This document shows, in pieces, positions 1-64,000 of a DNA stretch of 64,000 bases. The stretch is from NCBI GenBank assembly GCA_041489255.1, contig JBGPQV010000014.1, positions 1 to 64,000 of the forward strand. The letters run 5' to 3'. How positions within the stretch are numbered: the stretch's first letter is position 1; every line of letters begins with the position of its first letter. The notes beneath the pieces are model-generated. The model did not search any database. It was not told the origin of the DNA and saw only the letters and a program-made list of their open reading frames with translations. The stretch is from Thermoplasmata archaeon (GTDB taxonomy: Archaea; Thermoplasmatota; Thermoplasmata; RBG-16-68-12; JAFNFQ01). Made by a program: the position numbers and the translations under genes.

Positions 1-30
1 CAACACCATTAAGCCGAAGCAGAGGTTGAG

Positions 31-408
31 GTGGATGACGCCGAGCGAGTATCACGAGGAGGTGAGCGTGAGTGCAAAGTGAAACGGGTCAGGATCTGTC
101 CAACCGAGGGGGTCGCATACCAAGAGTCTAATCGACCTGATGATTTTTCGAATTCGACACCAAAGGGCATTCTCTTGATTCTTGCCTTTTTCTCTCGCCA
201 TCATCAAGGTTTGTGCAAGGATGTGGCACTAGATACGGGACTTCCGGAACGCACCGTTAGACGCCGACTGGAGGAACTGGAAAAAGCCGGAGTGCTCAAG
301 GCAGTCCAGACAAAGACATTCCCTTCAGCGCGACGGTTCAGACTGACGAAATCATCTGAACACTTGGCACAGGCAGCTGAGGCTTTGTTGCAGAAACTGA
401 ATAAATAG
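31..408 (+). CDS. winged helix-turn-helix transcriptional regulator (start uncertain)
   Basis: HTH/wing pattern DVALDTGLPERTVRRRLEELEKAGVL...RRFRLT; N-terminal part of the ORF may be upstream of the true start. Confidence 0.65.
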   Translation: MDDAERVSRGGERECKVKRVRICPTEGVAYQESNRPDDFSNSTPKGILLILAFFSRHHQGLCKDVALDTGLPERTVRRRLEELEKAGVLKAVQTKTFPSARRFRLTKSSEHLAQAAEALLQKLNK

Positions 409-661
409 CTTGATTCCGATGTATTAACGGGCTCTGTCTCTAACAGCCCGGAGGATCTCTACGAGGAACCCGCTCATGAGTGTCGTGATGTCCTTGGGTG
501 TGTCGACTCCCATGGGCGGCAAGATATGCAGCTGGCCAGTAAGGAGTGAGAATATTCCGATGGCGGCTTCGGCAAGGACGAAGGGCAATCTCATTAGGGC
601 ACTCGCGGATACCCCAACCCCAATCTCTTATATCGCGTGGCGGGATTCACCGCCCGAGACC

Positions 662-1438
662 ATGAAGGCAGAGGGGAATGGACGCTCCGAGCCTCGCATC
701 ATCAGGAAGCCGACGGTCCAGCTCATCGCCTGGACAGACTTCAGAAAACCGCAAGACATCGATTGGACCACTGACACCAAGGTCCCCGCCGAGCAGCTCA
801 TCGAGATGGCGGGAAGGCAGTGCTATGAATCTTGGGCCAACCCTTCCGGCAAGTCCAACGCGGAGTACGTCGCGAACATGCTCGACCACGGCCACATGAG
901 CGTCATCGAGCACGGCACCGCCACGTTCCGTTTCACCGGCGTGAGCAGATCATTCACCCACGAGCTGGTCAGGCACCGCCTATTCTCATATTCCCAGCTC
1001 TCGCAACGGTTCGTCTCCGAGACCGACGCCGCTTTCGTCGAGCCGAACGTCATTGCCAACGACCCGAGGGCGCACGAGATATTCATGAAGTCCATCGAGC
1101 AGTCCCGTCAGGCCTATACTCGACTGAACGAGATACTCAAGACCAAGTTCGATGACCTGCAGGACAAGACTCTCAAGAGGAAGAAGGCGAGGGAGGCGGC
1201 CAGGGCCGTTCTGCCCAATGCCACCGAGACGAAGATAGTCGTGACGGGCAACTTCAGGGCCTGGCGGCATTTTGTGAGGCTTCGCTCAGCCGAGCACACA
1301 GACGTGGAAATCAGGGCTGTGGCCATCGCCGTGCTCCGGCAGCTCCAGAAGCTCGCTCCCTCGATATTCGGGGACTTCGAGATCTATAAAGGCCCCGATG
1401 GCCTGGAATGCGCGCGGACGAAGCACGTCTTCGAGTGA
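662..1438 (+). CDS. thyX: FAD-dependent thymidylate synthase ThyX
   Basis: Signature RHRLFSYSQLSQR (RHRxxSxxQxSxR), GHMSVIEH, ARAVLPNATET, NFRAWRHF; start moved to ATG 662 within ORF 476..1438. Confidence 0.95.
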   Translation: MKAEGNGRSEPRIIRKPTVQLIAWTDFRKPQDIDWTTDTKVPAEQLIEMAGRQCYESWANPSGKSNAEYVANMLDHGHMSVIEHGTATFRFTGVSRSFTHELVRHRLFSYSQLSQRFVSETDAAFVEPNVIANDPRAHEIFMKSIEQSRQAYTRLNEILKTKFDDLQDKTLKRKKAREAARAVLPNATETKIVVTGNFRAWRHFVRLRSAEHTDVEIRAVAIAVLRQLQKLAPSIFGDFEIYKGPDGLECARTKHVFE

Positions 1439-1442
1439 GCGC

Positions 1443-2729
1443 TCAGCCTATGTAGTCCTGCTCTCCCTCGGCGCGGTCGAGCAGCTCGCGCGCAAGTTCG
1501 TATTCCGGATTGAGCTCAAGCGCCTTGTCCAGCTCTCTCTTCGCCAGTTGGCCCATCCCCTTCATCAGATACACGCGCCCGAGGTTGCAGTGCGCGTAGC
1601 AATAGCAGCAGTACCTCTCTGATTCCAATGCCCTCTGGAGCCACTCCACCGCTTCGTCCAGCAGTCTCAATTCTATGAGGTACGCCCCTATGTCGTTGTA
1701 GGGGTTTCCGAGGGTCGAGTCGACCTCGATCGCCTTCTTGCATTCCTCGATGGCCTCCTCGTACCGACCGTCGAAGCTCAGCCGCCATCCTAGGAACGTG
1801 TGCGCCTCTGCAGAGGGGATGATCCTCAAGGAAACCCTGTAGAGGTCCTCCGCGTCCTCAAGGTAACCCATTGTCTGGTAGAGATACGCAGCATGGAACG
1901 CTTTCACAGCGCTCATCTTCTGCTTGTCCTTCCCGCCGTGGCGGGTGGGATCGAGCGGACCGCCCTCGAATGTCTCTTTCACCAGCTCCGCCACCGTCGC
2001 CTCTTTCTCGGCAGAGAACTTGCCGCTCCAGACGTGACTCACTATATCCTCCAGGCCCAGGACCCTGGAGACGTCGATGTCCATGGCAATCTCGCCACCT
2101 CGGGGACCCGCCATCGGACCTATCAATCGCATGTCGCCGAAGAGTATCTCGAGGAAGTCGTCGCCACTGCGCACGTGCCTCGCGAGCGCGAGCCCTTCGG
2201 GCCCGCCCCTGCTGACGACGAAACCGAGTTCCGAGACCTGTGGAAGGATATCCTTGGGCGTTAATTCGTCTGCAAGAAGAAGGACACGCGTGTACGTCGA
2301 TGATTTCGCCATGAACGCATAGAGGCTCATCACCTCTACAGCTTCCGACAATCCCGCCCTTTCGAGATTCTTCAGGACAACTTCCTCGTCGCTCAGCTCG
2401 AACTCGACGGCCGTCACGGCGCCCTTTCGACCGATCGTGGCCGCGACCGCAGCCGCAACATAGCCGCCCCGGGAGTCGATCACGGCTACGCGCTGCCCCT
2501 CCGTCAATTCCAGCGCCTCGAGCAGCAACGCCATGAACCTGACCGAGGGGACGAATCTCTCGGTGTCGCCGCACTTGCACGGGAGCGGCGCATCGCAATC
2601 GCCAAGGGCCTCGAGCTCCGGCGGAAGGAATGCGTTGCGGCGGACTGACCTGAGCGCTGACTCTGCGGCCCGATTCTTGAGGAGCTTGATGCCTCTCAGC
2701 CTCTGGAACAGTCGCTCCTTCGAATCCAT
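1443..2729 (-). CDS. degenerate protein-L-isoaspartate methyltransferase-like domain fused to C-terminal TPR domain
   Basis: N-term ALRSVRRNAFLP...LLEALELTEGQRVAVIDSRGGYVAA (PIMT-like); C-term TPR repeats AEAHTFLGW, NPYNDIGAYL, AHCNLGRVY. Confidence 0.75.
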   Translation of the reverse strand: MDSKERLFQRLRGIKLLKNRAAESALRSVRRNAFLPPELEALGDCDAPLPCKCGDTERFVPSVRFMALLLEALELTEGQRVAVIDSRGGYVAAAVAATIGRKGAVTAVEFELSDEEVVLKNLERAGLSEAVEVMSLYAFMAKSSTYTRVLLLADELTPKDILPQVSELGFVVSRGGPEGLALARHVRSGDDFLEILFGDMRLIGPMAGPRGGEIAMDIDVSRVLGLEDIVSHVWSGKFSAEKEATVAELVKETFEGGPLDPTRHGGKDKQKMSAVKAFHAAYLYQTMGYLEDAEDLYRVSLRIIPSAEAHTFLGWRLSFDGRYEEAIEECKKAIEVDSTLGNPYNDIGAYLIELRLLDEAVEWLQRALESERYCCYCYAHCNLGRVYLMKGMGQLAKRELDKALELNPEYELARELLDRAEGEQDYIG

Positions 2730-2879
2730 GGAGGAAACCCGTATGCGGTTGAAGAAGCTAAGGGAATCCTCGTTAAAGCCGTTTTTTGATTTCGTTCGCT
2801 AACACTGAGTATTCAACGTGGTGCTTGCCGCCGGTTGCCGCAGACGCGCGCGGCGATCGTCTGAAGAAATCGCCCTCGT

Positions 2880-3083
2880 CTATCGTCCTTCGATGTCGAA
2901 GTAGACGTCCATGGTGGTCCTGAAGCTCTTCACCTTCCCGCCATCGAGCTCCAGCTCGAACCCGGTCACTCTCGCCCACTTCAGTCCGCGCACCGTCTTC
3001 GATGCCGCCGCCACGCCTTTCTTCGCCGCATCGGCGAAGCTTTCTTTCGATATGCCGACGATTGTGCTGATCTTCTGAGTCAT
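2880..3083 (-). CDS. dodecin family protein
   Basis: IVGISKESFADAAKKGVAAASKTVRGLKWARV is a typical dodecin sequence; start set at MTQK. Confidence 0.9.
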   Translation of the reverse strand: MTQKISTIVGISKESFADAAKKGVAAASKTVRGLKWARVTGFELELDGGKVKSFRTTMDVYFDIEGR

Positions 3084-3145
3084 GGTTTCCCCGCGGGGTA
3101 TAGCCACGGCTGGTCAAAATGCTTTGCGGGGCCGCTTGGCCTGGT

Positions 3146-3568
3146 CTACTTCTGCTGCCTCAGGAGCATGACGAGCTTGTCGGCGTGGTGCTGCTCGTCC
3201 ACGAGGATGTTCTCGATGATGAGCGAAGTCCCGATCTCGCCTATCTCCTCCGCCTGCTTGATGCGCTCTGCGTAGTCCTTCAGGGCAAGCTGCTCGCCCT
3301 TCAGGTCGGCCATCAGCATGTCCTTGATAGTCTTAGCCTGCACGATCGGTCGCGGCTTGATGGTCGGCGTGCCGCCCATGGCCACTATCCTCTCCGCGAG
3401 CTCCTCGGCGTGCTTCATCTCGTCCTTCGATATCTCCTCGAGCACGTCATGGAGTTGGGGCCTGTTCACCCCCGCAATCAGATAGCTGTGCTGCAGGTAC
3501 TGGATGATCGCCTGCAGCTCGCCCGCCAAATCGTAGTTCAGAAGGTCAATCAGCTTCTTTGTGTTCAT
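3146..3568 (-). CDS. ferritin/bacterioferritin-like diiron protein
   Basis: ELQAIIQY, DEMKHAEELAERI, EQLALKDY, DEQHH diiron motifs. Confidence 0.9.
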   Translation of the reverse strand: MNTKKLIDLLNYDLAGELQAIIQYLQHSYLIAGVNRPQLHDVLEEISKDEMKHAEELAERIVAMGGTPTIKPRPIVQAKTIKDMLMADLKGEQLALKDYAERIKQAEEIGEIGTSLIIENILVDEQHHADKLVMLLRQQK

Positions 3569-3759
3569 CCGCTATCCTCCTCGTAAGTGCGACTTTGTTC
3601 GTCAATCCATCGCAGGTATATAACTCTACCAATCTCGGGACGACCCGTCCATGCAAGGATGTTAGGGCAAATGGAAGGAAATAAAGGAGGTGGGGGGGTT
3701 CGAGCCCCCTTCGTAGGCCACGAGCCCGAGATTCCGGGCCGCCAAGATAGGCTGAGTGT

Positions 3760-4200
3760 CTACATTGGCGGCGGAGCCATCGGGGCGACCGGAGGAGCTG
3801 CTGCCTTTTTCGCCTGTCCCATTCCCAGGCCTGCACCGACGATGAGGATTATGGACCCAATCATGCTGATGTAGATTCCATATCCCACTGCGACGATACC
3901 GCCCGAAAGCAGAGAGACGAGGGTTGCGCTAAGTGCAAAGCCCAACAGGACCATGATGAAGGCGAGTATTCCCATGATCAAGCCGGCTATGCACATGCCT
4001 CGCGAGCCAATCGCCACGAATATCAGGCCGAGTACTCCGAATATCAGCGCAAGCCACCCGAATATGGGGAACATCGCGCCCATGAGGCTCGCCGACTCTC
4101 CTGTTATGCTATTCGTTGCGGTCAGCCATGGCAAAAACATGCCCACAAGGACCAATATGCCGCCTACTATGCCGATTATCCTACCAGAACTCATCGCCAT
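3760..4200 (-). CDS. membrane protein (4 TM)
   Basis: Four hydrophobic helices, FLPW motif, Pro-rich tail. Confidence 0.8.
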   Translation of the reverse strand: MAMSSGRIIGIVGGILVLVGMFLPWLTATNSITGESASLMGAMFPIFGWLALIFGVLGLIFVAIGSRGMCIAGLIMGILAFIMVLLGFALSATLVSLLSGGIVAVGYGIYISMIGSIILIVGAGLGMGQAKKAAAPPVAPMAPPPM

Positions 4201-4442
4201 ATTTATTCCTCAGACCCCCTCCTTCTTCCCTCTGGGGGCCCGATCTTGAATAACCTTCGAATATAATAGTGTTGCCCTCATAAAAGGCGGTGAAAGGACA
4301 TGTCTCCATGGCGAAATCGGTCATCTACCAGGCGAATATGAGGCGAATATGGAGGATTTTCGCAAATCCCTCCACCATGAGGTCAATGGTCCTGACCTAT
4401 GCAGATGCGCTGCGAGGACCAACCCTCGTCATGGAAGGATTC

Positions 4443-5894
4443 TCAATCTAAATGCCGGCTCATCGTTTTCACCGTCGGACCGGTCGGGGAAAACATCTCC
4501 TGCTTCCATCGGAGAACTACCCCCCGGGAAATGAACCACGAGATCGTCAAGAGAACCCCGGACTCCGTCAGCAATGATGTCCAGGCAAGCAAAGGATTAC
4601 TCCGGATCAAGAAGGATACTATGGCCACAAGCACCAGAGGAGGGATGATTGCTCCTCCGAACTTTGCCAAAACTCTCACGTCGAACAGCATGGTATTCGT
4701 CCACAGCCCCGTCAACCGCGCCGTCACGCCCGCCACATAGACGGTAGTAGCCGCCGCTACAAGCAGCGACAAAGGAACCAAATCCAACTGTCCGTCAAGA
4801 ACCCCAATGACCACGACATAGGAACAGGATATGACGGCCGTCAGCAGGAAATAGAGTACGAGCTTCGCTCTGATAACCTGATCCGGGGTCACCGGCTGGA
4901 CGTTCATGAACTCATTTGTCTCGATGTTCGTCAGCCAAGAGTAGACCATGACACCGAGGAAACCGACCATTCCGCCGTAGAAGATTCCGTTGAACTCAAT
5001 CGGCACACCTATCCCTGAACGGAAGATCCACGCGAGCATGTAGATTGCGAGGAGTGGCCCCAAGAATCCGCCAACGACCGCACCTAGCGCCCCGCTCCGG
5101 CGGAGCTCCAGCCACTCCTTCGCCACGAGGGTCTTCAGAGGGCCGGAGAAAGAAAACCTGCGCTCCATGGGCAGCAGCGCACTCCCGTACATTCTGATCG
5201 GAGCCTCGAAACGCTCCTTGGTCAAGAGGACCGCAGCCGCTGACAGCAGGAAAGCGAGGATTGCGGAGATTGAGAGGAACCACGGATTCTTGTCTGCCCA
5301 GAAACCCAGCGGCGGGAGGATTTGACCGGCGGTCAGAATCTTCAGAGGCCAGACCAGAGCGACAAGCCCGAGGACGGCCAACAGTCCTGCGGCGGACACG
5401 GCCCTCGAACGCGTCGAAACGGTCGAAGCCAGGAAGGAGAGCGACATGCCAATCATGAAAGCGAGGAAGAGCGTCAGGCCGAGAAGGCCGACGCTGGTCA
5501 ATGAAGCGTTGGCGAATGGCGCACCTACCGCAATCCCGCCGACGATCGGCACGATGGCGTAGAGGATGTAGAACGTCGCGTCCTTGAGGTAGAAGATCGC
5601 CATGACCCTGCTGAACGAGACAGGCTGCAGGGAAGGCAGCGCCAGCAGGAAGTTCACCTGGCCCAGGCGCCTCGTCATCACCTGCTCCCCGATGCGGCCG
5701 AGCGCCCCGACGCCGAGGCCGTAAAGCACGCTCCCTGCATGGAGCATCAAGAGCACGGTCGGGACATCGATGCCCTTGAACCTCGAAAATGTGACTGCAA
5801 GGACGACAGACAGGAAGAAAATCATGACAGGGAAGAAACCGGACCCGATAGAGCCCGCGAACGACCTGTGGAGTCGTAGCTCCTCCTTGAACAT
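4443..5894 (-). CDS. ABC transporter permease (ABC-2-like, duplicated)
   Basis: ~12 TM segments, directly downstream of an ABC ATPase. Confidence 0.8.
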   Translation of the reverse strand: MFKEELRLHRSFAGSIGSGFFPVMIFFLSVVLAVTFSRFKGIDVPTVLLMLHAGSVLYGLGVGALGRIGEQVMTRRLGQVNFLLALPSLQPVSFSRVMAIFYLKDATFYILYAIVPIVGGIAVGAPFANASLTSVGLLGLTLFLAFMIGMSLSFLASTVSTRSRAVSAAGLLAVLGLVALVWPLKILTAGQILPPLGFWADKNPWFLSISAILAFLLSAAAVLLTKERFEAPIRMYGSALLPMERRFSFSGPLKTLVAKEWLELRRSGALGAVVGGFLGPLLAIYMLAWIFRSGIGVPIEFNGIFYGGMVGFLGVMVYSWLTNIETNEFMNVQPVTPDQVIRAKLVLYFLLTAVISCSYVVVIGVLDGQLDLVPLSLLVAAATTVYVAGVTARLTGLWTNTMLFDVRVLAKFGGAIIPPLVLVAIVSFLIRSNPLLAWTSLLTESGVLLTISWFISRGVVLRWKQEMFSPTGPTVKTMSRHLD

Positions 5895-5934
5895 CAGTGA
5901 AAACAGGCGGCGGTTAAGGGCTTGAGGCAGTCCC

Positions 5935-6771
5935 TCACTCCTCCGTCACGAGCCGCATGAATATGTCCTCCAGGCGCTCGCCCGCCCTGGACCGGATCTC
6001 ATCCAAGGCGCCGATCGCCACTATCCCCCCACGGTTGATTATGGCAAGCCGCGTGCAGAGCTTTTCGGCGATCTCCAGGATGTGCGTGCACATGAAGATG
6101 GTCTTTCCCTTCCTGACATGCTCGGCCAGATAATCCCTCACTTTCCGCTGGAAGACTGGGTCGAGGTTAATGAGAGGTTCGTCCAAGAGCAGGAGGTCCG
6201 GTTCGGGGATGAAGGCGGAGGCCAGCATGATCTTCTGCCTCTGACCCTTCGAGAGGTCGCGGCACAGCACGTCCTTCTTCTCCCTGATGTCGAAGAAGTC
6301 CAACCACTTGTCGACGCGCTCCTGGACTTTGTCCAGATCCCGGATGCGACATATGAGCTCGAGGAACTCCTGGACGGTGAGGAAAGTCGGCGGGGTCTCG
6401 GACTCGGGGACGATCCCCACCTTCCTTTTGAGGGCGATGCCGTCGCTGAAGGACACCCCCATGGTCTCCCCTTCCCCCTTATCCGGGGAGAGCTGACCGG
6501 TGAGTATCCGCACGAGGGTCGTCTTCCCGGCCCCGTTGGGACCGAGGAGACCGAAGAATTCGCCTCTACCGACGGAGAAGCTCACGCCGTCGACGGCACG
6601 GACCTCGCCGAAAGCCTTGGCTATGCCGGAAACCCTGATCGCCGGCGACGACCGAGGAGTCGTTGATGGAGCGCCACCCGATGCGGACATCTCCACGCAA
6701 GAAACGACGGATGTTCTTATTCTCTTCCCCTCGGCTCGCGCTGTTTGATACCGAGCCCTGCTGGCAACCAC
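5935..6771 (-). CDS. ABC transporter ATP-binding protein
   Basis: Walker A GPNGAGKT, signature LSKGQ, Walker B LLLDEP; true start probably near 6690. Confidence 0.95.
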   Translation of the reverse strand: MVASRARYQTARAEGKRIRTSVVSCVEMSASGGAPSTTPRSSPAIRVSGIAKAFGEVRAVDGVSFSVGRGEFFGLLGPNGAGKTTLVRILTGQLSPDKGEGETMGVSFSDGIALKRKVGIVPESETPPTFLTVQEFLELICRIRDLDKVQERVDKWLDFFDIREKKDVLCRDLSKGQRQKIMLASAFIPEPDLLLLDEPLINLDPVFQRKVRDYLAEHVRKGKTIFMCTHILEIAEKLCTRLAIINRGGIVAIGALDEIRSRAGERLEDIFMRLVTEE

Positions 6772-6786
6772 CGCAACTATTAACTC

Positions 6787-7242
6787 ATGGCCGGACCATA
6801 TATTCTATTCGTTCAGGGCTCGCAGGGGTTAGGGGGAATGGGGGAACACCATCGCAGCTTTGGCGAAGCGCTCTTCAGCAGGGTCAGGAGTCGGTGGTTC
6901 GTCTACCTCGCGATGAGCGTGTTCTACTGCCTCGACATCTACCTGACGCTGCTCGTCCTGGGGAGCGGATTCAGCAAGGAGTCGAACCCAGTAAGCCGGT
7001 ACGTGCTGTCCGCCTCCGGTCCTGGAGGCTGGGTGGCATTCCGCGTAATCATGCTCACCATGACGACCGTGGCGCTTCTATCGACGTTCACTCTTGCCAC
7101 AATCTCCCTGAGGCAGGCCGGTCGGGAGAGCACGATCGACAGAGTCGAGGAAATCACCGTCGGGTCGGTCATGTTGTTCTATGCAATCGCCATCGTCCAC
7201 AACCTCGTGGCGATCATGGCGCCTCTTCCTCGCTGGACGTAG
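6787..7242 (+). CDS. membrane protein, DUF5658-like
   Basis: LDIYLT...KESNPV motif plus 3 TM helices. Confidence 0.6.
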   Translation: MAGPYILFVQGSQGLGGMGEHHRSFGEALFSRVRSRWFVYLAMSVFYCLDIYLTLLVLGSGFSKESNPVSRYVLSASGPGGWVAFRVIMLTMTTVALLSTFTLATISLRQAGRESTIDRVEEITVGSVMLFYAIAIVHNLVAIMAPLPRWT

Positions 7243-7262
7243 AGCACCCTAAGAGAAGGGGT

Positions 7263-7286
7263 GCCAGGTGACCGCCGTAGGCCCCC
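7263..7286. repeat. attachment site, left copy (displaced 3' end of rnpB)
   Basis: Identical to 18920-18943; extends to 30 bp with one mismatch (7257-7286 vs 18914-18943). Confidence 0.92.
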
Positions 7287-7323
7287 CTCAGCGCATGGAG
7301 AGTTACCTACGGCAGTCAGACCA

Positions 7324-8277
7324 CTAGCGGATGTAGGCCGAATCATCGGTCTCGGTCTCCTCCTTCTTTGGCGGTTCAAACGTCTTCTCGAAGGCCTCCC
7401 AGTGCCGCTCGTCTTGCCATTGGCGGTAGTGCTGGTAGATCGTCTTCGGGTCAGCCCATCCTCCCTGAGCCTGCAGGTCTTTAACGTCGCCCTTCCACAT
7501 TGTCGCTCCGGTTCTACGGAAGGCACGCGGCGTTATCGTGTCCGGCAAGCCCGCACGGCCGCACGCTCGCCTGATGACCTCGAGCGGGTAGCGGCGGTGA
7601 TGCGGTCGGCCTGGCATGACCTCAAAGAGATAGACTGAAGGCTTATGTCTTTCGATGTAGCGACCTAGAGTTCTGGCGGTCTCCTTGGTGATGAACGGCT
7701 TGACCCTCCGGTTCGTCTTTTGCTGGACCTTGCCATCGATGCAGGGATGGTCCACGTCGAGACGTACCTGAGAGAGACGGACGTTCACCAGATCGCTAGG
7801 CCTCAGCAAGCTGTCGTGTTGCAGCAGCACAAGCGCGAGTTCTTTCAGATTTCCCTGTCTCTCCAGCTCACGCTTGAGCGGAAGCCAGTCAGCCTCTTCG
7901 TCGATCAGGTAGCGGTCTTCCAGCAATTCCTTCGACGGCATCGGGAACCGGAGCGGTTCGTCCTCTTCATCCCGTATCTTCTTGGACCTCAAGTACCAGG
8001 TCAACGCGGGACAAACTACCAGTCTCGAATTGACTCGATACTTCCGGCAGATGATTTGCTGATAGTAGGCGTCGACGCTCTGCGGTGTGATCGGTTCTCC
8101 GTCGAGCCATGTCAAGAAGGCAACCACGTACTGCCAGTATCGATCCAGCGTGGCCTCGTTGACATGGCCCTTCCGTTTTACGAATCCCCGGAAGGCCTCT
8201 TCATCGGAGAGAGCGGGAATCGGCATTATCCGTGCCCCCCGAAGGCTCCTGCTGAGACGTTCAATGATGCTAGCCAC
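7324..8277 (-). CDS. tyrosine recombinase/integrase
   Basis: LLRPSDL (catalytic R), TPRAFRRTGAT, QGGWADPKTIYQHY (W...Y); N-terminal SAM-like domain ATLDRYWQYVVAFL. Confidence 0.93.
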   Translation of the reverse strand: MASIIERLSRSLRGARIMPIPALSDEEAFRGFVKRKGHVNEATLDRYWQYVVAFLTWLDGEPITPQSVDAYYQQIICRKYRVNSRLVVCPALTWYLRSKKIRDEEDEPLRFPMPSKELLEDRYLIDEEADWLPLKRELERQGNLKELALVLLQHDSLLRPSDLVNVRLSQVRLDVDHPCIDGKVQQKTNRRVKPFITKETARTLGRYIERHKPSVYLFEVMPGRPHHRRYPLEVIRRACGRAGLPDTITPRAFRRTGATMWKGDVKDLQAQGGWADPKTIYQHYRQWQDERHWEAFEKTFEPPKKEETETDDSAYIR

Positions 8278-8460
8278 GGACCAAGCTCCGGTCCGTGACG
8301 GTCACTGTCTTCCCCGACAAGTTTCCCCGCATGGGTGTAAGTGCGGTTTTTCTCCTCGTGTTGCTCACCTGCGAGCACCGGTGTGTTTTCCCCATCCACT
8401 CCGGCAGCACGGGAGAGGCCCTCCGAGGGTATAATGGTTGCCAGAACCATTCGGTTATGG

Positions 8461-9138
8461 CTAGCCATTCGACACCTCTGAAACGGGTTGCCGACTATGG
8501 GTAGCCGTTCGTGATGCTGAAACGACGCTTTTGGCAAGCCGCCTTGCGCTCGACGGGGGTATCTGCGTCCTAGTGGTTATCTCGGACCACGAAAGGCCTT
8601 GTGCGCGCAGCTCCACGATCTGCGCAGCCTGGTAGCCGTAGTCCCTCCGGGGACGGTTCGGCGGCTTGCCGCTCCTCGTCTTCCATTCCCCCGTGTCCTT
8701 GTGGATCTCCTTGAGACGGCTGAAGCTCGCCTTGATCCTCTCGCCCTTCCGCTCCGAGCCCATCTTGGCGAGCGTGGCAAAGAGCGAGATCACGGCGTCC
8801 CTGAAGGGGCCGAGCGTGCTGAGGTACATCTCCTGGTGGCTCACCCAATCGAGGCCGAGCTCCTGAAAGCGGTAGATAAGGTCGATCGTGTCCTTGACTC
8901 CTTCTCGGGAGATCCTGTCGAGCGCCCAGAAGACGACCACCTTGAACTTGCCATGATGGGCGTCGAGCAGGAGCTTCTCGAGGGCGGGTTTGTGCTCTTC
9001 CTTCCCCCGCACGTTCTCGTCGACGTACTCCGCATAGACCTCCCATTCCCGAGGTTTGCAGAACTGCCTCAGCTCGCGCAGCTGGTTCTCCACTTCCTGG
9101 CGGTCCGTCGACACGCGAGCATAGAGGGCGGCCTTCAT
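8461..9138 (-). CDS. serine recombinase (resolvase/invertase) with C-terminal HTH
   Basis: MKAALYARVSTDRQ, LDRISR, HTH QGLSWSEITTRTQIPPSSARRL; ATGA overlap with the upstream ORF. Confidence 0.93.
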   Translation of the reverse strand: MKAALYARVSTDRQEVENQLRELRQFCKPREWEVYAEYVDENVRGKEEHKPALEKLLLDAHHGKFKVVVFWALDRISREGVKDTIDLIYRFQELGLDWVSHQEMYLSTLGPFRDAVISLFATLAKMGSERKGERIKASFSRLKEIHKDTGEWKTRSGKPPNRPRRDYGYQAAQIVELRAQGLSWSEITTRTQIPPSSARRLAKSVVSASRTATHSRQPVSEVSNG

Positions 9139-9377
9139 TCCTTCGTGCCCTCCATCCTCTTCTCCCGGCGATCGCGTCGCCTCAGAACTCGCAGGAGCCT
9201 CGCTGCCAGGCGGGGAACCCTCTTGCCCTGCAGGGCGCGGCGGTTCTCGATCGACACGCAGCGACTGCAGATGTAGTGACCCGCCGGCCACATCCCGCGC
9301 TTGACGGGGAAGCTCTCGGGGTCGTTGCCGTAGAGCTGCACGTCGCGGCGCGTCCCGCAGTAGGAGCAGCGCATCAT
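9135..9377 (-). CDS. small Zn-finger protein
   Basis: CSYC...CSRC; coupled start/stop overlaps on both sides. Confidence 0.65.
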   Translation of the reverse strand: MMRCSYCGTRRDVQLYGNDPESFPVKRGMWPAGHYICSRCVSIENRRALQGKRVPRLAARLLRVLRRRDRREKRMEGTKE

Positions 9378-9664
9378 CACAGTTCGACCCTCCTCTCCAC
9401 GCCAGAGCACGCATGACTTTTCGTGCAGCTCTGGCACCGCAACATCAGGCAGTTCGGGCAACTCCTGAGTTCGCTCCGCTCAAACGACTTCCCACATTCG
9501 CAGCACTCCGTCACATCCGGCGCCGTTATCGGAGCAGTCGCCTTGGCGCGTTCTTTCTCGATCAGGATCTCAAGGTCCTTCCTGATGGCGGTGACGGCAT
9601 CTTCGACGGACTCCAGCTTCGCGGAGATCATGACGAGTCGGCCAACGTCGATATCCGCTGTCAT
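9377..9664 (-). CDS. coiled-coil plus Cys-rich Zn-binding protein
   Basis: MTADIDVG... coiled coil, then CECGK...CPNC...CQSC...HAC; ATGA overlap with the parB-like stop. Confidence 0.7.
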   Translation of the reverse strand: MTADIDVGRLVMISAKLESVEDAVTAIRKDLEILIEKERAKATAPITAPDVTECCECGKSFERSELRSCPNCLMLRCQSCTKSHACSGVERRVEL

Positions 9665-10986
9665 CGAGAGTCTCCCCGGATCCTGAGGTCTATCTCGTCC
9701 AGGACCCCGTTGCGGGCTTTCCCCTTCGCCTCGAGGTCCCGGAGCGCCTCGAGCGTCTCCAGGTCCTTGCTCGGCAGCCGGCTGCACACCTGGGCCACCG
9801 TGCCGTCGAGGACCTTCGCGTCGATCGCCTTCGCCTTGACCTTCTTGACGTCGACCTTTGGCAGCGACTTCTTCTCCCATGCACGGAACGCCTCTTTCAT
9901 CTCCTTGCGCCGCCTGTTGTCGTACGCCTGCACCTGCACCTCGGTCTTCTCGCCGGTCGAGTACGCGTGAGGCACGAGGTAGACGCTGAGGTCCTTCTTC
10001 ACCGCCGACGTCCAGTGGACGTTGAACCCGTAAGACCCAAACACGATGCTCCTGACGTCTCCCTCCTTCACCTGCTCGAGCATCGCTTTCGTGATCGAGA
10101 GCGCGTCATGGAAGCTCCTGATCGTCTGCCCCTCCGTCGCGTCCCTCTTCACCGCGCGCCGCGGTGTCGGCGAATAATCGTAGGCGCGATCTCGTGTGTC
10201 GATCTTGATTGCCTTTCCGGTGTTGCCGTTCCAGCAGTGACCGCCGTCACAGGTGACGTCGTGATCGTTCTTGTGCTCGTGCAGGAACTTCTTAGGAGGG
10301 GATCCGCACGTCGGGCACGGCTTGAAGGCGGCGAACTTCTTCATCCTCGCCTCCTCCTGGCGCCAGGCGCCGATCCTCCACACAGCTTCGTTCTTGAATT
10401 CCTCCGCGGGGACCTCCTGGTCCTCGACGAGCTCGGCGAGGCTCTCCACGAGGTCACGTCCATCGTCCAGGTCTTTCGCCCCTGCCGGGATCCCGGCGAG
10501 GACCTCCGCGTGGTGGGGCGAAATTATTCCGCGGCGAATAAGCCCCTGGACCTTGCTGCTGAACTTCAATAGGGCGAGGCGCTTCGCGACGTGCGACTGA
10601 CTCTTCCCGATCTTCTTCGCGACGTCCTGCTGCCTGCACTCCGTGGAGTCGATGTATGCCTGCAGGGCCCTCGCCTCGTCCACCGGGTCCAGGTCCTCGC
10701 GCTGCAGGTTCTCGACCAGCTGGGCCTCGACTATCTCCGCGGCGTTCATCGTCCGCTCGACTACGGGGACCTCTTTCAGTCCCGCCAGCTGCGCCGCCCT
10801 GTACCGCCGGAAGCCGCAGACCAGGCGGTGCCTGTGGTCCTCGCCGTGCTGCGTGACGATCAGCGGCTCGAGCACGCCCTGGACCTTGATCGACGCGATG
10901 AGCTCCGCCAGGTCCTTGTCGGACGTCTCGCGGATGTTGCCCGTGGCGTTGATCAGGTTGAGCGGGAGGGTCTTCAGGCCACTCAT
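9661..10986 (-). CDS. ParB/Spo0J-domain protein with Zn ribbon and extended C-terminus
   Basis: ELIASIKVQGVLEPLIV, LVCGFRRYRAA (GxRR), ENLQREDL, HTH QQDVAKKIGKSQSHVAKRL, CPTC...CDGGHC. Confidence 0.9.
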   Translation of the reverse strand: MSGLKTLPLNLINATGNIRETSDKDLAELIASIKVQGVLEPLIVTQHGEDHRHRLVCGFRRYRAAQLAGLKEVPVVERTMNAAEIVEAQLVENLQREDLDPVDEARALQAYIDSTECRQQDVAKKIGKSQSHVAKRLALLKFSSKVQGLIRRGIISPHHAEVLAGIPAGAKDLDDGRDLVESLAELVEDQEVPAEEFKNEAVWRIGAWRQEEARMKKFAAFKPCPTCGSPPKKFLHEHKNDHDVTCDGGHCWNGNTGKAIKIDTRDRAYDYSPTPRRAVKRDATEGQTIRSFHDALSITKAMLEQVKEGDVRSIVFGSYGFNVHWTSAVKKDLSVYLVPHAYSTGEKTEVQVQAYDNRRRKEMKEAFRAWEKKSLPKVDVKKVKAKAIDAKVLDGTVAQVCSRLPSKDLETLEALRDLEAKGKARNGVLDEIDLRIRGDSR

Positions 10987-11483
10987 TGACTCACCGTCTC
11001 CTTCTTTGCCGGCAGAGCTCGCAGCAGCTCGCCGGAGTCGATCGCGCCGCCGCGTATCTTCGGCACTATGAGATCTCCGATGGTCGCGCTGCTGCCGTCC
11101 GGCAGCGCGCCGACGATCTCGGCGAGGAACTCCGATTCGACGGTCGTGAGTCCGTAGTACACGGCTTCGAGCTTGGACTTCAGCCACCAATGGAGCAGCC
11201 GCATGGATTGAGCTTGATTCTGCGTGCCGTCTCTCTTCGCGAAGACCGGCGGCGAGACGCGCACGGTGATACGCTGCTGCATCGTGCCGGCGGTCTGCAT
11301 CTTGAGCACGAACTCGATCTGCGATTGTCCGGCCCGCGTCGTGGTCCAGCGGACGGCTTCTGCGCCGTACTCGTACAGCAGCTTCGAGATCTCGGCCTGA
11401 GTTCGCTCCGGCGGCACGGTCGTGTCGTAGTATGGAGTCCGCTTCGTCTTCATCGTCTCACTTCCAGTTGAATAGCCCTTCAT
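10983..11483 (-). CDS. conserved MGE/phage-type hypothetical protein
   Basis: TVPPERTQAEISKLL..YGA and LKSKLEAV..G....ESEFL..LPDG..TIGD resemble a family I recall from phages and prophages; coupled overlaps. Confidence 0.7.
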   Translation of the reverse strand: MKGYSTGSETMKTKRTPYYDTTVPPERTQAEISKLLYEYGAEAVRWTTTRAGQSQIEFVLKMQTAGTMQQRITVRVSPPVFAKRDGTQNQAQSMRLLHWWLKSKLEAVYYGLTTVESEFLAEIVGALPDGSSATIGDLIVPKIRGGAIDSGELLRALPAKKETVSQ

Positions 11484-11782
11484 CGACCGCCCCCGTTCTC
11501 TGGCTCGCCGAGTTCAAGTGGCACGTGGACCCACGCCAAACACCGCGGGCAAAACGACCCGAATCCATCGGGATAGCTCGGGCGGTCCCTGCAACGATGC
11601 AGGAGGACTTTTCCCCCGCAATGAGGGCACGTCCCGACTTTGAATGGCGAATCGGGAGAGAGATGGCGGCGGCGTGATCTCCCTGGAGGGGAGGCGGATG
11701 GGACACACGCCGCCGCCGGAAGAGGAATCATAAACAGGAACTTGGCGAGAACGAGGGAATTGAGAGAGGGCGGGAGGGTCAC
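11480..11782 (-). CDS. small Zn-ribbon protein
   Basis: CPHCGG...CPRC; GTG start overlapping the helicase stop with GGAGG upstream (alternative ATG at 11731). Confidence 0.55.
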   Translation of the reverse strand: MTLPPSLNSLVLAKFLFMIPLPAAACVPSASPPGRSRRRHLSPDSPFKVGTCPHCGGKVLLHRCRDRPSYPDGFGSFCPRCLAWVHVPLELGEPENGGGR

Positions 11783-14307
11783 GAACTGCCTCCTTGGAGC
11801 TCCTCGGCCTCTTTCGGTGGCAACTCGAGGCGGACTCGGCAGGCAGCGATTTGTTCGGCGGCCAGGGGATGCCCATTTCGCGCCATCATGTCCTTGACCT
11901 GTGAGAGCGCGAGACCGGGGGGCAATTTCTTGTCCTGCATGCGGAGATCGTTGACGAGCCGGAGGCTTTCCTCGACGAGGGGGTCCTGACTCTCTCGCTC
12001 GCTCTGCGTCTGAGTCTCCTGTACGGAGGCCATTTTCGGTGTAACAGCGTAACACCCTGAAGTCTCCATGGAGGAGGAGGGTGTTACAATGTTACGTAAC
12101 ATGTTACATTCCTGTGTAACAAGAGTCTCTCCATTGGGTGGGTCGCTTGATACACTGTTACACCCTTTTTGACCTCTGCTCTCACGCGCGCGTAGGTCCT
12201 CTTCGAGCGTCCGTTGTACCTCCTCCTCCGGGGCCGGTGCACCCTCCGGCACGAACACCGCTCGTTCCGTCTTCTTGTCGAACCGCTCTACCTTGGCTTC
12301 CTCCCCATCCTTGTCGAGCACAATCTTGCGCGGAATCGCCCACGTATCCGCGGCCATCTGCCCGAGGGACTTCAGGGACGATATCTGCATGTCCGGGAGT
12401 GCCTGACGATTGTACTCGTCCAAGATCGGCTTTGTCACCCACACACCCGGGATTTGCACGTCCGCGACATCGGCGGTGTCTTGCTTCCAGATCTCGCCCT
12501 CCCCGCGGATGTCCTCGATGCCGCCCGACCGCACGATCCGGTTCTTCACGCGCCACATCGCGAAGAACGACCGGAAGGACTCGAGGTGCGACTCCGCACC
12601 CTCGTACGTCGAGGCCTCGACCGGCAGGACCACGTCGCGGAGGAATGCCTCCACGCTAGGCGGGGCCCACACGATCCCATGCTTCCGGAACAAGAGCTCC
12701 CACATCCGGAGCCCCATCAGTACGACGGCCCAGGCCTGCGGCCGGCGTACGTCCTGGAACGTGCCCCGGTATGCGCGCGTGACCTCCGTCTCGAGGACGT
12801 GAATCCGCGCGACGAGGTCCGCCATGGTCCCGTACGCGGCCACGGCCTCGCGGGCGAGCGCGACACCGATCGGCCGCAACTGTGCGCGCAGCTCGTCCGC
12901 CTTCCTCTTGTTGGTCTTCCGTCGCGTGCGCTGCATCGCGTCGAACTTCGGCGCGATGAACCGGGCGAGCACGGACCCGGACTTCACCGGGAACGCGTTT
13001 CCCGTGATCATGAGGACCGCGCGCGATCGGTACGTCGTCATCCCGAGGTCCTGCGTCCCCCGCTGGAGCGCGATCTCCCGCTCCGATGCGGACTTCAGCG
13101 TCGCCCCGAGCTTGCGGTAGTCGAGCTTCTCGCCCTCCTCGATCCACAGTGGCGTGCACGCGGAGTCGATGAACGCGCCGAACCGATACGGCGAGTCGAG
13201 GGTGTCGCCTGGCACGGACTTCCTCCCGTACAGACGCTCGGAGAAGCATTCGAGGACGAATGACTTGCCGAGGCCGGACTCGAGGGAATGGTTGTACACG
13301 TGCGGCACGATCACGTCGTGGGCCCGCAGGCGCATCGCGAACGGCGCGATCGCCGAGAGCGCCATCGTGGGGTACACCTCGTATGGGTGGAACAGCGTCG
13401 CGAGTTCCATGTATGCCGCCAGGTCTTCGGGCCGAGGTTCGCACGCGATTGCCTCCCGCATCTCGCGGAGCGCGGTTCCCTCCTCCTGGAGGGGCGCCAT
13501 CGGGTCCGTGCACAGGTCGAGCTTCCCGCCCTCGTCTTCGTACACGCCGAAGGTCGCGTGGGCCTTCATGGGCGTCGGTGCGAAGTGCAGGAGAACGTGA
13601 TTCAGGACGTCGTTCGCGTGTCCATGCGCGACGGTCTTCGCCTCCCTGTCGAGCCGCTTCCGCAAGGCCTCGGCAGTGACGATGATCTCGCGGTCGAGTT
13701 TTACTTTGAAGAAATTGTCGCCATCCAGGTCCACCTGCTGCAATGGCCGAACGTATCCGAAGACGACTGGGATGTCCTCCTCGTGGTCACCATGCTTGAC
13801 GATGAGATCGATCCCCTGTGGGGTCCAGCGGATTCTCCTTGACTTACTGATCTCCCATTCGTTGGAGGGCGCATCCGTCGCCGAGTCTGGAGGGAACTCC
13901 GCGATGAGGCTCTCGACGTAGCTCTTCGTGAACCGCGCGCGGCTCGGGTTATCGCCGCCAAGCTGCAGGTGCTCCAGGATGTCTGAAAGAGGACGTCTGC
14001 CCCCGTCGGTCGCGGTGAACTGAGGACAGACTATGTTGTACCAGTCCTCGGCCCGGGCGCGCTTGTGCTCCGAGAGGTCCACGAGTATCGTCGAGTCCTC
14101 GCCACTCGTCGACCGACCGCAGCCGCCGAGGTCTCTCGGACAGCGGTCGGGAGGTCCCTGGGCAGTAGGAGGAATTGCGACCTCGGTGCCGCAGCGGACG
14201 CACCAGAACAAAACGTCCGAGGGAGAGTTCAGTGGATCGCCCCCGTCTGCTCGAGTCCATAGACAACGAGGATGAAGCCCCCGACTCCCATGCCAGAATT
14301 CAGCCAA
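11779..14307 (-). CDS. replication protein: N-terminal Zn finger plus SF3/DUF927-like helicase ATPase
   Basis: CVRC...CPRDLGGC; Walker A SGLGKS, Walker B LWIEE, motif C VLMITGN, Arg finger VLARF; true start probably ~14210-14232. Confidence 0.8.
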   Translation of the reverse strand: MAEFWHGSRGLHPRCLWTRADGGDPLNSPSDVLFWCVRCGTEVAIPPTAQGPPDRCPRDLGGCGRSTSGEDSTILVDLSEHKRARAEDWYNIVCPQFTATDGGRRPLSDILEHLQLGGDNPSRARFTKSYVESLIAEFPPDSATDAPSNEWEISKSRRIRWTPQGIDLIVKHGDHEEDIPVVFGYVRPLQQVDLDGDNFFKVKLDREIIVTAEALRKRLDREAKTVAHGHANDVLNHVLLHFAPTPMKAHATFGVYEDEGGKLDLCTDPMAPLQEEGTALREMREAIACEPRPEDLAAYMELATLFHPYEVYPTMALSAIAPFAMRLRAHDVIVPHVYNHSLESGLGKSFVLECFSERLYGRKSVPGDTLDSPYRFGAFIDSACTPLWIEEGEKLDYRKLGATLKSASEREIALQRGTQDLGMTTYRSRAVLMITGNAFPVKSGSVLARFIAPKFDAMQRTRRKTNKRKADELRAQLRPIGVALAREAVAAYGTMADLVARIHVLETEVTRAYRGTFQDVRRPQAWAVVLMGLRMWELLFRKHGIVWAPPSVEAFLRDVVLPVEASTYEGAESHLESFRSFFAMWRVKNRIVRSGGIEDIRGEGEIWKQDTADVADVQIPGVWVTKPILDEYNRQALPDMQISSLKSLGQMAADTWAIPRKIVLDKDGEEAKVERFDKKTERAVFVPEGAPAPEEEVQRTLEEDLRARESRGQKGCNSVSSDPPNGETLVTQECNMLRNIVTPSSSMETSGCYAVTPKMASVQETQTQSERESQDPLVEESLRLVNDLRMQDKKLPPGLALSQVKDMMARNGHPLAAEQIAACRVRLELPPKEAEELQGGSS
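12038..12164. repeat. iteron-like cluster, putative replication origin
   Basis: Eight GTTAC/GTAAC pentamers in ~125 bp, including the perfect palindrome ATGTTACGTAACAT at 12089-12102. Confidence 0.65.
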
Positions 14308-14474
14308 AAGCTATCACCCCATTTTGTCCGCCAGAGTCCAAGCATTCCTAGAAGCAGCAGACCTCCCGCCAGCACAAAAGCGTTCAGCGGTATGGCCCAC
14401 GTGAGGAAGATCAGCAACAGCAGCAGTGCGAGCAGCCCCCCCGCCAACCCGCTCTCATCGCTTCTCAGGTCCAT
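14229..14474 (-). CDS. small membrane protein (3 TM)
   Basis: Hydrophobic 81-aa ORF; TGATG overlap with the upstream ORF. Confidence 0.65.
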   Translation of the reverse strand: MDLRSDESGLAGGLLALLLLLIFLTWAIPLNAFVLAGGLLLLGMLGLWRTKWGDSFWLNSGMGVGGFILVVYGLEQTGAIH

Positions 14475-14653
14475 CAGACCCGCCTCCGTGCACGCTGGAC
14501 CTTATGCACCAGCGATTTTCGAATTGACCAATCACCGTCCCGCCTCTGAAGGTTTATGAAATTCTCATCCTCCGAGACAATCGTCCCCCGGAGGACGCGG
14601 AGTCGCCCATCCTCTTCGAACACGACCTCATCTTGATCCGCATCAGCAGCCAT
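14474..14653 (-). CDS. 59-aa Sm/Hfq-like protein (below ORF-track cutoff)
   Basis: MAADADQDEVVFEEDGRLRVLRGTIVSEDENFINLQRRDGDWSIRKSLVHKVQRARRRV; RBS GAGGGTGA; coupled to the next gene; fold inferred by eye. Confidence 0.6.
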   Translation of the reverse strand: MAADADQDEVVFEEDGRLRVLRGTIVSEDENFINLQRRDGDWSIRKSLVHKVQRARRRV

Positions 14654-14685
14654 GTTTTCACCCTCAGTTCAGGTTCGTCTTTCCC

Positions 14686-14865
14686 TCATATGATCACTAC
14701 TTTTCCCGCCCTGAGCTTCCGGACGAGTATGCGAACAACGGCAGCCATCGACAGCCCGTGCTTCGTCGCCTCCTCTTTGAGGATAGTGTGGGTCTGCCGA
14801 TCGAGCGCGACCATCGCCAGCCTTGTCTCGTGTTCCCCGACCTTTCCCACTTCTGCGCTTTCCAT
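14686..14865 (-). CDS. ribbon-helix-helix (CopG-like) repressor
   Basis: AMVALDRQTHTILKEEATKHGLSMAAVVRILV, beta-alpha-G-alpha pattern; first gene of the operon. Confidence 0.8.
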   Translation of the reverse strand: MESAEVGKVGEHETRLAMVALDRQTHTILKEEATKHGLSMAAVVRILVRKLRAGKVVII

Positions 14866-14873
14866 AATGTTCC

Positions 14874-14916
14874 TAAAGGTCTGCAATATGCTCTTAGAGG
14901 TCTGCAACCCATAAAA
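14874..14916 (-). promoter_or_regulatory. TATA-like box plus tandem operator repeats for the element operon
   Basis: AGGTCTGCAA at 14877-14886 and 14898-14907 (21-bp period), lying between a minus-strand TTTTAT (14916-14911) and the RHH start. Confidence 0.6.
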
Positions 14917-15311
14917 CCGGTAAACTTTCTTGACTATCCGAACAGCCCGCAGTCCGCCATGATTTGAAGCGCTGAGACAGCAGTTACCCTCTCTACGTTG
15001 CGACCCTCCCCCTACACCGAGTGTAGGTGTGGATGTCCTGGTCCTTCTCCATGAAAGACTTCTCGAGAACGACTCGGCCGAACTTCTTCGTTTACTCTCT
15101 CGGAGGCGGGACGATCGCTCGCCTGTACGTTCATGTCTGTCTCCGCCCGCGACGAGGTTTAGGCTTTAGTGAGGTCATTGTTTATCCATGCAGCTACGAA
15201 TGTACGTGGACCAGTTGCAAATCTACATAGTACTACGTAGTTCATCCGCGGATAATCTGACCGATTCCCTCGCCGACCGGGTCCGGCCGGGCCATCGACG
15301 CGCAGAGTGTC

Positions 15312-15355
15312 CGAGGACCTCCGCGTGGTGAGGCGTGATTATTCCGCGGCGAATA
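15312..15355. repeat. 44-bp copy of an internal segment of the parB-like gene (10497-10540)
   Basis: 41/44 identical; both contain the dyad TATTC-CGCGGC-GAATA. Confidence 0.85.
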
Positions 15356-15379
15356 GACACCAGGACCGCGTACCACAAC

Positions 15380-15410
15380 GGAAAAGGTGGGGCCTGGTCC
15401 GCCAGGCCCC
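15380..15410 (-). terminator. hairpin plus U-tract terminator
   Basis: GGGGCCTGG-TCCG-CCAGGCCCC stem, followed on the minus strand by CCTTTTCC, just after the stop at 15419. Confidence 0.6.
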
Positions 15411-15418
15411 TTCCGTGG

Positions 15419-15568
15419 TCACTGAGCGGCCTCCAGGATCTTGTCGGCTCGCTTTTGTCCCACGTTATAGACGGAGAGGCCGTGACCATCCTTCTTCATG
15501 TAGATGTTCCAAGTCACGTGCCCCTTCGTGCTGCGCTTGCTCCAGAGTACCACTTTTTGGATTCCCAT
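15419..15568 (-). CDS. small basic hypothetical protein
   Basis: MGIQKVVLWSKRSTKGHVTWNIYMKK...; TATA-like AAAGCTATAT upstream and terminator downstream. Confidence 0.55.
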   Translation of the reverse strand: MGIQKVVLWSKRSTKGHVTWNIYMKKDGHGLSVYNVGQKRADKILEAAQ

Positions 15569-15986
15569 TGTTATGACCAACCCCCGCCAGGTACTCTGAC
15601 TACATATAGCTTTGTTCTCATGCCGGCCGCCAGGCACAAAGGCGGCGGGCGTTCTCCCCATTGTTGTGACCAAACTTCTGTGTGGACACGCCTAGCCGCC
15701 GTGCAACCCCGCGTCGCCCGATCCCATCCGGACGGCCCCCTGTTCCCACGCCGAAAAGAATAAAAATCGTGCTAGGGAGTGGCACGTCTGCCTCACCGTC
15801 ATTGCGTGTCAAATTCCATCCCTCCATGACGCTCAGCTCCTCGAGTCGCTGATCAGGATCCGGGGAGCTCGGCGGATCTCAGCTGGACTCCGCGACGGGC
15901 TGAAAAGAATAAAAATGCCGAAATCACGCTGCTCGAGCAATCAGGCTCGCCGCAACCTTCAAGACATTCCCGAGGTTCAATGCTCG

Positions 15987-16151
15987 ATGTCCATCAAGTG
16001 CGAGTGCTGCGGGAAAGCTGAAGCTGCCGTCTACTGTCCCGTATGCAAGAAGTGGGAGTGCGTTCTCTGTTTCGGTGCGGTACGATTGGATTGCGACAAC
16101 TGCAGAAGAAGACGAACTCGATCGCCTCCCGTTCCACTAGCCCCATTGTGA
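15987..16151 (+). CDS. B-box-like Zn-finger microprotein
   Basis: CECC..AEAAVYCPVCKKWECVLCF....DCDNC; GAGGT upstream. Confidence 0.6.
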   Translation: MSIKCECCGKAEAAVYCPVCKKWECVLCFGAVRLDCDNCRRRRTRSPPVPLAPL

Positions 16152-16502
16152 AGCCGGAACTCAGCCCGTTCGCCTTCTTGACGGACGTCGGCGCCGGCCC
16201 GCGGGCGGGGGACCCACGCCCTGGTGAGCTGCAGAGAGATCGTGCACGTCGACCAGGCGGGAGATCGTGAGCTGCAGGATACTGAGATTCGGTCGATGGT
16301 GGTCCTCACGCTCGAGAGAGAGATGTACACCAGGGACTCGTGCCTTGGCGGGAGACGTGAGATGGCGGGCACGGTGAGACCGTCTTCACGATCGCGTCAA
16401 GTCCGCTTCCCCATGTTCCCTCGGAGTGTCCTAAATCTTGCGATCGGAGCCGTTCCTTCATGAACGACGTCGCACCTGGTCAGCTGCTCGAGAGAGAGTC
16501 TC

Positions 16503-16697
16503 CTAAATCTCTGGCCTTGGTCCTCTTTCTCCGTCAAACTCTGCAGCATGATGTCTGCAGTAGTCCGCGACAATGACAACATCAGGGAGAGGCCATCTCT
16601 TCGCACCTTCCGAGTTGGGATCTTGACGACATTCGAAGTGCTCCGTCGCGAGTTCGTCACAACCTTCAGCGTCACAGAATCCCTTTCTCTTGGTCAT
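16503..16697 (-). CDS. small Cys/His-rich hypothetical protein
   Basis: CDAEGC...YCRHH; GAGAGG upstream. Confidence 0.5.
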   Translation of the reverse strand: MTKRKGFCDAEGCDELATEHFECRQDPNSEGAKRWPLPDVVIVADYCRHHAAEFDGERGPRPEI

Positions 16698-16750
16698 CGT
16701 AGTCGCCTCTCTCTTGTGTCTGAAGTTGGGGGCGGACTCTTAATCCTATC

Positions 16751-17686
16751 TCACCGTAGTAGTTGATTGGGAGAGCCCTCCATAGGAGAGTTGCCCTGGA
16801 ACGGTGAATTGAAGCATTTCTCCCCCCCTTTTTCATGGAGAAGGACGACCGAGCCGAACTGCGTGACCATGCTGGAGATCGCGGCCTTGAACCCGAGCGA
16901 TCGGTCGGCCGAGAACTGAGAGAGGTAGTAGTCGTGGGCGCCGTCCGGCCCCGTCAGGTTGAGAAGGTCGCCGGCGGCCTCTATCTTCCTGGAGCCGTAA
17001 TCGAAAAGCTTCACGCTCATTCCCATCTCGGCGACGTGCAAGTAGGCCTGCTCCGCCGGAGCAGGGCCGATACCCGCGTCCAACGTCACGTTCACTTCGG
17101 ACAGCTGTCCGGTGTTCCAGTTACCGCCGCTGCACGCCTGCGTCCACGTCGCCACGTAGACGTTCCAGGCCGGGGTCATCGTGAACTGCTGCACGGGACA
17201 TCCTTGCATTCCCCCCATGTCCCTGTTCGATACGTTGAGCCGGAGGTACGCTATCCCCGATGGATCCACCGTGGCGAGGGCCCTCGCCCAGACCGAGACG
17301 CTGGCGACGTCCTCCCCCGTGTCCGTGAACGGGCGCGTGTCGAACAGTACCCACCCGCTGTTGACGATGCCCGACGAACCCACGATGTAGGTCGGGTCCT
17401 GCGAGTCGCTCACGCATTGCGTGTGATTCGTGCAACCGCCCATGTTCGTCCAGTCCACGAATTGGAAGCCGAGGTCTCCCAGCAACGTCGCGTTCACCCA
17501 AGGTGACGACCTTGCCCAGTTGCACTCTGGCGAGTTCTCCGGGTACCTCCCGTCCACATCGTAGACGCACGTCCAGTTCAGGTCCGTCCTGGCCCGCGCT
17601 CCTGGCGGGACGATGACCAGCGATCCCGCAACGACGCTCAGCACCAACACTAGACACACGATTCGTCCGATTCTGTTTTCTCTCAA
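16751..17686 (-). CDS. secreted beta-rich protein, possibly C-terminally truncated
   Basis: Signal peptide RIGRIVCLVLVLSVVAGSLVIVPPGARA; Cys pairs; TTG start overlapping the upstream stop; composition changes near 16830. Confidence 0.7.
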   Translation of the reverse strand: MRENRIGRIVCLVLVLSVVAGSLVIVPPGARARTDLNWTCVYDVDGRYPENSPECNWARSSPWVNATLLGDLGFQFVDWTNMGGCTNHTQCVSDSQDPTYIVGSSGIVNSGWVLFDTRPFTDTGEDVASVSVWARALATVDPSGIAYLRLNVSNRDMGGMQGCPVQQFTMTPAWNVYVATWTQACSGGNWNTGQLSEVNVTLDAGIGPAPAEQAYLHVAEMGMSVKLFDYGSRKIEAAGDLLNLTGPDGAHDYYLSQFSADRSLGFKAAISSMVTQFGSVVLLHEKGGEKCFNSPFQGNSPMEGSPNQLLR

Positions 17687-18768
17687 GTCGTCGCCTCCTT
17701 TTTCAAAGCATCAATCAATCTGGGCGGGACGTCCTCGATCGCCCGCTCATGCCATTCTTCTTCGTAGCTCCACTCCGCGCTCGCGAGGACTTCTTGGACG
17801 GCCTGGTCGATGACGGGCTGGAACGAGCTCAGGTCCGGCAACCTCGCCTCGGGGAACGCGACCTCCAGGTCGACGGCCTCACCGTCCTCGATCTCCACGG
17901 CTCGGGCGGCTTGCTCGATTCTCCGGGTGACCTCCCCCAGGAGGCCCGCGCCGACCGTGGCCGCGGCCTCTCGGATCCATAACGTCCGCTTTGCCAGCTC
18001 GGTGGGGCTGATGTCCAGCCCGAGGATTACCATGCGGGCCTTGACGTAGGCGAGGGTCGGGTTCTCGATCCCCATTCGGGTCTTCAGGACCGCGAGGCTC
18101 GAGATCTCGTACCTGATCTCGCCCCTGTACTTCGGGGGCTCGGGTTGCGAAGGCAGGTTCAGCCGCTCTGCGTCCCCGTAGAGCAGGCCGACGTCCTGGG
18201 CCGCCTCGATGATGAGATCGAGGTGACTGGTCCGGCGGGAGCCCTCGCCGAACACTCGGTAGATCCCGGTCCCCGCGCGGTCCGCGTCATGGAAGATGAG
18301 GACGGGCTTGTCGTCGTCCTGGAGCAGCTGGCGGACCAGGCGGGTAGGGAACCCCTTCCCGGCGACGACGACTCCCCAACCGTAGTCGGAGAGCTCTTTG
18401 ATCTTGTCGGCCTCGCCCGCCTTCTCCACGAATATCCAGCCGCGGTTCTGCTCCCACGCGTCCGGGAGGTCCTCGATGGGGTTCTTCGTCCCCTGGTCGT
18501 AGAACCAGCCTTCGGGCTTGGCCTCGGGCCGCTGCAGCCCCTCGTTCTGCTCGAGGGAAGTCCACACGTCGTCGCGGTAGGTCGAGTAGCCCTGGTCGGT
18601 CAGGAACCAGTCGAACTCCTCCTGGGTGATCCTCTTGCCCAGCTCGGGGGCGATGAGGTCTCTCACGATGTAATAAGAGTCCCGTTGGAATTCGTCCTTG
18701 AGCAGTTCGTAGTTGGCGCGGATGATCTCCCTCACGACTTTCCAGAGGTTCGTCTTGGCCTTGGTCAT
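17683..18768 (-). CDS. stand-alone Topo VI subunit A/Spo11-like protein (catalytic Tyr plus TOPRIM)
   Basis: QRDSYY (RDxYY), WIFVEK, AGKGFP, IFHDADRAG (DxD), DVGL, RYEISSL; RBS AGGTGA. Confidence 0.85.
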   Translation of the reverse strand: MTKAKTNLWKVVREIIRANYELLKDEFQRDSYYIVRDLIAPELGKRITQEEFDWFLTDQGYSTYRDDVWTSLEQNEGLQRPEAKPEGWFYDQGTKNPIEDLPDAWEQNRGWIFVEKAGEADKIKELSDYGWGVVVAGKGFPTRLVRQLLQDDDKPVLIFHDADRAGTGIYRVFGEGSRRTSHLDLIIEAAQDVGLLYGDAERLNLPSQPEPPKYRGEIRYEISSLAVLKTRMGIENPTLAYVKARMVILGLDISPTELAKRTLWIREAAATVGAGLLGEVTRRIEQAARAVEIEDGEAVDLEVAFPEARLPDLSSFQPVIDQAVQEVLASAEWSYEEEWHERAIEDVPPRLIDALKKEATT

Positions 18769-18919
18769 GTTCTCACCTGGATGAGCTGAAAAATAAAGGG
18801 CGCCCCCGCCCGCCAGGGCGGAGGCTTGGGGGGAAACTAGTCGGGGTAAAACTCGGAACGTCTCTATGGTAGGGGCCTACGGCAGTCGGTAATCCTATGG
18901 AGAAGACTGCCGTAGGGGG

Positions 18920-18943
18920 GCCAGGTGACCGCCGTAGGCCCCC
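18920..18943. repeat. attachment site, right copy (intact 3' end of rnpB)
   Basis: Identical to 7263-7286. Confidence 0.92.
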
Positions 18944-19278
18944 TTCTGTTCTAACGGCATTTGACTTAGCGTCCTACCTGGCCTATCGGCCTTTTTGGAC
19001 TTGCTCCGATGGGGAGTCGCCGTCTCACCAGTCGGCTCCGATCGCTCGGCTCCTGCACTCCGCCGCCAGCGTCCTCGTCATTACGTGCCGCGATTCATCC
19101 TCGGCGGCGGCTGTGTCGTTTCTGCGCCCTTGCCATCCCTCTCGGGATACCGGCTTGCGCCGGTCCACCAGCGTCCCCGCGGCCTCCGCGAGAGGCGCGC
19201 GGTTCGCTCGCCGGTTTGGAGGGGGGACCTTCCTCAGCAACCACGTTGGTCACCGTCGGCCGTCCACGGTCTCCTGGC
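18920..19278 (-). ncRNA. rnpB: RNase P RNA (archaeal, type A-like)
   Basis: Minus strand has GAGGAAGGUCCCCCCUCC (CR I), GCGCAGAAACG (CR II), GGUGAGACGGC (CR III), GGAGCAAG and AACAGAAGGGGGCCUAC (CR V); P1 helix GCCAGGAGACCGU/GCGGUCACCUGGC closes the ends. Confidence 0.95.
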
Positions 19279-19415
19279 GGGACTCCAACAGAGTTCCCGC
19301 CTAAAATGCTTTCCGTTGGCGGACGAAGGAATTGACCTCCAGTGATTGATCAGTGCAGCTCACTTCAAGAGGCGATGACCGTCATCTATAAACCGCCAAT
19401 TTGCTTGCTCCAATC

Positions 19416-19862
19416 GTGCTCAGAATCCGGCTTTTCGCACCGAACGACGTCGGTCCAGTCATGGATTTGGTGAAGGCCTCCTTGAGGGAGAACTACCCGC
19501 CGAACCTCTACCTGGACGTCCACCACTGGTGGAAGGAGGGATTCCTCGTGGCGGAGAACTCCGGCCAGGTCATCGGGTTCATGGCGTGCGTCGTGAACGC
19601 ACCGGGCCAGGCCAGGGTGCTGATGCTCGCCATCGACGCACCTCACAGGAACCAAGGCATCGGGACGCAGCTCATGACCGCGTTCGTCAGAGAGTGCGCC
19701 GTCAGGGGGATGAAGTCGATCGAGCTCGAGGTCAGGCAGAGCAACCTCGCAGCCGTCAGATTCTACAGGCGCCATGGCTTCGAGATCACCTACACCCTCG
19801 AGCATTTCTATACCGACGGCGAGGGCGGCTACAAGATGATCAAGCACATCGGGGCCGCCTGA
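19416..19862 (+). CDS. rimI: RimI/Ard1-like N-acetyltransferase
   Basis: LAIDAPHRNQGIG, LEVRQSNLAAVRFY, FYTDGEGGYKM; GTG start chosen. Confidence 0.88.
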   Translation: MLRIRLFAPNDVGPVMDLVKASLRENYPPNLYLDVHHWWKEGFLVAENSGQVIGFMACVVNAPGQARVLMLAIDAPHRNQGIGTQLMTAFVRECAVRGMKSIELEVRQSNLAAVRFYRRHGFEITYTLEHFYTDGEGGYKMIKHIGAA

Positions 19863-19866
19863 GGCC

Positions 19867-21399
19867 CTACTTGTACCCTTCCATGCCCTCGCTCGGATGA
19901 TAATTCCAGTAATTGTATGGCGACGCGCTCTTCTGTGACTCCGTGACGTCCTTCGCGACCCCGCCGTAGTAGGAGCCGTACTTCGCCTTGATCTGCTCCT
20001 CGGCACTCCTTGCCCTCTTGAGCGCGTCCTTGATGTGCTTCGGCTCGATCAGGGGGCTCTTCTCGGTCACCGCCAGGTCCCCCGCCGACCTGATGAGCCC
20101 GCCGAGTTCCCTGAGGCGCAAGGTCAACGATTTCTCCTGCCCATCGACCTCCTTAGCGCGCCTGTGCGCCTCGGTGATCAACGCCTGCACCGCGTCCCTC
20201 GTGGCCGGAGGGATGCGCTTGTCCATCGCGATTTCCTGCGCGGTGAACTGCGCCAGCTTCGACCTGTTTACCTCGTTGTCCTCCATCGTGGTTTCGACGA
20301 GGACCTCGTAGCCGCTGCCCATGATCCTCGACCTGAGGGGCGAGAGGATGTGCGGGAGGTCCTGGATGTTGCACGCTGCCACGAAGATGAAGTCGCAAGG
20401 GACGGCATCGACGCGGACGCTCGCGCCGGCGCTCTGCGGGTTCCTTCCCGAAATCGGGAACCGTTTCTCCTGCATTGCGGTGAGGATGTACCTCTGGAGG
20501 AAACCGAGCTGCGGCAGCTCGTCTATGAACAGCACGCCCTCGTGCGCCTCGTGTATCGCGCCGGGCACGACCCTCTCGTACGGCTGGGTGCCGAGCTGTG
20601 GATGGCCGCCGTACGGGTCGTGTCTCACGTCCCCCAGCAGCTCCGTGTCGCTCGCCCCGGTCGCGAGCACGAAAGGGTTCCTCTCGACCGGGACGAGGAC
20701 CTTCCTGGGGCTGATCTGCTCCATCTCCCTGCGCTTCTCCAGCGCCTTCTGGTCCAGCACCTTGATGAGCTCGCCCGCCCGCTCGTAGACGACGACCTCC
20801 TCCTGGCCGAACCTGCGTCTCGTGGTCGTGACCCTGTCTTTTGCGGCTATGGTGCCCAGGGTGACCTCGAAGAGACCGCCGAGCAGGTCCCCGAAGGGGT
20901 TGCTGGCGGTCTGATGTATCGCGGACTTGGGGCGGCTGCATTTGGGGCAGACCCTGTCTTTCGGTGAGGAGTAGATGCCGCAGTGCACGCACTTGTAGCC
21001 CAGACGTTCAGCGACATTTATCGGCGCCTCCTTCGGATCGATCAGCTCGCCCTCGGCGCCCTCCCTTTCCAGGTTGTCCTTCACCACGTCATCGCGCTTC
21101 CTGACCTCGATCATCGGCCGCTCGGGGTTCTCAGGGTTGTGGACGACCCGTATCTCCTCCATCGGGCGGGGAAGGTGCAGCGACAGCGCCTGCGCTATCA
21201 TCGACTTCCCGGTGCCCGGCGGGCCGACGAGGAGGAGATGTCTCCTCTGCGTCGCCGCGGTCCTGGCGAGGGTGACGGCGTCGTCCTGCCCGATGACCCG
21301 CTCCAACGGGTCCGTGGGGATGGGTATGTCTGTGGTCGACTCGATCTGGTCGAGGTTGACTATCGTCGGTTTCTTCGGCGGACGCCTCTCGACTGTCAT
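19867..21399 (-). CDS. LonB-related AAA+ ATPase lacking the protease domain
   Basis: ERVIGQD, GPPGTGKS, LLGDVRHDPY, GAIHEAHEGVLFIDE, LRLRELGGLIR; CVHC/CPKC insert; ends without a Ser-Lys protease domain. Confidence 0.88.
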   Translation of the reverse strand: MTVERRPPKKPTIVNLDQIESTTDIPIPTDPLERVIGQDDAVTLARTAATQRRHLLLVGPPGTGKSMIAQALSLHLPRPMEEIRVVHNPENPERPMIEVRKRDDVVKDNLEREGAEGELIDPKEAPINVAERLGYKCVHCGIYSSPKDRVCPKCSRPKSAIHQTASNPFGDLLGGLFEVTLGTIAAKDRVTTTRRRFGQEEVVVYERAGELIKVLDQKALEKRREMEQISPRKVLVPVERNPFVLATGASDTELLGDVRHDPYGGHPQLGTQPYERVVPGAIHEAHEGVLFIDELPQLGFLQRYILTAMQEKRFPISGRNPQSAGASVRVDAVPCDFIFVAACNIQDLPHILSPLRSRIMGSGYEVLVETTMEDNEVNRSKLAQFTAQEIAMDKRIPPATRDAVQALITEAHRRAKEVDGQEKSLTLRLRELGGLIRSAGDLAVTEKSPLIEPKHIKDALKRARSAEEQIKAKYGSYYGGVAKDVTESQKSASPYNYWNYHPSEGMEGYK

Positions 21400-21408
21400 C
21401 CTTCCTCA

Positions 21409-22719
21409 TCAACTCGCGAAATCGCCCTTGGTGAGTATCTGGACGTTGGCGGGCTGTTTTGCCACCGTGCCCATCTTCGCGCCGACCACGGACTTGATGC
21501 CTATGTCGGCAGCTATGTCAAGTATCCTCTGGGTTATAATCCCGTCGAACACAACGGCCCTGACTCTCTTGGTGTTTGACTTGAGGGTCTCGACGAGCTC
21601 CCTGACGGGTACCTCGACCGCGATCTCGTCCCTGTCGTCCAGTATCCTCGCCCTCGAGGACCCGGAAAGTTCGATCAGCATGTCCCGGTACTTCTCGATC
21701 TGCGGGGGGATCCTTCTCTGCGGCTCTCTCGCAGGAGGTTCCTCCTGAGGCTCAGGCGCCCGCTCGGGCATCGGGGGCTCAGGCTCCTCCGTCGGCGGCG
21801 GGGCTGGCGGTGCCAGGCCCGCTGGCCGCGGCTTCTCCTCCTCCGTCGCCTTCAGTGTGATCCCTCCGAGGCCGTACATCTCGACGTACTGCTCGGCGGG
21901 TATCTTGTTCCTGAGGGCCTTCATGATCTGCTTCTGGGTCATCTCCTCGACCTCCGTGCCCCTCGGGGCCCGGGCGATGAAGTCGACCTCGGCCACCTGG
22001 AGCATTTCCTTGAGGATGAGGTCCCCGCCCCTGTCGCCGTCGACGAACGCCGTGACGACGCGCTCCTTCGCGAGGTCCTGTATCGTCTTGGAGATGTTCG
22101 TGCCCTCGACTGCAATCGAGTTCTTTATCCCGCACTTGAGCAGGTTGAGCACGTCGGACCTCCCCTCGACGACGATGATTGCGTCGCTGTCGGAGATGTT
22201 CGGTCCTGCAGGCAGGCGCTCCGGTCCGAAGGAAATCGCCTCCGAGACCTGAACCGACCGCCTGACCTCGTCCAAGAGGCCGAGGCCGGATGTCCGCGAG
22301 GTGTCCACCATGTTGGTGAGCAGCTGCCTCGCCCTCTCGACTATCTTGTTCCTCTTGGTAATCCTGACGTCCTCTACCTTCTCGACCTTGATGATCGCCT
22401 TGCACGGTCCGACCCTGTCAATCGTCTCCAGGGCCGATGCAAGGACGCTCGTCTCGACCTGGTCGAGACTCGATGGGATGTAGATGTTGCCTTCGCTCTT
22501 GCCCTTCTTCGCTATCACTTCGACTTCTATGCGCCCGATCCTGCCGCTCTTCTGGAGATCTCTGAGGTCTAGCTCATCTCCCAACAGACCCTCTGTCTGG
22601 CCGAAGACAGCCCCTATTACGTCGGGCTTCTCGACAACCCCATCAGCATCCAGACGAGCGTGAATCAGGTACTTCGTCGTGCTTGGATCTATGTTCATAT
22701 TCTCTGTTCCTAGGGACAA
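21409..22719 (-). CDS. dnaG: archaeal DnaG (exosome-associated)
   Basis: GVVEKPDVIGAVFGQTEGLLG, IIVVEGRSDV, FVDGDRGG, FDGIITQR. Confidence 0.97.
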   Translation of the reverse strand: MSLGTENMNIDPSTTKYLIHARLDADGVVEKPDVIGAVFGQTEGLLGDELDLRDLQKSGRIGRIEVEVIAKKGKSEGNIYIPSSLDQVETSVLASALETIDRVGPCKAIIKVEKVEDVRITKRNKIVERARQLLTNMVDTSRTSGLGLLDEVRRSVQVSEAISFGPERLPAGPNISDSDAIIVVEGRSDVLNLLKCGIKNSIAVEGTNISKTIQDLAKERVVTAFVDGDRGGDLILKEMLQVAEVDFIARAPRGTEVEEMTQKQIMKALRNKIPAEQYVEMYGLGGITLKATEEEKPRPAGLAPPAPPPTEEPEPPMPERAPEPQEEPPAREPQRRIPPQIEKYRDMLIELSGSSRARILDDRDEIAVEVPVRELVETLKSNTKRVRAVVFDGIITQRILDIAADIGIKSVVGAKMGTVAKQPANVQILTKGDFAS

Positions 22720-22879
22720 ACGAGAACGACTGATCCGCTCCAGACATCGCTACTCGCGAATGCGGGGTGGCTCCTTTCTCACGCGCAACCCCTTACTAAT
22801 GTGATGATTGGTAACGGGATGAGTGGGAATGGTCATTATCGCTTGCTATCCCTTGGATACCTATTCGGGTCGCCTTTAT

Positions 22880-23311
22880 TTAAACATTGCGACGCCGTTG
22901 CGCCACCGAGGCCAACTTGGAGGGCGCGGCTGCGCCGATCGAGTCCACGCTCTCCATGCTCACGACGGCCATCAGCGCCGCCTTCGCCGGGATGAGGTTG
23001 AGGTAGAATTGCAGCGTCCCGAAGACAAGGAGCACGAGCCATGCCAGGACGGCCGGGATGAACAGCTGGTCCGTCGAAGGCAGCCGCCCGAACGCAGGCA
23101 GCCACGCGGCGAGCGCCGGCATGAACGCGAGAGCAAATGCGGCGAACGAGCGCTTGATTCGCGCTTCATCTGCGGTGAGACCTGCATTCGTCGTTGATTT
23201 CGCACGCGTCGCAATCCTCAGGTACACGCGCGCGGTCGTTGCGACGACGACAAACCAGACAACCCCAAGAACGGCCTGGGACAATACTCCTGCGATTCGC
23301 TCGATGTCCAT
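22880..23311 (-). CDS. membrane protein
   Basis: Three hydrophobic segments. Confidence 0.5.
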   Translation of the reverse strand: MDIERIAGVLSQAVLGVVWFVVVATTARVYLRIATRAKSTTNAGLTADEARIKRSFAAFALAFMPALAAWLPAFGRLPSTDQLFIPAVLAWLVLLVFGTLQFYLNLIPAKAALMAVVSMESVDSIGAAAPSKLASVAQRRRNV

Positions 23312-23384
23312 CTCGCCCTCGGCGAGTTCATCGATGCAGGATGACTATAGCCTATTGACCTAGTTATTGCGGTTGAGAACACGA

Positions 23385-23798
23385 TTACGCGCCGAGAATC
23401 TCCTCGGCCTCGCGCGCGGCTTGGTCCAACTCCTTCGCCGCGAGCTCGCGGTCAACATCCCCGCTCATCATGGCGAACAGGCTGGCGGTGCCGCCCGCGA
23501 TGGATTTCACCACAACGACGGAGTCTTTCGACTCGGTCACGACTCTTTCAGCGGGTTCGAGGCCGAGGTTGGCCAATACGTTGGAACACGACTGCATGGC
23601 CAGCGCGCTCATGGCGGTAACCATCATCACGTTGACCTTCGGCGGCAGGTCGCTCGCGATCGGGAGGCCACTCTTGTCAGCTATTGCCGAACCGCGTATG
23701 TAAGGAACCCGTCGCCTGAATTCAAGAAGCACAGCCTGGAGCATCTCGGCAAGATTGCCCACTTTTCCCGCGACCCTCTCCGTCTGCTGGATGGACAT
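23385..23798 (-). CDS. Roadblock/LC7 domain protein
   Basis: IRGSAIADKSGLPIASDL...TAMSA pattern; start uncertain. Confidence 0.85.
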   Translation of the reverse strand: MSIQQTERVAGKVGNLAEMLQAVLLEFRRRVPYIRGSAIADKSGLPIASDLPPKVNVMMVTAMSALAMQSCSNVLANLGLEPAERVVTESKDSVVVVKSIAGGTASLFAMMSGDVDRELAAKELDQAAREAEEILGA

Positions 23799-23875
23799 GC
23801 TGTCGGCCGGAAAAGCACTCCTCTGTCCGGGCATTAATGTTTGCGGGACGATTATCACATGCCACAATCACTGGC

Positions 23876-24349
23876 TTACTGCCGGCGTTCCTTCGCCGCC
23901 CTCGCCCTCCTCAATGACTCGTCGGTCCTGCGCCGTGCCCCCTCCTGCCGCTGTTCCTTCGTCCAGCGCTTCAATGTCTGGATGTAGTTCGGGAGGCCTT
24001 CGACATCCTTCACATCCTTCCTGCAGAGGACTGCGATCTTTTGGCGGTACTCCAGGTTCGGCTTGGCTCCGTTCGCAGTCAGCCCCTCCCGGATGCGTCT
24101 GCACAATGTCCCGCCGCGGGAGTCCCAGTCCGTCAACACGATGACCAGCCTGTGCTTACTTGAAACCTGCTCGCAGAAGTTGAAGAGAGACGAGCCCTTG
24201 TTCACTGTAATGATTTCGCCCTCCATCCCCAAGTTTCGAAGAGCAGTGGCATCTTTCCCGCCTTCAACGATGAGCGGCACTGCAACGTTCTCCTCCCGAA
24301 GTTCATCCAGAGTCTCCTGCAATTTCTCAAGGATGTCCTCATATTTCAT
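23876..24349 (-). CDS. small TOPRIM-domain protein
   Basis: LIVEGGKD, IVLTDWDSRG, KDVEGL. Confidence 0.9.
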   Translation of the reverse strand: MKYEDILEKLQETLDELREENVAVPLIVEGGKDATALRNLGMEGEIITVNKGSSLFNFCEQVSSKHRLVIVLTDWDSRGGTLCRRIREGLTANGAKPNLEYRQKIAVLCRKDVKDVEGLPNYIQTLKRWTKEQRQEGARRRTDESLRRARAAKERRQ

Positions 24350-24681
24350 TTCTTGAGCACCTCCAGGAGTCTGGCCCGGGTTCGGGTGCAGTCGAGGTCA
24401 ATCAAGACCACTTCCTTCAACCTCGAGGTCTGGCCGGTCATCAGGCGGACTCTATTCGTTGGGATCTGGAATGTCTCCGCGATGAATTCGAGCAGCGCAG
24501 CATTGGCTTTTCCTTGTCGCGGTTCGGCGGCGATTTTCACCCTGAGCGCATCCCGCCACTCGTCCACGCGCTCCCACGAATTGACTTTTGCATTGGGGAC
24601 CACTTCCACCCTCAGGATTGTTCCTTCCTTGCACATCCTCACCGACCTGCCAATATCCCACGCCTTCTTGGGCGGGTCCAT
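24346..24681 (-). CDS. DUF167/UPF0235 family protein
   Basis: VEVVPNAK...LRVKIAAEPRQGKANAAL...GQTSRLK. Confidence 0.9.
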   Translation of the reverse strand: MDPPKKAWDIGRSVRMCKEGTILRVEVVPNAKVNSWERVDEWRDALRVKIAAEPRQGKANAALLEFIAETFQIPTNRVRLMTGQTSRLKEVVLIDLDCTRTRARLLEVLKK

Positions 24682-24733
24682 CGCGCAGATGAGGAGGGCA
24701 GACTATAATAAAGAACATGCCTATTCCACGGTG

Positions 24734-25390
24734 ATGGCCGGAGCCGCCAGGGTCGACTTCGAGCGGATAACCCAGGTCTACCGCGAGGAGAGTGGCAAGA
24801 AGCAGCTGGTCGAGCTCGAACCGGACTTCTACGACGCCGCAAACGAGTACCTGAAGCGCTTGGAGCGCGAGACCGCCAGGGCGTCGGGGGAGAACGCCAC
24901 CGCACCCAAGACCCAGTTCCTCCAGGACGAGCTACGCAAGGCGAGGAAGAGGCTGGAGCAAATCTACCAGTACAGGGAGAGGAAGATTGCGCTCCTCGCG
25001 CAGTCTAACGTCAGCGGTGTGGAGACAGAGCTCAAGGGCATCACGGTGCAGGAGCAGGTCCTCTTCGAGAGACTTGTCGCGGCCCTGGGAGATTCGAGGA
25101 GGCTGGTCTTTGGCGGTTCACAGGTTGCAGAGCAGCGAGTCGAGGTTCCTCGTGCCGAGGAGAAGCCACGCGAATCCGAGGCCGCGGGGCAACCGCCAAA
25201 GCCAATCAGCGCACCGCCGCCCCAGACCCAGAGGAAGACCGTGACCGTCTACGTCATGGAGGACGTGCCGCCTTTCGCGGGCATCGATGTCACCTACAAG
25301 CTGATGAAAGAGGATGTCGTGTCGATGCCCGAGGAGTACGCGAACGTCCTCGTGAAGAGAGGGAAGGCCCGCGTGGTCGAAGTCCGGTGA
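24734..25390 (+). CDS. DNA replication complex GINS family protein
   Basis: LVELEPDFY, YRERKIALLA, C-terminal B domain DVPPFAGIDVTYKL...LVKRGKA. Confidence 0.9.
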   Translation: MAGAARVDFERITQVYREESGKKQLVELEPDFYDAANEYLKRLERETARASGENATAPKTQFLQDELRKARKRLEQIYQYRERKIALLAQSNVSGVETELKGITVQEQVLFERLVAALGDSRRLVFGGSQVAEQRVEVPRAEEKPRESEAAGQPPKPISAPPPQTQRKTVTVYVMEDVPPFAGIDVTYKLMKEDVVSMPEEYANVLVKRGKARVVEVR

Positions 25391-25411
25391 CCGCGACGGC
25401 GGGAATCCGGG

Positions 25412-25735
25412 TCACAGCTGCCTCACATAGATGTACGCCAGCGCCTTCCCGCCTACGACCTCGACCTCCACCATCGTCTTCTCATAGAGCTTCGCGGAGA
25501 CTCCCTCAAATTCGTCGAGCGCGAGGAGCTCCCTGTCTGCAATGCCCGTGAGCAGCCTCCCCTCGATCATACCGCCCTCCTTCTTCGCCGCGACGTAATA
25601 ATCAATCTCGGGGTCGAGCGCGCGCTCGTAACCCCGCAGCACCGCCTTGACGGCCAGAGGTTCCCTCCCGAGGACCTGCATCAATGTGCTCTTCTTCGCG
25701 AGCTCCCCGTGGACGAAGACCTGGTGGACGGTCAC
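25412..25735 (-). CDS. gamma-glutamylcyclotransferase (AIG2-like) family protein
   Basis: VFVHGEL, LALDEFEG..LYEK, AYIYV; GTG start overlapping the upstream stop. Confidence 0.8.
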   Translation of the reverse strand: MTVHQVFVHGELAKKSTLMQVLGREPLAVKAVLRGYERALDPEIDYYVAAKKEGGMIEGRLLTGIADRELLALDEFEGVSAKLYEKTMVEVEVVGGKALAYIYVRQL

Positions 25736-26040
25736 TGGCCCTCGCACTCCTGCAGGCCGATTGCGGGGTCGATCTCGCCCGCGAGATTCGTCGTCATGAG
25801 GCGCGCGACCTCCGCGATCCTCTGCCAGTGCTCTGCGCGCATGTTCTCGCTGTAGATGCTGAAGACCGCCTTCCCCCATGCGTTGACCAGGTCGAGCAAC
25901 TCAGGAACCGAGAAGACCAGTTCCTCCACGGATGTGGCGGGGTGGACCGCGCCCTCGCTCGCTCCCGCCGCGGCAAGAAGCTTCTTCACAACGGGAGGAT
26001 ATTCCATCGGGCGGCTCATCACGAACGGCGAATATGGTCT
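25732..26040 (-). CDS. hypothetical protein
   Basis: Coding-like ORF coupled to the downstream gene; start uncertain. Confidence 0.55.
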   Translation of the reverse strand, partial: RPYSPFVMSRPMEYPPVVKKLLAAAGASEGAVHPATSVEELVFSVPELLDLVNAWGKAVFSIYSENMRAEHWQRIAEVARLMTTNLAGEIDPAIGLQECEGQ

Positions 26041-26133
26041 TTTGGGTAAATCGAAGGCATATCGAATCCTTACCAGACTTTTTTTATAGTCGGCGGAGGA
26101 ATGATAATCGAGCAGAGAATGGAGGAGAGCTAA

Positions 26134-28788
26134 ATGCATCCCTCGCGGAAGAATCGGGGCAGTTCCAAGGTGAATCGTGGGCTAGTACTTCCGATGCTGC
26201 TGGGTTTCGTCCTCATCTTTTCGTACCTCGTGCTCGAGTCACCGCAGGCCAAGGCAGACCCGGGCATAGACTACGTCCAGATCAGAACCGCTCCCGGCGG
26301 CGGGGGCGAGGTCGTCGGGGACATGCTCTACTATGTCGGCGACCAGGACACGTACTGGGCGGCAGGCTACAACGTCTCGGGCGACTTCGTCATGGACGTC
26401 GAGGCACACTGGTACACGAGGACTTCCTTGGTGGGATGGGTGGAACCTTATGAAGGCACGAACACGACCTTCCACGCTGCTGGTGAAGGTCAGACCTACG
26501 TCAGCATGTATGCATCGCTGAACCAGAGCGGCAATAACACCTATTGGCAGAATGATACGGGAATCCTGACGGTGCTGTACCGTGGCGTCGACTACGTCCA
26601 GATAAGGGACGGGCCCGAGGGCGGCGGGAGCATCGTGGATGTGCGCTCGTACTTCATCGACGACACGGACACTTACTACGCGGCCGGCTACAATCACTCC
26701 AGTGGCTTCATGGGGGACCTCCCTGCGGCATGGGAGAGCGACAACGACACAGTCTGCACGATAACCAGGCAGGAGTACCAAGCGGAATTCAAAGGGGTCG
26801 GCCAGGGCGTCTGCCATGTCTCTGCGACCTACAACGGCACCGTCACGAACACGACCGGCGACCTGACGGTCGATCAGAGGATCGTACTGACCGTCGACGA
26901 CGATCCTGGTGCGGATTACTTCACGATTCACGAGGCGGTGGAGAACGCCAGCGACGGCTACATGATCTTCGTCTATAATGGGACCTACAACGAGCACGTG
27001 CTGGTGGACAAGCGGCTCATCATCGAGGGCGAGTCGATGGAGAGCGTGATCGTGGACGGCGGCGGGAGCGGTATCGTATTCCATGTCACCGCCAAGAGCG
27101 TGGAGATATCCAGGTTCACCGTCAGGAACGCCGACTACGGCTTCTACCTGGATCACTGCAACAATACGCGGTTGACCTACAACAAGATCACCTCGTACAC
27201 CTACGGCATCTACTCCAACAGGACGAAGGACGCGTTCATCGCGTGGAACGTCATAACGGTCGGGCAATATGGCGTGGTCACGGACCATGCGCACAACGAC
27301 GCGGTGCGCTACAACACCATCTCTTACAACGACGAGTACGGCGCGAAGGATTACGATTCGGATCTGAAGAACTGCTTCAACTGGAACTACTTCCACCACA
27401 ACCACATCGCCTACTACTACGACCCGGAGGAGCCGGTGGGCACGCTGCTCTTCAACGGCAACCGGATCGAGAACAACGACATCGGGATCAAGGCGTCGCA
27501 GGCCTCCTCGCTCATAGCGACGGACAACACGATTCTGAGCAATGGCGTCGGCATCGACCTAGTTGACTCCTCGCCCTACATTGCTGGCAACCTCCTCAAG
27601 TTCAACACGATCGGCGTCAGGTTCAGCAACTCGGCCGCGACGATCTACAACAACTACATCCAGGGCGGGGACTACGGGATAACGGGCACGGGCACATCGC
27701 CGACGATCCAGGGGAACACGATTCTTGAGTCTGCGATCCTGGAGGTCTCGATCACCGCGGGGAACGATGTGCGCCTCTTGGACAACGACCTGGGCGGCGG
27801 CATCGCCCGCCTGGCGGATTCCACTGTCCGCGAGATGTCCCTGGTCCGGACGACCTTGCGGCAGCTCAACACGACCGTCTTCGACTGGAGCCTTGATTCC
27901 GAGTCTCAGATCGACATCCAGTGGTATCTCGGAGTGCGGGTGAAGGATTCGGGCGGCAACGCGGTCCTGGGAGCGCTGGTCAAAGTCTCCGGCAGCGATG
28001 GGCGCGAGGTCGTCAACGGGACTTCGACATCCGGCGGATTGACGGGGCCCTTCGAGCTGACCGAGAAGGTGAGGCGGCTGAGCGGGGACGTGAGCGAGGG
28101 CGCCTACCTGATCGAAGCGTCCGATGGAGACCAAAAGGCCTCGCAGACGGTCCTTATGGACAGCAACAAGCAGCTCGACTTGGCGATCGGTCCGATTCCA
28201 GGCGTGGGTGAGGGCGGCATCCCGTGGATTTTCGTCGGGGCAGTCGGCGTCGCCGGGGCTCTGACGGTTGCGGGACTCTTCTCCATAGAGATCTTCGTCT
28301 ACTTCTTCTTCGCCCTCTTTGTCCCGCTGTACACGAAACTCAGGAAGGACCAGGTGCTCGACCATTACAGCCGCGGCAGGGTCTACCAGTATATCGAGAT
28401 GAATCCCGGAGAGCACTTCAACTCGATCAAGCGGGCCCTGGACCTGAACATCGGCACCGCAACGTATCACCTGGAAGTCCTTTCCAGATCCGGGCTCGTG
28501 ACCTCCCGCCAGGACGGAATCTACAAGCGGTTCTATCCGACGAATGTCCCGATACCGCCATCGAACGGCGGGGGCATAAGCGAAGTGCAGCAGCGGGTCC
28601 TCACTGTCATCAAGGACACGCCAGGGATAAGGCAGAAAGAGATCGCCCGCCTGTTCGGGATAAGGCAGTCGACACTGAACTACCAGGTCACCAGGCTGGA
28701 GGAGAAGGGGCTCATCAGCGCAGAGAAGAGAGGACGGAGCGTGCACTACTTCCCCAAGCAGGTTCCGCCGCCACCACCGCAGGCGTAG
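26134..28788 (+). CDS. membrane-anchored regulator: extracellular Ig-like repeats and NosD/CASH beta-helix, TM, two cytoplasmic winged-HTH domains
   Basis: Signal peptide; duplicated DYVQIR modules; N/I-rich beta-helix; TM; LYTKL...RGRVYQYIEMNPGEHF...YHL and PGIRQKEIA...NYQV..LEEKGLI. Confidence 0.85.
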   Translation: MHPSRKNRGSSKVNRGLVLPMLLGFVLIFSYLVLESPQAKADPGIDYVQIRTAPGGGGEVVGDMLYYVGDQDTYWAAGYNVSGDFVMDVEAHWYTRTSLVGWVEPYEGTNTTFHAAGEGQTYVSMYASLNQSGNNTYWQNDTGILTVLYRGVDYVQIRDGPEGGGSIVDVRSYFIDDTDTYYAAGYNHSSGFMGDLPAAWESDNDTVCTITRQEYQAEFKGVGQGVCHVSATYNGTVTNTTGDLTVDQRIVLTVDDDPGADYFTIHEAVENASDGYMIFVYNGTYNEHVLVDKRLIIEGESMESVIVDGGGSGIVFHVTAKSVEISRFTVRNADYGFYLDHCNNTRLTYNKITSYTYGIYSNRTKDAFIAWNVITVGQYGVVTDHAHNDAVRYNTISYNDEYGAKDYDSDLKNCFNWNYFHHNHIAYYYDPEEPVGTLLFNGNRIENNDIGIKASQASSLIATDNTILSNGVGIDLVDSSPYIAGNLLKFNTIGVRFSNSAATIYNNYIQGGDYGITGTGTSPTIQGNTILESAILEVSITAGNDVRLLDNDLGGGIARLADSTVREMSLVRTTLRQLNTTVFDWSLDSESQIDIQWYLGVRVKDSGGNAVLGALVKVSGSDGREVVNGTSTSGGLTGPFELTEKVRRLSGDVSEGAYLIEASDGDQKASQTVLMDSNKQLDLAIGPIPGVGEGGIPWIFVGAVGVAGALTVAGLFSIEIFVYFFFALFVPLYTKLRKDQVLDHYSRGRVYQYIEMNPGEHFNSIKRALDLNIGTATYHLEVLSRSGLVTSRQDGIYKRFYPTNVPIPPSNGGGISEVQQRVLTVIKDTPGIRQKEIARLFGIRQSTLNYQVTRLEEKGLISAEKRGRSVHYFPKQVPPPPPQA

Positions 28789-28828
28789 ACTCGAATGATT
28801 CAATAGCTCCCCCGCCATCAGACTCAGC

Positions 28829-29101
28829 GTGGTCAGGAAACCGAAACGGACCGCCAGGGACGTTCTTTACGAGCTCAAGTGGCGGGAGGGCATGAGCCTC
28901 AGCCGGGCGGAGGTCTGGTATGCGGACAGGACGAGGGCGGAGGAGTACAAGGTCATCAAGGGCGAGGAGATAACTGAGCTAGGACGGGGCTACTTCATGT
29001 CAGGCGATTCCATGCTGCCCTATTACAAGATCCTCAGGATAGTCTATGACGATGAGGTCTTGTTCGAAAGGCAGGAGAGCGAGCGGAAAACGGCTAAATA
29101 G
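28829..29101 (+). CDS. DUF504/MJ1316-like RNA-end-binding domain protein
   Basis: ARDVLYELKW...LPYYKILRI. Confidence 0.8.
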   Translation: MVRKPKRTARDVLYELKWREGMSLSRAEVWYADRTRAEEYKVIKGEEITELGRGYFMSGDSMLPYYKILRIVYDDEVLFERQESERKTAK

Positions 29102-31013
29102 TCTCGCGGAGTTGGGACATCACGAGGATGGAACGCTGAAGCGGGCTCTCACTTGCGTTTTCGCTCTTGTCGTTCTCGTTGCCCTCGTTCCCGCCACCTT
29201 CAGCGCGACCCCATTGGAGAAAGCCGGCTCACCGCCGATTGTCCCTTCGCAATCAAGCTCAGAGCCGCACGCTCTCTCGAACATCAGCGACAATCCGGCG
29301 TACCTCGGGAACTTCACACTGACTGCCGCGTTCGAGGCGAAGATGCAGGGACCAGACGGCGGGATCATCGAGATGGAGGACGATCCGACCAAGTTCGAGA
29401 ACACTGACAACACTCTCGAGGCCGTATGGGTCTGGTCTAGATATTACACCTTGACGCGGGACGACAGATACACGGCAAACATCAGTGCCGCGTGGAACTA
29501 TTCGTGGGCACACCCCGCTTGGCTCGAAACAGACTCAGGACGGGTGTACAGTTGCTCTTGGGCCATCAAGGCGGAACTAGAATTCAGGCGGGCGTACGGG
29601 AACCACAGCAACCTGCCTTATGCGAAGCGGTGCGCCGCGTACATCAACGCGAGGAACGGCTGGGAGACGAACATAATCCTCAACAACTGGGGGAAGAACG
29701 ACATCCGCGGGCTTGCGGCGGGGAACATGTACGACTGGGCCGTGGAGCAGGGCAACGAGACCGCGCGTCTCGGCGCGATCGCGCTCGGGAACGCGACGAA
29801 GGCGGCGATCGAGGCGAACTCCACTTGGCTCGCGGTCGAAGACTGGGCCCTGGCGGGTGGAGTGGCATATTGGGGAGTCGTGCACTCGACGCTCAGAGAG
29901 TACCCCAATGCGACGTGGGCGGAGCAGTATGCGGCCTTCCTCAAGACGAACGTGACAGCTCCCGGCGGCGGACCTGGTAACAGTCAGTGCGGCTGGTATG
30001 CTTGGTATGCACTCGGGCACTACGCTGCCTGGGAGGCGACGGGCAACGCAAGCCACCTCAATCAGTCGCTCGGGATGGTCGCCTGGCTGATCCTGCAGGA
30101 CGGCGACAGGGACGGCGGCATACCGACCAACTTCGGCGACCCGGACAACACCGACGAGTCGTGGGTCACGTCGTACAGGGCGCTCGTCATAGGGGAGATC
30201 ATCCCGGCTTGGCACGGCCAGCCTCCGGACCCGCCGACCTTGACGATTGCGGATATGGTGGATCAGACCCATCTCAACGTCTTCTGGAACCTGTCTCTCC
30301 AAGACAGCTTCATAGGAGACGTGGTTCGCTACGACGTCTATCGGGGCACGGCTTATGATGCGACCGGGGCGGGCTATTCGCTGTGGGGGAGAGTATTTGC
30401 GGGCTATAATGGATTCCCAGTACTCATCCCGATGGGCGACACATCCTCCTATTTCTTCTACGCTATTGCAGTGGACTTTGAATGGCTCACGTCAGCAATG
30501 TCGAATCAAGTGGGGAGGATCGTGGAGTATGGAGGGGGCATCATCGGTAACGCGCTTCTCGGCAATCCGTTCATCGTCCCGAATGACGATATCTCCGAGG
30601 TGATAGAATGGACTCTCGTCGATTATATCCGAGCGTTTGATCCTTCACGACCCACTTCTCCCTGGACTTCATATGTTCTCGGTAGAAGCTACCAGAGCCT
30701 CACGCGCCTGCCGCTGGGAATGGGTTTCTGGGCGAACTTCACGGCACTATTGGGAGTATCCATGACGGGGCTTATTCCTAGCTCGGTCGATATCGACCTG
30801 AAAGCTGGGTGGAACCTCATCGCTTCATGCTCGATGACGAATCGCACCGTGGGCGACGTGCTGGCGGGAGTGCCTTGGGTGGCCGTTGAGGTCCTCGACC
30901 AGTCACAGCCCGGATACCGCCTGCGCAGGGCGTCGTCCGCCGATATTCTGTTCCCCGGCCAGGGCTTCTGGGTGTACGTCAGCTCCGACTCCACCCTCGT
31001 GTTCTCCAACTGA
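29046..31013 (+). CDS. secreted protein: alpha/alpha-barrel-like domain, Fn3-like domain and shared C-terminal domain
   Basis: Signal peptide near aa 30-55; Trp/Tyr-rich helical core; DVVRYDVYRG; GWNLI...GQGFWVYV tail; true start probably ~29130. Confidence 0.8.
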   Translation: MTMRSCSKGRRASGKRLNSLAELGHHEDGTLKRALTCVFALVVLVALVPATFSATPLEKAGSPPIVPSQSSSEPHALSNISDNPAYLGNFTLTAAFEAKMQGPDGGIIEMEDDPTKFENTDNTLEAVWVWSRYYTLTRDDRYTANISAAWNYSWAHPAWLETDSGRVYSCSWAIKAELEFRRAYGNHSNLPYAKRCAAYINARNGWETNIILNNWGKNDIRGLAAGNMYDWAVEQGNETARLGAIALGNATKAAIEANSTWLAVEDWALAGGVAYWGVVHSTLREYPNATWAEQYAAFLKTNVTAPGGGPGNSQCGWYAWYALGHYAAWEATGNASHLNQSLGMVAWLILQDGDRDGGIPTNFGDPDNTDESWVTSYRALVIGEIIPAWHGQPPDPPTLTIADMVDQTHLNVFWNLSLQDSFIGDVVRYDVYRGTAYDATGAGYSLWGRVFAGYNGFPVLIPMGDTSSYFFYAIAVDFEWLTSAMSNQVGRIVEYGGGIIGNALLGNPFIVPNDDISEVIEWTLVDYIRAFDPSRPTSPWTSYVLGRSYQSLTRLPLGMGFWANFTALLGVSMTGLIPSSVDIDLKAGWNLIASCSMTNRTVGDVLAGVPWVAVEVLDQSQPGYRLRRASSADILFPGQGFWVYVSSDSTLVFSN

Positions 31014-31058
31014 CGAAGGCAATAAGCTGAATAGGCCATCGAGCCATTGGGGTGTCGC

Positions 31059-31544
31059 TTGGGCAGGACTATCAAGGTATTCTGCACCAAATTGTCCGGC
31101 ATCTCCCTCGGCAAGCTCCTGGATGAGCTTCGTGAGTCGGGGTTCGACTGTCGATACGTGGACACCTCCCTCGACTTCGACCTCGATTCGCCCGTCTGGG
31201 CGCGGGCAGAGATCGTCAGCACTGGGAGTCCGCGTTCGATCGTCATCGAGCACTACATCGGCGGGCTTCATGGGACGCTCGTGGAGGAGGAGACGGAGCA
31301 ACTGCTCGAGAAGGTCGAATCCGCCGAGGAATCGTGGAACAAGCGAGAGGTCGTGGTCTATCTCCGCATGTCTAGAGAGCTTTTCGCGATCCAGATGGAA
31401 GGCGGGGAGGCAGAGAGGATGAAGGGGCTCCTTGATCGCTGCCTGCAGTTATTCGCGACCATGGGCGAAGGTTTGCTCTATGTCGAGGGCGAGGGCTTCT
31501 TCAGCAAAGGTAAGCTCGTCCTGCCGCTAGCGAAAGACGACTGA
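31059..31544 (+). CDS. hypothetical protein
   Basis: Acidic globular ORF with coding-like codon use. Confidence 0.65.
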   Translation: MGRTIKVFCTKLSGISLGKLLDELRESGFDCRYVDTSLDFDLDSPVWARAEIVSTGSPRSIVIEHYIGGLHGTLVEEETEQLLEKVESAEESWNKREVVVYLRMSRELFAIQMEGGEAERMKGLLDRCLQLFATMGEGLLYVEGEGFFSKGKLVLPLAKDD

Positions 31545-31585
31545 AGACCGCTACGCTATTACCCTCATGCCGCAATTCCGTCCGC

Positions 31586-31867
31586 ATGTCCAAGTTCCCC
31601 GACTCTGTGCTCACTACAACGAAGAAGGGAGAGGTAGAAGCGCGCATGCTGATCGACCGCGGGAAGTTCGTGAGGTACAGGTATGTCGACGCGGAGACCG
31701 GTGCAGAGAAGGATGGCGGGAAAGTCAAGCTCGTGCTCATCCCGGAGAATGGCGGGGCTGAGGAGTTCTTCGTGATACCGACCAAGGGCGGTCGCTCGCT
31801 CCTCCTCAAGGCGGAGGTGAAGGGGGAGAGGATGCTCTGGGACGGGGAGAAGGCTGTCAAGCTGTAG
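31586..31867 (+). CDS. conserved hypothetical protein
   Basis: 93-aa beta-rich ORF with a TATA-like element upstream. Confidence 0.7.
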   Translation: MSKFPDSVLTTTKKGEVEARMLIDRGKFVRYRYVDAETGAEKDGGKVKLVLIPENGGAEEFFVIPTKGGRSLLLKAEVKGERMLWDGEKAVKL

Positions 31868-31909
31868 AACTGGAAACCCTTAAACCGAACACCCTCTTAC
31901 TCGCCTTCA

Positions 31910-33127
31910 GTGGAACCGAGAATCCGGGCCATCGCCGTGCTTTCTGCGGTGGTCTTCCTCGTCATGCTGGGGCTCTCGATCATCTCCCCGGTGCTGCCTT
32001 TCTACGCGCAGGAACTCGGCGCCAGCACTTTCATGGTCGGCCTCCTGGTCGGAGCGCTCGCCGGCGCGCGCTTGGTGGTCAACCTGCCCGCCGGGGCGGC
32101 GGGCGACCGCTTCGGCAACTGGCGGATGATGCAGATCGGCCTTCTCTTAATCACTACTACATCCTTCCTCGCCGTCATCGCGTTCAACTACTGGATGCTG
32201 CTGACGGTGCGCATCATCGAGGGCGTCGGGTCGGCGTTCTACGTGACTTCCTCCTTGGCGGCACTCGGGAGAGCCGCCCCTCCGGAGAAGAGAGGGCGCT
32301 ACATGGGATACTACGTCTCGTTCCTCCTCCTCGGCCAGGTGCTCGGACCTACCGTCGGCGGCGGCGTCGCGACCGTTTGGGGGCTCAGAGCGCCATTCGC
32401 GTTCTATGGCACTGCCACGTTGGTCGGGATGTTCCTGCTAGTCTTCGCGAAACTGCCCGAGAGCAGGGCGGAGGCCGCGACGGGCGGCGTCGACTGGGTC
32501 GCGGTGAGGGGACTGATCCGCAATCGCTCTTTCATCAAGGTCAACTTCGGGACGATGAGCGCGTTCTTCGTGAGGTCGGGCATACTCACGACGATCTGTC
32601 CCCTCTTCTTCTTCGCGAAGTTCGGATGGAACGAAGCGACGATCGGCCTTCTCATCTCCGTCGCCGCCTTCTGCTCGCTCGCGACGATGCTCCCTTCCGG
32701 GATCTGGGCGGACCGCCGCGGGAGGAAGCTGCCCTTCACCCTGAGCTTCGTCTTCACCGCGCTCGTGGCGCCGCTGTTCCTGTGGCCCTCGGATTTCCTC
32801 GGGGCCGTCCTGGTCTACGCGCTATGGGGCCTCGCGATCGGCCTCCAGGGTCCCGTGGCGGCTTGGTCGACCGACTTCGCAAGTAAGGAGAACATGGGGA
32901 CCGCCATGGGGCTGTACAGGACGATGGGCGACCTGGGGTTCCTCCTCGGCCCGACGATCCTGACCGCCATCGTCGGCTTCGGGACCTTCGGCCAGTCTTA
33001 CGACCTCGCGTATTTCTTCTCGATGGCCTTGATGCTCGTCGCCGCCGTGGTCATTGTTACGGCGGACGACCCGGTATCTAGGAATGTCAAGAACAGGAAG
33101 GAAAAGATCGTAGTGCCAATCGAATAG
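31910..33127 (+). CDS. MFS transporter
   Basis: 12 TM; GAAGDRFG and GIWADRRGRK motif A. Confidence 0.93.
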   Translation: MEPRIRAIAVLSAVVFLVMLGLSIISPVLPFYAQELGASTFMVGLLVGALAGARLVVNLPAGAAGDRFGNWRMMQIGLLLITTTSFLAVIAFNYWMLLTVRIIEGVGSAFYVTSSLAALGRAAPPEKRGRYMGYYVSFLLLGQVLGPTVGGGVATVWGLRAPFAFYGTATLVGMFLLVFAKLPESRAEAATGGVDWVAVRGLIRNRSFIKVNFGTMSAFFVRSGILTTICPLFFFAKFGWNEATIGLLISVAAFCSLATMLPSGIWADRRGRKLPFTLSFVFTALVAPLFLWPSDFLGAVLVYALWGLAIGLQGPVAAWSTDFASKENMGTAMGLYRTMGDLGFLLGPTILTAIVGFGTFGQSYDLAYFFSMALMLVAAVVIVTADDPVSRNVKNRKEKIVVPIE

Positions 33128-33131
33128 GCCA

Positions 33132-33848
33132 TCACTGCAAGAGCTCGTAGACTATCCTGTCCGTCTCCTTGCCCTTGCTCCTGCTCTCGGTGATGTGCAT
33201 CCGGCCGACCTCTGATGTGTTGCGAAGGTGAGTTCCGCCACAGGGGCAGTAATCGACGTCCTGTATCTTCACGATTCTCAGCCGCCTGATGCCCTTAGGG
33301 ATGAGGTCCATGAGCGCCCTGTCGTCGACGCGGTTCTCGACCGCGACGCGGTCTTCCTCGAAGATCGTTACGGGCTTCGCGGCGGTGAACACCTTATTGC
33401 ACTCGTCCTCTATCCTCTTCAAGTCCTCCGGGGTGAATGTTGCCGGTTGGAAATCGACGCGCGAATGGTCGGAATGAATCTGGTTGCCAACCGTCCTCGC
33501 GCCGTAGACCTTGAACACGAGGCCGGAGATGACATGCTGGGAGGTGTGCATGCGCATGTGCGCGTACCTCCTGTCCCAGTCGATGACGCCGTGCACCTGC
33601 CCTGATGGCGGGAGCTTGTCCACACAGTGCTTGATGACGCCTTTCTCCTTGGTCACCTTCCAGACCCTCGCCTCCCCGCCATCCCAGCGAAGCAGGCCGG
33701 TGTCCGTCGGCTGGCCTCCCGCCTCCGCGTAGAAAAGGGTCTTGTCGAGGATGATGTGGTCATTTCCTGATTCGATTATGCTGGCATCGAGTTCCCTGAG
33801 GTAGCATGCATCCGCGCTCGGGAAGTAGAGAATCTCGGTGCCGGTCAT
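33132..33848 (-). CDS. alaXM: alanyl-tRNA editing protein AlaX-M
   Basis: TLFYAEAGGQPTDTG, HMRMHTSQH, CPCGGTH. Confidence 0.95.
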   Translation of the reverse strand: MTGTEILYFPSADACYLRELDASIIESGNDHIILDKTLFYAEAGGQPTDTGLLRWDGGEARVWKVTKEKGVIKHCVDKLPPSGQVHGVIDWDRRYAHMRMHTSQHVISGLVFKVYGARTVGNQIHSDHSRVDFQPATFTPEDLKRIEDECNKVFTAAKPVTIFEEDRVAVENRVDDRALMDLIPKGIRRLRIVKIQDVDYCPCGGTHLRNTSEVGRMHITESRSKGKETDRIVYELLQ

Positions 33849-34430
33849 TTCTGGTTCACCGCTGGCGGGCGATATACAGCGCGGGACTAAACCTTTTCAC
33901 ATGACGGCACCTCGCACAATCGGAGAGGAATAGTGACCGGATGAAGCGGCCATGGCGGCCAGAAGGCCGCGACGCGGCCTCACGTCCTCTTGTTATCCCT
34001 AAGTAGATATAACAGGAGGGGGCGTGACCCTTGGCGGGGGAGGTCGATGAACGTGGTGGCTGCCTGAGTGCATCTTGGCCTCGGCATCGGGGGGATGGCA
34101 GTTTCTGAATCAACAGATGTCGTTGGCGCGGAACGGCCAGCGCCTGCATTGACCTCAGGACCCGAGGTATCGGTTGAGAGATTGGTGTCATTTCTTCCAG
34201 TGCAGACCCGTCTCTAATCGATTCACACTTGGATGTCGTGGTTCGCGACCCGAATCGACTTCGTCCAGGGCGGCCGGGAAATCGATGCGGCAAGCCGGCA
34301 CAACCGCCAGAGATGTCTGGGTGCGAGGTCGTCGCGCACCGATCATGTCGCGACGCGAGCACACAGGAGATGAGCCCGAACCGAATCCTGCCGGAATGTC
34401 GCGGACACCGCCGATGTCGCGGCGGGCGTC

Positions 34431-34780
34431 GTCTCGACCGCGAAGGACAGTTTCTCAACCGAGAAGAATAATCTCTCGATGCGCATGGATTTCATCTCTG
34501 TCGGGCTGAGTCCGCGCTCAACCGGGAAGAAATGTTTCTACAGAGAAAGATTCCTTCCGCACCGCGAAGAGATCCTTCTCAACCGCGAAACATTTCTTCC
34601 GGACAGAGAAAGGCACCGTGCGCGTTGAACCATGACCAGGGAACCTTCGAGAAGACGTCTTTCTCGACAGCGAAAGCCGATTCTGCCTTCCCATGCTCCT
34701 TCTCGACCGCGAAAGAGTCCTTCTCAACCGCGAAGGAGTCCGTCCAGACCGCGAAGGACTCCGTGCGCACGCCCCACTCC
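34431..34780. repeat. degenerate 21-bp tandem array (consensus ~TTCTCRACCGMGAAGGANTCC)
   Basis: ~16 units, e.g. at 34452, 34555, 34576, 34700, 34721, 34742; phase slips; no coherent ORF. Confidence 0.8.
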
Positions 34781-35015
34781 CTAGAAGGTCCCTGGGACAT
34801 CCACGCAATCGGCTGTCTCTCGGTGCCCTTCCATCGGAGGAATCTTGAAACGCTTCCCTCAGCAGGCACGTCACAGTGATCAGCCTTTGTATCTCGTCGA
34901 ATCGCAGAATGCATTGCGAATGTGAGGATGTCCGCATTCGGGATTCCCTGGAGGTGAAACCATTAATATTCAAGAACTATGATGGTCTCGACAATCTTAC
35001 GGAGGATTACCTCGA

Positions 35016-35273
35016 GTGAGGGGAAAGGAGGATACGCCCGATGCGACTGCTTCCGCACTGGATAGATGGAGAGCATGGGCGGTGGTGTTTCTCATCGGAG
35101 GTTTGTCGGCAACTATCGGGTTCTTCATGTGGCTGGTCCTCTGGATTCAAACGCCGCTATCACCCAGCTTCGAGAGGAGCCGTGTCCCAATTGGAGCATT
35201 GCTGATAAGCGGACTTGTCTTTGGAGTATACTTGGTTGCGCGGTCTCTCCAGTGGTACAGGAGGGCAGAGTAG
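35016..35273 (+). CDS. small membrane protein (2 TM)
   Basis: Two hydrophobic helices; GGAGG upstream. Confidence 0.6.
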   Translation: MRGKEDTPDATASALDRWRAWAVVFLIGGLSATIGFFMWLVLWIQTPLSPSFERSRVPIGALLISGLVFGVYLVARSLQWYRRAE

Positions 35274-35286
35274 CGCGCGCAATCGC

Positions 35287-36432
35287 CTAGCTTCCCCTCA
35301 ATAGGCTCCTCGCAATGACCAGCCTCTGTATCTCGCTCGTCCCCTCGTACAGCTCCGTGATCTTCTGATCCCTGAAGTACCTCTCGACCGGGTAGTCCTT
35401 GACGAAACCATACCCGCCATGGATCTGAAGCGCCTGGTCGACTATGCGCTTGCACGCCTCCGAGGCGAACAGCTTCGCCATGCTCGACTCCGTCGTGTGC
35501 TTCATCCCCTGGTCCTTCATCCAGCACGCCCGATGAGTGAGCAGCCTGGCTGCATCTATCTGGGTGGCCATGTCGGCCAGCTTGAATTGGATGGCTTGCA
35601 AGTTGCTTATTGGCCCGCCAAAGGCCTTCCTTTCCTTGGAGTACTTGATGGCGGCCTCCATGGCGGCCTGAGCGATGCCAAGCGCCTGCGACGCAATCCC
35701 GATCCTACCCACGTCCAGCGTCGCCATCGCGATCTTGAAACCCTCGCCCCTCGTGCCCAGCAGGTGGTCCTCAGGGATCCTGCAGTCATCGAAGGCGATG
35801 AGCTCGGTGTCTGAGGCCCTGATGCCCAGCTTGTTCTCCTTCTTGACGCGCTGGTACCCTGGAGATGAATCCGGGACGATGAAGGCGGAAATCCCCTTCG
35901 GCCCCGTGCCCGGATCAGTCCGCGCGTAGGTGATGAGGAGCTTCGCCATGTAGCCGTTCGTCACGAAGATCTTGGAGCCGTTGAGGTGCCATTCCCCGCC
36001 CTTGAGCTCGGCGGTCGATGTGAGGGCGGCGGCATCGGAGCCCGCCCCGGGCTCGGTCAATGCGTACGCCCCGACCCACTCCCCGCTCGCCACCTTCGTT
36101 AGGTAGTCCTTCTTCTGTTTCTCGGTCCCCCATTTGTACAGGGGCTCGCAGGCCAGGCCGTTGTTCACACCGAGCATGACGCCCGCGGAGGCGTCTATTC
36201 GGGAAATCTCCTCGATCGCGATCGAGTAGGAGATGTAGTCGAGGCCCGCCCCGCCAAGCTCCGTCGGGATTGCCATGCCCGTGAGGCCCATCTCCGCCAT
36301 CTTCTTCATCCAATGCACCGGCGTCTCCTGGACCTCGTCGTAGTGCGCGCTCTCAGGCGCAAGTTCCTTCTCGGCAAACTCCCTGACAGACTTCTTGATC
36401 ATCTGATGGGTCTCGTTGTATTCGAACTCCAT
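35287..36432 (-). CDS. acyl-CoA dehydrogenase
   Basis: YALTEPGAGSD, LNGSKIFVTNG, QIHGGYG, LYEGTSEIQR. Confidence 0.97.
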   Translation of the reverse strand: MEFEYNETHQMIKKSVREFAEKELAPESAHYDEVQETPVHWMKKMAEMGLTGMAIPTELGGAGLDYISYSIAIEEISRIDASAGVMLGVNNGLACEPLYKWGTEKQKKDYLTKVASGEWVGAYALTEPGAGSDAAALTSTAELKGGEWHLNGSKIFVTNGYMAKLLITYARTDPGTGPKGISAFIVPDSSPGYQRVKKENKLGIRASDTELIAFDDCRIPEDHLLGTRGEGFKIAMATLDVGRIGIASQALGIAQAAMEAAIKYSKERKAFGGPISNLQAIQFKLADMATQIDAARLLTHRACWMKDQGMKHTTESSMAKLFASEACKRIVDQALQIHGGYGFVKDYPVERYFRDQKITELYEGTSEIQRLVIARSLLRGS

Positions 36433-36495
36433 GACCTTGGCCCCGCGGCTGGAAAGAGGCCTTCTTTAATAATCCTTACCCTGATGGTCGGGGAC

Positions 36496-37524
36496 TCAAG
36501 GATTAGACTTGATAGGAGCGGGCAATTGCGAAGCAGAGCCATTCGCCTTCATTCCAAGACGGGTTTTGAGCCACGTCAGGCTTTTTCCCCGCCATGAGCC
36601 AGCCGGACTGCCGCGCGATGGCTCCCTGGCACGGTCAGCAGCATGTGCGCGGAAGGCGGAGACGTCTATTCCAGACAGCCGCTGAACGACGGCTCTGGCT
36701 CCACTTATTGGGCGCGCCCGAGCCTCCTGTTGCATCCCAAGGCCAGGGATGCGGTAGCGGCGCTCGAGCCAGGCGGCAACTTTCGCTATCGGGACCGTCA
36801 TGAGCAGATAGAGAATCGTGACCATCACATAAACCTCAACGAATTTGCCGCCGAACGAAAGGACGCGAGCAGCGTCCGTCAGTTCATGGACGCCGATGAC
36901 CGATAGAAGCGCGGAGGCTTTCAGCATCAAAATGAATTCATTGGTGAGCGGCGGGATGACGACGCGCACCGCTTGCGGGAGGATGACCGTCCGCATCGCG
37001 CCCCAGTATCCGAGTCCGACCGACTTCGCGGCCTCCACCTGGCCAACCGGGACTGACTGCAGGCCGGCGCGGAATATCTCAGCCTGGTAAGCGCCCGTGT
37101 TTATCATCATCGCGAGGAAACCGGTCAGGCGCAGCCGGTCAAATGACGAGAGATTTCCGGGACTGTAGAAGCTGAAGATCGCGAACAGCAAGTAGAGCTG
37201 GACGAGAAAAGGCGTGCCGCGAATCGACTCGACCCAGCCCGTCGCCAAGGCGCGGACGGGCAGGAACCTGAGCGTCCGAAGCCAGCCCAGAAAGAAGCCT
37301 ATCCCCATCCCGACAAGATAAGATCCTATCGTTATCAGGAGGGTGAGGCTCGCCGGGCCCAGCAGGCTCGGGAACGCCCTCAGGATGTATGCCACGTCGA
37401 TCGGACTGCTGTTGTTCAGCAGATACAGCAAACCGCCAATGAGCAAGACGATGATGAGCACTGCCGCTACTTTCTCTCCTATCTGCTCGATACGAGGTCG
37501 CAGGGGCGGAGTTTCGGATTCCAT
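36496..37524 (-). CDS. polar amino acid ABC transporter permease
   Basis: [27 protein letters not shown]. Confidence 0.93.
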   Translation of the reverse strand: MESETPPLRPRIEQIGEKVAAVLIIVLLIGGLLYLLNNSSPIDVAYILRAFPSLLGPASLTLLITIGSYLVGMGIGFFLGWLRTLRFLPVRALATGWVESIRGTPFLVQLYLLFAIFSFYSPGNLSSFDRLRLTGFLAMMINTGAYQAEIFRAGLQSVPVGQVEAAKSVGLGYWGAMRTVILPQAVRVVIPPLTNEFILMLKASALLSVIGVHELTDAARVLSFGGKFVEVYVMVTILYLLMTVPIAKVAAWLERRYRIPGLGMQQEARARPISGARAVVQRLSGIDVSAFRAHAADRAREPSRGSPAGSWRGKSLTWLKTRLGMKANGSASQLPAPIKSNP

Positions 37525-37527
37525 GTT

Positions 37528-38253
37528 TCACTCCAGTACCTTAGCGACGAAAGCCTTCGTGCGTTCCTGGCGGGGATTGACGAGCACTTCCTCCGGCGTC
37601 CCCTCTTCTATGATCCGCCCGTCGTCCATGAAGACAACGCGCTTGGCCACGTTTCTGGCGAACCCCATCTCATGGCTCACAACAACCATCGTCATCCCAT
37701 CGCGCGCGAGCTGCGTGATGACGTCGAGCACTTCCTTGATGTACTCCGGGTCAAGGGCGCTTGTCGGCTCGTCGAACAACACCGCTTTGGGATCCATGGC
37801 GACGGCACGCGCTATCGCAACGCGCTGCTGTTGACCGCCGGATAGCTCGGCGGGATAGGAATCGTATTTCTCTCCGAGACCAACTCGCTCGAGCAATTCC
37901 TTCCCCTTTTTCTCAGCCTGCTCGCGCGAGAGCCCCATTACCTTCCGCAGCCCCAGGGTCACATTTTCCAGTGCTGTCAAATGGGAGAATAGGTTGAACT
38001 GCTGGAAAACCATCCCGACCTGCTGGCGGACCCATTCAGGTCTGATTTTCGGTGCGTTGACTTTTACCCCCTCGATGAAGACGCTCCCTTTATCAGGCGT
38101 GACTAGTAGGTTGATGCACCTCAGGAGGGTGCTCTTTCCAGAGCCGCTCGGCCCGACCACCACGAGCACGTCTCCCTTCTCCACCGACAGGCTGACGCCC
38201 TTCAGGACGTGCAGCGAGCCGAACCACTTGTGAAGTCCTTCCACGCGTATCAA
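37528..38253 (-). CDS. polar amino acid ABC transporter ATP-binding protein (GlnQ-like)
   Basis: [41 protein letters not shown]. Confidence 0.96.
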
Positions 38254-39104
38254 AACGCCACGCTCCCGAGCCCAGGGACTCGATACGATTGCTCAACCGC
38301 CCCGACCGCCTGGGTGACCATGTAGGTGACAACGAAGTAGACCAAGGCTATGATCAGCCACGCGAGCATCACCCACTCGATCGAACCGAGTCTCAAGAGT
38401 CCCAGCTCGCTCTGCTTTCCCCAGTAAGCGAGGTCGGTCGCACCGACAATCGAGAGCAGAGAGGAATCCTTGATCACGAGTGCGAACTCATTGCCGAGGG
38501 CGGGGAGGGTCACCCTGAACGTCTGCGGGAGGATCACATTCGCCATGACCTGACCTTTTGACAGACCGACTGCCTCTCCCGCCTCGATCTGCCCTCGGGC
38601 AACCGCTTGGAAGCCCGCCCGGAATATCTCTGCTTGATAGGCGCCTGTGTGCATCGCGAGGGCAAGGGCCGCAAACGCAAGTCCAGACTCAAAACTGGCG
38701 CCGGCGAACAGACTGGGTATCCAGAAAAACGCGAACAATATCAATACCAATGGCGGTACTCCCCGAATGAAGTCCACGTACAGCGTTGCAGGCCAGGAGA
38801 TTATCGGATGGCGGGAAAAGCGCGCCCACCCGACTGTGAAGCCGATGCCCAGACCCAGAGGGATGATAGTCAGTGAGAGAATTATCGTGTTCCTCGCGCC
38901 GTCGACAAGAGGGAGTTCGAGAAGCTGCCAGAGATTCGGGTCGAGAGCCTTTGTCGCCCGTGCCACGGCCAGGATGGTCAGGAGCACTATGACGACGGAG
39001 ACGGCAAATACGGCCCGGGAGAGGCGGGGATGAGTCATGATCCAGCGGCGGACGCGGCTCGGTCCGCGAACGGATCGAAGCTCGCCATTCCGGTCCGCGC
39101 TCAT
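38250..39104 (-). CDS. polar amino acid ABC transporter permease
   Basis: [24 protein letters not shown]. Confidence 0.93.
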
Positions 39105-39157
39105 CCTCCTCCGGGCTGACCACTACCTTCGGCGTATGCCGGGATGTCCCGCCAATC

Positions 39158-40021
39158 CTATCTTAGCTTGTTCAGTATCTGCGCGTAGGTTCCATCATCC
39201 CGCATCGCTTTCAGGGCACTGTTGATGCCTGCAATCAGGTGAAGGGGGTCACCGTCTGCGACCGCGAACCCGTACAGCTCGTTCGTCTCTATCGTGCCGG
39301 CGATCCTCAGGTTCGGATTGCCCGCAACGTAGCTCTGTGCTATGGGCTTGTCGACCAAGACCCAGTCCACCTGGCCGTTGAGAAGCTCGGTGATCACGGT
39401 GTTGACGCTGGGGAAGCTCGTCCACATGGTATCCGGTGTCTTGTGAGTGTCGATGAGGTTGCCTTGCACCCAATAGTAGCTCGTGGTCAGGGTCTGCGTC
39501 GCCACAGTGTGGTTCGCCAGTTCGTCTATGGTACACTCCGAAGCTGCACAGGTGACCGCCGTCGACCCCGTCTTGACCAGCACGGCCTGGTCCGCCTCGT
39601 AGTAGGGGTCTGAGAAGTCGAAAGACGAATTCCTGTCGGCACCAACTGAGCCGGACATGGTGATCGATGAGGCGCCTATGTCCACGCGCTTGAACTTCAC
39701 GGCGGCCAGCAGGGCATCCCATTCCTGGAAGTCGCGCCATTCGATGACCCAGCCGTTGCGCGTCCCGATCTCGTTCACCAAGTCGATATCGATGCCCTCG
39801 AGGTTTCCGTTCGTGGTGTTCCTCATTTCCATGGGGGGGAACGGCGTGTTCGTCCCCACGACGATCGAGGTCTTCTCCTTGACCCATCCGAACAGGGGAG
39901 CGCCCGCCAACCCACCCATCACGAAGCCAATCACGAGAAAGATCACGGCTATCACCGCCAACGTCGAACCTTTCGCCCCCTTCCTCAGCGCTGCCGGGGG
40001 CGGTACTTGTCCTTCGGCCAT
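39158..40021 (-). CDS. polar amino acid ABC transporter substrate-binding protein
   Basis: N-terminal anchor; FPPME, GIDIDL, DFSDPYY, DGTY. Confidence 0.93.
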   Translation of the reverse strand: MAEGQVPPPAALRKGAKGSTLAVIAVIFLVIGFVMGGLAGAPLFGWVKEKTSIVVGTNTPFPPMEMRNTTNGNLEGIDIDLVNEIGTRNGWVIEWRDFQEWDALLAAVKFKRVDIGASSITMSGSVGADRNSSFDFSDPYYEADQAVLVKTGSTAVTCAASECTIDELANHTVATQTLTTSYYWVQGNLIDTHKTPDTMWTSFPSVNTVITELLNGQVDWVLVDKPIAQSYVAGNPNLRIAGTIETNELYGFAVADGDPLHLIAGINSALKAMRDDGTYAQILNKLR

Positions 40022-40185
40022 GGCGGCAATATCCTACAGTCTCTATATATTAATTCTGACGGAGGCAATCCTCCCCCGGTCTACTCTGCAGGCTGATGAC
40101 GGTTTCTGCAACACTGCCCATCGATTGACAGTCCAAATGCCAAGAGTCAAATATCAACTCCACTTAGGACAGCAAAGGTGCGATA

Positions 40186-40968
40186 ATGCCCATATTCCAG
40201 AAGGCCGGCGAGGCGGACGTAACCAGGGCAATCCTGGCCGGATTCACACGTGACTTTGAGGAGTACGCTGAGACCGAGGTCATCATAATCGGCGGCGGGC
40301 CGAGCGGGCTCATGGCCGCGCGCGACCTCGCGAGGAAGAAAGTCAAGGTCGTCGTCATGGAGAGGAACAACTACCTCGGCGGCGGCTTCTGGATCGGCGG
40401 CTTCCTGATGAACACCATCACGGTCAGGGCGCCCGCCCAGAAGGTCCTGGACGAGATCGGGTGTCCATACAAGGAATTCACCAAGAATCTCTACGTCACC
40501 CCGGGTCCCCATGCCTGCAGCAAGCTGATCGCGGCTGCCTGCGACGCCGGCGCGAAGATACAGAACATGACCTCGTTCGAGGACGTCGTCATCCGCGAGA
40601 AGAACAGGGTCGGCGGCGTCGTCATCAACTGGACGCCCGTCCACACGCTGCCTCGCGAGATCACCTGCGTGGACCCGATAGCCCTCGAGTGCAAAGTCGT
40701 GATCGACGCGACCGGACACCAGGCGGAGGTCATGCAGTCCCTGAAGAAGCGCGGACTCGCGAAGATAATCGGCGAGGGCGGCATGTGGGTCGAGAAGTCA
40801 GAGGACGCTGTCGTCGAGCACACCGGCGTCGCCTATCCCGGCGTCATCGTGGCGGGGATGGCGGTTTCAGCCACCTACGGCCTGCCCCGCATGGGCCCGA
40901 CCTTCGGCGCGATGCTCCTGAGCGGGAAGAGGGCCGCAGAGGCGGCGCTCAAGGAAATCGGCAAGTAG
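40186..40968 (+). CDS. thi4: thiazole synthase THI4 (Cys-containing type)
   Basis: [40 protein letters not shown]. Confidence 0.95.
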
Positions 40969-41060
40969 CGAGCGATGCTCGGTGTCCCGTCCAGTCACCG
41001 CGTCTGCAAGCGGAGCCAGCGCTTATCTACGCATTCGGCGATTGCCGCAATGGAGTCGAA

Positions 41061-41882
41061 TTGACAGTGTCTCGCTCGTGGAACATCCCCGGCAGGCTGG
41101 TGCTCTACAGGGATGAGAGCACGCCGCGCCTTGATGTCGGCGAAATCGCCGCCTATCTGCAGAAGACCATCGGCATTCCGACTGAGACGAAGCAGGATTT
41201 TCTCAGGGAATATGGCCGGGGAGACCTGCGAGATATCGCCGAGAGGATCGCCGGGACCAGAGTGAGGAACGTGGACAAGCCATTCGAAGCAGAGCAGGCG
41301 GCATATGGAGAAATCGCATTCGAACTGCGCTTCCTCGAGGACCCGGCCAAGAATGTGCCCGGTGTGCTCTACGACGGCCTGCGACTCGAGAGACTCCTCC
41401 GGGAGCTGCTGCCTCGAAAGATGAGGACCTCAAGGGTGCAGCACATCGTCTTCACCAGCAGGATGATCGGGACGTTCGAAAGGGACGGAAGGTACCACGC
41501 GCACGTGAACCTGTGCGGGTATCCGTCGATTATCTCAACGTCGGGCGTCGTCGAAGCCCCCGCCAAGCCAAGAGAATACTACCTCATGAAGCAACGATTC
41601 GTGCAGACAGGAGGCGCAGTGCCCTTCGAACTGCTCAAGGAGCGATTCTCAGGTCAGTTCATCGACTACGATGACCCGAGGATGACCGAAGTGATGAAGG
41701 GGTATGCGCTGCAATGCATGGTCCATTCGATTGCCGGGGAGCCGTTCTGCGGGAATCGCAAATGCAGGCTGTTCGACGCGCACTGGCAATCGGAGCTGAT
41801 AGAAGCGCAATTGCACGGAGACAGGTTCTGCAAGAAGCACACGGAGATGCTCATGGCGATAAAGCGGGCCGGGGAATCCTAG
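41061..41882 (+). CDS. DUF6775-like putative metallopeptidase
   Basis: GVLYDG, RYHAH, STSGVVEAPAKPREYY, EPFC....CRLFDAHWQ; only the 3' part of ORF 40461..41882 appears real. Confidence 0.8.
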   Translation: MTVSRSWNIPGRLVLYRDESTPRLDVGEIAAYLQKTIGIPTETKQDFLREYGRGDLRDIAERIAGTRVRNVDKPFEAEQAAYGEIAFELRFLEDPAKNVPGVLYDGLRLERLLRELLPRKMRTSRVQHIVFTSRMIGTFERDGRYHAHVNLCGYPSIISTSGVVEAPAKPREYYLMKQRFVQTGGAVPFELLKERFSGQFIDYDDPRMTEVMKGYALQCMVHSIAGEPFCGNRKCRLFDAHWQSELIEAQLHGDRFCKKHTEMLMAIKRAGES

Positions 41883-43023
41883 TCCGCCCGACTCCGGTGT
41901 TTACCAGAACGACGCGGTCATCGGAACGGATCAGACCCTGCTTCACCAGTTCCTTCGCTCCCGCAAGCGTCGCGGCACCTTCGATGCAGGCCGAGATGCC
42001 CTCCTGCTCCGCGAATTCCTTCATCGAGGCAATCATCTCTTCATCGCTCACCGCCACACCGCCGCCCTTGGTCTCCCTGACGGATCTCAGGATTAGCTCG
42101 TCGGCGAAAGGCTTTGGGATGGCCAGACCAGGGGCCTTCGTGCGCACATCGGGCCACATCTCGCACTTGTCTTTCCCGTCCCGCCACGCTGCGTAGACCG
42201 GGGCGCAACCCTGCGCCTGGACGAAGTACAGCCTTGGATCGCTCTCGGTCCAACCCAGTTCCTTCATCTCGAGCCAAGCTTTCCACCCCGCCACGATCCC
42301 AGTCCCGCCGCCGACCGGGAAAACGATCGCATTGGGCAGGTCCCCGAGCTCCTCCGCTATCTCCATCGTGATCGTCTTCTTCCCTTCGACGCGGTAGGGC
42401 TCGCGCATCGTCGCGATGTTGAAGTAGCCTTCATCGTCGCAGAGCTTCTGCACCGCCGCAATCGCGTCGGGCATGAAGCCGTTGCAAATCTTGACCTCTG
42501 CGCCGTACGACTTGGATGTCCTGATATGGACAGGTGATGTGCCTCTGGCGAAGGCGATGAAAGCGGTGAGTCCGGCCTCCCTCGCATACGCCGCCAGCCC
42601 AGAGCCGGCGCTGCCTGTCGTGGCGACCGCCAGCTTGGTGAGTCCCAGCTCCTTCGCCTTCGAGACAGCGACAGCCATCCCCCTTGCCTTGAACGTCCCC
42701 GTCGGATTGACGCCCTCGTCCTTCACGAAGACTTCTTTGACCCCGATGATCCCTGGCAGCTTCTCAGCTCGCGTAAGGGGGGTTGCACCCTCTCCGAGCG
42801 TCACCATGTTCTCCTCCTTCGCGACCGGGAGGAGCGGCGCGTACCGCCACATGTCGCGTCTGCCGAGCAGCTCATCCCGCTCCAGGCTCCTCAGGTCGTA
42901 GCGGGCGAGGAGGGGTTTCCCGCACGTGCAGACGTTGATCGGGCGGGGCCGGTAGGTTTTGCCGCAGCTAGGGCATTCGAGGCGCGTGAACCTCGTCTTC
43001 CAGCCGCCGCCTGCCTTGGACAC
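41851..43023 (-). CDS. thrC: threonine synthase
   Basis: N-terminal Zn ribbon, LGEGATPL, NPTGTFKARG (PLP Lys), PYRVEGKKT, PVGGGTG. Confidence 0.93.
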   Translation of the reverse strand: MSKAGGGWKTRFTRLECPSCGKTYRPRPINVCTCGKPLLARYDLRSLERDELLGRRDMWRYAPLLPVAKEENMVTLGEGATPLTRAEKLPGIIGVKEVFVKDEGVNPTGTFKARGMAVAVSKAKELGLTKLAVATTGSAGSGLAAYAREAGLTAFIAFARGTSPVHIRTSKSYGAEVKICNGFMPDAIAAVQKLCDDEGYFNIATMREPYRVEGKKTITMEIAEELGDLPNAIVFPVGGGTGIVAGWKAWLEMKELGWTESDPRLYFVQAQGCAPVYAAWRDGKDKCEMWPDVRTKAPGLAIPKPFADELILRSVRETKGGGVAVSDEEMIASMKEFAEQEGISACIEGAATLAGAKELVKQGLIRSDDRVVLVNTGVGRTRIPRPALSP

Positions 43024-43109
43024 GATTGGGCGGAAACGCCTCCCCCTTATGAAACCGACGGCCTTCCTTCCGCAGGTTTATCTTCGGGACGAGCAATCTT
43101 CAACACGCG

Positions 43110-43922
43110 ATGGCGGACGACAACATCGACGAAAAGCGCGACCTCATCGTCACGGCGATGCGTGAACGGGGACGCATCCTTATCGCATTCTCCGGCGGCG
43201 TCGACAGCGGTCTCGTGCTCAAGCTCGCTCACGATGCGATCGGCGATGGTTGCCTCGCGGTGATCGCCGACTCTCCGTCACTCCCGCGGCGGGAACTCGA
43301 GGAGGCGAGGAAAATGGCGGGCGAGATCGGCGCCCGCTTGAAGGTTCTCCGTCTCCACGAGATGGAAAGAGAGGACTACCTCGAGAACTCAGGGCTGCGC
43401 TGCTACTTCTGCAGGACCGAGCTTGGGCGGGAGCTGAGGGCAATCGCGGCATCGGATGGATTCAACACGATCGCTGACGGCGCGAACGCTTCCGATCTGG
43501 GCGACTACAGGCCGGGCATGAAAGCGTCTAATGAGAATGGCTTCTGGCACCCGCTAATCGAGTTCGGGGTGACGAAGGAAATGGTCAGGGCGATGGCCAA
43601 GGATCTCGGCCTTTCCTGGTTTGACAAGCCGAGTTCGCCGTGCCTCTCTTCGAGGATCATGACGGGAGAGCGCATCACCGAAGAAAAGCTCCGGATGATC
43701 GAGGCGGGCGAGGACCTGCTGCACGACATGGGCTACCGGCTGGTCCGGGTGCGGAACATCAGGGGCGCGGCGCGCATCGAGGTCTCGAAGGAAGACGTAC
43801 CAAGGTTGACCGAGATTTCGACCTTCGGTGAGGTCGAGAACAAACTCAAGGGGCTCGGCTTCCTCTCAGTCACCGTAGACCCTCAAGGCTACAGCCAGGG
43901 GAGCATGAACAGGCGCTTCTAG
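43110..43922 (+). CDS. larE: ATP-dependent sacrificial sulfur transferase LarE family
   Basis: AFSGGVDS PP-loop, RCYFC, DYRPG, KPSSPCLSSR. Confidence 0.92.
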   Translation: MADDNIDEKRDLIVTAMRERGRILIAFSGGVDSGLVLKLAHDAIGDGCLAVIADSPSLPRRELEEARKMAGEIGARLKVLRLHEMEREDYLENSGLRCYFCRTELGRELRAIAASDGFNTIADGANASDLGDYRPGMKASNENGFWHPLIEFGVTKEMVRAMAKDLGLSWFDKPSSPCLSSRIMTGERITEEKLRMIEAGEDLLHDMGYRLVRVRNIRGAARIEVSKEDVPRLTEISTFGEVENKLKGLGFLSVTVDPQGYSQGSMNRRF

Positions 43923-44380
43923 CGCGCCCCGCGCTTCCCCCGACGCGCCAGCTTCCCGCAGAGTTCCGCCTCGAGGTCGTAGCAGTCGGGGCATTCCTTC
44001 GGGACCTTCACGATCCTGTGCAGCCTCATCGCGATGTCGTCGTGGAGGATGTGCTCCATCGCGTCGGCCTGCTCGTGGACCACCGCGGTGTCCTTGACCC
44101 CGAGAGCCTCAATCAGGAACCTTTCGATCAGGCAGTGCTTCTGGAGGATGCGTCGGGCGATGTTCCTGCCCTTCGCAGTCGTCACGACCCCCCTGTACTT
44201 GCGGTGCCTCACGAGGCCGACCTCCTGCATGCGGTCGAGCATCTCCGTGACGCTGGCGGGAGAGATACTCAGCCGCTTCGATATCGCACCGGTCCTCGCG
44301 GGAGCCTTCGTCTCCACCTCGAGGAGGTAGATCGTCTTGAGGTACATCTCAACGTTCTCGGTGAACTTCCTTGTCTCCAA
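43919..44380 (-). CDS. DtxR/MntR metal-dependent transcriptional regulator
   Basis: EMYLKTIY, SPASVTEM, HCLIERFL, MEHIL. Confidence 0.93.
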   Translation of the reverse strand: METRKFTENVEMYLKTIYLLEVETKAPARTGAISKRLSISPASVTEMLDRMQEVGLVRHRKYRGVVTTAKGRNIARRILQKHCLIERFLIEALGVKDTAVVHEQADAMEHILHDDIAMRLHRIVKVPKECPDCYDLEAELCGKLARRGKRGAR

Positions 44381-44445
44381 GATTTCGACCTGGGCAGTTC
44401 AAGGCGGGAGTGACGATAAGGTTTTCGGCTGAACGAATTCCTCTG

Positions 44446-47400
44446 TCACCACGAGACGAGCCAGATGCAATCCTGCGGGACGTACACCCAGTAGCCCTCG
44501 TTCGTCTTGAGTGCGTAATTGTCGGGCAGGACCCACAGGTCGTATGGCGGGGACTTGTCGTCGAACGACTCGACCTTCACTCCCGGCAGGCCCACATCAG
44601 CCCTCAAGCCGCCTACCGTGTACGTAGCCGAGGAGGACGGATAGCCCACCAGGTTCCATCCGGAGCGCAGCATGATCGAAGTGCTGTTGGCGGGGAAGCC
44701 CGTGACCGTCCACGTGCAGGGGCCGGTGAACTCTATCCAGAACCCCATGGTCTCGTCGAGCTGCAGGAGGCTGTTTTGAGTCCTCCCGGGCGCGTAGGAC
44801 TTCCAGGGACTCACCGCGTCGGACGAGTCGAACCAACGCACATAGCCCACACTTCCGAGAATCCCGCCAAGGACCGACCCTATGTCTGTGTCCACTGGCC
44901 TCAGCGGAATCGACATGAGGTGCTTTCCGACCATGGCCGGGGTCACGGTGAATGTCCTTTGCTCGGGCGGCGGCTTCAGCAGCGTCGCCGAGACTTTCAC
45001 GACCTGCGTCGTCTCAAGCGTCCCGGGGTTCGAGATCACATAGTACCAATCCTGGCCCGGAGGTATCCCGAGCGACAGATCTGCCCCCGTGACGTTGCGA
45101 CTCGCATCCGATGCTTCGAACTGCCGCCACTGCATGAACTTCCTGAATTCGGTCTCTCCCGCAAAGAAGGAAGTCACGCGCTTGCCCGTGTTCAGTTCAA
45201 GCTCGTGGTACGCGAGCCCTTCGTTCCACCGCGCACCGACGGCGGGGTGCTGCGCCGCCCATTCGACGCTGAAGCTCACGTTGAGCGTGTATATCCCTCC
45301 TGGAGACGGGGGGACCTCGCTCATCGGCAACATCGGTCTCGGCAGTCTGCCCCCGAGGCTGAAGTTGTAATAGTTCATCGGTGCGTTCCGCGGGTTGTAA
45401 ACATCTCCGTAGGACGGCATCGCCCTGTCGGCGTAGTTGTCACCGAGGGATGCAGTCCCCATCTTGCTGATGACGAAGATCGCGATTCCGTCATCGAAAG
45501 TGTCGCTCGCGCTTGGGTTCGACGGGTTGTTGTTCTGGCGGGCCTCGCTCGTCGTGAGGTACGCCTTGCCCTCGGCATCGGTGAACGTCCACTGCGTCCC
45601 GAAAGATTGCCATGTGGGCGAAAGGAACCTGTAGTCTCCCAGGCCAACCTTCACTCCGTCCAGCGGGTTGCCGAAGGCGTCGACGACGACTACCGTGACG
45701 TTCGCCCTGTCGATCAGCCCCTCGTTCTCCGGCGTGAAGCCCGTGTCGTCGCTCGCGTCCCACGTCTTGTGGTAGTTGCTCACCGCGTCGACCGCCAAGC
45801 CGTCGCCCCTCATCGTCATGAGCCCGGACCAGTCGCGGTTCCAGCCGTAGTGATAGTTATCATTGTTCGCGATGATCCTCGCGCTCGAGTCCCAGTACTC
45901 GTCTATCTGGTGCCATCCCCGCTCGTAGAACTCGCCCCAGCAGTGGTCGCCGCCGTAGCCGCAGATGCCCCTGGCGGGAATGAGCGCGGACCTGAGACCT
46001 GCCCAGAGTACGTCAGATATCTCGCCGCAGTTGCCGTTGTGCTCCCATTGTATCCGGACTGGCTGGCGGGGCCTGTTTGCATCGCCCCCCGCCTGCGCGT
46101 TCAGCGCGACGGTCGACGCGACCCAGTGATCGACTATCTCCACCGCCTGATTGGTCGCGTTCCAGGGCTGCGTGATGTTGCCGCCCGCGTCCCGGACGAA
46201 CCAGCCTGTCGCGTTGTAAATCTGCCCGAGTGAATATGTCTGGTTGTTCCAAAGAACCGTCGCATTGACGATCTTCGTATTGAGCACTGGCGGGGGTTCC
46301 TCCTTCGGATACCCGCGCGCACCCACATCGGCGGGCCAGCTCGGCGAGGCGAGGTTGAACGCCGCCCACCGCCAGAAGACGCCGCCGTTGCTCTGGTTCC
46401 GCGCCCCCTGGTGCCCGTCGTACGCCATTGTCGGGTTGATGAAAGTCGCCATCTCGTCGGTGCCCTTCAGCGACACGAGCCACCAGTAGTAGATGTCACG
46501 CGGGAACTCGTACCAGACCATGTTCCCGCTGTCGTTCATCAGGTAGCGCACCGTGGACCACTGGTCGGGGGTCCCGAGACCGTAGTCCATGATCTGCGCG
46601 TAGGAAGTGAACTGCGAATTGTAGTACAGGCTGTCCGTGTTGTTGAGGTAGACCTCCGGGAAGGCCGCAGGGTTCAGGAGCGATGCGGCGTTCGCATTCG
46701 CGATGGAGAAGGCGATCTCGTCGACCATCTTCTGAGGAGCAGTGTTGATTATTCTGGAGTAATCGATCAGCCTCTGCGTCGCGCTCCTGTAGGTCAGGTA
46801 GACGTGGTTGGCGTCCCAGTAGTACTGGTTGAAGTTGACCTGGTCGAAGTTCATCGTGTAGTTCTGCCAGAGCATGAACTTCGCGGCGGCCCCGGTGCCC
46901 ACGTTGGCGTAGAACCTCAGCGGCCCGGCGGTGCATCCCGTCACCAGGTCCGGAAGCGTGTCCGCGTCCATGTCGACCAGTGCGGGTGCCGACCTCGCGG
47001 CCGCGGTGAAGCCGCTCAGCATCGACGTGTCCTTGACCCACGATGTCCCGACGACATGATAGTGACTCATCATGCCGCCGCCCTCGCCCACGACCATCTC
47101 GAGGAAGCCGTCGCCGTTCGTGTCAGCGAGCGTGGGAGTGGAGAAGGACGGTATGCTGAGGTCGACTGTCACCATGGGCGCCCAGACCGGGTTCGTCACC
47201 GTTGCCGGGTCTCCGTCCGAGACGTACCTGGGGTTCGGCCCGTTGTTGATTGACTTGTACATCATCCCCGAGGCGCTGCCGACAATCATGTCCAGATCCC
47301 CATCTCTGTCTAAGTCTCCGAGTGCGGGTGCGGAATTCGCCACCACGTTGATGAGCGGCACGGCCCCTTTCGCAGTCCACGCGGGGTTGCCGACCGGGCC

Positions 47401-48090
47401 CGCGTTTTCGAACACATAGACCTTGCCGTCCCCGCCGCCAAGAACGATGTCGGGGAGGTTGTCCCCGTTGAGGTCCCCGATGGCGGGATGGGCGAAGCCA
47501 CCTACCGGTTGCACACCGGGGGGGAAGAAGGTGTCGTCCTTCACATAGACGGCGTTGATGTAGGAGTCGAATCCCTCGGTGTAATGGATGGCGGGATCGA
47601 TGTTCTCATAGAGGGTGAGCTTCCCTGATGAATCAGCCAGAACCAAGTCGACTGCGCCGTCTCCGTTCATGTCCGCGAATGCGGGGACAGAGAAGTCATC
47701 AGTCGCGGTCGGGTCGATTAGGAGCTGGGAAAGGCGGGCGAACATCCTCGTCAGATTGTCCTTTATCCAATTTGGAGAGCGGTCTATGGCCGAGATGGCC
47801 ACTGGGGGTAGACCCGCGGTTTCGTCGGGGAGCCGCATCGCCTTGAGCGTCTCCGTCTCCTTGTCGAAGTAGAGGTAAAACGACTTGCCCGGCGGGACCC
47901 GCACCTGGAGGCTCATGTTCTGGATCGGCACGAGCCCCTGCGGGCTCCCGCCCGCGTCTGCCCCACTCCAGGACAGTGGCGAGTCGACAATGGCGGTCCG
48001 TCCGGCCGGTGAGACAAGAACGCTCGCTCCCTGGACAGCCATGAACGCGATCACAACCGCGAGAACACACGCGCATCGCCTTGCGGCCAT
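44446..48090 (-). CDS. large secreted protein: FG-GAP/VCBS repeats, transglutaminase-like domain and shared C-terminal domain
   Basis: Signal peptide; DMNGDG/DLNGDN/DLDRDG repeats; GNCGE...DHCWGEFY...WHQID triad; GWNLVGYPS tail. Confidence 0.88.
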   Translation of the reverse strand: MAARRCACVLAVVIAFMAVQGASVLVSPAGRTAIVDSPLSWSGADAGGSPQGLVPIQNMSLQVRVPPGKSFYLYFDKETETLKAMRLPDETAGLPPVAISAIDRSPNWIKDNLTRMFARLSQLLIDPTATDDFSVPAFADMNGDGAVDLVLADSSGKLTLYENIDPAIHYTEGFDSYINAVYVKDDTFFPPGVQPVGGFAHPAIGDLNGDNLPDIVLGGGDGKVYVFENAGPVGNPAWTAKGAVPLINVVANSAPALGDLDRDGDLDMIVGSASGMMYKSINNGPNPRYVSDGDPATVTNPVWAPMVTVDLSIPSFSTPTLADTNGDGFLEMVVGEGGGMMSHYHVVGTSWVKDTSMLSGFTAAARSAPALVDMDADTLPDLVTGCTAGPLRFYANVGTGAAAKFMLWQNYTMNFDQVNFNQYYWDANHVYLTYRSATQRLIDYSRIINTAPQKMVDEIAFSIANANAASLLNPAAFPEVYLNNTDSLYYNSQFTSYAQIMDYGLGTPDQWSTVRYLMNDSGNMVWYEFPRDIYYWWLVSLKGTDEMATFINPTMAYDGHQGARNQSNGGVFWRWAAFNLASPSWPADVGARGYPKEEPPPVLNTKIVNATVLWNNQTYSLGQIYNATGWFVRDAGGNITQPWNATNQAVEIVDHWVASTVALNAQAGGDANRPRQPVRIQWEHNGNCGEISDVLWAGLRSALIPARGICGYGGDHCWGEFYERGWHQIDEYWDSSARIIANNDNYHYGWNRDWSGLMTMRGDGLAVDAVSNYHKTWDASDDTGFTPENEGLIDRANVTVVVVDAFGNPLDGVKVGLGDYRFLSPTWQSFGTQWTFTDAEGKAYLTTSEARQNNNPSNPSASDTFDDGIAIFVISKMGTASLGDNYADRAMPSYGDVYNPRNAPMNYYNFSLGGRLPRPMLPMSEVPPSPGGIYTLNVSFSVEWAAQHPAVGARWNEGLAYHELELNTGKRVTSFFAGETEFRKFMQWRQFEASDASRNVTGADLSLGIPPGQDWYYVISNPGTLETTQVVKVSATLLKPPPEQRTFTVTPAMVGKHLMSIPLRPVDTDIGSVLGGILGSVGYVRWFDSSDAVSPWKSYAPGRTQNSLLQLDETMGFWIEFTGPCTWTVTGFPANSTSIMLRSGWNLVGYPSSSATYTVGGLRADVGLPGVKVESFDDKSPPYDLWVLPDNYALKTNEGYWVYVPQDCIWLVSW

Positions 48091-48216
48091 TGCTTAATCC
48101 TCCGAACCGATGTTGACAACCCCGAATCTATTCCGGCTTTGCCAGCCTCAGAGTGGGGTTCGGCATATTTAGCTGTTGCCGCCATACTCGCGGCATCGCA
48201 AGGGTGCGGCTCCGGG

Positions 48217-48990
48217 TCAACTCACAGTGAGTCGTGCACCGCCCTCGGAGGTCTCGTGGCGGGCGGCTATCCTGTAAACGCCTTTGCCGACCTCTGCGGG
48301 AACCTTCAACTTCAGTTCGAAGAATCCGTGCTCATCGGTGCGAGAGCTCCCCGCCACCAGCTTGACACCAGCACCAGATTCCAGAGACACGATGACATCT
48401 CTCCCCGCCCTCTCCAGACACGTGAGTTCTCCATCGATGGCGATGTCGGAGCCGGGCTTGCACACCCTCGGTGTCACCGCGACTCCAACGCCATGCGCCC
48501 GCTCGATGCGGGGACCGAGTTGATGCGCTCCGTGCCGGTACACAATCGGTCTCTTCGCCGGGTCGATCGCGAGCTCAACCACTTCGCCGACGAACGCCGT
48601 GTGATCGCCCATCGAAACCTGCTGGACCAGCTTGCATTCAAGGTTCACGGGACAGCCTTTGATCATCGGAGCATCGATCTTCTTGGCGGGATAGGTCTCG
48701 AAGAGCGCGCTCGACAACTTGTCGGTCTCGTGATGCGTGAAGTGCCCCGCGAAGCCCATTGCCGCCACTTGGTCTTCGCCGACCAGGCTGACCCCGAACT
48801 CGCCTTTCTCCACGATGGCGTCATGGGTTGCATCTTTGGGCGATAGATGAACGGATATCAGGAAAGGATTGCGGGAGACAGTGAACGTCCACTCTGCCGC
48901 CATGACATTGGGCCCTCTCTTTCCGCTAGTGGTGACGAAAGCCACGGTGGTCGTGAATGCCCCGGCCGCTTCTCTTCGCGGGTCTATCAT
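48217..48990 (-). CDS. flavin reductase family protein with C-terminal Ig-like domain
   Basis: PNVMAAEW, NLECKL, GDHTAFVGEV; tail RTDEHGFFEL. Confidence 0.88.
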   Translation of the reverse strand: MIDPRREAAGAFTTTVAFVTTSGKRGPNVMAAEWTFTVSRNPFLISVHLSPKDATHDAIVEKGEFGVSLVGEDQVAAMGFAGHFTHHETDKLSSALFETYPAKKIDAPMIKGCPVNLECKLVQQVSMGDHTAFVGEVVELAIDPAKRPIVYRHGAHQLGPRIERAHGVGVAVTPRVCKPGSDIAIDGELTCLERAGRDVIVSLESGAGVKLVAGSSRTDEHGFFELKLKVPAEVGKGVYRIAARHETSEGGARLTVS

Positions 48991-49038
48991 GATGGCGGGA
49001 ATCGCTTCAAGGATGTAAAAGGATGGTCGATGCCCCTA

Positions 49039-50295
49039 TTACCTCAGCGCTCCGGTCTCCATCCACCTCTTTGTCGGCTTGAAGTCCGGGTGGGCCGCCA
49101 GGGTCGCAAGGCGGTCGAGACACTTCCCCGCCAGCTGCAAATCACCGGAAAGCGCCGCCAGCCGCGTGAGCCAAACCACGTTGTCCACTATCGCCCTGCG
49201 GTCGTTGAGCGGCAAGGCGACACTCAAAGCCCGCCTGAAGCACACCTCCGCGGCCTTCGAGTCACCGGTCGCCTGGAGTATCTCGCCTTTCGAGGTCAAA
49301 GCCCTGGACTTTGTCAGGTCGTTCTTCAGCTCCGCCGCCATGTCGAGGGCTCGCTCGGCAAACGCCATTGCCTCCTTGCTCTCGCTCATCTTGTTGAGCT
49401 GGCTGGCTAGGGTGAGACAAGCGATCGCAATCCATTCCCTCTCCCCCGCCCTTTCGAACAGCCCCAGGGCCGCCCTGAATTCTTCGATCGCTTCGGTCGT
49501 CCTCCCGTCATAAGCCAGGCTGAACCCTAGGTTATGCTTGGCCACGCCCTCGCCCAAGAGATCTCCGTGGCGTGCATATTCCCTCGCCGCGGGGCGAAGC
49601 AGCCTCGCCGCCTCAGCTGTCCTGAACAAGCTGATGTAGCAGACCGCGCGGACGATCGCGCAATCAGTCGCGATCAAGGACCCCTTCTCCCTCCTCTGCA
49701 ACTCCTCCGCTTGAGAAAGCAGGCGCAGCGCCCCCTTGAAGTCTGATCTGCAGTAATCTATCGCGGCGAGACGCGTCACAATCCAAGCTCGCTTTACAGC
49801 CCCGCCGCCGGAGGAAAGCGCGCGCTTGTAGATGCGTTCGGCACTGTCATAGAGCCCCTGCCGTTCCGCCTGCCACGCAGCGTTCAATGAGGAATCGCTC
49901 CACCGGCGCCCGTAGGTGGGGTCCTTCCCTGCCTTCTTCCTCTGCAGCTTCTCCGGGGAGAGTGCCTTCACTCTCCCCTCGCCTTCCCTGGTCAGGACGT
50001 AGACCGCTGTCCCTTTCCTCAGGTGATACCGGCCCTCTCCCTCCAGTCCCGATTCTGCAATCCTACGCGTCACAAGACCTGCGGGAATCAGCTTGCCTGC
50101 CATCAGCCGACCGACGTATTGCTGGGTGCATCTCGCGTAGAGAGCGATGCTGGTGAGAGTGCATTCGAACTCGCAATCGGCTTTCGACATCGCGCTTCGC
50201 TTGACGCTCAGAAGATGTCGCAGAACACTCGTCTCGACGTCGTCCACTCTCACACCGGCGGGGATATGTCTTTCAAGTTCATGAAACCGACCCAT
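49039..50295 (-). CDS. winged-helix plus TPR protein (putative regulator)
   Basis: N-terminal HTH/wing (VYVLTREGE) followed by multiple TPR units. Confidence 0.75.
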   Translation of the reverse strand: MGRFHELERHIPAGVRVDDVETSVLRHLLSVKRSAMSKADCEFECTLTSIALYARCTQQYVGRLMAGKLIPAGLVTRRIAESGLEGEGRYHLRKGTAVYVLTREGEGRVKALSPEKLQRKKAGKDPTYGRRWSDSSLNAAWQAERQGLYDSAERIYKRALSSGGGAVKRAWIVTRLAAIDYCRSDFKGALRLLSQAEELQRREKGSLIATDCAIVRAVCYISLFRTAEAARLLRPAAREYARHGDLLGEGVAKHNLGFSLAYDGRTTEAIEEFRAALGLFERAGEREWIAIACLTLASQLNKMSESKEAMAFAERALDMAAELKNDLTKSRALTSKGEILQATGDSKAAEVCFRRALSVALPLNDRRAIVDNVVWLTRLAALSGDLQLAGKCLDRLATLAAHPDFKPTKRWMETGALR

Positions 50296-50430
50296 GGATA
50301 TACCTAGACCGGGAATGCTCCGCTGGCGTGGCCAGGCTGCAACGCAACCTCAAGCACACGCGATCGACGGACGGCCTGTGTGGAGCTGGATGCTCCCGCC
50401 GTCCTCGACCGTTTTCTATTCTCCAAGAGC

Positions 50431-51309
50431 TCAGGCTCTCGACGGGCGGACCGACTTCTCGAACAAGACCGCCTCCTTCCCCCAGTCCACGATCTTGTAC
50501 CCCTTCCGCCTCGCCGTCCGCAGAGATCTGGAGCCCACGGCGAAATATGTGTGGACTTCCCTCTTTCCCTTGATCCTCGCAAAAAGCTCGGCCTCGTCGA
50601 GCATCAAGCCGATGTCCCCCGCCAACCCTGTGAACTCGAGCGGCGCCTTCCACCTGTCCCCCCACACATTGTCGTCTATGTAGCAGACGTTGTCGCCGAG
50701 CCTTGCTATCTTCTTGGCGGCGACAGCCTCCGAAATCACCTTGAGATTGACCTTGACGAACTCTGTCCCCATCGATGCATATCCGGATGATTCTCGCAGG
50801 AGTTCCGAGCCTCTCGCGAGTTTCAACGCATCCTCGGGTCTCCTCTCGACAATGAGATGCGACTCCCCCGTTCGCCGCCCGACCCGCTTCATCAGGCGCC
50901 TGAATACGGCGACCTCCCTGAATCCGTTCGACTTGACCGTGATCTGCGCCGGGTTGTTCGTCCTCAAACTCCACAGCCTGACGTGCCTTGCGCCCTGAGC
51001 CGCGGCATGCCGGCTGCACGCCCGGATAATAGCCGTCGCGACCCCGTGGCGCCTGTAGTCCGGATCCGTCCTCGCTTGCCCCAGCCATCCGTCCCCGCCC
51101 AGACATCGCGTGTAATTGACAATCCCCACCGCCCGCCCCTGGTCGAACGCTACGAAGAGGCTGCCGTCCCTTATGAACTCGTCAAGGAACATCGGGACAT
51201 AATCGCGCCTCACCGCCCGCTTGCATAGGCTCAGGATCTCGCGCTTGTCGGCACGCGTCGCGACTCTGACCTCGAAGCGAGCCTTGTTCATCGGGAGTCC
51301 TCGGATCAT
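50431..51309 (-). CDS. GNAT family N-acetyltransferase
   Basis: WLGQARTDPDYRRHGVA, NNPA....NGF. Confidence 0.88.
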   Translation of the reverse strand: MIRGLPMNKARFEVRVATRADKREILSLCKRAVRRDYVPMFLDEFIRDGSLFVAFDQGRAVGIVNYTRCLGGDGWLGQARTDPDYRRHGVATAIIRACSRHAAAQGARHVRLWSLRTNNPAQITVKSNGFREVAVFRRLMKRVGRRTGESHLIVERRPEDALKLARGSELLRESSGYASMGTEFVKVNLKVISEAVAAKKIARLGDNVCYIDDNVWGDRWKAPLEFTGLAGDIGLMLDEAELFARIKGKREVHTYFAVGSRSLRTARRKGYKIVDWGKEAVLFEKSVRPSRA

Positions 51310-51369
51310 CAGCCCGCGATATGGCTTTCGCTCTGTCCTGACACGATGTTCCCGGACCGCGGAGTGCGC

Positions 51370-54105
51370 CTATCCTACGACATGCCAAATCGCTGCCGAG
51401 GGGACGTATATCCAGTATCCCTCTCCGTCCTTCAGCACGTAGGTGTCGGGCAGAACCCAGAGGTTGTACGGCGGGCTGTTCGGGTCGAAGCCCTCGACGA
51501 CGATGTTTGGCAGCGCGATGCTGGCCTTCATTTGCGCGACTGTAAAGCCTATTGCCAAAGACGGGTAGCCGACCATATTCCATCCGTCCTCCAGCAATAT
51601 GGGTGTGCTTCCCCCCCTCGCGCCGACCAAGTTCAGGACCGCGGGGCTCGTTATCTCGATCCAGAAGCCCGTCTCCGGCCTCAGGTGAGTCAGTGTGTTG
51701 TACGCCCTTCCCGGCTCATAGGATTTCCATGGGCTCGCGGGGTCGCTCCTCTGATACTGCCTGACGTAGCTGTACCTTGTCGCTATGGAGGCCAGGACGA
51801 CCTCGATCCTATAATCCGAGAGGAGTATCGGTATCGACACCAACCGCTTGCCTATGGGCAGGTTGAGCTGCCAGTTCTCCAGCGCGGGTATCATGAAGTC
51901 GGCTCTGCTGTTGCCGGATTGCGGCGAACCGCCGAGCCTGCTTGTCGAATTGAAGAACGCCCAGTTCTTGACGACTGTCCCAGGCGGCCCCGCCAAGACT
52001 GTCGCGTCGATGTGCCATATCACATTGGAGAGAGGAGGCACTATGCCGGTCCAGACCGCCGTGGTGTTGCCCGCAAAGTAGGCGGACACCCCGGTCAGAC
52101 CTCCGTCATCGCTCACGTAGGTGACCCCCGCCGGCAGCGCGTCGGTGACCGTCGCATATCCTGCGAGCGGGCCGGCGTTCGTCAGGGTGATCGTGTAGGT
52201 GATGACCTCGCCTGCCTGTGGGATCGGGTTGCTTATAATCTTCGTCATCGAGACATCCGGATAGCCTATCGTGCACGGGGCGCCGCTTACCGCGACTCCA
52301 TCAGGCGTCATCGGGTCGCCGTCCCTGACGACGATCTGTATGCCGCAGTCGTTCGTGTTGATCGACGGGACAGACCACCAGTAGACTCCGTCGCTCGGCT
52401 CGCTAGACGTCAAAAGCTGCCACGAAGGGGTCGACAGGGTCGATGTGAAGGAGATGTCGACTGCATTGACTGGAATCTCCACGTCGATCGCCGACCACTT
52501 GATAGCGACGTTGTCGCCTGGGCTGTATTCCTCCCCGCCGTTGGGCGTGATGAGAGTCACCCTGGGCCCTCCGGCCCCGTCGAGCCAGTCCAGCACGTTG
52601 CCTACCATTGTTGCTCTGCGAGTGTCCGTCCCCTGGAAGTAATTCTGGCCAGACGTGACGACCCTTGAGTTGGCATCGTGCGTCGCACGGACTCCGGCGC
52701 TGATCAGGCCGGGATAGTTCAGCATGGTCACGCTGGTTGCGGTGGGGTCCACGTTGTCGGGAGATGTGCCAACGAACGCCAGGTTGGTGGCGGTCCATGC
52801 GCCGGTTATCGGGTCAGCCGCCACACCGTTCATGAAGGTCGCGGCGGTGGAGGAAGGGCCAAGTGCCGCATGCAAATATCCGTCCAGGAACGTCGGATTG
52901 TTCGTCGAGAGGTCCGTGGCGACGTTCTCGCCGTGGATGTACAGGTTGCCATACCCGTCAAGGTAACCACTCAGGTCCGCCACGTTGCTTGGGGTGAGTA
53001 TCGACATCGCGGAGCCCGCGGACCATATGACCGCACCGTATTCCTCCATCTTCAGGAGGTTCGGGGAATTGCGGACATCGTTCGTCCCCGTATCCATCAT
53101 GTCGAGGGTGTTCCAGACGTCGAAGGGTCTGGCTGCCTGGGACAGGGCGGCCTCCATGTACTCGCCGCGTATTGATGGGGTGTCCATATTCGTGACGTCG
53201 TCATCCCTGACGTACAATGTGCTCGGGTTGACGAAATGGTACCTCGCAGACTGGATTACCGGGCTGTTGTAGCAGGTGCGCGTGGTGAAGCAAGTGTAGG
53301 ATCGTCTCGCGTCGTCCTGCACAAACCCGACCACGCCCATCCGGTTCTTGTCCCATGAAGGATTCGGGGTGAAGTCGTGGCTGAAAGTGAGCGTCTGGCC
53401 CGGGGTGATAGTGAATGGTGTCTCGACCAGTTGCCTGACAACGTACTTGTGGACCGGTGGGCCGTTGACTTGGAGCGAATCATAGAGGGTGTCCTCGTAG
53501 AGCGCAAAACGCATCATCAGAGCTGTCTCTGTCACGGGATCTGTCGCCGTCACCGATGCCGTGACCGATGCTGTCGTAGGCGTGAGGTCTCCCGAGAGGG
53601 TAATCTGCATGTTGGTATACTTTGCGGGCAATAACTCTCCCTGGACCTTGGTTTTAAAGGCGTCATAATCCTGTGAGGACATGCCCGGCGGATTTGGACT
53701 GCCATAGGAACCGACGATGAAGAGGTTGAGGCCAGTGGTGTATCCACCGCCGTCTATCACTGTTGTCGGGAAACCGTAGAACGGCTGCTGGTAGAATGCC
53801 CGCCGCGACACGTCCAGTGTGGAATCTGTCATCGTGTCGGCGTTGTGGTACGCGAGCATCAGGAGTTTGTCAGGACCGAATTCGTCCAGCATCCTGCTGA
53901 TTGCGGGCTTTATCACCCCGCACCACGTGCACCACGTCCCCGTGAACATCTCTATGAGGACGGTCCTCTGGCTGGTGCCCGCCATCGGCTTCGGTTCGAC
54001 CGACTCGCTCTTCACGACACTCTTACTCACGCTCGCGGCTGCCGCAGAGCCCAAGAACATACAAGCTAACACTATTGCCCACAGTTGTAAACCGGAGGTT
54101 CTCAT
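51370..54105 (-). CDS. large secreted protein: Omp28-like thioredoxin (CxxC) domain, Ig-like and DUF11 domains, shared C-terminal domain
   Basis: VLIEMFTGTWCTWC, GFPTTVIDG, PNGGE, GEVITYTITLTNAGP..TDALPAG; GWNMVGYPS tail. Confidence 0.88.
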   Translation of the reverse strand: MRTSGLQLWAIVLACMFLGSAAAASVSKSVVKSESVEPKPMAGTSQRTVLIEMFTGTWCTWCGVIKPAISRMLDEFGPDKLLMLAYHNADTMTDSTLDVSRRAFYQQPFYGFPTTVIDGGGYTTGLNLFIVGSYGSPNPPGMSSQDYDAFKTKVQGELLPAKYTNMQITLSGDLTPTTASVTASVTATDPVTETALMMRFALYEDTLYDSLQVNGPPVHKYVVRQLVETPFTITPGQTLTFSHDFTPNPSWDKNRMGVVGFVQDDARRSYTCFTTRTCYNSPVIQSARYHFVNPSTLYVRDDDVTNMDTPSIRGEYMEAALSQAARPFDVWNTLDMMDTGTNDVRNSPNLLKMEEYGAVIWSAGSAMSILTPSNVADLSGYLDGYGNLYIHGENVATDLSTNNPTFLDGYLHAALGPSSTAATFMNGVAADPITGAWTATNLAFVGTSPDNVDPTATSVTMLNYPGLISAGVRATHDANSRVVTSGQNYFQGTDTRRATMVGNVLDWLDGAGGPRVTLITPNGGEEYSPGDNVAIKWSAIDVEIPVNAVDISFTSTLSTPSWQLLTSSEPSDGVYWWSVPSINTNDCGIQIVVRDGDPMTPDGVAVSGAPCTIGYPDVSMTKIISNPIPQAGEVITYTITLTNAGPLAGYATVTDALPAGVTYVSDDGGLTGVSAYFAGNTTAVWTGIVPPLSNVIWHIDATVLAGPPGTVVKNWAFFNSTSRLGGSPQSGNSRADFMIPALENWQLNLPIGKRLVSIPILLSDYRIEVVLASIATRYSYVRQYQRSDPASPWKSYEPGRAYNTLTHLRPETGFWIEITSPAVLNLVGARGGSTPILLEDGWNMVGYPSLAIGFTVAQMKASIALPNIVVEGFDPNSPPYNLWVLPDTYVLKDGEGYWIYVPSAAIWHVVG

Positions 54106-54317
54106 GTTGCCTCCTCCATTACTGGCCTGTGATTATCCCCCGACTATTTCATACTTTCGAGCGGGTCGTCGTTGTTTCGAATAACCTTCGAGTGTGAGAA
54201 GGCAATCCAACGAGATGACATGATGAAGCGGATTTCTATAGGGCAAAGGCCATCGAGATTCAGCAGAAGGAAAATGGGCGATGTGTCACAAGACTATTCC
54301 GGTCACTCCAGAGACTC

Positions 54318-55184
54318 ATGGAAGAGCCAAAGATATTTCGTACCCTGCCGCCATCACTGCGCATGCAGCAATCTTACGGGGGTACGCCCATGGCACCTCC
54401 GCCAGCACCGGCACAGTTCCCGCCGCCGGCGCCGGCACAGGTGCCTCCGGTGGAACCACCCAGGAAGGCAGGATCGGGCAAGGCGCTCAGCGGCATCGCC
54501 ATGGCACTCGGCGCGGCAGCGATTGCGATTGCGCTGATTGGAATGGTCATGTTCCCAGGACCGGCGGGAGCGGCAGGGACTAAGGGAGACAAGGGAGACA
54601 CTGGGGACACCGGAGCTCCGGGAACGAACGGCGCAAACGGTGCCAACGGTGCTAACGGACTCGACTGCTGGGATTTGAATGGCAATGGGGTCGGCGACCT
54701 CGCAACGGAGGACCTGAACGGGGATCTGGTCGTGGATGTCAGAGATTGCACGGGACTGCCAGGTCCGGGTTCAATCATGACCTTCGTCACGGAGGGCAAT
54801 GAGCTCACGATAAACGCCTACCCCACATGCACGAACTACATGAGTGTCACGATCAACGTTCCGTCGGACGGGCAGGTCGTAGTGAGCTCGACCGTGTGGC
54901 TGCGCATCAGTCACACCACCGGGACCGACGATGTCGTCCTGGTCGTGATTGGAGACGCGGTGGACGACTGCCAGTACTTCGACGGGCAATGGCGGTGGCA
55001 GGAGACTGTGGACGGTTCGATAGGAACCGAAACAGCACTCTACCTGACCGCAGGTCCGCAGCGTGTCTTCCCGGTCACGGCAGGCAGCAACACCTTCTAT
55101 GTGAACGGAGTGATGTTCGAGGGTCGGGACGCCAACGACTACTTCTGGCGAGGAAATGCAGTGGCGGTCTTTTATCCGTCGTGA
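54318..55184 (+). CDS. membrane-anchored collagen-like protein
   Basis: Pro-rich N-terminus, TM, ~12 Gly-X-Y triplets, CWDLNGNG..EDLNGD..DC motif, beta-rich head. Confidence 0.85.
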   Translation: MEEPKIFRTLPPSLRMQQSYGGTPMAPPPAPAQFPPPAPAQVPPVEPPRKAGSGKALSGIAMALGAAAIAIALIGMVMFPGPAGAAGTKGDKGDTGDTGAPGTNGANGANGANGLDCWDLNGNGVGDLATEDLNGDLVVDVRDCTGLPGPGSIMTFVTEGNELTINAYPTCTNYMSVTINVPSDGQVVVSSTVWLRISHTTGTDDVVLVVIGDAVDDCQYFDGQWRWQETVDGSIGTETALYLTAGPQRVFPVTAGSNTFYVNGVMFEGRDANDYFWRGNAVAVFYPS

Positions 55185-55479
55185 AGATAGACCGACGAAC
55201 TCGCAAGCGGCGTTGCCATAATCTATCCAAGCGCATACCCTGCCCGCGCGCCCCCCGCCATAGGGCTCCGCGACCATGCATGGCCCAATGCTGAAACGTC
55301 TCAGCGCTCCCAGGGTGAGCCCTCCCGGATGTCAGCATTCCTTGAGAAAAAGACCACATGGACGGTAGGAACAGCTAAATAGACGTTCATCAAGTAGTCC
55401 GCCATCTTGGAAAGGAGGGTCAACCATTAACGCTCCAGCTACCAGGGATGAATGTAGATGTTGCTGCAAACTGATTGCG

Positions 55480-58400
55480 GTGCTCGTGGCGGCGTCATTG
55501 ACATTGACAGCGATCCTCTCAATGCCGAGCCTCATACAAGGAGAGCATAAAATCAAAGGGGTCACATCTGCATTTCTGCAGACGTCAAAGGAGCAAGTCT
55601 TGGACCATGCGGAGTCTCAAGAGGGATACTTCACCGAGAACCGCGGTCAGGTAGCAGACGGAATCCGGTTCTACCTAAAGGGGAAACCCGCGGTGGCATT
55701 TAGGGATGATGGGGTCATGTTTGTGGCCCGAGAGGTATCGTCGAAGAAGCCGACATACGACGTTTCCATTGGAGGAATCGCTGAATCTGCGGTCGAGAGA
55801 CGCCACGCCTATCTGCTTCGTTTTGAAGGTGCGAATGCTGTAGAACCGCTTGGAATCGGCCGACTTCCGTTCAACAGTAACTTCTTCATTGGAAAGGACT
55901 CGAGCACTTGGCGGTCTGATGTTCCCAACTACAAGGAAATCATCTATCGGGATTTGTACGATGACATCGACCTGGTATATCGAGTCACTCAGGATGGGTT
56001 GAAGTACGACTATGTTGTGTCGCCCGGAGCGGATCCCAACGTAATCGAGATGTCGTATGAAGGAATCGATGCGCTCACTTGGGCCGGAGGCTACACGGTT
56101 ATTAATACATCAGTCGGTGAGATTCGCGACTCCCCTCCAACGTGCTATCAGGAGGACCACGTTGTCTCCTGCGCCCTCGAAGTCAGATCAGCGAGTTCGT
56201 TTGGCTTCAGTTTCGAGGTGTATGACCGCTCCCGACTGCTGATAATCGACCCCCTGGTATACTCAACGTTTCTGGGCGGCAGCGGTTCTGATGGTGCATG
56301 GCTTCCCGGTCCCGCCGTAGCGGTCGACGACGATGGCAGCGCCTATGTGGCGGGAATCACGGATTCGCAGGATTTCCCCACGACACCAGGAGCTTACGAC
56401 GTGAATATCGGCACCTCCATCGACGGTTTCGTTGTCAAGATGGACCCGATGGGGAGTACCCTCGTCTTCTCGACATTCATCGGTGGCCAGGGCAGCGGTG
56501 GAATCGACGCCATCGCATTGGATACCGCGAAGAACGTGTATGTGACGGGCACGACCACGCTAGCCAACTTCTCCACAACGCCCGGAGCCTACGATACCTC
56601 TTACAACGGGAACGCCGATGTTTTCGTCACGAAACTCAGCAGCATGGGGAACTCTCTAATCTATTCCACATTCGTCGGCGGCAGCAGCTACGAGAGGGGC
56701 AACTCCATAGCCGTCGACTCCTCTGGATGCTCATACGTAACTGGCGATACGGTGTCCGATGACTTTCCAACGACTCCTGGCTCGTACGACCGCGTCTGGG
56801 ACGGCCAGATTGGAATCTTCGCCTACTGGGACTCATTCGTCTTCAAACTCAATCCTGGCGGAAACGCGCTCCAATACAGCACGTTCCTTGGCGGCACGAA
56901 CAATGACTACGGGAATGGGATAACCCTCGATGCCGGAAACGATGCGTTCGTAACTGGGGCGACATCCTCCGCAGACTTCCCCACCACGGTCGGCGCGTTT
57001 AGCAGGACATTCGGCGGCGGGGAGTTCGATACATATGTGACTAAGCTCAATCCGTCGGGTAGCAACCTCATCTACTCCACATTCATCGGTGGCGAAAGCC
57101 GTGACGTCGGAAACTCAATCGACGTCGACTCTTCCGACAACGCATGGCTGACAGGCTATACTTGGTCCACTCTTTTCCCAGTCACACCCGGTGCGTTTGA
57201 CACCCAAGGGAATCTCAGTGATGCCTTCGTCGTCAAGGTAGACTCTTCCGGGAACAGCTTGCGCTATTCCACTTATCTCGGTGGGAGCGGCATCGGTCTG
57301 TACGAAGATGATGGCCTCTCAATCGTGGTAGACGGTTCTGACGGGGCGCTCGTGTCCGGAACGACAAGCTCCTTCGACTTCCCTGTAACGCCAGACGCAT
57401 TTCAAGCCACGTATCAGGGCGGCGGCAGCGACGCATTCGTGACCAGATTCAACGAGAGCGGCTCTTTGACATTCAGTACATTCGTGGGAGGCAGCGGGCT
57501 GAACTGGGATAGCGGAAGCTCTATTGCTGCGGACAGGTTCGGTTCCTTCTACCTGACAGGCTACACCGACTCCGCTGATTTTCCGACGACCCTGGGGGCG
57601 TATGACAGGACGCTCAGCACGGCAGATGTTTTTGTGTTCAGGTTCGCTTTCGCGCTGACGAACCCGCCTCCCGTGGCCTCCGGGCTCGGTGTTCAGGGAT
57701 ACAGTTCCCCGCCAGAGATTCTTCACATTACGGACTCTCAGCCCCTGCTGAACTGGACATACGATGATGAGGACGATGAGCCTCAGGACTGGTACGAGGT
57801 GAAAGTCGGAACATCGAGAGGGGCATCGAACTTGTGGAGCCTTGTCTTGCAGCCCGGAACGGAGACCTCGGTTAGGTACGACGGCCTTCCGTTGTCCCGA
57901 GGCGAATATTACTGGTTCTCGGTCAGGGTAAACGACCAGCTGAACAACACTACCAGCTGGAGCTACTGGGCGAATGCGATGTTCCACATGAACAGCATAC
58001 CCACTCCCCCGCAAACGCCTGTTTCTCCCTCGGAGTTCTCTGTCGTCCCCGCCACAAAGAGCCAAAACGTTTCATGGGGCAACAGCACCGATCCAGAGGG
58101 AGACCTGGTCACATACGAATGGGAGGTCGCGAGGGATGTGGGTTTCACGGACTTGGCATCCTCAGGTACGACCAAGGAGAACAAGTCATCTGACTTCGCA
58201 ACGGGTCCGGGCACTGCCTACTATTGGCGGGTGAGGTCGAGGGACGACTACGAGCCGACCAGCTGGTCCGCGTTTGGGAACGCACCTGCGGGCATGTGGG
58301 CCTTCCTCACAGAAAATGATGACCTCCCGACAATAGAGGTCTATGCGCCCCCGAGGCTCAAGCAGGGCGACACATACACCCTCACCTGGTCGATGGACGA

Positions 58401-58815
58401 CACAGAAACACCAGATTCGCAGCTGATAGTCTATCTGAACTATAGCTATGGCGGAGTCACCTACGGGATTGCAGGCCCTCTTCTCGGCAATTCGACGTAC
58501 TCATGGACTGTCCCCTCGATTGAAAGAACCGATGTGAGGATCGAAGCGATAGTCATAGACTCAATGGAACAAAAGGCACGGAGTCTGACTACGGAGTTTG
58601 AGATATTCAAGGAATCTCCGGAGTTACCGCCGGTCGACGCATGGGCGGCTGCGATGCCTGTCATCGCAGTTCTGGCGGTGGCGGTTATCGGAGTATTCGC
58701 GATGGTTGTGATACTCACAGTCTTGTTGCTACGAGAAAGACGAATGAGGAAGACGATGGAGATTCAAGGAACCTCACCCCAAGGCGAGTCTCCCTCACGG
58801 AAAGATGAGCGGTAG
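55480..58815 (+). CDS. surface protein with SBBP beta-propeller repeats, Fn3-like domains and C-terminal TM
   Basis: FTENRGQV N-domain; repeated YSTFLGG..D.G..IAVD..G.AYVTG.T.S.DFPTT; C-terminal hydrophobic anchor. Confidence 0.92.
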   Translation: MLVAASLTLTAILSMPSLIQGEHKIKGVTSAFLQTSKEQVLDHAESQEGYFTENRGQVADGIRFYLKGKPAVAFRDDGVMFVAREVSSKKPTYDVSIGGIAESAVERRHAYLLRFEGANAVEPLGIGRLPFNSNFFIGKDSSTWRSDVPNYKEIIYRDLYDDIDLVYRVTQDGLKYDYVVSPGADPNVIEMSYEGIDALTWAGGYTVINTSVGEIRDSPPTCYQEDHVVSCALEVRSASSFGFSFEVYDRSRLLIIDPLVYSTFLGGSGSDGAWLPGPAVAVDDDGSAYVAGITDSQDFPTTPGAYDVNIGTSIDGFVVKMDPMGSTLVFSTFIGGQGSGGIDAIALDTAKNVYVTGTTTLANFSTTPGAYDTSYNGNADVFVTKLSSMGNSLIYSTFVGGSSYERGNSIAVDSSGCSYVTGDTVSDDFPTTPGSYDRVWDGQIGIFAYWDSFVFKLNPGGNALQYSTFLGGTNNDYGNGITLDAGNDAFVTGATSSADFPTTVGAFSRTFGGGEFDTYVTKLNPSGSNLIYSTFIGGESRDVGNSIDVDSSDNAWLTGYTWSTLFPVTPGAFDTQGNLSDAFVVKVDSSGNSLRYSTYLGGSGIGLYEDDGLSIVVDGSDGALVSGTTSSFDFPVTPDAFQATYQGGGSDAFVTRFNESGSLTFSTFVGGSGLNWDSGSSIAADRFGSFYLTGYTDSADFPTTLGAYDRTLSTADVFVFRFAFALTNPPPVASGLGVQGYSSPPEILHITDSQPLLNWTYDDEDDEPQDWYEVKVGTSRGASNLWSLVLQPGTETSVRYDGLPLSRGEYYWFSVRVNDQLNNTTSWSYWANAMFHMNSIPTPPQTPVSPSEFSVVPATKSQNVSWGNSTDPEGDLVTYEWEVARDVGFTDLASSGTTKENKSSDFATGPGTAYYWRVRSRDDYEPTSWSAFGNAPAGMWAFLTENDDLPTIEVYAPPRLKQGDTYTLTWSMDDTETPDSQLIVYLNYSYGGVTYGIAGPLLGNSTYSWTVPSIERTDVRIEAIVIDSMEQKARSLTTEFEIFKESPELPPVDAWAAAMPVIAVLAVAVIGVFAMVVILTVLLLRERRMRKTMEIQGTSPQGESPSRKDER

Positions 58816-59000
58816 CTCCCGGAGAGATGCAAGAGATCCAATCATAGAACGATCCGCGGAGGGCCTCAATCCGTACCAGACGCCTTTGGCCGCCGCTTGA
58901 GGTTGTTCCGAGCCCACCATCCTCCATTCCGGTCTCGGCTTCCATATGAATTCATTGCCTTTCCAGATGGCTGGGAGGCTACTCGGAGACTAATGCTTGA

Positions 59001-59062
59001 ACGTCTCAGCACTCATAGGGTCAATCACGATGATCAGCTGACCCTCTTCTCATCATCGACGC
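59001..59062 (-). ncRNA. box C/D sRNA, candidate tRNA-Met Cm34 guide (sR-tMet-like), copy 1
   Basis: GCGUC-G-AUGAUGA(C)-12 nt-CUGA(D')-GUGAUUGA(C')-CCCUAUGAGUG-CUGA(D)-GACGU with terminal stem; BRE/TATA CGAAAGCCGTTTAT upstream at ~59099-59086. Confidence 0.75.
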
Positions 59063-59238
59063 GAGGACCTCATCATTGCGGCGGGATAAACGGCTTTCGG
59101 CTTGCTTCCCCGCGGTGTGGCCAGCCGTCGGGTGCTCAGGAATCCGCCTTCGTCCCCCAACGACCGAGCTGGCGCATTGACCTGGCGTCCTTGACGGTTG
59201 CGAGGCTGCCGGCGATGCCGAATGCTATGATCCTACCG

Positions 59239-60165
59239 TCACCCGTTCGACAACAGCTTCTTCCGCATTCCTTCCAGCTGCTCATTGACCCTCCTTGTCT
59301 TGCTGGCGATGCCCGCCAGGGGTTCTCCGAGGATCAAACGCATCTCGTCGGCGCCTCCGATGTCAGGCATAGACCCCTTCGGAAGCTCGATGTTGTCGCG
59401 ATACCGCCCGTAGGTCTCCAGCATGAATCGAACCTTGTCGAGAATCTGCGGCACGAAATCGGAAATCACGAAGTCGAGCTTCTCGCCCATGTAGACGATG
59501 TCGACGACATCCCTGAGCTTGCGGATCTTCCTGGTCAGCGCCGCCCTGCATTTCTCGACGAATATCTCGCGCGCATCATAGCAGGGCATCTCTATCTTCG
59601 CCGAGTATTCCTTCCAGGGTTTCTCGTATAGGAAGGCGAGTTCCCCGGATTCCAGCCGCTCGACGTAGCTGTGCACATTCCTTTCTTCGACGGCGAAGAG
59701 CATCTTGTCGACCAGATTGACCTCGACCTTGATCCTGGACGGGACTCCGAGGACCTCCGAATCGTACCCGAGCCAGAGGAGGACCATCCTGCCCCCGCTG
59801 CTGATGTGCACCTCGCTCTTGTCCGACTTGTCGCCCTCGAAGCCAAAGCCCAGGTCCCCTGAGATGGACTTGACCCGCCTCAGGACCTCGTCAATTTCCT
59901 TCGAGCACCGCCGCTTAGTCTCCGACAGGCTTCTCCCTTTCCAGATCGCCGAGTCTCGCCAGGTGAAGTCCACATCCTCGGAGAAGCGGTAGTAGCCCAG
60001 GTAGGCCTTGATGAGGCACGTCCCGCCCTTGAAGGCGAGGTTCCTCCTGAGGTACGTGTCCAGGGACATGGCGTGGAGAAGCCGGTGCAGGTGGAAGTCC
60101 ATCTCAATGATGTCAGTCCTCCGCGGCTTCCCCAGGGCGTTCAGGCGCTCGAAGAAATCCTTCAT
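59239..60165 (-). CDS. type IV TA toxin, AbiEii/AbiGii nucleotidyltransferase
   Basis: LAFKGGTCLIKAY..YRFSEDVDF, EKCRAAL.R...RDVVDI. Confidence 0.93.
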   Translation of the reverse strand: MKDFFERLNALGKPRRTDIIEMDFHLHRLLHAMSLDTYLRRNLAFKGGTCLIKAYLGYYRFSEDVDFTWRDSAIWKGRSLSETKRRCSKEIDEVLRRVKSISGDLGFGFEGDKSDKSEVHISSGGRMVLLWLGYDSEVLGVPSRIKVEVNLVDKMLFAVEERNVHSYVERLESGELAFLYEKPWKEYSAKIEMPCYDAREIFVEKCRAALTRKIRKLRDVVDIVYMGEKLDFVISDFVPQILDKVRFMLETYGRYRDNIELPKGSMPDIGGADEMRLILGEPLAGIASKTRRVNEQLEGMRKKLLSNG

Positions 60166-60797
60166 GGCAGTTCTCCCATGGCCTCCCGGAATCGCATCGA
60201 GTAGCGCGCAAGGTACCTTCGGAGCTTGTCCATGTTCAACCTCTCTATGTGCTCCATGATGACGTCCCTCGGCGAACCTTTCCCCTGGCGGTGCGTCCTG
60301 TAGGCTAAGTCAAGGACGGTCTTCTCGGGATCTGAGTACGTCAGGCAGCCCTTTCGAATGGAACCGAAGCCGAAGCGGTCGGCGCTCCACTTGTGAAACT
60401 GGAACCTCGAACCGAGGATGCCTATGACCTTCGTGGTCCTGAAGGAATCGGTGACGACCGAGTCGACCACGAAGTACTCGTGCGTCAGGCCGTTGAGCTT
60501 GAGGGCGGTTTCCATGCCGAAGTACCAGCGCTTCACGCCCTTCAATTCCAGGGCTTCCGCCACCAGTTCGAAGGTCGAGCGTTCAGTGTATCCGCGTTCG
60601 CGCTCGTCCGCGCTGCGCACATAGAAGATGCCCTTGAGGATGCGGGCGATGTAGCCGTGTTCGAGCAGGTACCGGAGGCTGCGGTCCCCCTTCTTCCCCG
60701 CCTGGGCGGCGAGTTCCCTTATCTCACCCGAGGTGACAATCCTGCGCTCCTCGACGAGCAATTTGCTCCATATGGCAGGAATATTTATTTCAGTCAT
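60162..60797 (-). CDS. type IV TA antitoxin, AbiEi-like (wHTH)
   Basis: GYIARILKGIFYV, YFGMETAL..NGL, YSDPEKTVLD; ATGA overlap with the toxin. Confidence 0.88.
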   Translation of the reverse strand: MTEINIPAIWSKLLVEERRIVTSGEIRELAAQAGKKGDRSLRYLLEHGYIARILKGIFYVRSADERERGYTERSTFELVAEALELKGVKRWYFGMETALKLNGLTHEYFVVDSVVTDSFRTTKVIGILGSRFQFHKWSADRFGFGSIRKGCLTYSDPEKTVLDLAYRTHRQGKGSPRDVIMEHIERLNMDKLRRYLARYSMRFREAMGELP

Positions 60798-60825
60798 AAT
60801 GTCCCTATTATTGGGATGTTATGAC
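60793..60825. promoter_or_regulatory. inverted-repeat operator of the TA operon
   Basis: GTCATAATGTCCC-TATTATT-GGGATGTTATGAC (13-bp arms, 2 mismatches) overlapping the antitoxin start codon. Confidence 0.7.
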
Positions 60826-60920
60826 ATGAACGTATTTACGTCTTGCGTTCCGCCAATCAGCTGACGAGGACATGGAAGCCCCAATCTCAAACTCCGTGCT
60901 CACAATGACTCGACGGCAAG

Positions 60921-60981
60921 GCATCTCAGCACTCATGGGGTCAATCACGATGATCAGCTGACCCTTTCTCATCGTCGACGC
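60921..60981 (-). ncRNA. box C/D sRNA paralog, copy 2 (diverged)
   Basis: ~90% identical to 59001-59062; C box ACGAUGA; terminal stem retained (GCGUC/GAUGC); D guide CCCCAUGAGUG. Confidence 0.6.
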
Positions 60982-61189
60982 GAAGATATCATCCTCCCGC
61001 GGAGAAAAAAGCATCTCAGCAAGCTCTGCCTTTGTCGTCGCCGTCTCTCCCCTTTCTTCTTTCATATTCTAACGGCAGATGGGCCCGTGTTGAGCTTTCT
61101 ATCGCGCGATTCAACCGCAAGAGACGCTTGAATTGACGTCATCCCCCCGTCACGATTCTGACAGGCGCGGAATCCCCTCTAAGGAGTGG

Positions 61190-62035
61190 GTGACCGGGAC
61201 GGACATTTCCCCAACAGGGACGACATCCGTCCCGACTGAGACCGGAGCCCACTCTTCTGGGACTCAATCCGTCCCCGGTCTGATCGAGTGGCTTGGAGCG
61301 GGGTCGCCCTCGACCACGTGGGGACGGTGTTCGTCCCGCCCAGGACGGACGCTGTCTCAGCAGTCGCAATGGCTCACCCGACGGGGACATGATTCGTCCC
61401 AACCGGGACATTGTCTGTCCCCGCCCAAATGGGGTGGCGAGGACCGGAAAGGACCCCTCCCCGACCGGAACGGACCTCCACCCGACCGGGACTTATTCCG
61501 TTCCGATCGGGGAAATGAAAGTCCCGGAAGGGACGCCGTCCGTCCCGATCTTCTTCGGCCCGCCAACGTTCGAGGCGGGTTGACGAACGATCGCGAGAAC
61601 ATCCGCAACCGCCGAGCCGAGGTCCGCTCGGACTGGTGGAAGTCCAAGTGCGGTTGTCGGCGCTTCTGCAGCCGTCGTCCCGACATCCACCTAGATTCGC
61701 GCGACCTGCCCGAAGATGCAGGCGGGTTCCGCATCGGATCAGGAGAAGTCCATCCGAGCAGAGAGCGGGTCCGTCCGGACAGGGACCGCTTCAGTCCGAC
61801 CATTCAGAGTCGTTCCGCGGGCAATGTCCGGCTCGGTCAAGGACGATTCTGGAACGTTGGAGGAGAGGTTCGTCTGAATCGAGGAGGATTCAGGAACCGT
61901 TGGCATGTGGTCTGCAGGCATCCTCACGACCTGGACCCGGATTCGGACTGTCTCCGTGAGGATCGAGGCGGATTCCTTCCGGATGCAGGAAGGGTCGCTT
62001 CGAACGGAGGAGCAATCCGTCCGGATCGCGGCACT
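61190..62035. repeat. degenerate 21-bp tandem array (consensus ~CCGACCGGGACGNNNTCCGTC, drifting 3')
   Basis: ~40 units, e.g. at 61211, 61378, 61399, 61461, 61482, 61524; GGGAC-N7-GTCCC dyads; phase slips. Confidence 0.8.
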
Positions 62036-62249
62036 GGACATTTCGCCGAGAGACTCCCCCAGATGATTCGCCATCTCGGCGGTCGCTGGAGTCCCTGCAA
62101 GTGAACCGTACCGACGTCGTGAGTTTGGCATCGACAACCATCAGGCCACGGCCAATCGCCCTGCCGGATTGGGATTGTTGCCGCAGAGTTGCGCGTCGTC
62201 CTCCATACACAGAAAATAGAAATACAACGAAGTCGGATGAGATGCTCGC

Positions 62250-64000
62250 ATGCGAGGGGTTCGTGATCCGGGATTACGAAGGGGCATCTTCATTTCGACA
62301 TTCGTGACGCTCTCCCTGCTGAGTGCTGTGTTCTCCGAACCTTTCCCCTCGCCCGCCATGCCCGGGAAGAATCCGTCTGTTCCTGCCGCGAACCAAGCCG
62401 GACACGATGTCTTCGAAACCTTTCAGTCCATGAGCGGATACTTCATCGAGAACAGAGGACAGGTGGCGGACGGGGTTCGATACTACTCGATGGGCAACCC
62501 GTCGGTCGGAATCAGAGATGACGGCGTCATGTTCGTGATCAGGGGGCCCATCGAGAGAGAAAGCGAGGAAGGGTGGCGTGGGCCGAACGGGCCATCTGCC
62601 GTCATCGAAGAGGCGACCGCAGTGAGATCGTTCGCGTACATGCTACGCTTTGAAGGGGCCAACGAGGTCACGCCGATTGGCGTCGACCGCCTCTCGTTCA
62701 ACAGCAACTTCTTCATCGGGAGTAACTCCGACAAATGGAGGACTGATGTTCCGAACTATAGGGAGATTGTCTATGAGAACTTGTACACCGGCATCGACCT
62801 CGCTTATCTCATGACGAGAGAGGGCCCTAAGTATGAATTCAGGCTGCAACCGTACGCGGACCCGGAGATGATCCGTCAGACCTATGATGATGTCGAGACG
62901 GTGGAGGCGGGCTCAGACGGGTTGACGGTCCGCACGGGGATTGGAGACGTGCACGACTCGCGGCCGTATTCGTTTCAGGCATCAGGTACGAGCGTCGCAT
63001 GCGAATTCTCGGAAGTCGGGTCGCTCTCAATCGGATTCGTCTGCCCCGACTATGACGAGTCGAAGCCTTTGACAATCGATCCCTTGGTCTACTCGACGTT
63101 CATCGGCGGGAGCTATTCCGAAACAGGCTTCGATATCGCAACGGACTCCAACGGATATGCCTACGTGTCGGGGGAAACCGATTCGCCTGATTTTCCCGCA
63201 AAGCCTGGATCATACGACACAATCCTCAATTCTGGCGAGGACGCGTTTGTGGTGAAGCTGAGCTCAACCGGAAGCACCTTGACCTACGCCACATTCCTCG
63301 GCGGGACTGCCGGCGAAGAAGGTTATTCTATCTCAGTCGACTCCACTGGGAATGCATTCGTGTCGGGTAGCACCTACTCCTCTGACTTCCCTACGACTCC
63401 CGGTGCCGTTGACACGGTGTATGGCGGTGACTTGGATGTGTACGTCACGAAATTGAATCCGGCCGGCAACGCACTGATTTACTCTACATATCTGGGCGGT
63501 AGCAGCGGCAACAATGGACTTGGCAGCGCTGTCGATTCGAGCGGTAACGCCTATATCGTCGGCTCCACGAATTCCGTTGATTTCCCTGTGACGCCGGGCG
63601 CCTACGACACCTCCCCCAACGGACTCAGAGATGCGTTTCTGGTCAAGCTGAACCCCACCGGCAGCGCCCGAGTATATTCCACCCTCATCGGGGGACTCTA
63701 CGAAGATGGGGGATGGGACGTCTACGTGGACGCCAATCGTAACGCCTATGTCGTCGGCGAGACGGTTTCGGACAACTTCCCGACAACTCCTGGCGCCTAC
63801 GATCGCATATACGCCGGGTATCGTGATACGTTCGTTCTGAAATTGAACGACATGGGTACCGCGCTAATCTACTCGACTCTGCTCGGCGGAAGGCTGGACG
63901 ACGTAGGTGTAGGCATCTCTGTTGACAGCATCGGCAATGCCTATGTGACCGGCATCACCTTGTCACCGGATTTCCCTGCGACGCCAGACGCATTCGACAA
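62250..64000 (+). CDS. SBBP beta-propeller surface protein, paralog of 55480..58815 (partial, runs off the window)
   Basis: MRGVRDPGLRRGIFISTFVTLSLLSAVFS signal; YFIENRGQVADG; IDPLVYSTFIGG repeats; absent from the ORF track because there is no stop in the window. Confidence 0.9.
   Translation, partial: MRGVRDPGLRRGIFISTFVTLSLLSAVFSEPFPSPAMPGKNPSVPAANQAGHDVFETFQSMSGYFIENRGQVADGVRYYSMGNPSVGIRDDGVMFVIRGPIERESEEGWRGPNGPSAVIEEATAVRSFAYMLRFEGANEVTPIGVDRLSFNSNFFIGSNSDKWRTDVPNYREIVYENLYTGIDLAYLMTREGPKYEFRLQPYADPEMIRQTYDDVETVEAGSDGLTVRTGIGDVHDSRPYSFQASGTSVACEFSEVGSLSIGFVCPDYDESKPLTIDPLVYSTFIGGSYSETGFDIATDSNGYAYVSGETDSPDFPAKPGSYDTILNSGEDAFVVKLSSTGSTLTYATFLGGTAGEEGYSISVDSTGNAFVSGSTYSSDFPTTPGAVDTVYGGDLDVYVTKLNPAGNALIYSTYLGGSSGNNGLGSAVDSSGNAYIVGSTNSVDFPVTPGAYDTSPNGLRDAFLVKLNPTGSARVYSTLIGGLYEDGGWDVYVDANRNAYVVGETVSDNFPTTPGAYDRIYAGYRDTFVLKLNDMGTALIYSTLLGGRLDDVGVGISVDSIGNAYVTGITLSPDFPATPDAFD

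What the first reader, a model, noticed from the sequence alone, without database searches (positions are those of the whole stretch)
7263..18943. Archaeal integrative element that targets the RNase P RNA gene
Seen: an exact 24-bp direct repeat bounds an element that would excise as an 11,657-bp circle. The repeat is the 3' end of rnpB, covering the 3' strands of P4 and P1, so integration regenerates an intact essential ribozyme. The left flank continues with a pyrimidine tract (CCCCTTCTCTT on the minus strand) that looks like the original rnpB terminator. Established: archaeal tyrosine integrases mostly target tRNA genes, and I do not recall a characterised rnpB-targeting archaeal element. 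The integrase is intact (not split as in SSV1-type integrases) and has RxxR in place of the usual HxxR. No capsid, terminase or conjugation genes are recognisable. Inference: a new family of integrating plasmids or satellites.
Basis: partly seen in the sequence, partly recalled or inferred. Interest (0 to 1): 0.9.

Follow-up and report, generated by a model that had tools for sequence, protein, structure and literature searches.

The report
Archaeal mobile element inserted in RNase P RNA gene
An 11.7-kb plasmid-like mobile element sits in the tail of the essential RNase P RNA gene of a Thermoplasmata archaeon, put there by a new group of integrases that use this gene, not a tRNA gene, as their landing site.

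Summary
An exact 24-nt direct repeat (7263-7286 and 18920-18943) bounds 11,657 bp. The right copy is the 3' end of a complete, single-copy archaeal RNase P RNA gene (18923-19275, minus strand).

The same-genus genome G001 lacks the interior, and similarity stops exactly at the repeat.

The tyrosine integrase beside the left repeat belongs to a small family. With a profile search it was found only in this Thermoplasmata order: 8 of 64 order genomes against 0 of 337 other genomes of the class. Its members lie beside an rnpB 3' end in 7 of 8 genomic loci (one weak) and in 21 of 30 metagenomic loci. Eight of the nine misses are cut by contig ends.

Copies of the rnpB tail are common in the order. 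34 of 79 genomes hold two or more, and some bound short integrase-less intervals that carry catalase, dehydrogenase or surface-protein genes.

The cargo reads as plasmid-like: a primase-helicase-type replication protein, ParB, a serine recombinase and a stand-alone topoisomerase VI-A-like protein. No capsid, terminase or conjugation genes were recognised.

Ten full-text searches found no report of rnpB as an attachment site. Excision was not shown.

The parts
7257..7289 (.). attL: a displaced copy of the rnpB 3' end (exact core 7263-7286). The left side continues into the original rnpB downstream flank.
   Evidence: In G001, similarity to the left flank ends at 7286.
7306..7317 (+). 12-nt inverted copy of the inner part of the core (CCTACGGCAGTC), just beyond the integrase stop codon. 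Candidate integrase-binding site.
   Evidence: 5 matches in the window against 0.02 expected, all at the two att sites. An inverted core-like motif stands at the same place in all 13 clade-1 loci printed.
7324..8226 (-). Tyrosine integrase, 300 aa as called in public data (the ORF is open up to 8277).
   Evidence: PF00589 at 51.4 bits against a cut-off of 27.1. XerA-like below the NCBIfam cut-off. Family alignment A1. GC3 0.72.
8461..9414 (-). Small serine recombinase (resolvase/invertase type) with a C-terminal HTH.
   Evidence: PF00239 at 95.9 bits; HTH_23 below its cut-off. GC3 0.73.
9661..11190 (-). ParB-type partition protein. The true start is probably later than 11190.
   Evidence: PF02195 at 67.7 bits, PF17762 at 66.9 bits. 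TIGR00180 at 135 bits. GC3 0.83.
10983..11483 (-). 166-aa protein of unknown function.
   Evidence: phrog_17260, E 5e-14. GC3 0.80.
11779..14211 (-). Replication protein: the helicase-type module of primase-helicase proteins, 810 aa as called (the ORF is open to 14307).
   Evidence: No Pfam hit of its own. One of its 4 close homologues carries PF09250 Prim-Pol. Of 9 longer relatives scanned, 4 carry Prim-Pol and 1 carries PriCT_1. GLGKS and ITGN motifs seen by eye. GC3 0.81.
14229..14474 (-). 81-aa hydrophobic (membrane) protein.
   Evidence: Translation. GC3 0.70. No family hit.
14686..14907 (-). 73-aa ribbon-helix-helix-like protein. Candidate regulator or excision helper.
   Evidence: PF22513 at E 4e-4, below its cut-off. 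GC3 0.70.
14910..16750 (.). Stretch without a convincing gene. Candidate replication origin or control region (inference).
   Evidence: No ORF shows the GC3 bias of the other genes. G+C dips to 0.56-0.59. No family hits.
16751..17686 (-). 311-aa secreted or membrane-anchored protein with several N-x-T/S sites.
   Evidence: N-terminal hydrophobic signal seen by eye. GC3 0.81. No family hit.
17683..18768 (-). Stand-alone topoisomerase VI subunit A-like (Mini-A-like) protein, 361 aa.
   Evidence: PF21180 at 34.3 bits. PDB 1d3y_A, Toprim part only, E 2e-5 with the profile. R29, Y33, E115, D161, D163, G166, R219 and E221 are invariant in 17 of 17 homologues.
18790..18825 (-). G+C-rich hairpin followed by TTTATTTTT on the rnpB strand, about 100 nt past the rnpB 3' end. 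Candidate terminator supplied by the element (inference).
   Evidence: The number of such sites in the region is not above the shuffles, so its position is the only argument.
18876..18916 (.). Two more copies of the 12-nt core-like motif (18876-18887 plus strand, 18905-18916 minus strand) on the element side of attR.
18914..18946 (.). attR: the core (18920-18943) that completes the working rnpB gene.
   Evidence: In G001, similarity to the right flank starts at 18914.
18923..19275 (-). RNase P RNA gene (rnpB), complete and the only copy in the genome.

Best explanation
Window 7287-18919 plus one copy of the 24-nt core is an 11,657-bp integrative, plasmid-like element.

How it integrates (inferred by analogy with elements that target tRNA genes). 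The circular form carries an attP that copies about 33 nt of the 3' end of the host RNase P RNA gene. The element's own tyrosine integrase recombines attP with that 3' end (attB) somewhere within the 24-nt identity. The element-borne copy then completes rnpB, so the essential ribozyme gene stays whole. The displaced original tail remains as attL, next to the old downstream flank.

Likely binding sites (inference). Four copies of a 12-nt motif would lie in the reconstructed attP: one in the core and three in the arms.

Maintenance when free (inference from gene content). Once excised, the element would replicate with its primase-helicase-type protein, be partitioned by ParB, have its multimers resolved by the serine recombinase, and use a stand-alone topoisomerase VI-A-like protein on its DNA.

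What is shown. The insertion, its exact limits, the intact target gene, the absence of the element from the sister species, and the family-wide link of this integrase lineage with rnpB.

What is inferred. The recombination chemistry, the circular form, present-day mobility and the roles of the cargo genes.
For: Structure of the insertion.
- Exact 24-nt direct repeats lie 11,657 bp apart. The right one is the end of a complete rnpB.
- The two mismatches in the 33-nt similarity fit a crossover inside the core. attL pairs the A-flank variant on the left with the element variant on the right, and attR has the reverse.
- The integrase gene ends 37 nt from attL.

Absence from the sister species.
- G001 matches the left flank at 93% up to 7286 and the right flank at 96% from 18914.
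- It holds none of the interior except a 260-nt relic of the Toprim gene.

The integrase family tracks rnpB.
- Protein search of the order: 9 of 79 genomes including G000.
- Of the 8 other loci, 6 have a 26-45-nt match to the rnpB tail and 1 has a weak 18-nt match, 22-290 nt past the integrase. The eighth is cut by the contig end.
- Profile search of the class: 8 of 401 genomes, all in this order (8 of 64 against 0 of 337).
- Metagenome contigs: 21 of 30 integrase loci have the core 36-293 nt downstream. Eight of the 9 misses have 198 nt or less of contig left. One (L100) has 2 kb left and no core.
- The integrase tree splits 100/100 into two clades with fixed geometry. Clade 1 (13 rows, including this element) shows 9 loci next to a displaced fragment and none next to the gene. 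Clade 2 (17 rows) shows 12 loci next to the gene end. The rest are undetermined.
- Rfam confirms full-length rnpB beside 6 clade-2 loci, a seventh cut by its contig end, and none beside 8 clade-1 loci.

The target is used again and again.
- 154 core copies (3 mismatches or fewer) in 79 genomes. 34 genomes have 2 or more and 18 have 3 or more. The reversed-pattern control gave 2 matches.

att architecture.
- The 12-nt motif occurs 5 times in the window, all at the att sites, against 0.02 expected.
- It is conserved in position in all 13 clade-1 loci printed.

Cargo.
-.

Not an artefact.
- Contigs of other runs bridge attL.
- The contigs over the element have the same depth as the flanks (11.7 against 11.9 and 12.6 in X1).
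Against: - No circular junction or empty site has been observed, so present-day mobility is unproven.
- G001 is not a simple empty site. Relating the two genomes needs an extra inversion of about 62 kb, and the contig join it assumes in G000 (C14 end to C6 start) is one of two possible joins.
- No excisionase was recognised. The only candidate is a sub-threshold ribbon-helix-helix ORF.
- The integrase has Arg where the canonical catalytic His is expected (the canonical motif is recalled).
- The replication protein has no Pfam domain of its own and no solved relative. Its role rests on fused domains in relatives and on motifs read by eye.
- One integrase relative (L100) has no core within 2 kb.
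- Several genomes with many core copies have no detectable family integrase: G007 and G030 gave 0 PF00589 matches at E 1e-5 or better.
Confidence: 0.85

Rival explanations
1. A fixed, no longer mobile island. An rnpB-targeting element integrated in the past and is now a stable part of the chromosome, kept for its cargo. It no longer excises.
For: Contigs over the element have the same depth as its flanks in four sediment runs. No excisionase was recognised. The order holds many integrase-less intervals between core copies that look like decayed or non-autonomous insertions.
Against: The repeats are still identical over 24 nt. All large genes are open and keep the coding GC3 bias. The integrase keeps every residue that is invariant in its family. 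The sister species lacks the element.
Confidence: 0.2
2. A cryptic provirus, or a satellite of a virus, rather than a plasmid. The secreted 311-aa glycoprotein-like protein and the small membrane protein would be virion or vesicle components.
For: A 43%-identical homologue of the Toprim protein lies on a 39-kb IMG/VR contig with a large terminase subunit and an integrase. Mini-A proteins were reported from viruses and proviruses (PMC7671362, passages read). One ORF matches a PHROG of unknown function.
Against: No capsid, portal, terminase or packaging gene was recognised in the element. The replication-protein family has no relative in IMG/VR by the pattern scan. ParB plus a resolvase-type recombinase is a plasmid-maintenance set (established knowledge).
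Confidence: 0.2
3. A chromosomal rearrangement, not an insertion. The interior is ancestral chromosome that G001 lost, and the repeat arose from recombination between scattered copies of the rnpB tail.
For: The two genomes do differ by an inversion whose ends lie at core copies. Core copies are scattered in many genomes.
Against: The interior consists of integrase, recombinase, partition and replication genes with no housekeeping gene. Its genes are absent from nearly all 79 genomes of the order. The integrase lineage is tied to rnpB ends in unrelated contigs.
Confidence: 0.04
4. An assembly artefact. A chimeric contig joined at a short repeat.
For: The genome is a 41-contig draft with 2.7% estimated contamination. 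In one run a contig breaks at the attL core (X2 records 9 and 10).
Against: X3 record 17 bridges attL with no differences. X1 records bridge both junctions. Depth is even across flanks and element.
Confidence: 0.02

Closest known systems
Integrative elements that target the 3' ends of tRNA and tmRNA genes (Williams 2002, Nucleic Acids Res 30:866; recalled, and seen only as reference 13 of PMC12540744)
   Same: A tyrosine integrase, an attP that copies the 3' end of a stable RNA gene so that the gene is rebuilt, a displaced 3' fragment left as the far repeat, and tandem build-up at the same site.
   Different: The target is the RNase P RNA gene. No tRNA gene is in the window. The integrase lineage was found only with rnpB ends.
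Phage phiEf11 integration into ffs, the 4.5S RNA gene (PMC12540744; abstract and passages read)
   Same: A non-tRNA stable RNA gene serves as the attachment site, with an identity core of similar length (27 nt there, 24 nt here) close to the integrase gene.
   Different: That case is a bacterial tailed phage and a different RNA. This one is archaeal, plasmid-like, and targets rnpB. That paper's own list of non-coding RNA targets (tRNA/tmRNA and csRNA, in the introduction passage) does not include rnpB.
Archaeal integrases that stay intact on integration (pNOB8 type, TKV/pTN3-like elements) as opposed to SSV1-type integrases (recalled, not fetched)
   Same: The integrase gene is not split by integration, and the att core lies outside it.
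   Different: Sequence relationship was not tested, because no reference sequence was at hand. The best match in the plasmid and phage collections is 26% identical or less. SSV1-type partition of the gene is ruled out.
Mini-A and Topo VIII, type IIB topoisomerase relatives of mobile elements (PMC7671362; abstract and passages read)
   Same: A 361-aa A-subunit-like protein without a B subunit, with R-x-x-Y-Y, the Toprim Glu and DxDxxG all conserved, carried on a mobile element.
   Different: The C-terminal discriminating box reads R[VY]E[IL]S[AS]L, not the xWELDAL given for Mini-A. It is nearer the RVELNAM given for Topo VIII. The host element has no recognisable virion genes.
Integrons, including those reported in Archaea (PMC9668308 / bioRxiv 10.1101/2022.02.06.479319; search listing only)
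   Same: In relatives, short intervals holding one or two genes are separated by copies of one recombination site next to a tyrosine recombinase gene.
   Different: The site is a copy of the rnpB tail, not an attC hairpin. Gene orientation relative to the site is not uniform. Many arrays have no integrase nearby. No attI or Pc equivalent was identified. This concerns related genomes, not the element in the window.

Membership tests
Tyrosine recombinase / phage integrase family (PF00589) | Catalytic domain recognised by the family profile above its curated cut-off | tested here: met
   51.4 bits against 27.1, residues 143-290.
Tyrosine recombinase / phage integrase family (PF00589) | Catalytic residues R, K, H-x-x-R, H/W, Y (the canonical set is recalled) | tested here: inconclusive
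   R142 (at least 90% conserved). K170, R237, W257 and Y267 are invariant in 14 of 14. The first box II position is R234, not His, and the residue after R237 is also Arg. Assignment to catalytic roles is by eye, without a structure.
SSV1-type archaeal integrases | attP lies inside the integrase gene, which is split on integration (recalled) | tested here: not met
   The ORF is complete and the core starts 37 nt beyond its stop.
Integrative elements of stable-RNA genes (tRNA/tmRNA class) | Direct repeats, of which one is the 3' end of an intact RNA gene and the other a displaced fragment | tested here: met
Integrative elements of stable-RNA genes (tRNA/tmRNA class) | The target is a tRNA or tmRNA gene | tested here: not met
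   No tRNA or tmRNA in the window. The target is RF00373 RNase P RNA.
Integrative elements of stable-RNA genes (tRNA/tmRNA class) | Element absent from a close relative, with the break exactly at the repeat | tested here: met
   In G001, similarity ends at 7286 and resumes at 18914. The site there is rearranged by an inversion.
Integrative elements of stable-RNA genes (tRNA/tmRNA class) | Excision to a circle and an empty site | not testable with these tools
   Only assembled contigs of the runs were available. Raw or long reads, or PCR, are needed.
Mini-A (stand-alone type IIB topoisomerase A-like proteins) | 5Y-CAP Tyr in R-x-x-Y/F-Y, and Toprim E and DxDxxG | tested here: met
   R29, Y33, E115, D161, D163 and G166 are invariant in 17 of 17. 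The criteria come from PMC7671362.
Mini-A (stand-alone type IIB topoisomerase A-like proteins) | C-terminal T2BI box xWELDAL | tested here: not met
   The box reads RYEISSL here and R[VY]E[IL]S[AS]L in the family.
Mini-A (stand-alone type IIB topoisomerase A-like proteins) | No B (GHKL ATPase) subunit encoded nearby | tested here: met
   No GHKL/Bergerat domain in any ORF of the element.
ParABS plasmid partition system | ParB with N-terminal and HTH domains | tested here: met
   PF02195, PF17762 and TIGR00180.
ParABS plasmid partition system | Partner ParA ATPase and parS sites | tested here: not met
   No ParA-type ATPase among the ORFs scanned. parS was not searched for.
Integron | IntI-type integrase, attI, attC hairpins, and cassettes in one orientation | not tested
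   No attC or IntI model was run. The repeated sites are rnpB tail copies, and cassette orientation varies.

The most novel reading that the evidence does not exclude

A dedicated integrase lineage would insert, stack, shuffle and perhaps exchange units that are bounded by copies of the rnpB tail. These range from self-replicating elements (this one, and a 4.8-kb integrase plus MCM-like helicase element in G010) to integrase-less one- or two-gene cassettes. The cassettes seen carry catalase, amidohydrolase plus dehydrogenase, a peptidase, an alcohol dehydrogenase and large NosD/beta-helix surface proteins.

The same sites would also drive large chromosome inversions, as between G000 and G001. 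That would be an integron-like system built on an essential ribozyme gene.
Probability: 0.3. Interest if true: 0.85.

Novelty: new variant of a known kind. Interest (0 to 1): 0.72.

Why it matters
Site-specific integration into the 3' ends of tRNA and tmRNA genes is a textbook rule for prokaryotic mobile elements, and a 2025 paper still presents ffs as a novel RNA target (PMC12540744). Here a third essential stable RNA gene, rnpB, is the preferred site of a whole integrase lineage in an uncultured archaeal order.

Practical consequences:
- Island and provirus finders that look only at tRNA and tmRNA genes will miss these elements.
- Drafts of these genomes tend to break at rnpB. Several rnpB matches lie at contig ends.
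- The integrase and its roughly 33-bp site are a compact, testable recombination system for a group of archaea that has no genetic tools.

The repeated use of the site, the short cassettes with adaptive genes and the inversion between sister species suggest that rnpB is a hotspot of genome plasticity in this order.

Tried and rejected
Excision products. Contigs of four runs were laid on 6300-19700. They show no joint that skips 7287-18943 and no back-joint for a circle. Contigs drop rare variants, so this says nothing either way. The 'opposite strands' joint 18514/18914 seen in all four runs is the paralogous C6 locus, not a form of the element.

Searches that found nothing:
- The integrase alone in genome contigs.
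- The Toprim protein in the phage collection.
- The replication family in IMG/VR.
- PADLOC gave no defence system. The only hit was a weak methyltransferase match to the ParB N-terminal domain, read as chance.
- PDB sequence searches with the replication protein or its profile.

No fold evidence is offered. The ESM Atlas and the earlier-findings store were closed.

Ancestral neighbour of rnpB. Flanking proteins of the A, B, X and Y regions found no synteny around rnpB in other genera, so the direction of the inversion is undecided.

A defence island (Wadjet/Gabija-like Toprim systems) was considered and dropped. There were no PADLOC hits, and the ParB is of the canonical partition type.

Literature. 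Ten full-text searches were run, eight of which asked for rnpB or RNase P as an integration site. Passages of the candidate papers were read. None reports rnpB as an attachment site. Every hit used rnpB as an annotation item or a phylogenetic marker. Mageeney et al. 2020 (PMC7192596) is not held. It and its supplements could list rnpB targets that I could not see.

Full report
THE OBSERVATION

The window holds an exact 24-nt direct repeat at 7263-7286 and 18920-18943. It is part of a 33-nt similarity with two mismatches, and the start-to-start spacing is 11,657 bp.

Rfam's archaeal RNase P model matches 18923-19275 on the minus strand over its whole length, at 122.8 bits against a gathering score of 84. 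This is the only rnpB in the 2.74-Mb, 41-contig genome.

The repeat is therefore the last 21 nt of rnpB plus 3 nt. In the structure line, these are the GGGGG of the P4 3' strand, a linker and the P1 3' strand.

No tRNA gene lies in the window. Genome-wide, the core recurs only once more with 5 mismatches or fewer in a meaningful way: inverted and with one mismatch at contig C6:15706-15729.

IS IT AN INSERTION?

The single same-genus genome, G001, matches the left flank (window 598-7286) at 93% and the right flank (18914-60992) at 90-96%. Both similarities stop at the core. G001 has none of the interior except a 260-nt relic of the Toprim gene's 5' end. It has no integrase homologue. It has only a C-terminal-domain relative of the replication protein.

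G001 is not a plain empty site, however. Its order is:

- left flank, core, region X (C6 15735 down to 2980), the right flank inverted, rnpB, core, region Y (C6 15700 onwards).

G000 reads:

- left flank, attL, element, attR/rnpB, right flank ... X, inverted core, Y.

The two genomes thus differ by the element and by an inversion of about 62 kb whose ends lie in core copies.

The inversion reading needs the end of C14 to join the start of C6 in G000. The two overlap by 136 nt, but so do two other contig ends. G001's synteny favours this join. Which arrangement is older could not be decided.

The two mismatches of the 33-nt similarity are distributed as expected if attB and attP differed at both edges and the crossover lay within the 24-nt core.

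IS IT AN ARTEFACT?

Contigs of four sediment metagenome runs were laid on 6300-19700.

- attL is bridged without differences by X1 record 1 and by X3 record 17.
- attR is bridged by X1 record 7. X1 may be the source sample.
- The contigs over the element have the same depth as those over the flanks: 11.7 against 11.9 and 12.6 in X1.

THE INTEGRASE AND ITS FAMILY

ORF 7324-8226 (minus strand, 300 aa) is a PF00589 tyrosine recombinase. It ends 37 nt from attL and is not split.

Seventeen relatives were found among 5.8 billion clustered proteins. In an alignment of 14 of them, K170, R234, R237, R238, W257 and Y267 are invariant, and R142 is at least 90% conserved. R-x-x-R-R stands where I recall H-x-x-R-H in canonical enzymes. 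The nearest integrase in the plasmid and phage collections is 26% identical or less.

Distribution and link to rnpB:

- A protein search finds the family in 9 of 79 genomes of the order.
- A profile search finds it in 8 of 401 genomes of the class, all in this order: 8 of 64 against 0 of 337.
- Titles of four related records call them Thermoplasmata or Methanomassiliicoccales archaeon MAGs.
- Of the 8 non-self genomic loci, 6 have a 26-45-nt match and one a weak 18-nt match to the rnpB tail, 22-290 nt beyond the integrase. The eighth is cut by its contig end.
- Of 30 metagenomic loci, 21 have the core 36-293 nt downstream. Eight of the nine others have at most 198 nt of contig left. One (L100) has 2 kb and no core.

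A maximum-likelihood tree was built from 30 rows. Eight of 38 loci whose match covered fewer than 220 profile positions were left out, and L042, which has an in-frame stop, was not included. The tree splits with 100/100 support into two clades:

- In clade 1 (13 rows, 39-69% identical to this integrase), 9 loci have the core in the orientation seen here. The integrase lies at the far end of the element, next to the displaced fragment. None has the other orientation.
- In clade 2 (17 rows, 30-37% identical), 12 loci have the integrase converging on the gene end itself.
- The remaining 9 rows are undetermined.

Rfam confirms a full-length rnpB beside six clade-2 loci, a seventh cut by its contig end, and none beside eight clade-1 loci. 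It also confirms a full-length rnpB in G010.

ATT-SITE ARCHITECTURE

The 12-nt motif CCTACGGCRGTC occurs five times in the 64-kb window against 0.02 expected by chance, and only at the att sites. There is one copy in each core, one just past the integrase stop (7306-7317), and two on the element side of attR (18876-18887 and 18905-18916).

An inverted core-like motif stands at the same place, directly after the integrase stop codon, in all 13 clade-1 loci printed. It changes along with the local core sequence. I read these motifs as integrase-binding sites of attP. This is inference.

A G+C-rich hairpin followed by a T tract on the rnpB strand (18825 down to 18790) could end rnpB transcripts inside the element. 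This is inference from position only.

THE CARGO

By GC3 bias the real genes, all on the minus strand, are the integrase, a serine recombinase, ParB, a 166-aa ORF, the 810-aa protein, an 81-aa membrane protein, a 73-aa ribbon-helix-helix-like ORF, a 311-aa secreted protein and the 361-aa Toprim protein. ORFs 9377-9880 and 11480-12055 look spurious, and 14.9-16.75 kb has no convincing gene.

- ParB is of the canonical partition type: PF02195, PF17762 and TIGR00180 at 135 bits.
- The serine recombinase is a small resolvase/invertase type.
- The 810-aa protein has no Pfam domain. Its family has 241 representatives at E 1e-3 or better among 1.84 billion proteins.
- One of its four close homologues, and four of nine longer relatives scanned, carry an N-terminal Prim-Pol domain. 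One more carries PriCT_1.
- With the GLGKS and ITGN motifs seen by eye, I read it as the helicase module of a primase-helicase replication protein.
- The 361-aa protein matches the Toprim domain of topoisomerase VI subunit A (PF21180; PDB 1d3y_A).
- In 17 of 17 homologues the R-x-S-Y-Y tyrosine motif, the Toprim Glu and DxDxxG are invariant.
- By the criteria of Takahashi et al. (PMC7671362, passages read) it works like a Mini-A. Its C-terminal box (RYEISSL) is not the xWELDAL of Mini-A and is closer to the RVELNAM of Topo VIII.
- One homologue lies on an IMG/VR contig with a terminase and an integrase.
- No capsid, terminase, portal, conjugation or defence gene was recognised in the element.

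The element therefore reads best as an integrative plasmid. A cryptic provirus or a satellite is not excluded.

THE WIDER PICTURE IN THE ORDER

The core pattern with 3 mismatches or fewer occurs 154 times in 79 genomes. 61 genomes have at least one copy, 34 have two or more and 18 have three or more. The maxima are 12 (G034), 10 (G044), 9 (G002) and 8 (G007, G018). The reversed pattern gave 2 matches in all.

In several genomes, direct copies lie just downstream of a full-length rnpB and bound short intervals:

- G010: 4.8 kb with an integrase and an MCM-like helicase.
- G030: 2.6 kb with a catalase.
- G038: 4.1 kb with an amidohydrolase and a short-chain dehydrogenase.
- G042, G058 and G024: 0.7-1.4 kb.

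In G044, core copies separate a peptidase gene and an alcohol dehydrogenase gene. No rnpB was found in that stretch.

In one family (G002, G018, G008, G023) the copies sit 20-35 nt after large NosD/beta-helix, fn3 or TSP3 surface-protein genes. They have a few recurrent flanking sequences. One locus has three copies in a row, each interval holding one ORF.

Some genomes with many copies show no integrase of the family, or no PF00589 match at all.

These intervals may be decayed insertions, non-autonomous cassettes moved in trans, or something else. I did not resolve this.

COMPARISON WITH WHAT IS KNOWN

The mechanism matches that of elements integrating into tRNA and tmRNA genes. The differences are the target, an essential ribozyme gene, and a dedicated integrase lineage confined, as far as searched, to one archaeal order.

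Eight of the ten full-text searches asked for rnpB or RNase P as an integration site, and the passages read from their hits reported no such case. A 2025 paper presents ffs as a novel RNA target and lists tRNA/tmRNA and csRNA as the known non-coding RNA targets (PMC12540744).

VERDICT

This is a new variant of a known kind: a stable-RNA-gene integrative element with a new target and a new integrase lineage.

Confidence is 0.85 that it is, or recently was, an rnpB-targeting integrative element. Confidence is about 0.55 that it is a plasmid rather than a virus-related element. Present-day mobility is unproven.

Noticed in passing
G000 contig C6:15706-15729 (locus L024 7707-7730), outside the window: A third, inverted copy of the rnpB tail (1 mismatch, plus 6 nt of rnpB body) lies between surface-protein genes (an M28 peptidase-PKD protein of 1468 aa) and an H+-pyrophosphatase gene. 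G000 and G001 differ by an inversion of about 62 kb whose ends lie at this copy and at rnpB.
   Followed up: partly
G000 C6:15928-16191 and G001 C23:48304-48567: A relic of the first 88 codons of the element's Toprim gene (88-91% identical at protein level), in inverted orientation next to the third core copy. This suggests an older, related element at these sites in both species.
   Followed up: partly
Loci L045 (G030), L077 (G038), L078 (G044), L079 (G042), L081 (G058), L048 (G024): Integrase-less intervals of 0.7-4.1 kb between direct copies of the rnpB tail, directly downstream of a full-length rnpB in all of these loci except L078 (G044), where Rfam found no rnpB. They carry a catalase (G030), an amidohydrolase plus a short-chain dehydrogenase (G038), and an S9 peptidase and a Zn alcohol dehydrogenase (G044).
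   Followed up: partly
Loci L049-L058 and L063 (G002, G018, G008, G023): Copies of the rnpB tail lie 20-35 nt after large NosD/beta-helix, fn3 or TSP3 surface-protein genes. Three recurrent right-flank sequences are shared between loci, and one of them is shared between two families. A 436-aa PF00589 ORF ends 204 nt before one copy.
   Followed up: partly
window 19030-19111 and 19134-19217 (inside rnpB): This rnpB is about 353 nt long and scores 123 bits, whereas relatives are about 275-283 nt and score 170-215 bits. Contigs of other organisms in the same runs skip 78-82 nt at these two places, so the genus appears to carry two expansion segments in its RNase P RNA.
   Followed up: no
G000 C6:19536-68605 (starts in L024 at 11568): About 49 kb is present in G000 but absent from the syntenic stretch of G001. 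It begins with a 389-aa PF00589 integrase. No tRNA gene was found in the first 4.5 kb. It is probably another integrated element.
   Followed up: no
window 10497-10552 and 15312-15367: A 56-nt direct repeat, 88% identical. One copy encodes the GLIRRGIISPHHAEVL stretch of the ParB HTH. The other lies in a doubtful 88-aa ORF of the weakly coding region and encodes a similar peptide. It may be a partial duplicate of parB or a binding site.
   Followed up: no
G035 C5:70525-72135; G000 C18:25117-25377; G001 C15:6558-6887: Relatives of the replication protein: 40% identity over most of its length in G035, and only the C-terminal 90-105 residues in the other two, which are 685-691-aa frames. These point to further mobile elements that share modules.
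   Followed up: no

Follow-up and report, generated by a model that had tools for sequence, protein, structure and literature searches.

One gene of the window (the whole stretch of 64,000 nucleotides of archaeal DNA analysed in this work) is well supported, by the residues and the predicted fold of its product, as encoding a complete, catalytically intact A-type subunit of the type IIB topoisomerases. This A-like protein stands alone: the ATPase (B) moiety is neither fused to it, nor encoded by an adjacent gene, nor present elsewhere in the element that carries it. The element is an integrated mobile element, and the protein and its relatives form a small, mainly archaeal and undescribed clade on such elements. 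In trees a fully supported branch sets the clade off from Topo VIII-type proteins, which by profile searches are its nearest detectable relatives, in particular the A-moieties of the plasmid-borne Topo VIII. The preliminary description, an intact B-less protein of Topo VI-A/Spo11 fold on an integrated mobile element, was borne out by the motifs, the fold and the att repeats. The gene and the parts of its product are as follows:

17683..18768, minus strand: gene for the stand-alone type IIB topoisomerase A-like protein (P0001; ATG start, 361 aa).
18454..18768, minus strand: N-terminal 5Y-CAP-like winged-helix part, aa 1-105 (hhalign, Foldseek, alignment).
18682..18684 and 18670..18672, minus strand: codons of R29 and of the catalytic Y33; R36 is the residue at Y+3.
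18064..18453, minus strand: Toprim domain, aa 106-235 (Pfam, 1d3y alignment, invariant residues).
18424..18426 and 18280..18288, minus strand: codons of E115 and of D161xD163.
18094..18114, minus strand: T2BI-like box RYEISSL, aa 219-225 (R219, E221), a type IIB dimer-interface box.
17686..18021, minus strand: C-terminal helical extension, aa 250-361 (model helices, hhalign limits).

The window protein carries the motifs RDSYY (R29-D-S-Y-Y33), FVEKAG (E115) and FHDADRAG (D161, D163 and G166). R29, Y33, E115, D161, D163, G166, R219 and E221 were invariant in 25/25 aligned relatives (39-64% identity to the window protein), in agreement with the earlier reading of the RDxYY tyrosine and the TOPRIM acidic residues as intact. 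R219-Y-E221-I-S-S-L, absent from that reading, matches the pattern R/KxExxA/S given for the T2BI dimer-interface box of type IIB enzymes in excerpts of PMC7671362. The Pfam domain PF21180 (TOP6A-Spo11_Toprim) was matched over its cut-off at aa 132-210 (E 2.9e-8), and the sole meaningful match in a sequence search of the PDB was Top6A of M. jannaschii (1d3y). Only 28 residues stand ahead of R29. The AlphaFold (AF2) model of the protein (pLDDT 87.7, pTM 0.81) gave eight Foldseek matches in the PDB at E<=1e-3, all of them to Topo VI-A chains; the alignments span 281-315 columns. The C-terminal helical extension also proved real: 136 residues lie beyond the T2BI box and are modelled with helices at 260-290, 313-329, 336-344 and 349-356, in a block with pLDDT mostly of 85-96. 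As far as about aa 282 the extension aligns with Topo VIII-type proteins (hhalign alignments end at column 282 or 294), and aa 283-361 are family-specific; the extension as a whole is weakly conserved (7-sequence alignment).

Pfam detected neither a HATPase_c or Top6B domain nor an SMC or Jet protein in the 27 + 27 ORFs of the window, a lone SMC_N match being sub-threshold (35.2 bits vs. a cut-off of 40) and falling on an ordinary ABC-transporter ATPase (37528-38250). When all ORFs of the window, and those of six related loci, were compared with a B-moiety profile made from 24 fused Topo VIII-type proteins, the best E was 0.54. The six loci, like the window, had no SMC or Jet gene. The same profile matched 0/78 family sequences or fragments, and no family member is longer than 475 aa, so that a fused B moiety was not found in the family either. 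PADLOC gave 0 matches for the window protein. On the lack of a GHKL B subunit and of SMC or Wadjet genes, already asserted from the letters of the DNA, Pfam (54 ORFs), the B-moiety profile and PADLOC thus agree. The ORFs upstream of the A-like gene in loci L003, L006, L002 or L005 were considered as split B subunits and rejected on the same profile (best E 0.54).

The element is 11.7 kb long, is integrated at the 3' end of rnpB and is flanked by 33-nt att direct repeats:

18923..19275, minus strand: rnpB of the host (archaeal RNase P RNA), into which the element is integrated (Rfam RF00373 RNaseP_arch, 122.8 bits, model 1-288 of 288).
18914..18946, no strand: rnpB-proximal att repeat, 33 nt, overlapping the rnpB 3' end (direct repeat D4, 94% identical to 7257-7289).
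7257..7289, no strand: distal att repeat, adjoining the integrase gene (direct repeat D4).
7324..8277, minus strand: tyrosine integrase of the element (Pfam Phage_integrase 1.4e-13; PHROG integrase).
18789..18825, minus strand: terminator-like GC hairpin and T-run between rnpB and the start codon (sequence, pattern scan).

The coordinates of the proximal repeat (18914-18946) and of the ORF (17683-18768) confirm that the A-like gene is the first gene within the rnpB-proximal att. The proposal that it could be driven by read-through from rnpB is unsupported, because a GC-rich hairpin of 10 pairs (18825-18802), followed by the T-run TTTATTTTT at 18797-18789, stands between rnpB and the start codon. 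Hairpin and T-run together would read as a terminator-like structure; alternatively, the T-run, some 25 nt before the ATG, could be an archaeal TATA box. GGTGA is found at 18777-18773, upstream of the A-like gene. The stop codon of the A-like gene is overlapped by the next gene, for a protein of 311 aa with a hydrophobic, signal-like N-terminal segment and with no homologue in the other loci. The element has no viral hallmark gene (PHROG), and it also encodes an orphan protein of 842 aa containing the string GLGKS, without Pfam, PHROG or PADLOC matches and with no homologue but itself.

A search of 1.84 billion cluster representatives returned 42 for the family of the window protein at E<=1e-30. 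Family matches are 351-475 aa long, and the hosts span Thermoplasmata-like, Archaeoglobi and Bathyarchaeia. Among the 49 full-length sequences, R/K..[YF]Y was present in 47, a T2BI-like box in 44 and R at Y+3 in 34; the T2BI variants were RVELSAL (7), RVELNAL (3), RVELSAF (3) and others, the window protein having RYEISSL. Residence on mobile elements is shown by the att repeats and integrase of the window, by integrases in 3/6 related loci and D5-type helicase domains in 2/6, and by a pair of family copies, only 66% identical, on a single Archaeoglobales contig. Apart from the Top6A-like gene itself, the window element had no gene in common with any of the six loci (BLASTP, 1e-4), and across the six there was no conserved neighbour gene or DNA site that would indicate the substrate. 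A ParB domain occurred in 0/6: the link with ParB is not conserved, and the functional module with the ParB clamp that had been suggested is unsupported.

The nearest relatives detectable by profile search were Topo VIII-type proteins. Topo VIII is reportedly a type IIB enzyme carried by plasmids and by integrated elements (Takahashi 2019, PMC7671362). Aligned by hhalign with 24 Topo VIII-type A-moieties, the family gave a probability of 99.7 (E 2.4e-25) over columns 13-282, a span that takes in CAP, Toprim, T2BI and the beginning of the extension, with R..YY..R in register. Among the distant matches, a Top6B-like N-terminal half was found in 22/72 (NCBIfam) and HATPase_c in 16/79 (Pfam). One of these distant matches (P0115) has matches on the plasmids with named Topo VIII from P. 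polymyxa, P. amygdali, H. jeotgali and Pseudomonas Leaf58. In trees of thinned sequence sets, unrooted and made without Topo VI or Mini-A, a branch with SH-aLRT 100 divided the family from the Topo VIII-type proteins, and the named Topo VIII of P. polymyxa and P. amygdali fell among the fused proteins, across that branch from the family.

Most likely, though with somewhat less than even confidence, the protein acts as a Mg-dependent homodimer that breaks and rejoins the DNA of its own element through a tyrosine linkage. Fold, residues, clade, lack of a B subunit and mobile-element residence are observed; the pairing of two copies, the chemistry of cleavage and the biological role are inferences, as follows. 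Two copies would pair through the T2BI box, each Tyr33 facing the Mg2+ site of the partner's Toprim domain, and the dimer would attack DNA by transesterification, giving a 5' phosphate linkage and a free 3'-OH without ATP. The break would be resealable, because the phosphotyrosine link would keep the bond energy. The target would be the DNA of the element after its excision; the favoured role would be in replication of the circular copy, initiated or assisted by such a break in the manner of HUH Rep proteins, and a second option would be the unlinking or relaxing of sister copies.

Several observations touch on this mechanism and role. In favour are the invariant catalytic and interface residues, the confident model, the hhalign match to Topo VIII-type A-moieties, the lack of a B partner and the mobile-element residence, with the activities reported for mouse SPO11 and Topo VIII and the role proposed for Topo mini-A of Asgard viruses as precedents. 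D5-type helicase domains, found in 2/6 related loci, count against the role as initiator, and if the 842-aa GLGKS protein is a replicase, the element has no obvious need of a further initiator. The distal extension (aa 283-361), which has no counterpart, could bind a partner, and this counts against stand-alone action. The lack of a conserved neighbour gene or site across the six loci also counts against the favoured explanation.

A bolder form of the homodimer mechanism, rather improbable as it stands, would be an autonomous, ATP-independent "half topoisomerase", whose homodimer would cut at specific sequences or structures, with a tyrosine linkage, and so prime or resolve the replication of archaeal integrative elements. 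If true, it would be the type IIB counterpart of the HUH Rep and relaxase enzymes; the stand-alone lineage would lie near the ancestor, with Topo VIII having arisen by capturing a GHKL half, and the Archaeoglobales Topo VIII that the 2019 survey called "truncated" would belong to the clade as a full-length protein.

It is improbable that the protein is instead a conflict nuclease, an element-borne defence or exclusion gene cutting the DNA of competing elements, viruses or the host with a Toprim domain of the MksG/JetD style. MksG (8b7f, E 1.2e-3) and JetD (7til, E 0.045) were among the structural matches, the related loci include genes that defence-rich elements typically have (toxin-antitoxin, HEPN, AAA_15, DNA methylase), and one Archaeoglobales contig bears two family copies that are mutually only 66% identical, a divergence that would suit element-specific exclusion. 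PADLOC, however, gave 0 matches for two further family members as for the window protein (a distant B-less relative, P0079, matched JetD2 models), and Pfam found no SMC or Jet partner in the window. The family also has its invariant Arg/Tyr pair, whereas MksG, in excerpts of PMC10123090, has no tyrosine candidate in its 5Y-CAP-equivalent domain; the pair therefore favours covalent, reversible chemistry. The competitor exclusion that had been suggested accordingly finds no support from PADLOC or from an SMC partner.

Still less probable is that the protein is an alternative A subunit dependent on a partner, either the Topo VI-B of the host or a "Mini-B" of the element, with which it would form an ATP-driven topoisomerase. 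Such a partner would give a role to the distal extension (aa 283-361), to which none is assigned, and split two-subunit Topo VIII enzymes, described in excerpts of PMC7671362, are a precedent. The gene of the 311-aa protein, overlapping the stop codon, also counts in favour; against that protein are its signal-like N-terminus and its lack of a homologue in the other loci. The B-moiety profile (best E 0.54 in the window and the six loci) and the lack of a conserved neighbour in the six loci also argue against a partner, as does the spread of the hosts over Thermoplasmata-like, Archaeoglobi and Bathyarchaeia. The borrowing of the host Top6B that had been suggested is judged unlikely; excerpts of PMC7671362 argue likewise against it for Topo VIII and Mini-A.

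That the family is a decaying remnant, a Topo VIII minus its B half that is functionless or only binds DNA, is very improbable: its closest relatives are fused Topo VIII-type proteins, and a short Archaeoglobales protein is interpreted as a truncated Topo VIII in excerpts of PMC7671362, but there are 42 representatives at E<=1e-30, the catalytic residues are invariant across 39-64% identity, the clade has its own fully supported branch and its ORFs are full-length, with stops and genes upstream (for instance in L003), and invariant residues, branch and full-length ORFs therefore point to purifying selection on an active enzyme.

The clade bears on the function of the B-less type IIB A subunits that mobile elements carry, and its members from thermophilic Archaeoglobi should be good subjects for biochemical and structural study. 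If the protein cleaves DNA alone, it would offer a simple prokaryotic model of partner-independent breaks of the Spo11 type and would bear on a lone A protein as the ancestor of the type IIB enzymes; if a partner is required, it would be a pointer to a non-GHKL "Mini-B".

Among known systems, the window protein has in common with Topo VI-A/Spo11 the constellation of RxxYY, E and DxD together with the R/KxExxA/S box, and Topo VI-A provided its best structural matches (Foldseek). It differs from Topo VI-A in lacking the TP6A_N domain (Pfam finds Toprim only) and an adjacent top6B, and its gene lies on a mobile element, whereas Topo VI-A belongs to the core chromosome. Identity with canonical Top6A was rejected: the NCBIfam Top6A equivalog gave 22.3 bits vs. 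a cut-off of 424, and profile scores to PDB Top6A were 27 and 14 bits, in the Toprim part only. The protein thus stands apart from ordinary chromosomal Top6A and has the 5Y-CAP fold, the two points on which the preliminary description had staked its claim. Archaeal Top6A alone is not known to cleave DNA without Top6B and ATP, which counts against the favoured mechanism. Mouse SPO11 alone makes covalent double-strand breaks in vitro, according to excerpts of PMC11922746.

With MksG/JetD the window protein has in common the CAP-like and Toprim parts, the lack of an ATPase of its own and a weak structural similarity. It differs from them in having no SMC-type partners and no PADLOC or DUF2399 match, and the family keeps the invariant 5Y-CAP tyrosine (Tyr33), for which MksG has no equivalent in excerpts of PMC10123090. 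Judged by these features, the clade is not JetD/MksG.

Like Topo mini-A, the window protein is of A type and stands alone: it has no B subunit, its N-terminus is short and its gene lies on an archaeal mobile element. The family is longer, 351-475 aa vs. about 300 for Topo mini-A, the window protein reaching 361 aa because of its extension of about 110 aa. None of six family members matched phrog_6247 ("DNA topoisomerase"), which we take to be the phage Mini-A family. No BFVD structural match was found at E<=1e-3, and tblastn with the window protein found no match in 50,697 phage records (E<=1) or in plasmids (E<=0.01), nor did P0098 and P0080 match phage records. Excerpts of PMC7671362 and of bioRxiv 10.1101/2021.07.29.453957 describe Topo mini-A as stand-alone A subunits of viruses and mobile elements, the latter proposing a replication-initiator role for those of Asgard viruses, and the former gives the box xWELDAL as their signature. 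A WELDAL-type box was absent from the window protein and from all 171 sequences scanned. The label "Mini-A type" is therefore unsupported: the family lacks xWELDAL and is nearer to Topo VIII-type proteins.

With Topo VIII the family has in common a CAP without the N-terminal B-binding part, about 60 alignable residues past the T2BI box, an RVEL-type T2BI box in many members, and residence on mobile elements. It also has R at Y+3 in common (3/3 named Topo VIII; R36 in the window protein), a conserved arginine three residues past the catalytic tyrosine that is given as a Topo VIII feature in excerpts of PMC7671362, where the enzymes are described as relaxing or linearising plasmids. Unlike Topo VIII, the family has no B moiety, either as a fusion or encoded alongside. 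As T2BI box the window protein has RYEISSL where Topo VIII has RVELNAM (RVELNSM, RVELNAM and RVEINAF in the named Topo VIII), and it lacks the insertion of about 20 residues that Topo VIII has ahead of this box (hhalign) and bears a distal C-terminal extension of its own. The clade would thus be a third kind of stand-alone A protein, placed beside Topo VIII rather than Mini-A.

The Top6A-like ORF at 17683-18768 (minus strand) started with ATG and encoded a 361-aa protein carrying the full set of catalytic and interface residues: the catalytic motif RDSYY (R29...Y33), the Toprim motifs FVEKAG (E115) and FHDADRAG (D161, D163 and G166), and RYEISSL (R219, E221 and S224), which fits the R/KxExxA/S pattern of the type IIB dimer-interface (T2BI) box. 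This box touches the 5Y-CAP Arg and the catalytic Tyr within Top6A dimers (PMC7671362). R29, Y33, E115, D161, D163, G166, R219 and E221 were invariant among 25 aligned relatives (39-64% identity to the window protein; P0024, with scores near-identical to those of P0023, was omitted). The preliminary description had considered the RDxYY and Toprim acidic residues intact, and this invariance bears it out, indicating at the sequence level that the motifs are real and under selection; a dead remnant is less likely. The sole domain recognised by Pfam was the TOP6A-Spo11 Toprim (aa 132-210, E 2.9e-8), the NCBIfam Top6A equivalogs gave 22.3 bits (cut-off 424), and M. jannaschii Top6A was the only meaningful solved relative in sequence searches.

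An AlphaFold2 model of the protein, made from the 25-sequence alignment (pLDDT 87.7, pTM 0.81), had the Topo VI-A fold. All eight PDB structural matches with E≤1e-3 were Topo VI-A chains, including M. mazei 9o0g (8e-7), M. jannaschii 1d3y, 2q2e and S. shibatae 2zbk; they aligned over 281-315 columns, so that the structural alignment spans more than the Toprim domain. The next matches were MksG (1.2e-3), Spo11 (2.6e-3) and JetD (0.045). The low TM-scores (0.37-0.45) are what a two-domain protein carrying an additional C-terminal part would be expected to give. This C-terminal extension, previously described as helical, was indeed modelled as four helices (260-290, 313-329, 336-344 and 349-356).

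A word-indexed search with the window protein found 26 proteins of 351-397 aa, and a family profile search of 1.84 billion cluster representatives gave 252 matches at E≤1e-3, 57 at ≤1e-10 and 42 at ≤1e-30, with a gap between the family and its fragments (at least 59 bits) and everything else (at most 55 bits). Named members came from Archaeoglobus, Archaeoglobales, Geoglobus and Bathyarchaeum MAGs, and from one MAG labelled only “bacterium”. No family match was longer than 475 aa; among 78 family sequences or fragments none matched the Topo VIII B-half profile and no fused A-B form was seen. ESM Atlas neighbours, to be taken only as leads, were viral clusters with PF21180 (scores 0.92-0.96).

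The gene resides on a mobile element of 11.7 kb, flanked by 33-nt direct repeats, and is, as had been proposed, the first gene inside the rnpB-proximal att. The main features were:

7257-7289 and 18914-18946, 33-nt direct repeat (94% identical), the second copy overlapping the rnpB 3' end
7324-8277 (-), tyrosine integrase
8461-9414 (-), serine recombinase/resolvase with HTH
11779-14307 (-), 842-aa orphan ORF; CxxC pairs at the N-terminus, and a GLGKS string
16751-17686 (-), 311-aa ORF, its start overlapping the Top6A-like stop codon
18923-19275 (-), complete archaeal RNase P RNA, rnpB (Rfam)

Two recombinases, the tyrosine integrase and the serine recombinase/resolvase, are present on the element, which also encodes ParB (ParB_N and HTH_ParB), an RHH protein and small zinc-ribbon-like ORFs. 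The 842-aa ORF had no Pfam, PHROG or PADLOC match and retrieved only itself among 5.8 billion proteins; its product may be the replication protein of the element. Near its 3' end, 12041-12121 held five or six GTAACA/TGTTAC motifs in nested inverted repeats, which could be an iteron, an origin or a binding-site array. The 311-aa protein showed a hydrophobic signal-like N-terminus and contained several Cys and NxS/T sites; it matched no family, and none of the six related loci encoded a homologue. A candidate ParB site is a 56-nt direct repeat (10497-10552 and 15312-15367, 88% identical) that contained the near-palindrome TTATTC-N6-GAATAA; one copy was within the HTH-coding part of the parB ORF and the other in an apparently non-coding stretch. 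Just inside the rnpB-proximal att (18875-18913) was a 12-bp inverted repeat, CCTACGGCAGTC...GACTGCCGTAGG, and just inside the distal att (7305-7316) a further copy of GACTGCCGTAGG; both sequences are similar to the att core and may be bound by the integrase.

Host genes around the element included GNAT, a LonB-like ATPase, GINS and DnaG, the last sharing about 70% identity with proteins named Thermoplasmata archaeon and Euryarchaeota archaeon RBG_16_68_13; a 157-aa host protein with weak Toprim matches (23876-24349, minus strand) lay beside the GINS-like gene, near dnaG. Two genes lay just beyond the distal att: 5935-6771 (minus strand) encoded an ABC-type ATPase that PADLOC matched to mad3 and AriA-type models (E 1.2e-26), and 4443-5894 (minus strand) a 483-aa protein that neither Pfam nor PADLOC recognised. 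They may form a defence-like pair, or the former may be an ordinary transporter ATPase. An AbiEii-type nucleotidyltransferase toxin domain (type IV toxin-antitoxin; 59239-60162, minus strand) was followed by a 210-aa ORF without matches.

The preliminary description also suggested that rnpB read-through could drive the gene. A terminator-like hairpin (10 pairs, 9 of them GC; 18825-18802), followed by the T-run TTTATTTTT (18797-18789), lies between the rnpB 3' end (18923) and the ATG (18768). Archaeal transcription terminates at oligo-T tracts, and read-through is therefore not the simplest reading. The T-run, about 25 nt upstream of the ATG, could be a TATA box for a nearly leaderless mRNA.

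No ATPase subunit accompanied the protein. Besides its own gene, no Top6A, Top6B, GHKL, SMC or Jet gene was found across the 64-kb window, in agreement with the earlier reading; the single sub-threshold SMC_N match (37528-38250) was an ordinary ABC-transporter ATPase. The Topo VIII B-half profile, which recovers 12 proteins left out of its building, gave a best E of 0.54 against every ORF of the window and the six related loci, and an enzyme dependent on such a partner is less likely. These loci covered up to 10 kb per side, three being short contigs or ending near the gene. Pfam identified integrases in three, D5-type helicase domains in two, and toxin-antitoxin, HEPN, methylase and numerous HTH genes among them, but ParB and GHKL domains in none. 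The Top6A-like gene was the only one common to the window's element and any of the six loci (all-against-all BLASTP, 1e-4), and the suggested module with ParB is not supported. On QMZC01000003.1 (Archaeoglobales), two family copies (66% identical, about 46 kb apart), each near integrase genes, appear to belong to two distinct integrated elements. The copy near the 5' end of this contig was a complete ORF of 384 aa, with a stop and small unrelated ORFs upstream of it. The absence of the Bergerat and H2TH parts from an Archaeoglobales “Topo VIII” has been ascribed to its gene lying at a contig end (PMC7671362); this protein may be a non-truncated member of this clade.

The protein would form a homodimer via the T2BI box, with hybrid active sites in which Tyr33 would attack DNA in a Mg2+-dependent manner, giving a 5'-phosphotyrosyl intermediate and then resealing. 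Activity in the absence of a B subunit has precedents in mouse SPO11, which acts alone (PMC11922746), and in MksG, which is ATP-independent but has no CAP tyrosine (PMC10123090). Topo VIII enzymes act on plasmids by relaxing or linearising them (PMC7671362). The favoured role is action on the excised element itself, primarily a break that would start its replication, a role suggested for Topo mini-A in Asgard viruses (bioRxiv 10.1101/2021.07.29.453957), and secondly the unlinking of element copies; a nuclease used in conflict is less likely.

Among the 93 distant matches, 79 of at least 250 aa were searched with Pfam and 72 of those with NCBIfam. An N-terminal HATPase_c was present in 16 of the 79 and TP6A_N in none; the N-terminal half matched Top6B models in 22 of the 72, and none of the 72 approached a Top6A cut-off (best 50.9 bits vs. 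at least 424). The fused P0115 matched plasmids of P. polymyxa M1, P. amygdali (pMPPla107), H. jeotgali (plasmid 5) and Pseudomonas Leaf58, all named Topo VIII carriers (PMC7671362). With hhalign, the family aligned to 24 fused A-moieties (probability 99.7, E 2.4e-25, columns 13-282, R..YY..R in register) and to a second B-less clade (10 proteins, 406-477 aa; 99.4, E 6e-22). The family profile scored 38-55 bits against the distant matches listed, 31.7 and 23.4 bits against the named Topo VIII of P. polymyxa and P. amygdali, and 27 and 14 bits, over the Toprim only, against PDB Top6A; H. jeotgali Topo VIII was not matched. Best matches and alignment coverage thus place the family closer to Topo VIII than to Topo VI, although not to every Topo VIII. 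The second B-less A-type clade (P0079, P0081, P0085, P0107, P0108, P0116, P0123, P0130, P0138 and P0149; SH-aLRT 96-100) had the motifs RNLFY, DYDVNG and RVELNAL and aligned over nearly the whole family profile; P0079 weakly matched JetD2 models.

For the trees, sequences were trimmed from 28 residues before R..YY to 110 after DxD, and 58 of 171 were dropped as fragments or for missing one motif. The first tree, a quick search under LG+G4, combined 17 of the 48 family rows with all 65 others; a branch with SH-aLRT 100 divided the family from the remaining sequences, among which fused, intermediate and short forms were intermixed. A C20 mixture model on a 38-row subset gave the same separation. 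When three named Topo VIII were included, for 41 rows in all, those of P. polymyxa and P. amygdali fell among the fused proteins (99), H. jeotgali was unplaced on a branch of 2.34, and the family split kept 100. These unrooted trees, comprising the family, Topo VIII-type and other relatives without Topo VI or Mini-A, show within this sampling a distinct clade whose origin is outside their reach.

Two traits reported for Topo VIII, an Arg three residues past the catalytic Tyr and an RVEL-type box (PMC7671362), recurred in the family: the former (R36 in the window protein) in 34 of 49 full-length members and in all three named Topo VIII, the latter in many members, with RYEISSL as the box of the window protein itself. 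The Mini-A signature xWELDAL occurred in none of the 171 family and related sequences. [quoted passage not shown] Archaeal elements have been known to carry stand-alone A subunits since 2019; the one described here belongs to a distinct clade next to Topo VIII and has a C-terminal extension of its own.

Follow-up and report, generated by a model that had tools for sequence, protein, structure and literature searches.

Two box C/D sRNA genes bracket an abiEi/abiEii operon

In the window, which is the whole 64,000-nucleotide stretch of Thermoplasmata archaeon DNA that was analysed, two direct repeats of about 62 nt on the minus strand bracket an intact abiEi/abiEii operon (Table 1). An earlier note on this DNA had described these repeats, and they are real: 59004-59045 and 60924-60965 share 98% identity over 42 nt, and a second block, 59047-59106 against 60966-61025, is 70% identical. 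The abiEii product matches Pfam PF08843 (E=2.7e-26; 93.4 bits, cut-off 22.5) and the PADLOC AbiEii model (E=9.8e-51), and the AbiEi product, in addition to its PADLOC match, scores 18.9 bits with Pfam AbiEi_4, which is below the cut-off. The two reading frames overlap by 4 nt, and an operon in which AbiEi adjoins a DUF1814 toxin domain is the arrangement that defines an AbiE type IV toxin-antitoxin (TA) pair.

Table 1. Features of the sRNA-TA-sRNA region, in window coordinates
Feature	Position	Strand	Remarks
Box C/D sRNA copy 1	59001-59063	-	consensus copy
Copy 1 D box CUGA	59009-59006	-	
Copy 1 D guide ACCCUAUGAGUG, 12 nt	59021-59010	-	
Copy 1 C' box GUGAUUG	59028-59022	-	
Copy 1 D' box CUGA	59037-59034	-	
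Copy 1 D' guide GAAGAGGGUCAG, 12 nt	59049-59038	-	
Copy 1 C box AUGAUGA	59056-59050	-	
Copy 1 terminal stem	5' strand 59063-59058, 3' strand 59005-59001	-	
Copy 1 promoter, c1-type	59064-59106	-	
TATA-like TTTATC	59090-59085	sense strand	about 21 nt upstream of copy 1 5' stem
BRE-like CGAAAG	59099-59094	sense strand	copy 1 promoter
abiEii, DUF1814 nucleotidyltransferase toxin, 308 aa	59239-60165	-	Pfam PF08843 and PADLOC
abiEi, antitoxin/transcriptional regulator, 211 aa	60162-60797	-	PADLOC AbiEi E=7.2e-41
TA leader and promoter region, then element-specific copy 2 3' flank	60798-60920	-	
Box C/D sRNA copy 2	60921-60982	-	apparently decaying
Mutated copy 2 promoter	60983-61025	-	TTTATC changed to TTTTTC
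Segment X	61026-61177	.	alignment of filled and empty alleles

Copy 1 has the architecture of an archaeal box C/D sRNA, with an RUGAUGA-type C box and a CUGA D box beside a terminal stem, internal D' and C' boxes, and C-D' and C'-D spacers of 12 nt each, where about 12 nt is expected. Its Rfam matches are to sR3 (33.4 bits), sR20 (33.2 bits), sR41 (27.0 bits) and sR-tMet (25.6 bits), all of them below the gathering threshold; copy 2 reaches 18.5 bits at best. Copy 2 has the C box ACGAUGA, a D' guide shortened to 11 nt by a 1-nt deletion, a C'-to-D spacer of 12 nt, a D guide ACCCCAUGAGUG with a U>C change relative to copy 1, and a 3' stem strand GAUGC in which a C>U change keeps the pairing. 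The RNP proteins fibrillarin (241.7 bits) and Nop5 (183 bits) are encoded in the genome. Among the sequencing runs checked for the window stretch, those that hold it include no RNA run.

An element of the form CGAAAG-N3-GTTTATC lies upstream of the sRNA and is conserved in 13 of the 17 alignment rows that cover the region; it is mutated in copy 2 of the window and of metagenome contig L057, and different in L052 and L062. We infer that this element is an archaeal BRE/TATA promoter. In L060, the position of the window's mutated copy 2 promoter holds an intact c1-type promoter. A third, decayed sRNA unit that had been suspected at 61011-61020 was rejected, as the plus-strand segment GCTGAGATGC aligns with the BRE segment GCCGAAAGCC and belongs to the promoter that precedes every copy; from 61040 on, the DNA is a repeat shared with contig C34 of the same genome. 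This repeat (61040-62066) matches G000:C34 at 84-85% and G001:C57 at 88%, and from 61040 segment X is contiguous with the right flank in the paralogous copies. On the other side of copy 2, the TA leader contains an imperfect palindrome (60798-60830), and a Fic-domain gene is preceded by a stretch, G000:C34:9762-9853, that shares 84% identity with 60791-60882. All second copies have the 3' flank GAUGCCUUGCCGUCGAG, which occurs in no copy 1 or single copy.

The sRNA is a conserved dual-guide RNA of the order

The sRNA occurs as one gene per genome across this Thermoplasmatota order, with some match in 32 of 41 genomes (the host genome and 40 order-level relatives). Across an alignment of 32 sequences, conservation is 90% or higher in all boxes and in both guides, and the terminal stem covaries. 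Changes on both sides were found in 36 cells, against 11.7 in shuffled alignments, and at all 6 stem pairs; the covariation score was 0.559 against 0.239, and 81.8% of cells were paired against 64.5%. None of 500 shuffles reached 36 changed cells or a score of 0.559, and all slid controls scored below the true stem. Judged by these conserved elements, the earlier note was right to read the repeat as a box C/D guide RNA gene, and both of its guides are conserved. Its neighbourhood was compared by tblastx with the loci of 25 relatives, and a match was found in G005 alone, where a collagen-repeat protein is 41% identical to that of window 54318-55184 and the arrangement differs.

Both guides are complementary to a tRNA or an rRNA with the selected nucleotide at +5 from the D or D' box. 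For the D guide, the earlier note had named C34 of tRNA-Met, the C of the CAU anticodon, and the +5 arithmetic is correct: the elongator pre-tRNA-Met gene of the host (G000:C23:7655-7761) reads GGACTCATA followed, across the exon-intron junction, by GGGT, and pairs with the guide in an 11-bp duplex that spans the junction and places C34 at +5. The U>C change in copy 2 creates a C-A mismatch with this target. Since the intron supplies 3-4 of the paired bases, methylation of C34 would be possible only while the intron is present. The intron follows A37, starts with GGG and is otherwise variable in 20 of 20 genes for elongator tRNA-Met, which represent 7 families; conservation of the first three bases of a variable intron is what would be expected if the guide constrains them. 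The D guide is also identical to the Rfam sR-tMet consensus over CCCUAUGAGUGC and nearly identical to that of sR41. Taken together, C34 of the intron-containing elongator pre-tRNA-Met is supported as the target, and the D guide would direct fibrillarin, Nop5 and L7Ae to 2'-O-methylate it.

The D' guide, whose target the earlier note had left unassigned, is assigned here to helix 69 of the LSU rRNA. Its segment AAGAGGGUCA is complementary over 10 bp to UGACCCUCUU of the LSU rRNA encoded in the same genome, with a C at +5 that maps to the equivalent of E. coli C1920, and the D' guide is predicted to direct methylation of this C. The target was invariant in 20 of 20 matched places, which come from the 18 of 41 genomes where the LSU stretch was found. 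No compensatory change in the LSU target accompanies the D' guide variants of G001, G008, G009 and G024; the variant of G001 copy 1 is an uncompensated G>A change.

Filled and empty alleles

Relatives that have a single sRNA and no TA pair, which the earlier note had suggested looking for, do exist. Metagenome contig L055 matches window 61994-61178 at 98.9% and, 58 nt further on, carries a single sRNA 100% identical to copy 1 and no TA; likewise, L058 matches window 63083-61178 at 96.9% and lacks the TA, with a single sRNA (98.5% identity with copy 1) at the same distance of 58 nt. Filled sRNA-TA-sRNA alleles were found in the same-genus genome G001, at the syntenic place, and in two other metagenome contigs. 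Pieces of the stretch also occur in Logan contigs of 4 other runs, from sediment: one contig bridges copy 1 and the left flank of the filled allele and another spans the TA pair and copy 2, while among these short contigs none joins across the cassette and none contains a circular form or an excision joint. Target-gene copies repeated in direct orientation at the two ends, together with an empty site in relatives, are the marks of an island at an RNA gene, and from these alleles we conclude that the TA cassette is an insertion polymorphism.

The filled alleles are of two types. The promoter ahead of copy 2 in G001 is still of the empty-site type, and that of copy 1 is of another kind, which arrived with the TA pair. 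The window-type filled alleles differ from G001 in that both copies have the c1-type promoter and that segment X is present, which is absent from G001 and from the empty alleles; because of this difference, one simple event does not explain every allele. Both TA genes are intact in 4 of 4 alleles, with a pN/pS of 0.30-0.32 for abiEii and 0.17-0.25 for abiEi.

The two sRNA copies fare differently. Copy 1 of the window matches the sRNA consensus and is presumably the functional copy. The lesions of copy 2, which had been correctly described for the window in the earlier note (one D-guide position and the 1-nt D' deletion), differ by lineage, with different lesions in G001 and L060, and because they differ in each lineage copy 2 looks redundant and decaying. 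In L057, copy 1 also has a D' guide lesion.

A model of insertion at the sRNA gene

We propose, with a probability of about 0.75, that a 1.9-kb unit inserted at a conserved dual-guide sRNA gene, one copy of which is now decaying. In one genus, a unit that combined the abiEi-abiEii operon with an sRNA promoter and a single sRNA copy would have inserted at the chromosomal sRNA gene, so that the TA pair now lies between two sRNA genes of like orientation. Because its own sRNA promoter came with the insert, the unit would have carried an sRNA copy, and the most likely route would be recombination between this incoming copy and the chromosomal gene. No integrase was found inside the unit, where abiEi and abiEii are the only ORFs between the repeats that match families, and the PF00589 match nearest to the cassette is at window 7408-7851. 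In the viral contigs searched, nothing matched the sRNA pattern, no relative of AbiEii turned up, and none carried the unit. Since the unit is without an integrase, a small circle may have entered by homologous recombination, or a recombinase may have acted in trans. One sRNA copy, now redundant, would then gather lesions, and the TA pair would stay intact, probably through its own addictive or defensive effect.

Parts of the sRNA also lie at the borders of other cargos. The 3' part (D guide, D box and stem) borders other small cargos: in G002, a full sRNA copy and a 38-nt partial copy flank a gene for a 1248-aa surface protein, and in G001:C25 two partial copies flank a 200-aa ORF. G001:C25 and G000:C6 share a partial copy with 28 nt conserved at 100%; at the C6 copy, ARAGORN found no tRNA and Rfam matches the D-guide end only. 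It is conceivable, though at odds well below even, that the unit is a mobile cassette without an integrase, for which a guide-gene copy serves as recombination handle. It would loop out between its sRNA copies and re-enter related genomes at the single-copy gene, where it restores a working guide and is retained by AbiE addiction, and the guide gene may in that case be a general site of cassette exchange in the order.

Alternative explanations

The earlier note had weighed a mini-island inserted at the sRNA gene against a functional coupling of guide and toxin, and the comparative data favour the former. Under the coupling, the tRNA-Met guide and AbiEii would cooperate, either by the guide marking or protecting the tRNA substrate of the toxin or by the sRNA regulating the operon. 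In its favour, 4 independent assemblies share the sRNA-TA-sRNA arrangement with 92-95% identity, copy 2 precedes abiEi by about 120 nt and has its orientation, and excerpts of PMC7450476 and PMC10435456 describe DUF1814 toxins of the MenT group that modify tRNA acceptor stems. These known MenT targets are tRNA 3' ends and not the anticodon, however, and the sRNA copy adjacent to abiEi is the decaying one. The link between sRNA and TA pair is moreover limited to one genus: the sRNA was absent from the fetched flanks of all 12 other AbiE loci, one of which reaches 70% protein identity (an Rfam scan of 6 other AbiE loci gave no match at E<=0.1), TA homolog and sRNA are on separate contigs in G003, G009 and G031, and strains 97-99% identical on the right flank keep the sRNA without the TA. 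We regard such cooperation as improbable, and the locus is a caution, in that a tRNA-directed guide beside a possibly tRNA-directed toxin resembled a module that the comparative data explain as an insertion. Less credible still is the idea that the repeats are DNA recombination sites only, att-like and built on the AGGGTCA/TGACCCT dyad, from which no RNA is made. The internal 7-bp dyad exists, and partial copies stand at cassette borders elsewhere, but the order-wide conservation tracks the box C/D architecture (12-nt spacers, promoter and covarying terminal stem) and both guides match conserved targets. The dyad, which the earlier note had offered as a possible recombination site, arises because two guide sequences are each conserved for their own target; it is down to 4 bp in the f4 genomes G004, G020 and G039, where both guides remain.

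Another possibility is that the sRNA gene and its promoter were first doubled in tandem by unequal crossing-over and that the TA pair landed between the copies later, with the sRNA sequence playing no part in the insertion. In the window-type alleles the repeat comprises the sRNA and some 40 nt of promoter that is of one type in both copies, the repeat of L060 is 98% identical over 98 nt, and duplicated C/D sRNA genes are described for Pyrobaculum in an excerpt of PMC6009581, with a pseudogene 2.5 kb from its parent. Against this order of events, two adjacent sRNAs with no TA between them were found in none of 10 metagenome contigs and 40 relatives. The copies in G001 differ in promoter type and switch at the sRNA borders, as recombination within the sRNA would give, and direct repeats of the sRNA 3' part flank other cargo too (G002 and G001:C25). 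We judge a prior duplication unlikely, if less so than the two readings above. The empty alleles could also be secondary deletions that arose by recombination between the two repeats.

Comparison with known systems

In its two-gene operon with overlapping ORFs, and in its pairing of an antitoxin with a winged-helix N-terminus (AbiEi) with a nucleotidyltransferase toxin (AbiEii), the cassette resembles the AbiE/MenAT type IV systems, from which it differs in its archaeal host. The sRNA resembles haloarchaeal sR-tMet (RF02163) in its predicted target, C34 of elongator tRNA-Met, and in requiring intron bases for pairing; haloarchaeal Cm34 is tabulated as the product of a box C/D RNP with sR-tMet in an excerpt of PMC4033218. 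With 25.6 bits (E=0.092) against a gathering threshold of 50, it is not a member of sR-tMet by the Rfam cut-off, and its 27.0 bits with Pyrococcus sR41 (RF01126) compare with a threshold of 54. Unlike either, it is an RNA of about 62 nt with canonical C, D', C' and D boxes and a second conserved guide, for LSU helix 69, and comes from a different phylum-level lineage, the Thermoplasmatota. With it, the sR-tMet type of guide, which acts on C34 of an intron-containing pre-tRNA-Met, would reach beyond haloarchaea and Thermococcales into the uncultured Thermoplasmatota, here in an RNA that additionally bears the conserved helix 69 guide.

The Pyrobaculum sRNA duplications likewise include gene copies whose flanks diverge, a pseudogene at a distance of kilobases and rearrangement of modules; the excerpted text of PMC6009581 presents none of them as the border of an inserted cassette, and the word "integration" occurs 0 times. 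A limited literature search turned up no description of integration into a C/D sRNA gene, nor of a TA cassette that had landed in one. A further likeness is to islands and prophages at ncRNA genes (tRNA, tmRNA and ffs), of which a phage att site in ffs is an example given in an excerpt of PMC12540744. As in those elements, direct repeats of an RNA gene flank the insert, an intact gene is kept, and presence varies among close relatives. Here, by contrast, it is a box C/D guide gene that is targeted and duplicated in full, together with its promoter in one allele type, and the insert is only 1.9 kb long and without an integrase. The locus would be a natural example, with both filled and empty alleles, of a box C/D guide gene that serves as the landing site of a TA cassette.

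Two copies of a box C/D sRNA gene enclose the abiEi/abiEii pair

Based on its archaeal-type RNase P RNA, the window is archaeal; its contig (C14) comes from a metagenome-assembled genome (MAG) of 2.74 Mb that is 96% complete. Relative to the Rfam model, this RNase P RNA has large insertions, including 47 nt that replace 6 model positions. As the earlier note had described, direct repeats flank an abiEi/abiEii toxin-antitoxin (TA) pair, whose two reading frames overlap. Both genes were undamaged in all four alleles, with pN/pS of 0.17-0.32.

Locations of features in the window and at related loci (C6, C23 and C34 are other contigs of the source genome)
Feature	Location	Strand	Detail
Nearest tyrosine recombinase	window 7408-7851		
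RNase P RNA	window 18923-19275		122.8 bits
Left surface-protein gene	window 55480-58815		DUF7948/SBBP
sRNA copy 1	window 59001-59063	-	
sRNA copy 2	window 60921-60982	-	
Direct-repeat match	window 59004-59045; 60924-60965		98% identity; weaker similarity on to 59106 and 61025
AbiEii	window 59239-60165	-	Pfam PF08843 E=2.7e-26; PADLOC 9.8e-51
AbiEi	window 60162-60797	-	PADLOC 7.2e-41
abiEi leader/promoter	window 60791-60882		84% to C34:9762-9853
Extra segment	window 61026-61177		
Recurring ~1-kb sequence	window 61040-62066; C34:12542-13462; G001:C57 (L018 6499-7491)		84-88%; inverted repeats, e.g. 61194-61234 with 61487-61527
Right surface-protein gene	window 62250-63998		DUF7948/SBBP
Elongator tRNA-Met	C23:7655-7761		ARAGORN; 31-nt intron
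Partial sRNA copy	C6:126499-126560 (L001 ~1490-1550)		D guide, D box, 3' stem
sRNA copies in G002:C27	L023 2996-3021; 7078-7148		direct orientation, 4.1 kb apart
L044 direct repeats	296-366; 2093-2133; 4472-4542		3' end of RMMBL-domain (beta-CASP-like) gene

Comparative sequence evidence confirmed the reading of the repeat as a box C/D sRNA gene. Copy 1, read from the minus strand, has the boxes AUGAUGA (C), CUGA (D'), GUGAUUG (C') and CUGA (D) between a 5' and a 3' stem; a 12-nt guide precedes each of the D' and D boxes, and a linker joins D' to C'. A permissive Rfam scan returned C/D families only, all below gathering (sR3, 33.4 bits; sR20, 33.2; sR41, 27.0; sR-tMet, 25.6), and over CCCUAUGAGUGC the D guide and the sR-tMet consensus do not differ. 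By DNA search, the ~60-nt element was found in most of 40 order-level relatives, usually once per genome. In an alignment of 32 sequences (7 families and 6 metagenome contigs), conservation of the boxes and of both guides was complete or at least 90%, and the linker and flanks were variable. The terminal stem covaries, with two-sided changes in 6 of 6 pairs and 36 two-sided changed cells versus 11.7 in shuffles (0 of 500 shuffles reached 36); slid controls were all much lower. Genes for fibrillarin and Nop5 are present in the source genome. On the sense strand, CGAAAG-N3-GTTTATC, mutated in some copies, precedes the sRNA ~21 nt upstream of the 5' stem as a putative BRE/TATA promoter. This promoter, the order-wide conservation and a second predicted target take the RNA reading beyond that of the earlier note.

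Predicted targets of the two guides

The D guide had been proposed to direct modification of C34 in tRNA-Met, and the intron-containing elongator gene found in the source genome supports this: its GGACUCAUA/GGGUACGC sequence pairs with the guide over 11 bp (ACUCAUAGGGU with ACCCUAUGAGU), with C34 opposite the fifth guide base counted from box D. The exact 11-mer originally given, CACTCATAGGG, has no occurrence beyond the sRNA copies and a partial copy on C6, and tRNA-Met differs from it at the base adjoining box D. With spliced tRNA-Met, as with an intron-less CAU tRNA on contig C1, the pairing predicted from the sequences is only 7 bp, so C34 methylation should precede splicing of tRNA-Met. 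The same order is reported for haloarchaeal sR-tMet, to whose box C/D RNP a review table attributes haloarchaeal Cm34 (PMC4033218). In 20 of 20 elongator tRNA-Met genes fetched (7 families), the intron directly follows A37 and starts with GGG, varying otherwise in sequence and length, as would be expected from a constraint of the guide on these intron bases. ARAGORN calls many intron-bearing tRNA genes in the source genome, some with introns of non-canonical position or of hundreds to ~1900 nt, and several of these calls are probably false.

The D' guide had been left unassigned. Its core, AAGAGGGUCA, can pair with the 10-mer UGACCCUCUU in the source genome's LSU rRNA. The LSU stretch was found in 18 of 41 genomes, and at each of the 20 matched places there the 10-mer is unchanged. 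By alignment to the annotated 2903-nt E. coli 23S gene, the +5 base is position 1919, which we take to be 1920 in the usual numbering, a one-base offset; the predicted target is then the equivalent of C1920 in helix 69. In some bacteria, TlyA is known to 2'-O-methylate C1920. The internal AGGGUCA/UGACCCU dyad is a consequence of the two guide sequences together with the C' box; where the C' region reads GUGACGAG, the dyad is shortened to 4 bp, with both guides retained.

Filled and empty alleles support insertion of the TA pair

In the same-genus genome G001, sRNA-TA-sRNA is present at 94% identity in the syntenic place (window 46570-54185 matches G001:C23 19000-11385 at 95.7%), and therefore G001 provides no empty site. 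In metagenomes, a 21-nt sRNA pattern was found at 12 loci on 10 contigs. Two contigs (L057 and L060) are filled, with pattern matches 1919-1920 nt apart, the TA pair between them and 92-95% identity to the window; seven have one sRNA and no TA pair in the flanks. The remaining contig, L053, starts within the sRNA and was left out of this judgement. We regard the single-copy contigs L055 and L058 as decisive. Identity to the window is 98.9% for L055 (61994-61178) and 96.9% for L058 (63083-61178), and 58 nt beyond the matched flank each has one sRNA, 100% and 98.5% identical to copy 1, respectively. On its other side, L055 has sequence common to G001 (87.8%) and to L057 (96%). The ~1920 nt by which G001 has grown relative to these empty alleles correspond exactly to one repeat and the TA pair. 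The earlier note's suggested mini-island at a C/D sRNA gene has, beside a near-identical right flank, the empty counterpart for which it had proposed comparing relatives. We conclude that the TA pair came to lie here by insertion at the sRNA gene, rather than as part of a functional module. Logan contigs from four other sediment runs contained parts of the filled allele and no junction skipping the cassette, and viral contigs contained neither the sRNA pattern nor the toxin. Among sequencing runs listed for this stretch, none was of RNA.

Copy 2 of G001 has the promoter type of the empty alleles, and its copy 1 has a promoter of a different type, that of window copy 1, which lies on the TA side. 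This pattern indicates that an sRNA promoter arrived on the incoming DNA together with some or all of an sRNA gene, and that the point of exchange lay inside the 62-nt sRNA. In the window, L057 and L060, both copies have the copy 1 promoter type. Window-type alleles also have an extra segment between copy 2 and the right flank, which from 61040 is contiguous with that flank in paralogous copies on C34 and G001:C57. We found no single event that accounts for all alleles.

Bordered by large, variable surface-protein genes, the locus looks like a recombination hot spot. These genes encode paralogous proteins with DUF7948 and SBBP beta-propeller domains; of the two, the left gene is missing at the syntenic place in G001 and in the empty-site contigs, and the neighbourhood is therefore variable. 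A ~1-kb sequence rich in internal inverted repeats recurs in G001 and on C34; the long window ORF at 61133-62104 was unmatched in Pfam and NCBIfam, and the C34 copy showed no comparably long ORF.

Apparent decay of copy 2

Window copy 1 equals the consensus. All copy 2s share a C>U change in the 3' stem that keeps pairing. In the window and L057, copy 2 also has C box ACGAUGA, a 1-nt D' guide deletion, a D guide U>C change that creates a C-A mismatch with the tRNA, and promoter mutations; in L060 it has C box AUGUUGA and D' box CUAA, and in G001 C box GUGAUGC and a D guide C>A change. That boxes and guides have been hit independently suggests that copy 2 is under relaxed constraint, although the contrast is not absolute, since the D' guide of L057 copy 1 is damaged too. 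A third, decayed sRNA unit had been suspected at 61011-61020 and is rejected: GCTGAGATGC, on the plus strand, occupies exactly the place of GCCGAAAGCC of the BRE in other copies, which makes it the decayed copy 2 promoter (TTTATC to TTTTTC in the window), intact at the equivalent position in L060.

Mechanism and comparison with known systems

The 1.9-kb unit has no integrase, and the four tyrosine recombinases of the source genome are all elsewhere. We favour a mechanism in which an sRNA copy on incoming DNA would recombine with the chromosomal sRNA gene, possibly through homologous recombination of a small circle or through a recombinase supplied in trans. The earlier note had also offered functional coupling of the guide with the toxin, which we consider a weak alternative: the link is limited to one genus, the sRNA is absent from the fetched flanks of 12 of 12 other AbiE loci, near-identical strains do not have the TA pair, and the sRNA copy adjoining abiEi is the decaying one. 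Duplication of the sRNA gene first, with the TA pair arriving afterwards, is a conceivable order of events, but no two-copy allele without the TA pair was seen.

Under recombination between sRNA copies, the sRNA sequence itself may have a role, which three further observations support. In G002, which belongs to a different family, a single gene for a 1248-aa BNR/CarboxypepD_reg surface protein lies between a full sRNA and a copy of 38 nt of its 3' part. The C6 copy lacks a recognisable C box, and 28 nt of it are 100% conserved between the source genome and G001, against an 83% background. In G001:C25 (L084), the partial copy occurs twice, ~770 nt apart, around a 200-aa ORF without a Pfam match. 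The partial copy may represent either a guide of non-canonical form or the remnant of a recombination site.

On a contig of another Thermoplasmatota MAG (L044), three direct repeats lie between and on either side of two oppositely oriented AbiEi/AbiEii pairs, which looks like a tandem cassette array at one site; AbiE genes in lineages beyond this one also seem to move in small cassettes bounded by repeats. The window's abiEi leader, which includes an imperfect palindrome and the start codon, resembles sequence on C34 upstream of a Fic-domain gene that adjoins DUF488 and ASCH genes, and may be a regulatory module shared by small toxin-like cassettes.

A search for literature on C/D sRNA genes as attachment sites found nothing relevant. 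A comparison is offered by Pyrobaculum, for which Lui et al. (2018; PMC6009581), in a text that does not contain the word 'integration', describe duplications of C/D sRNA genes and a pseudogene lying 2.5 kb away from the gene it derives from.
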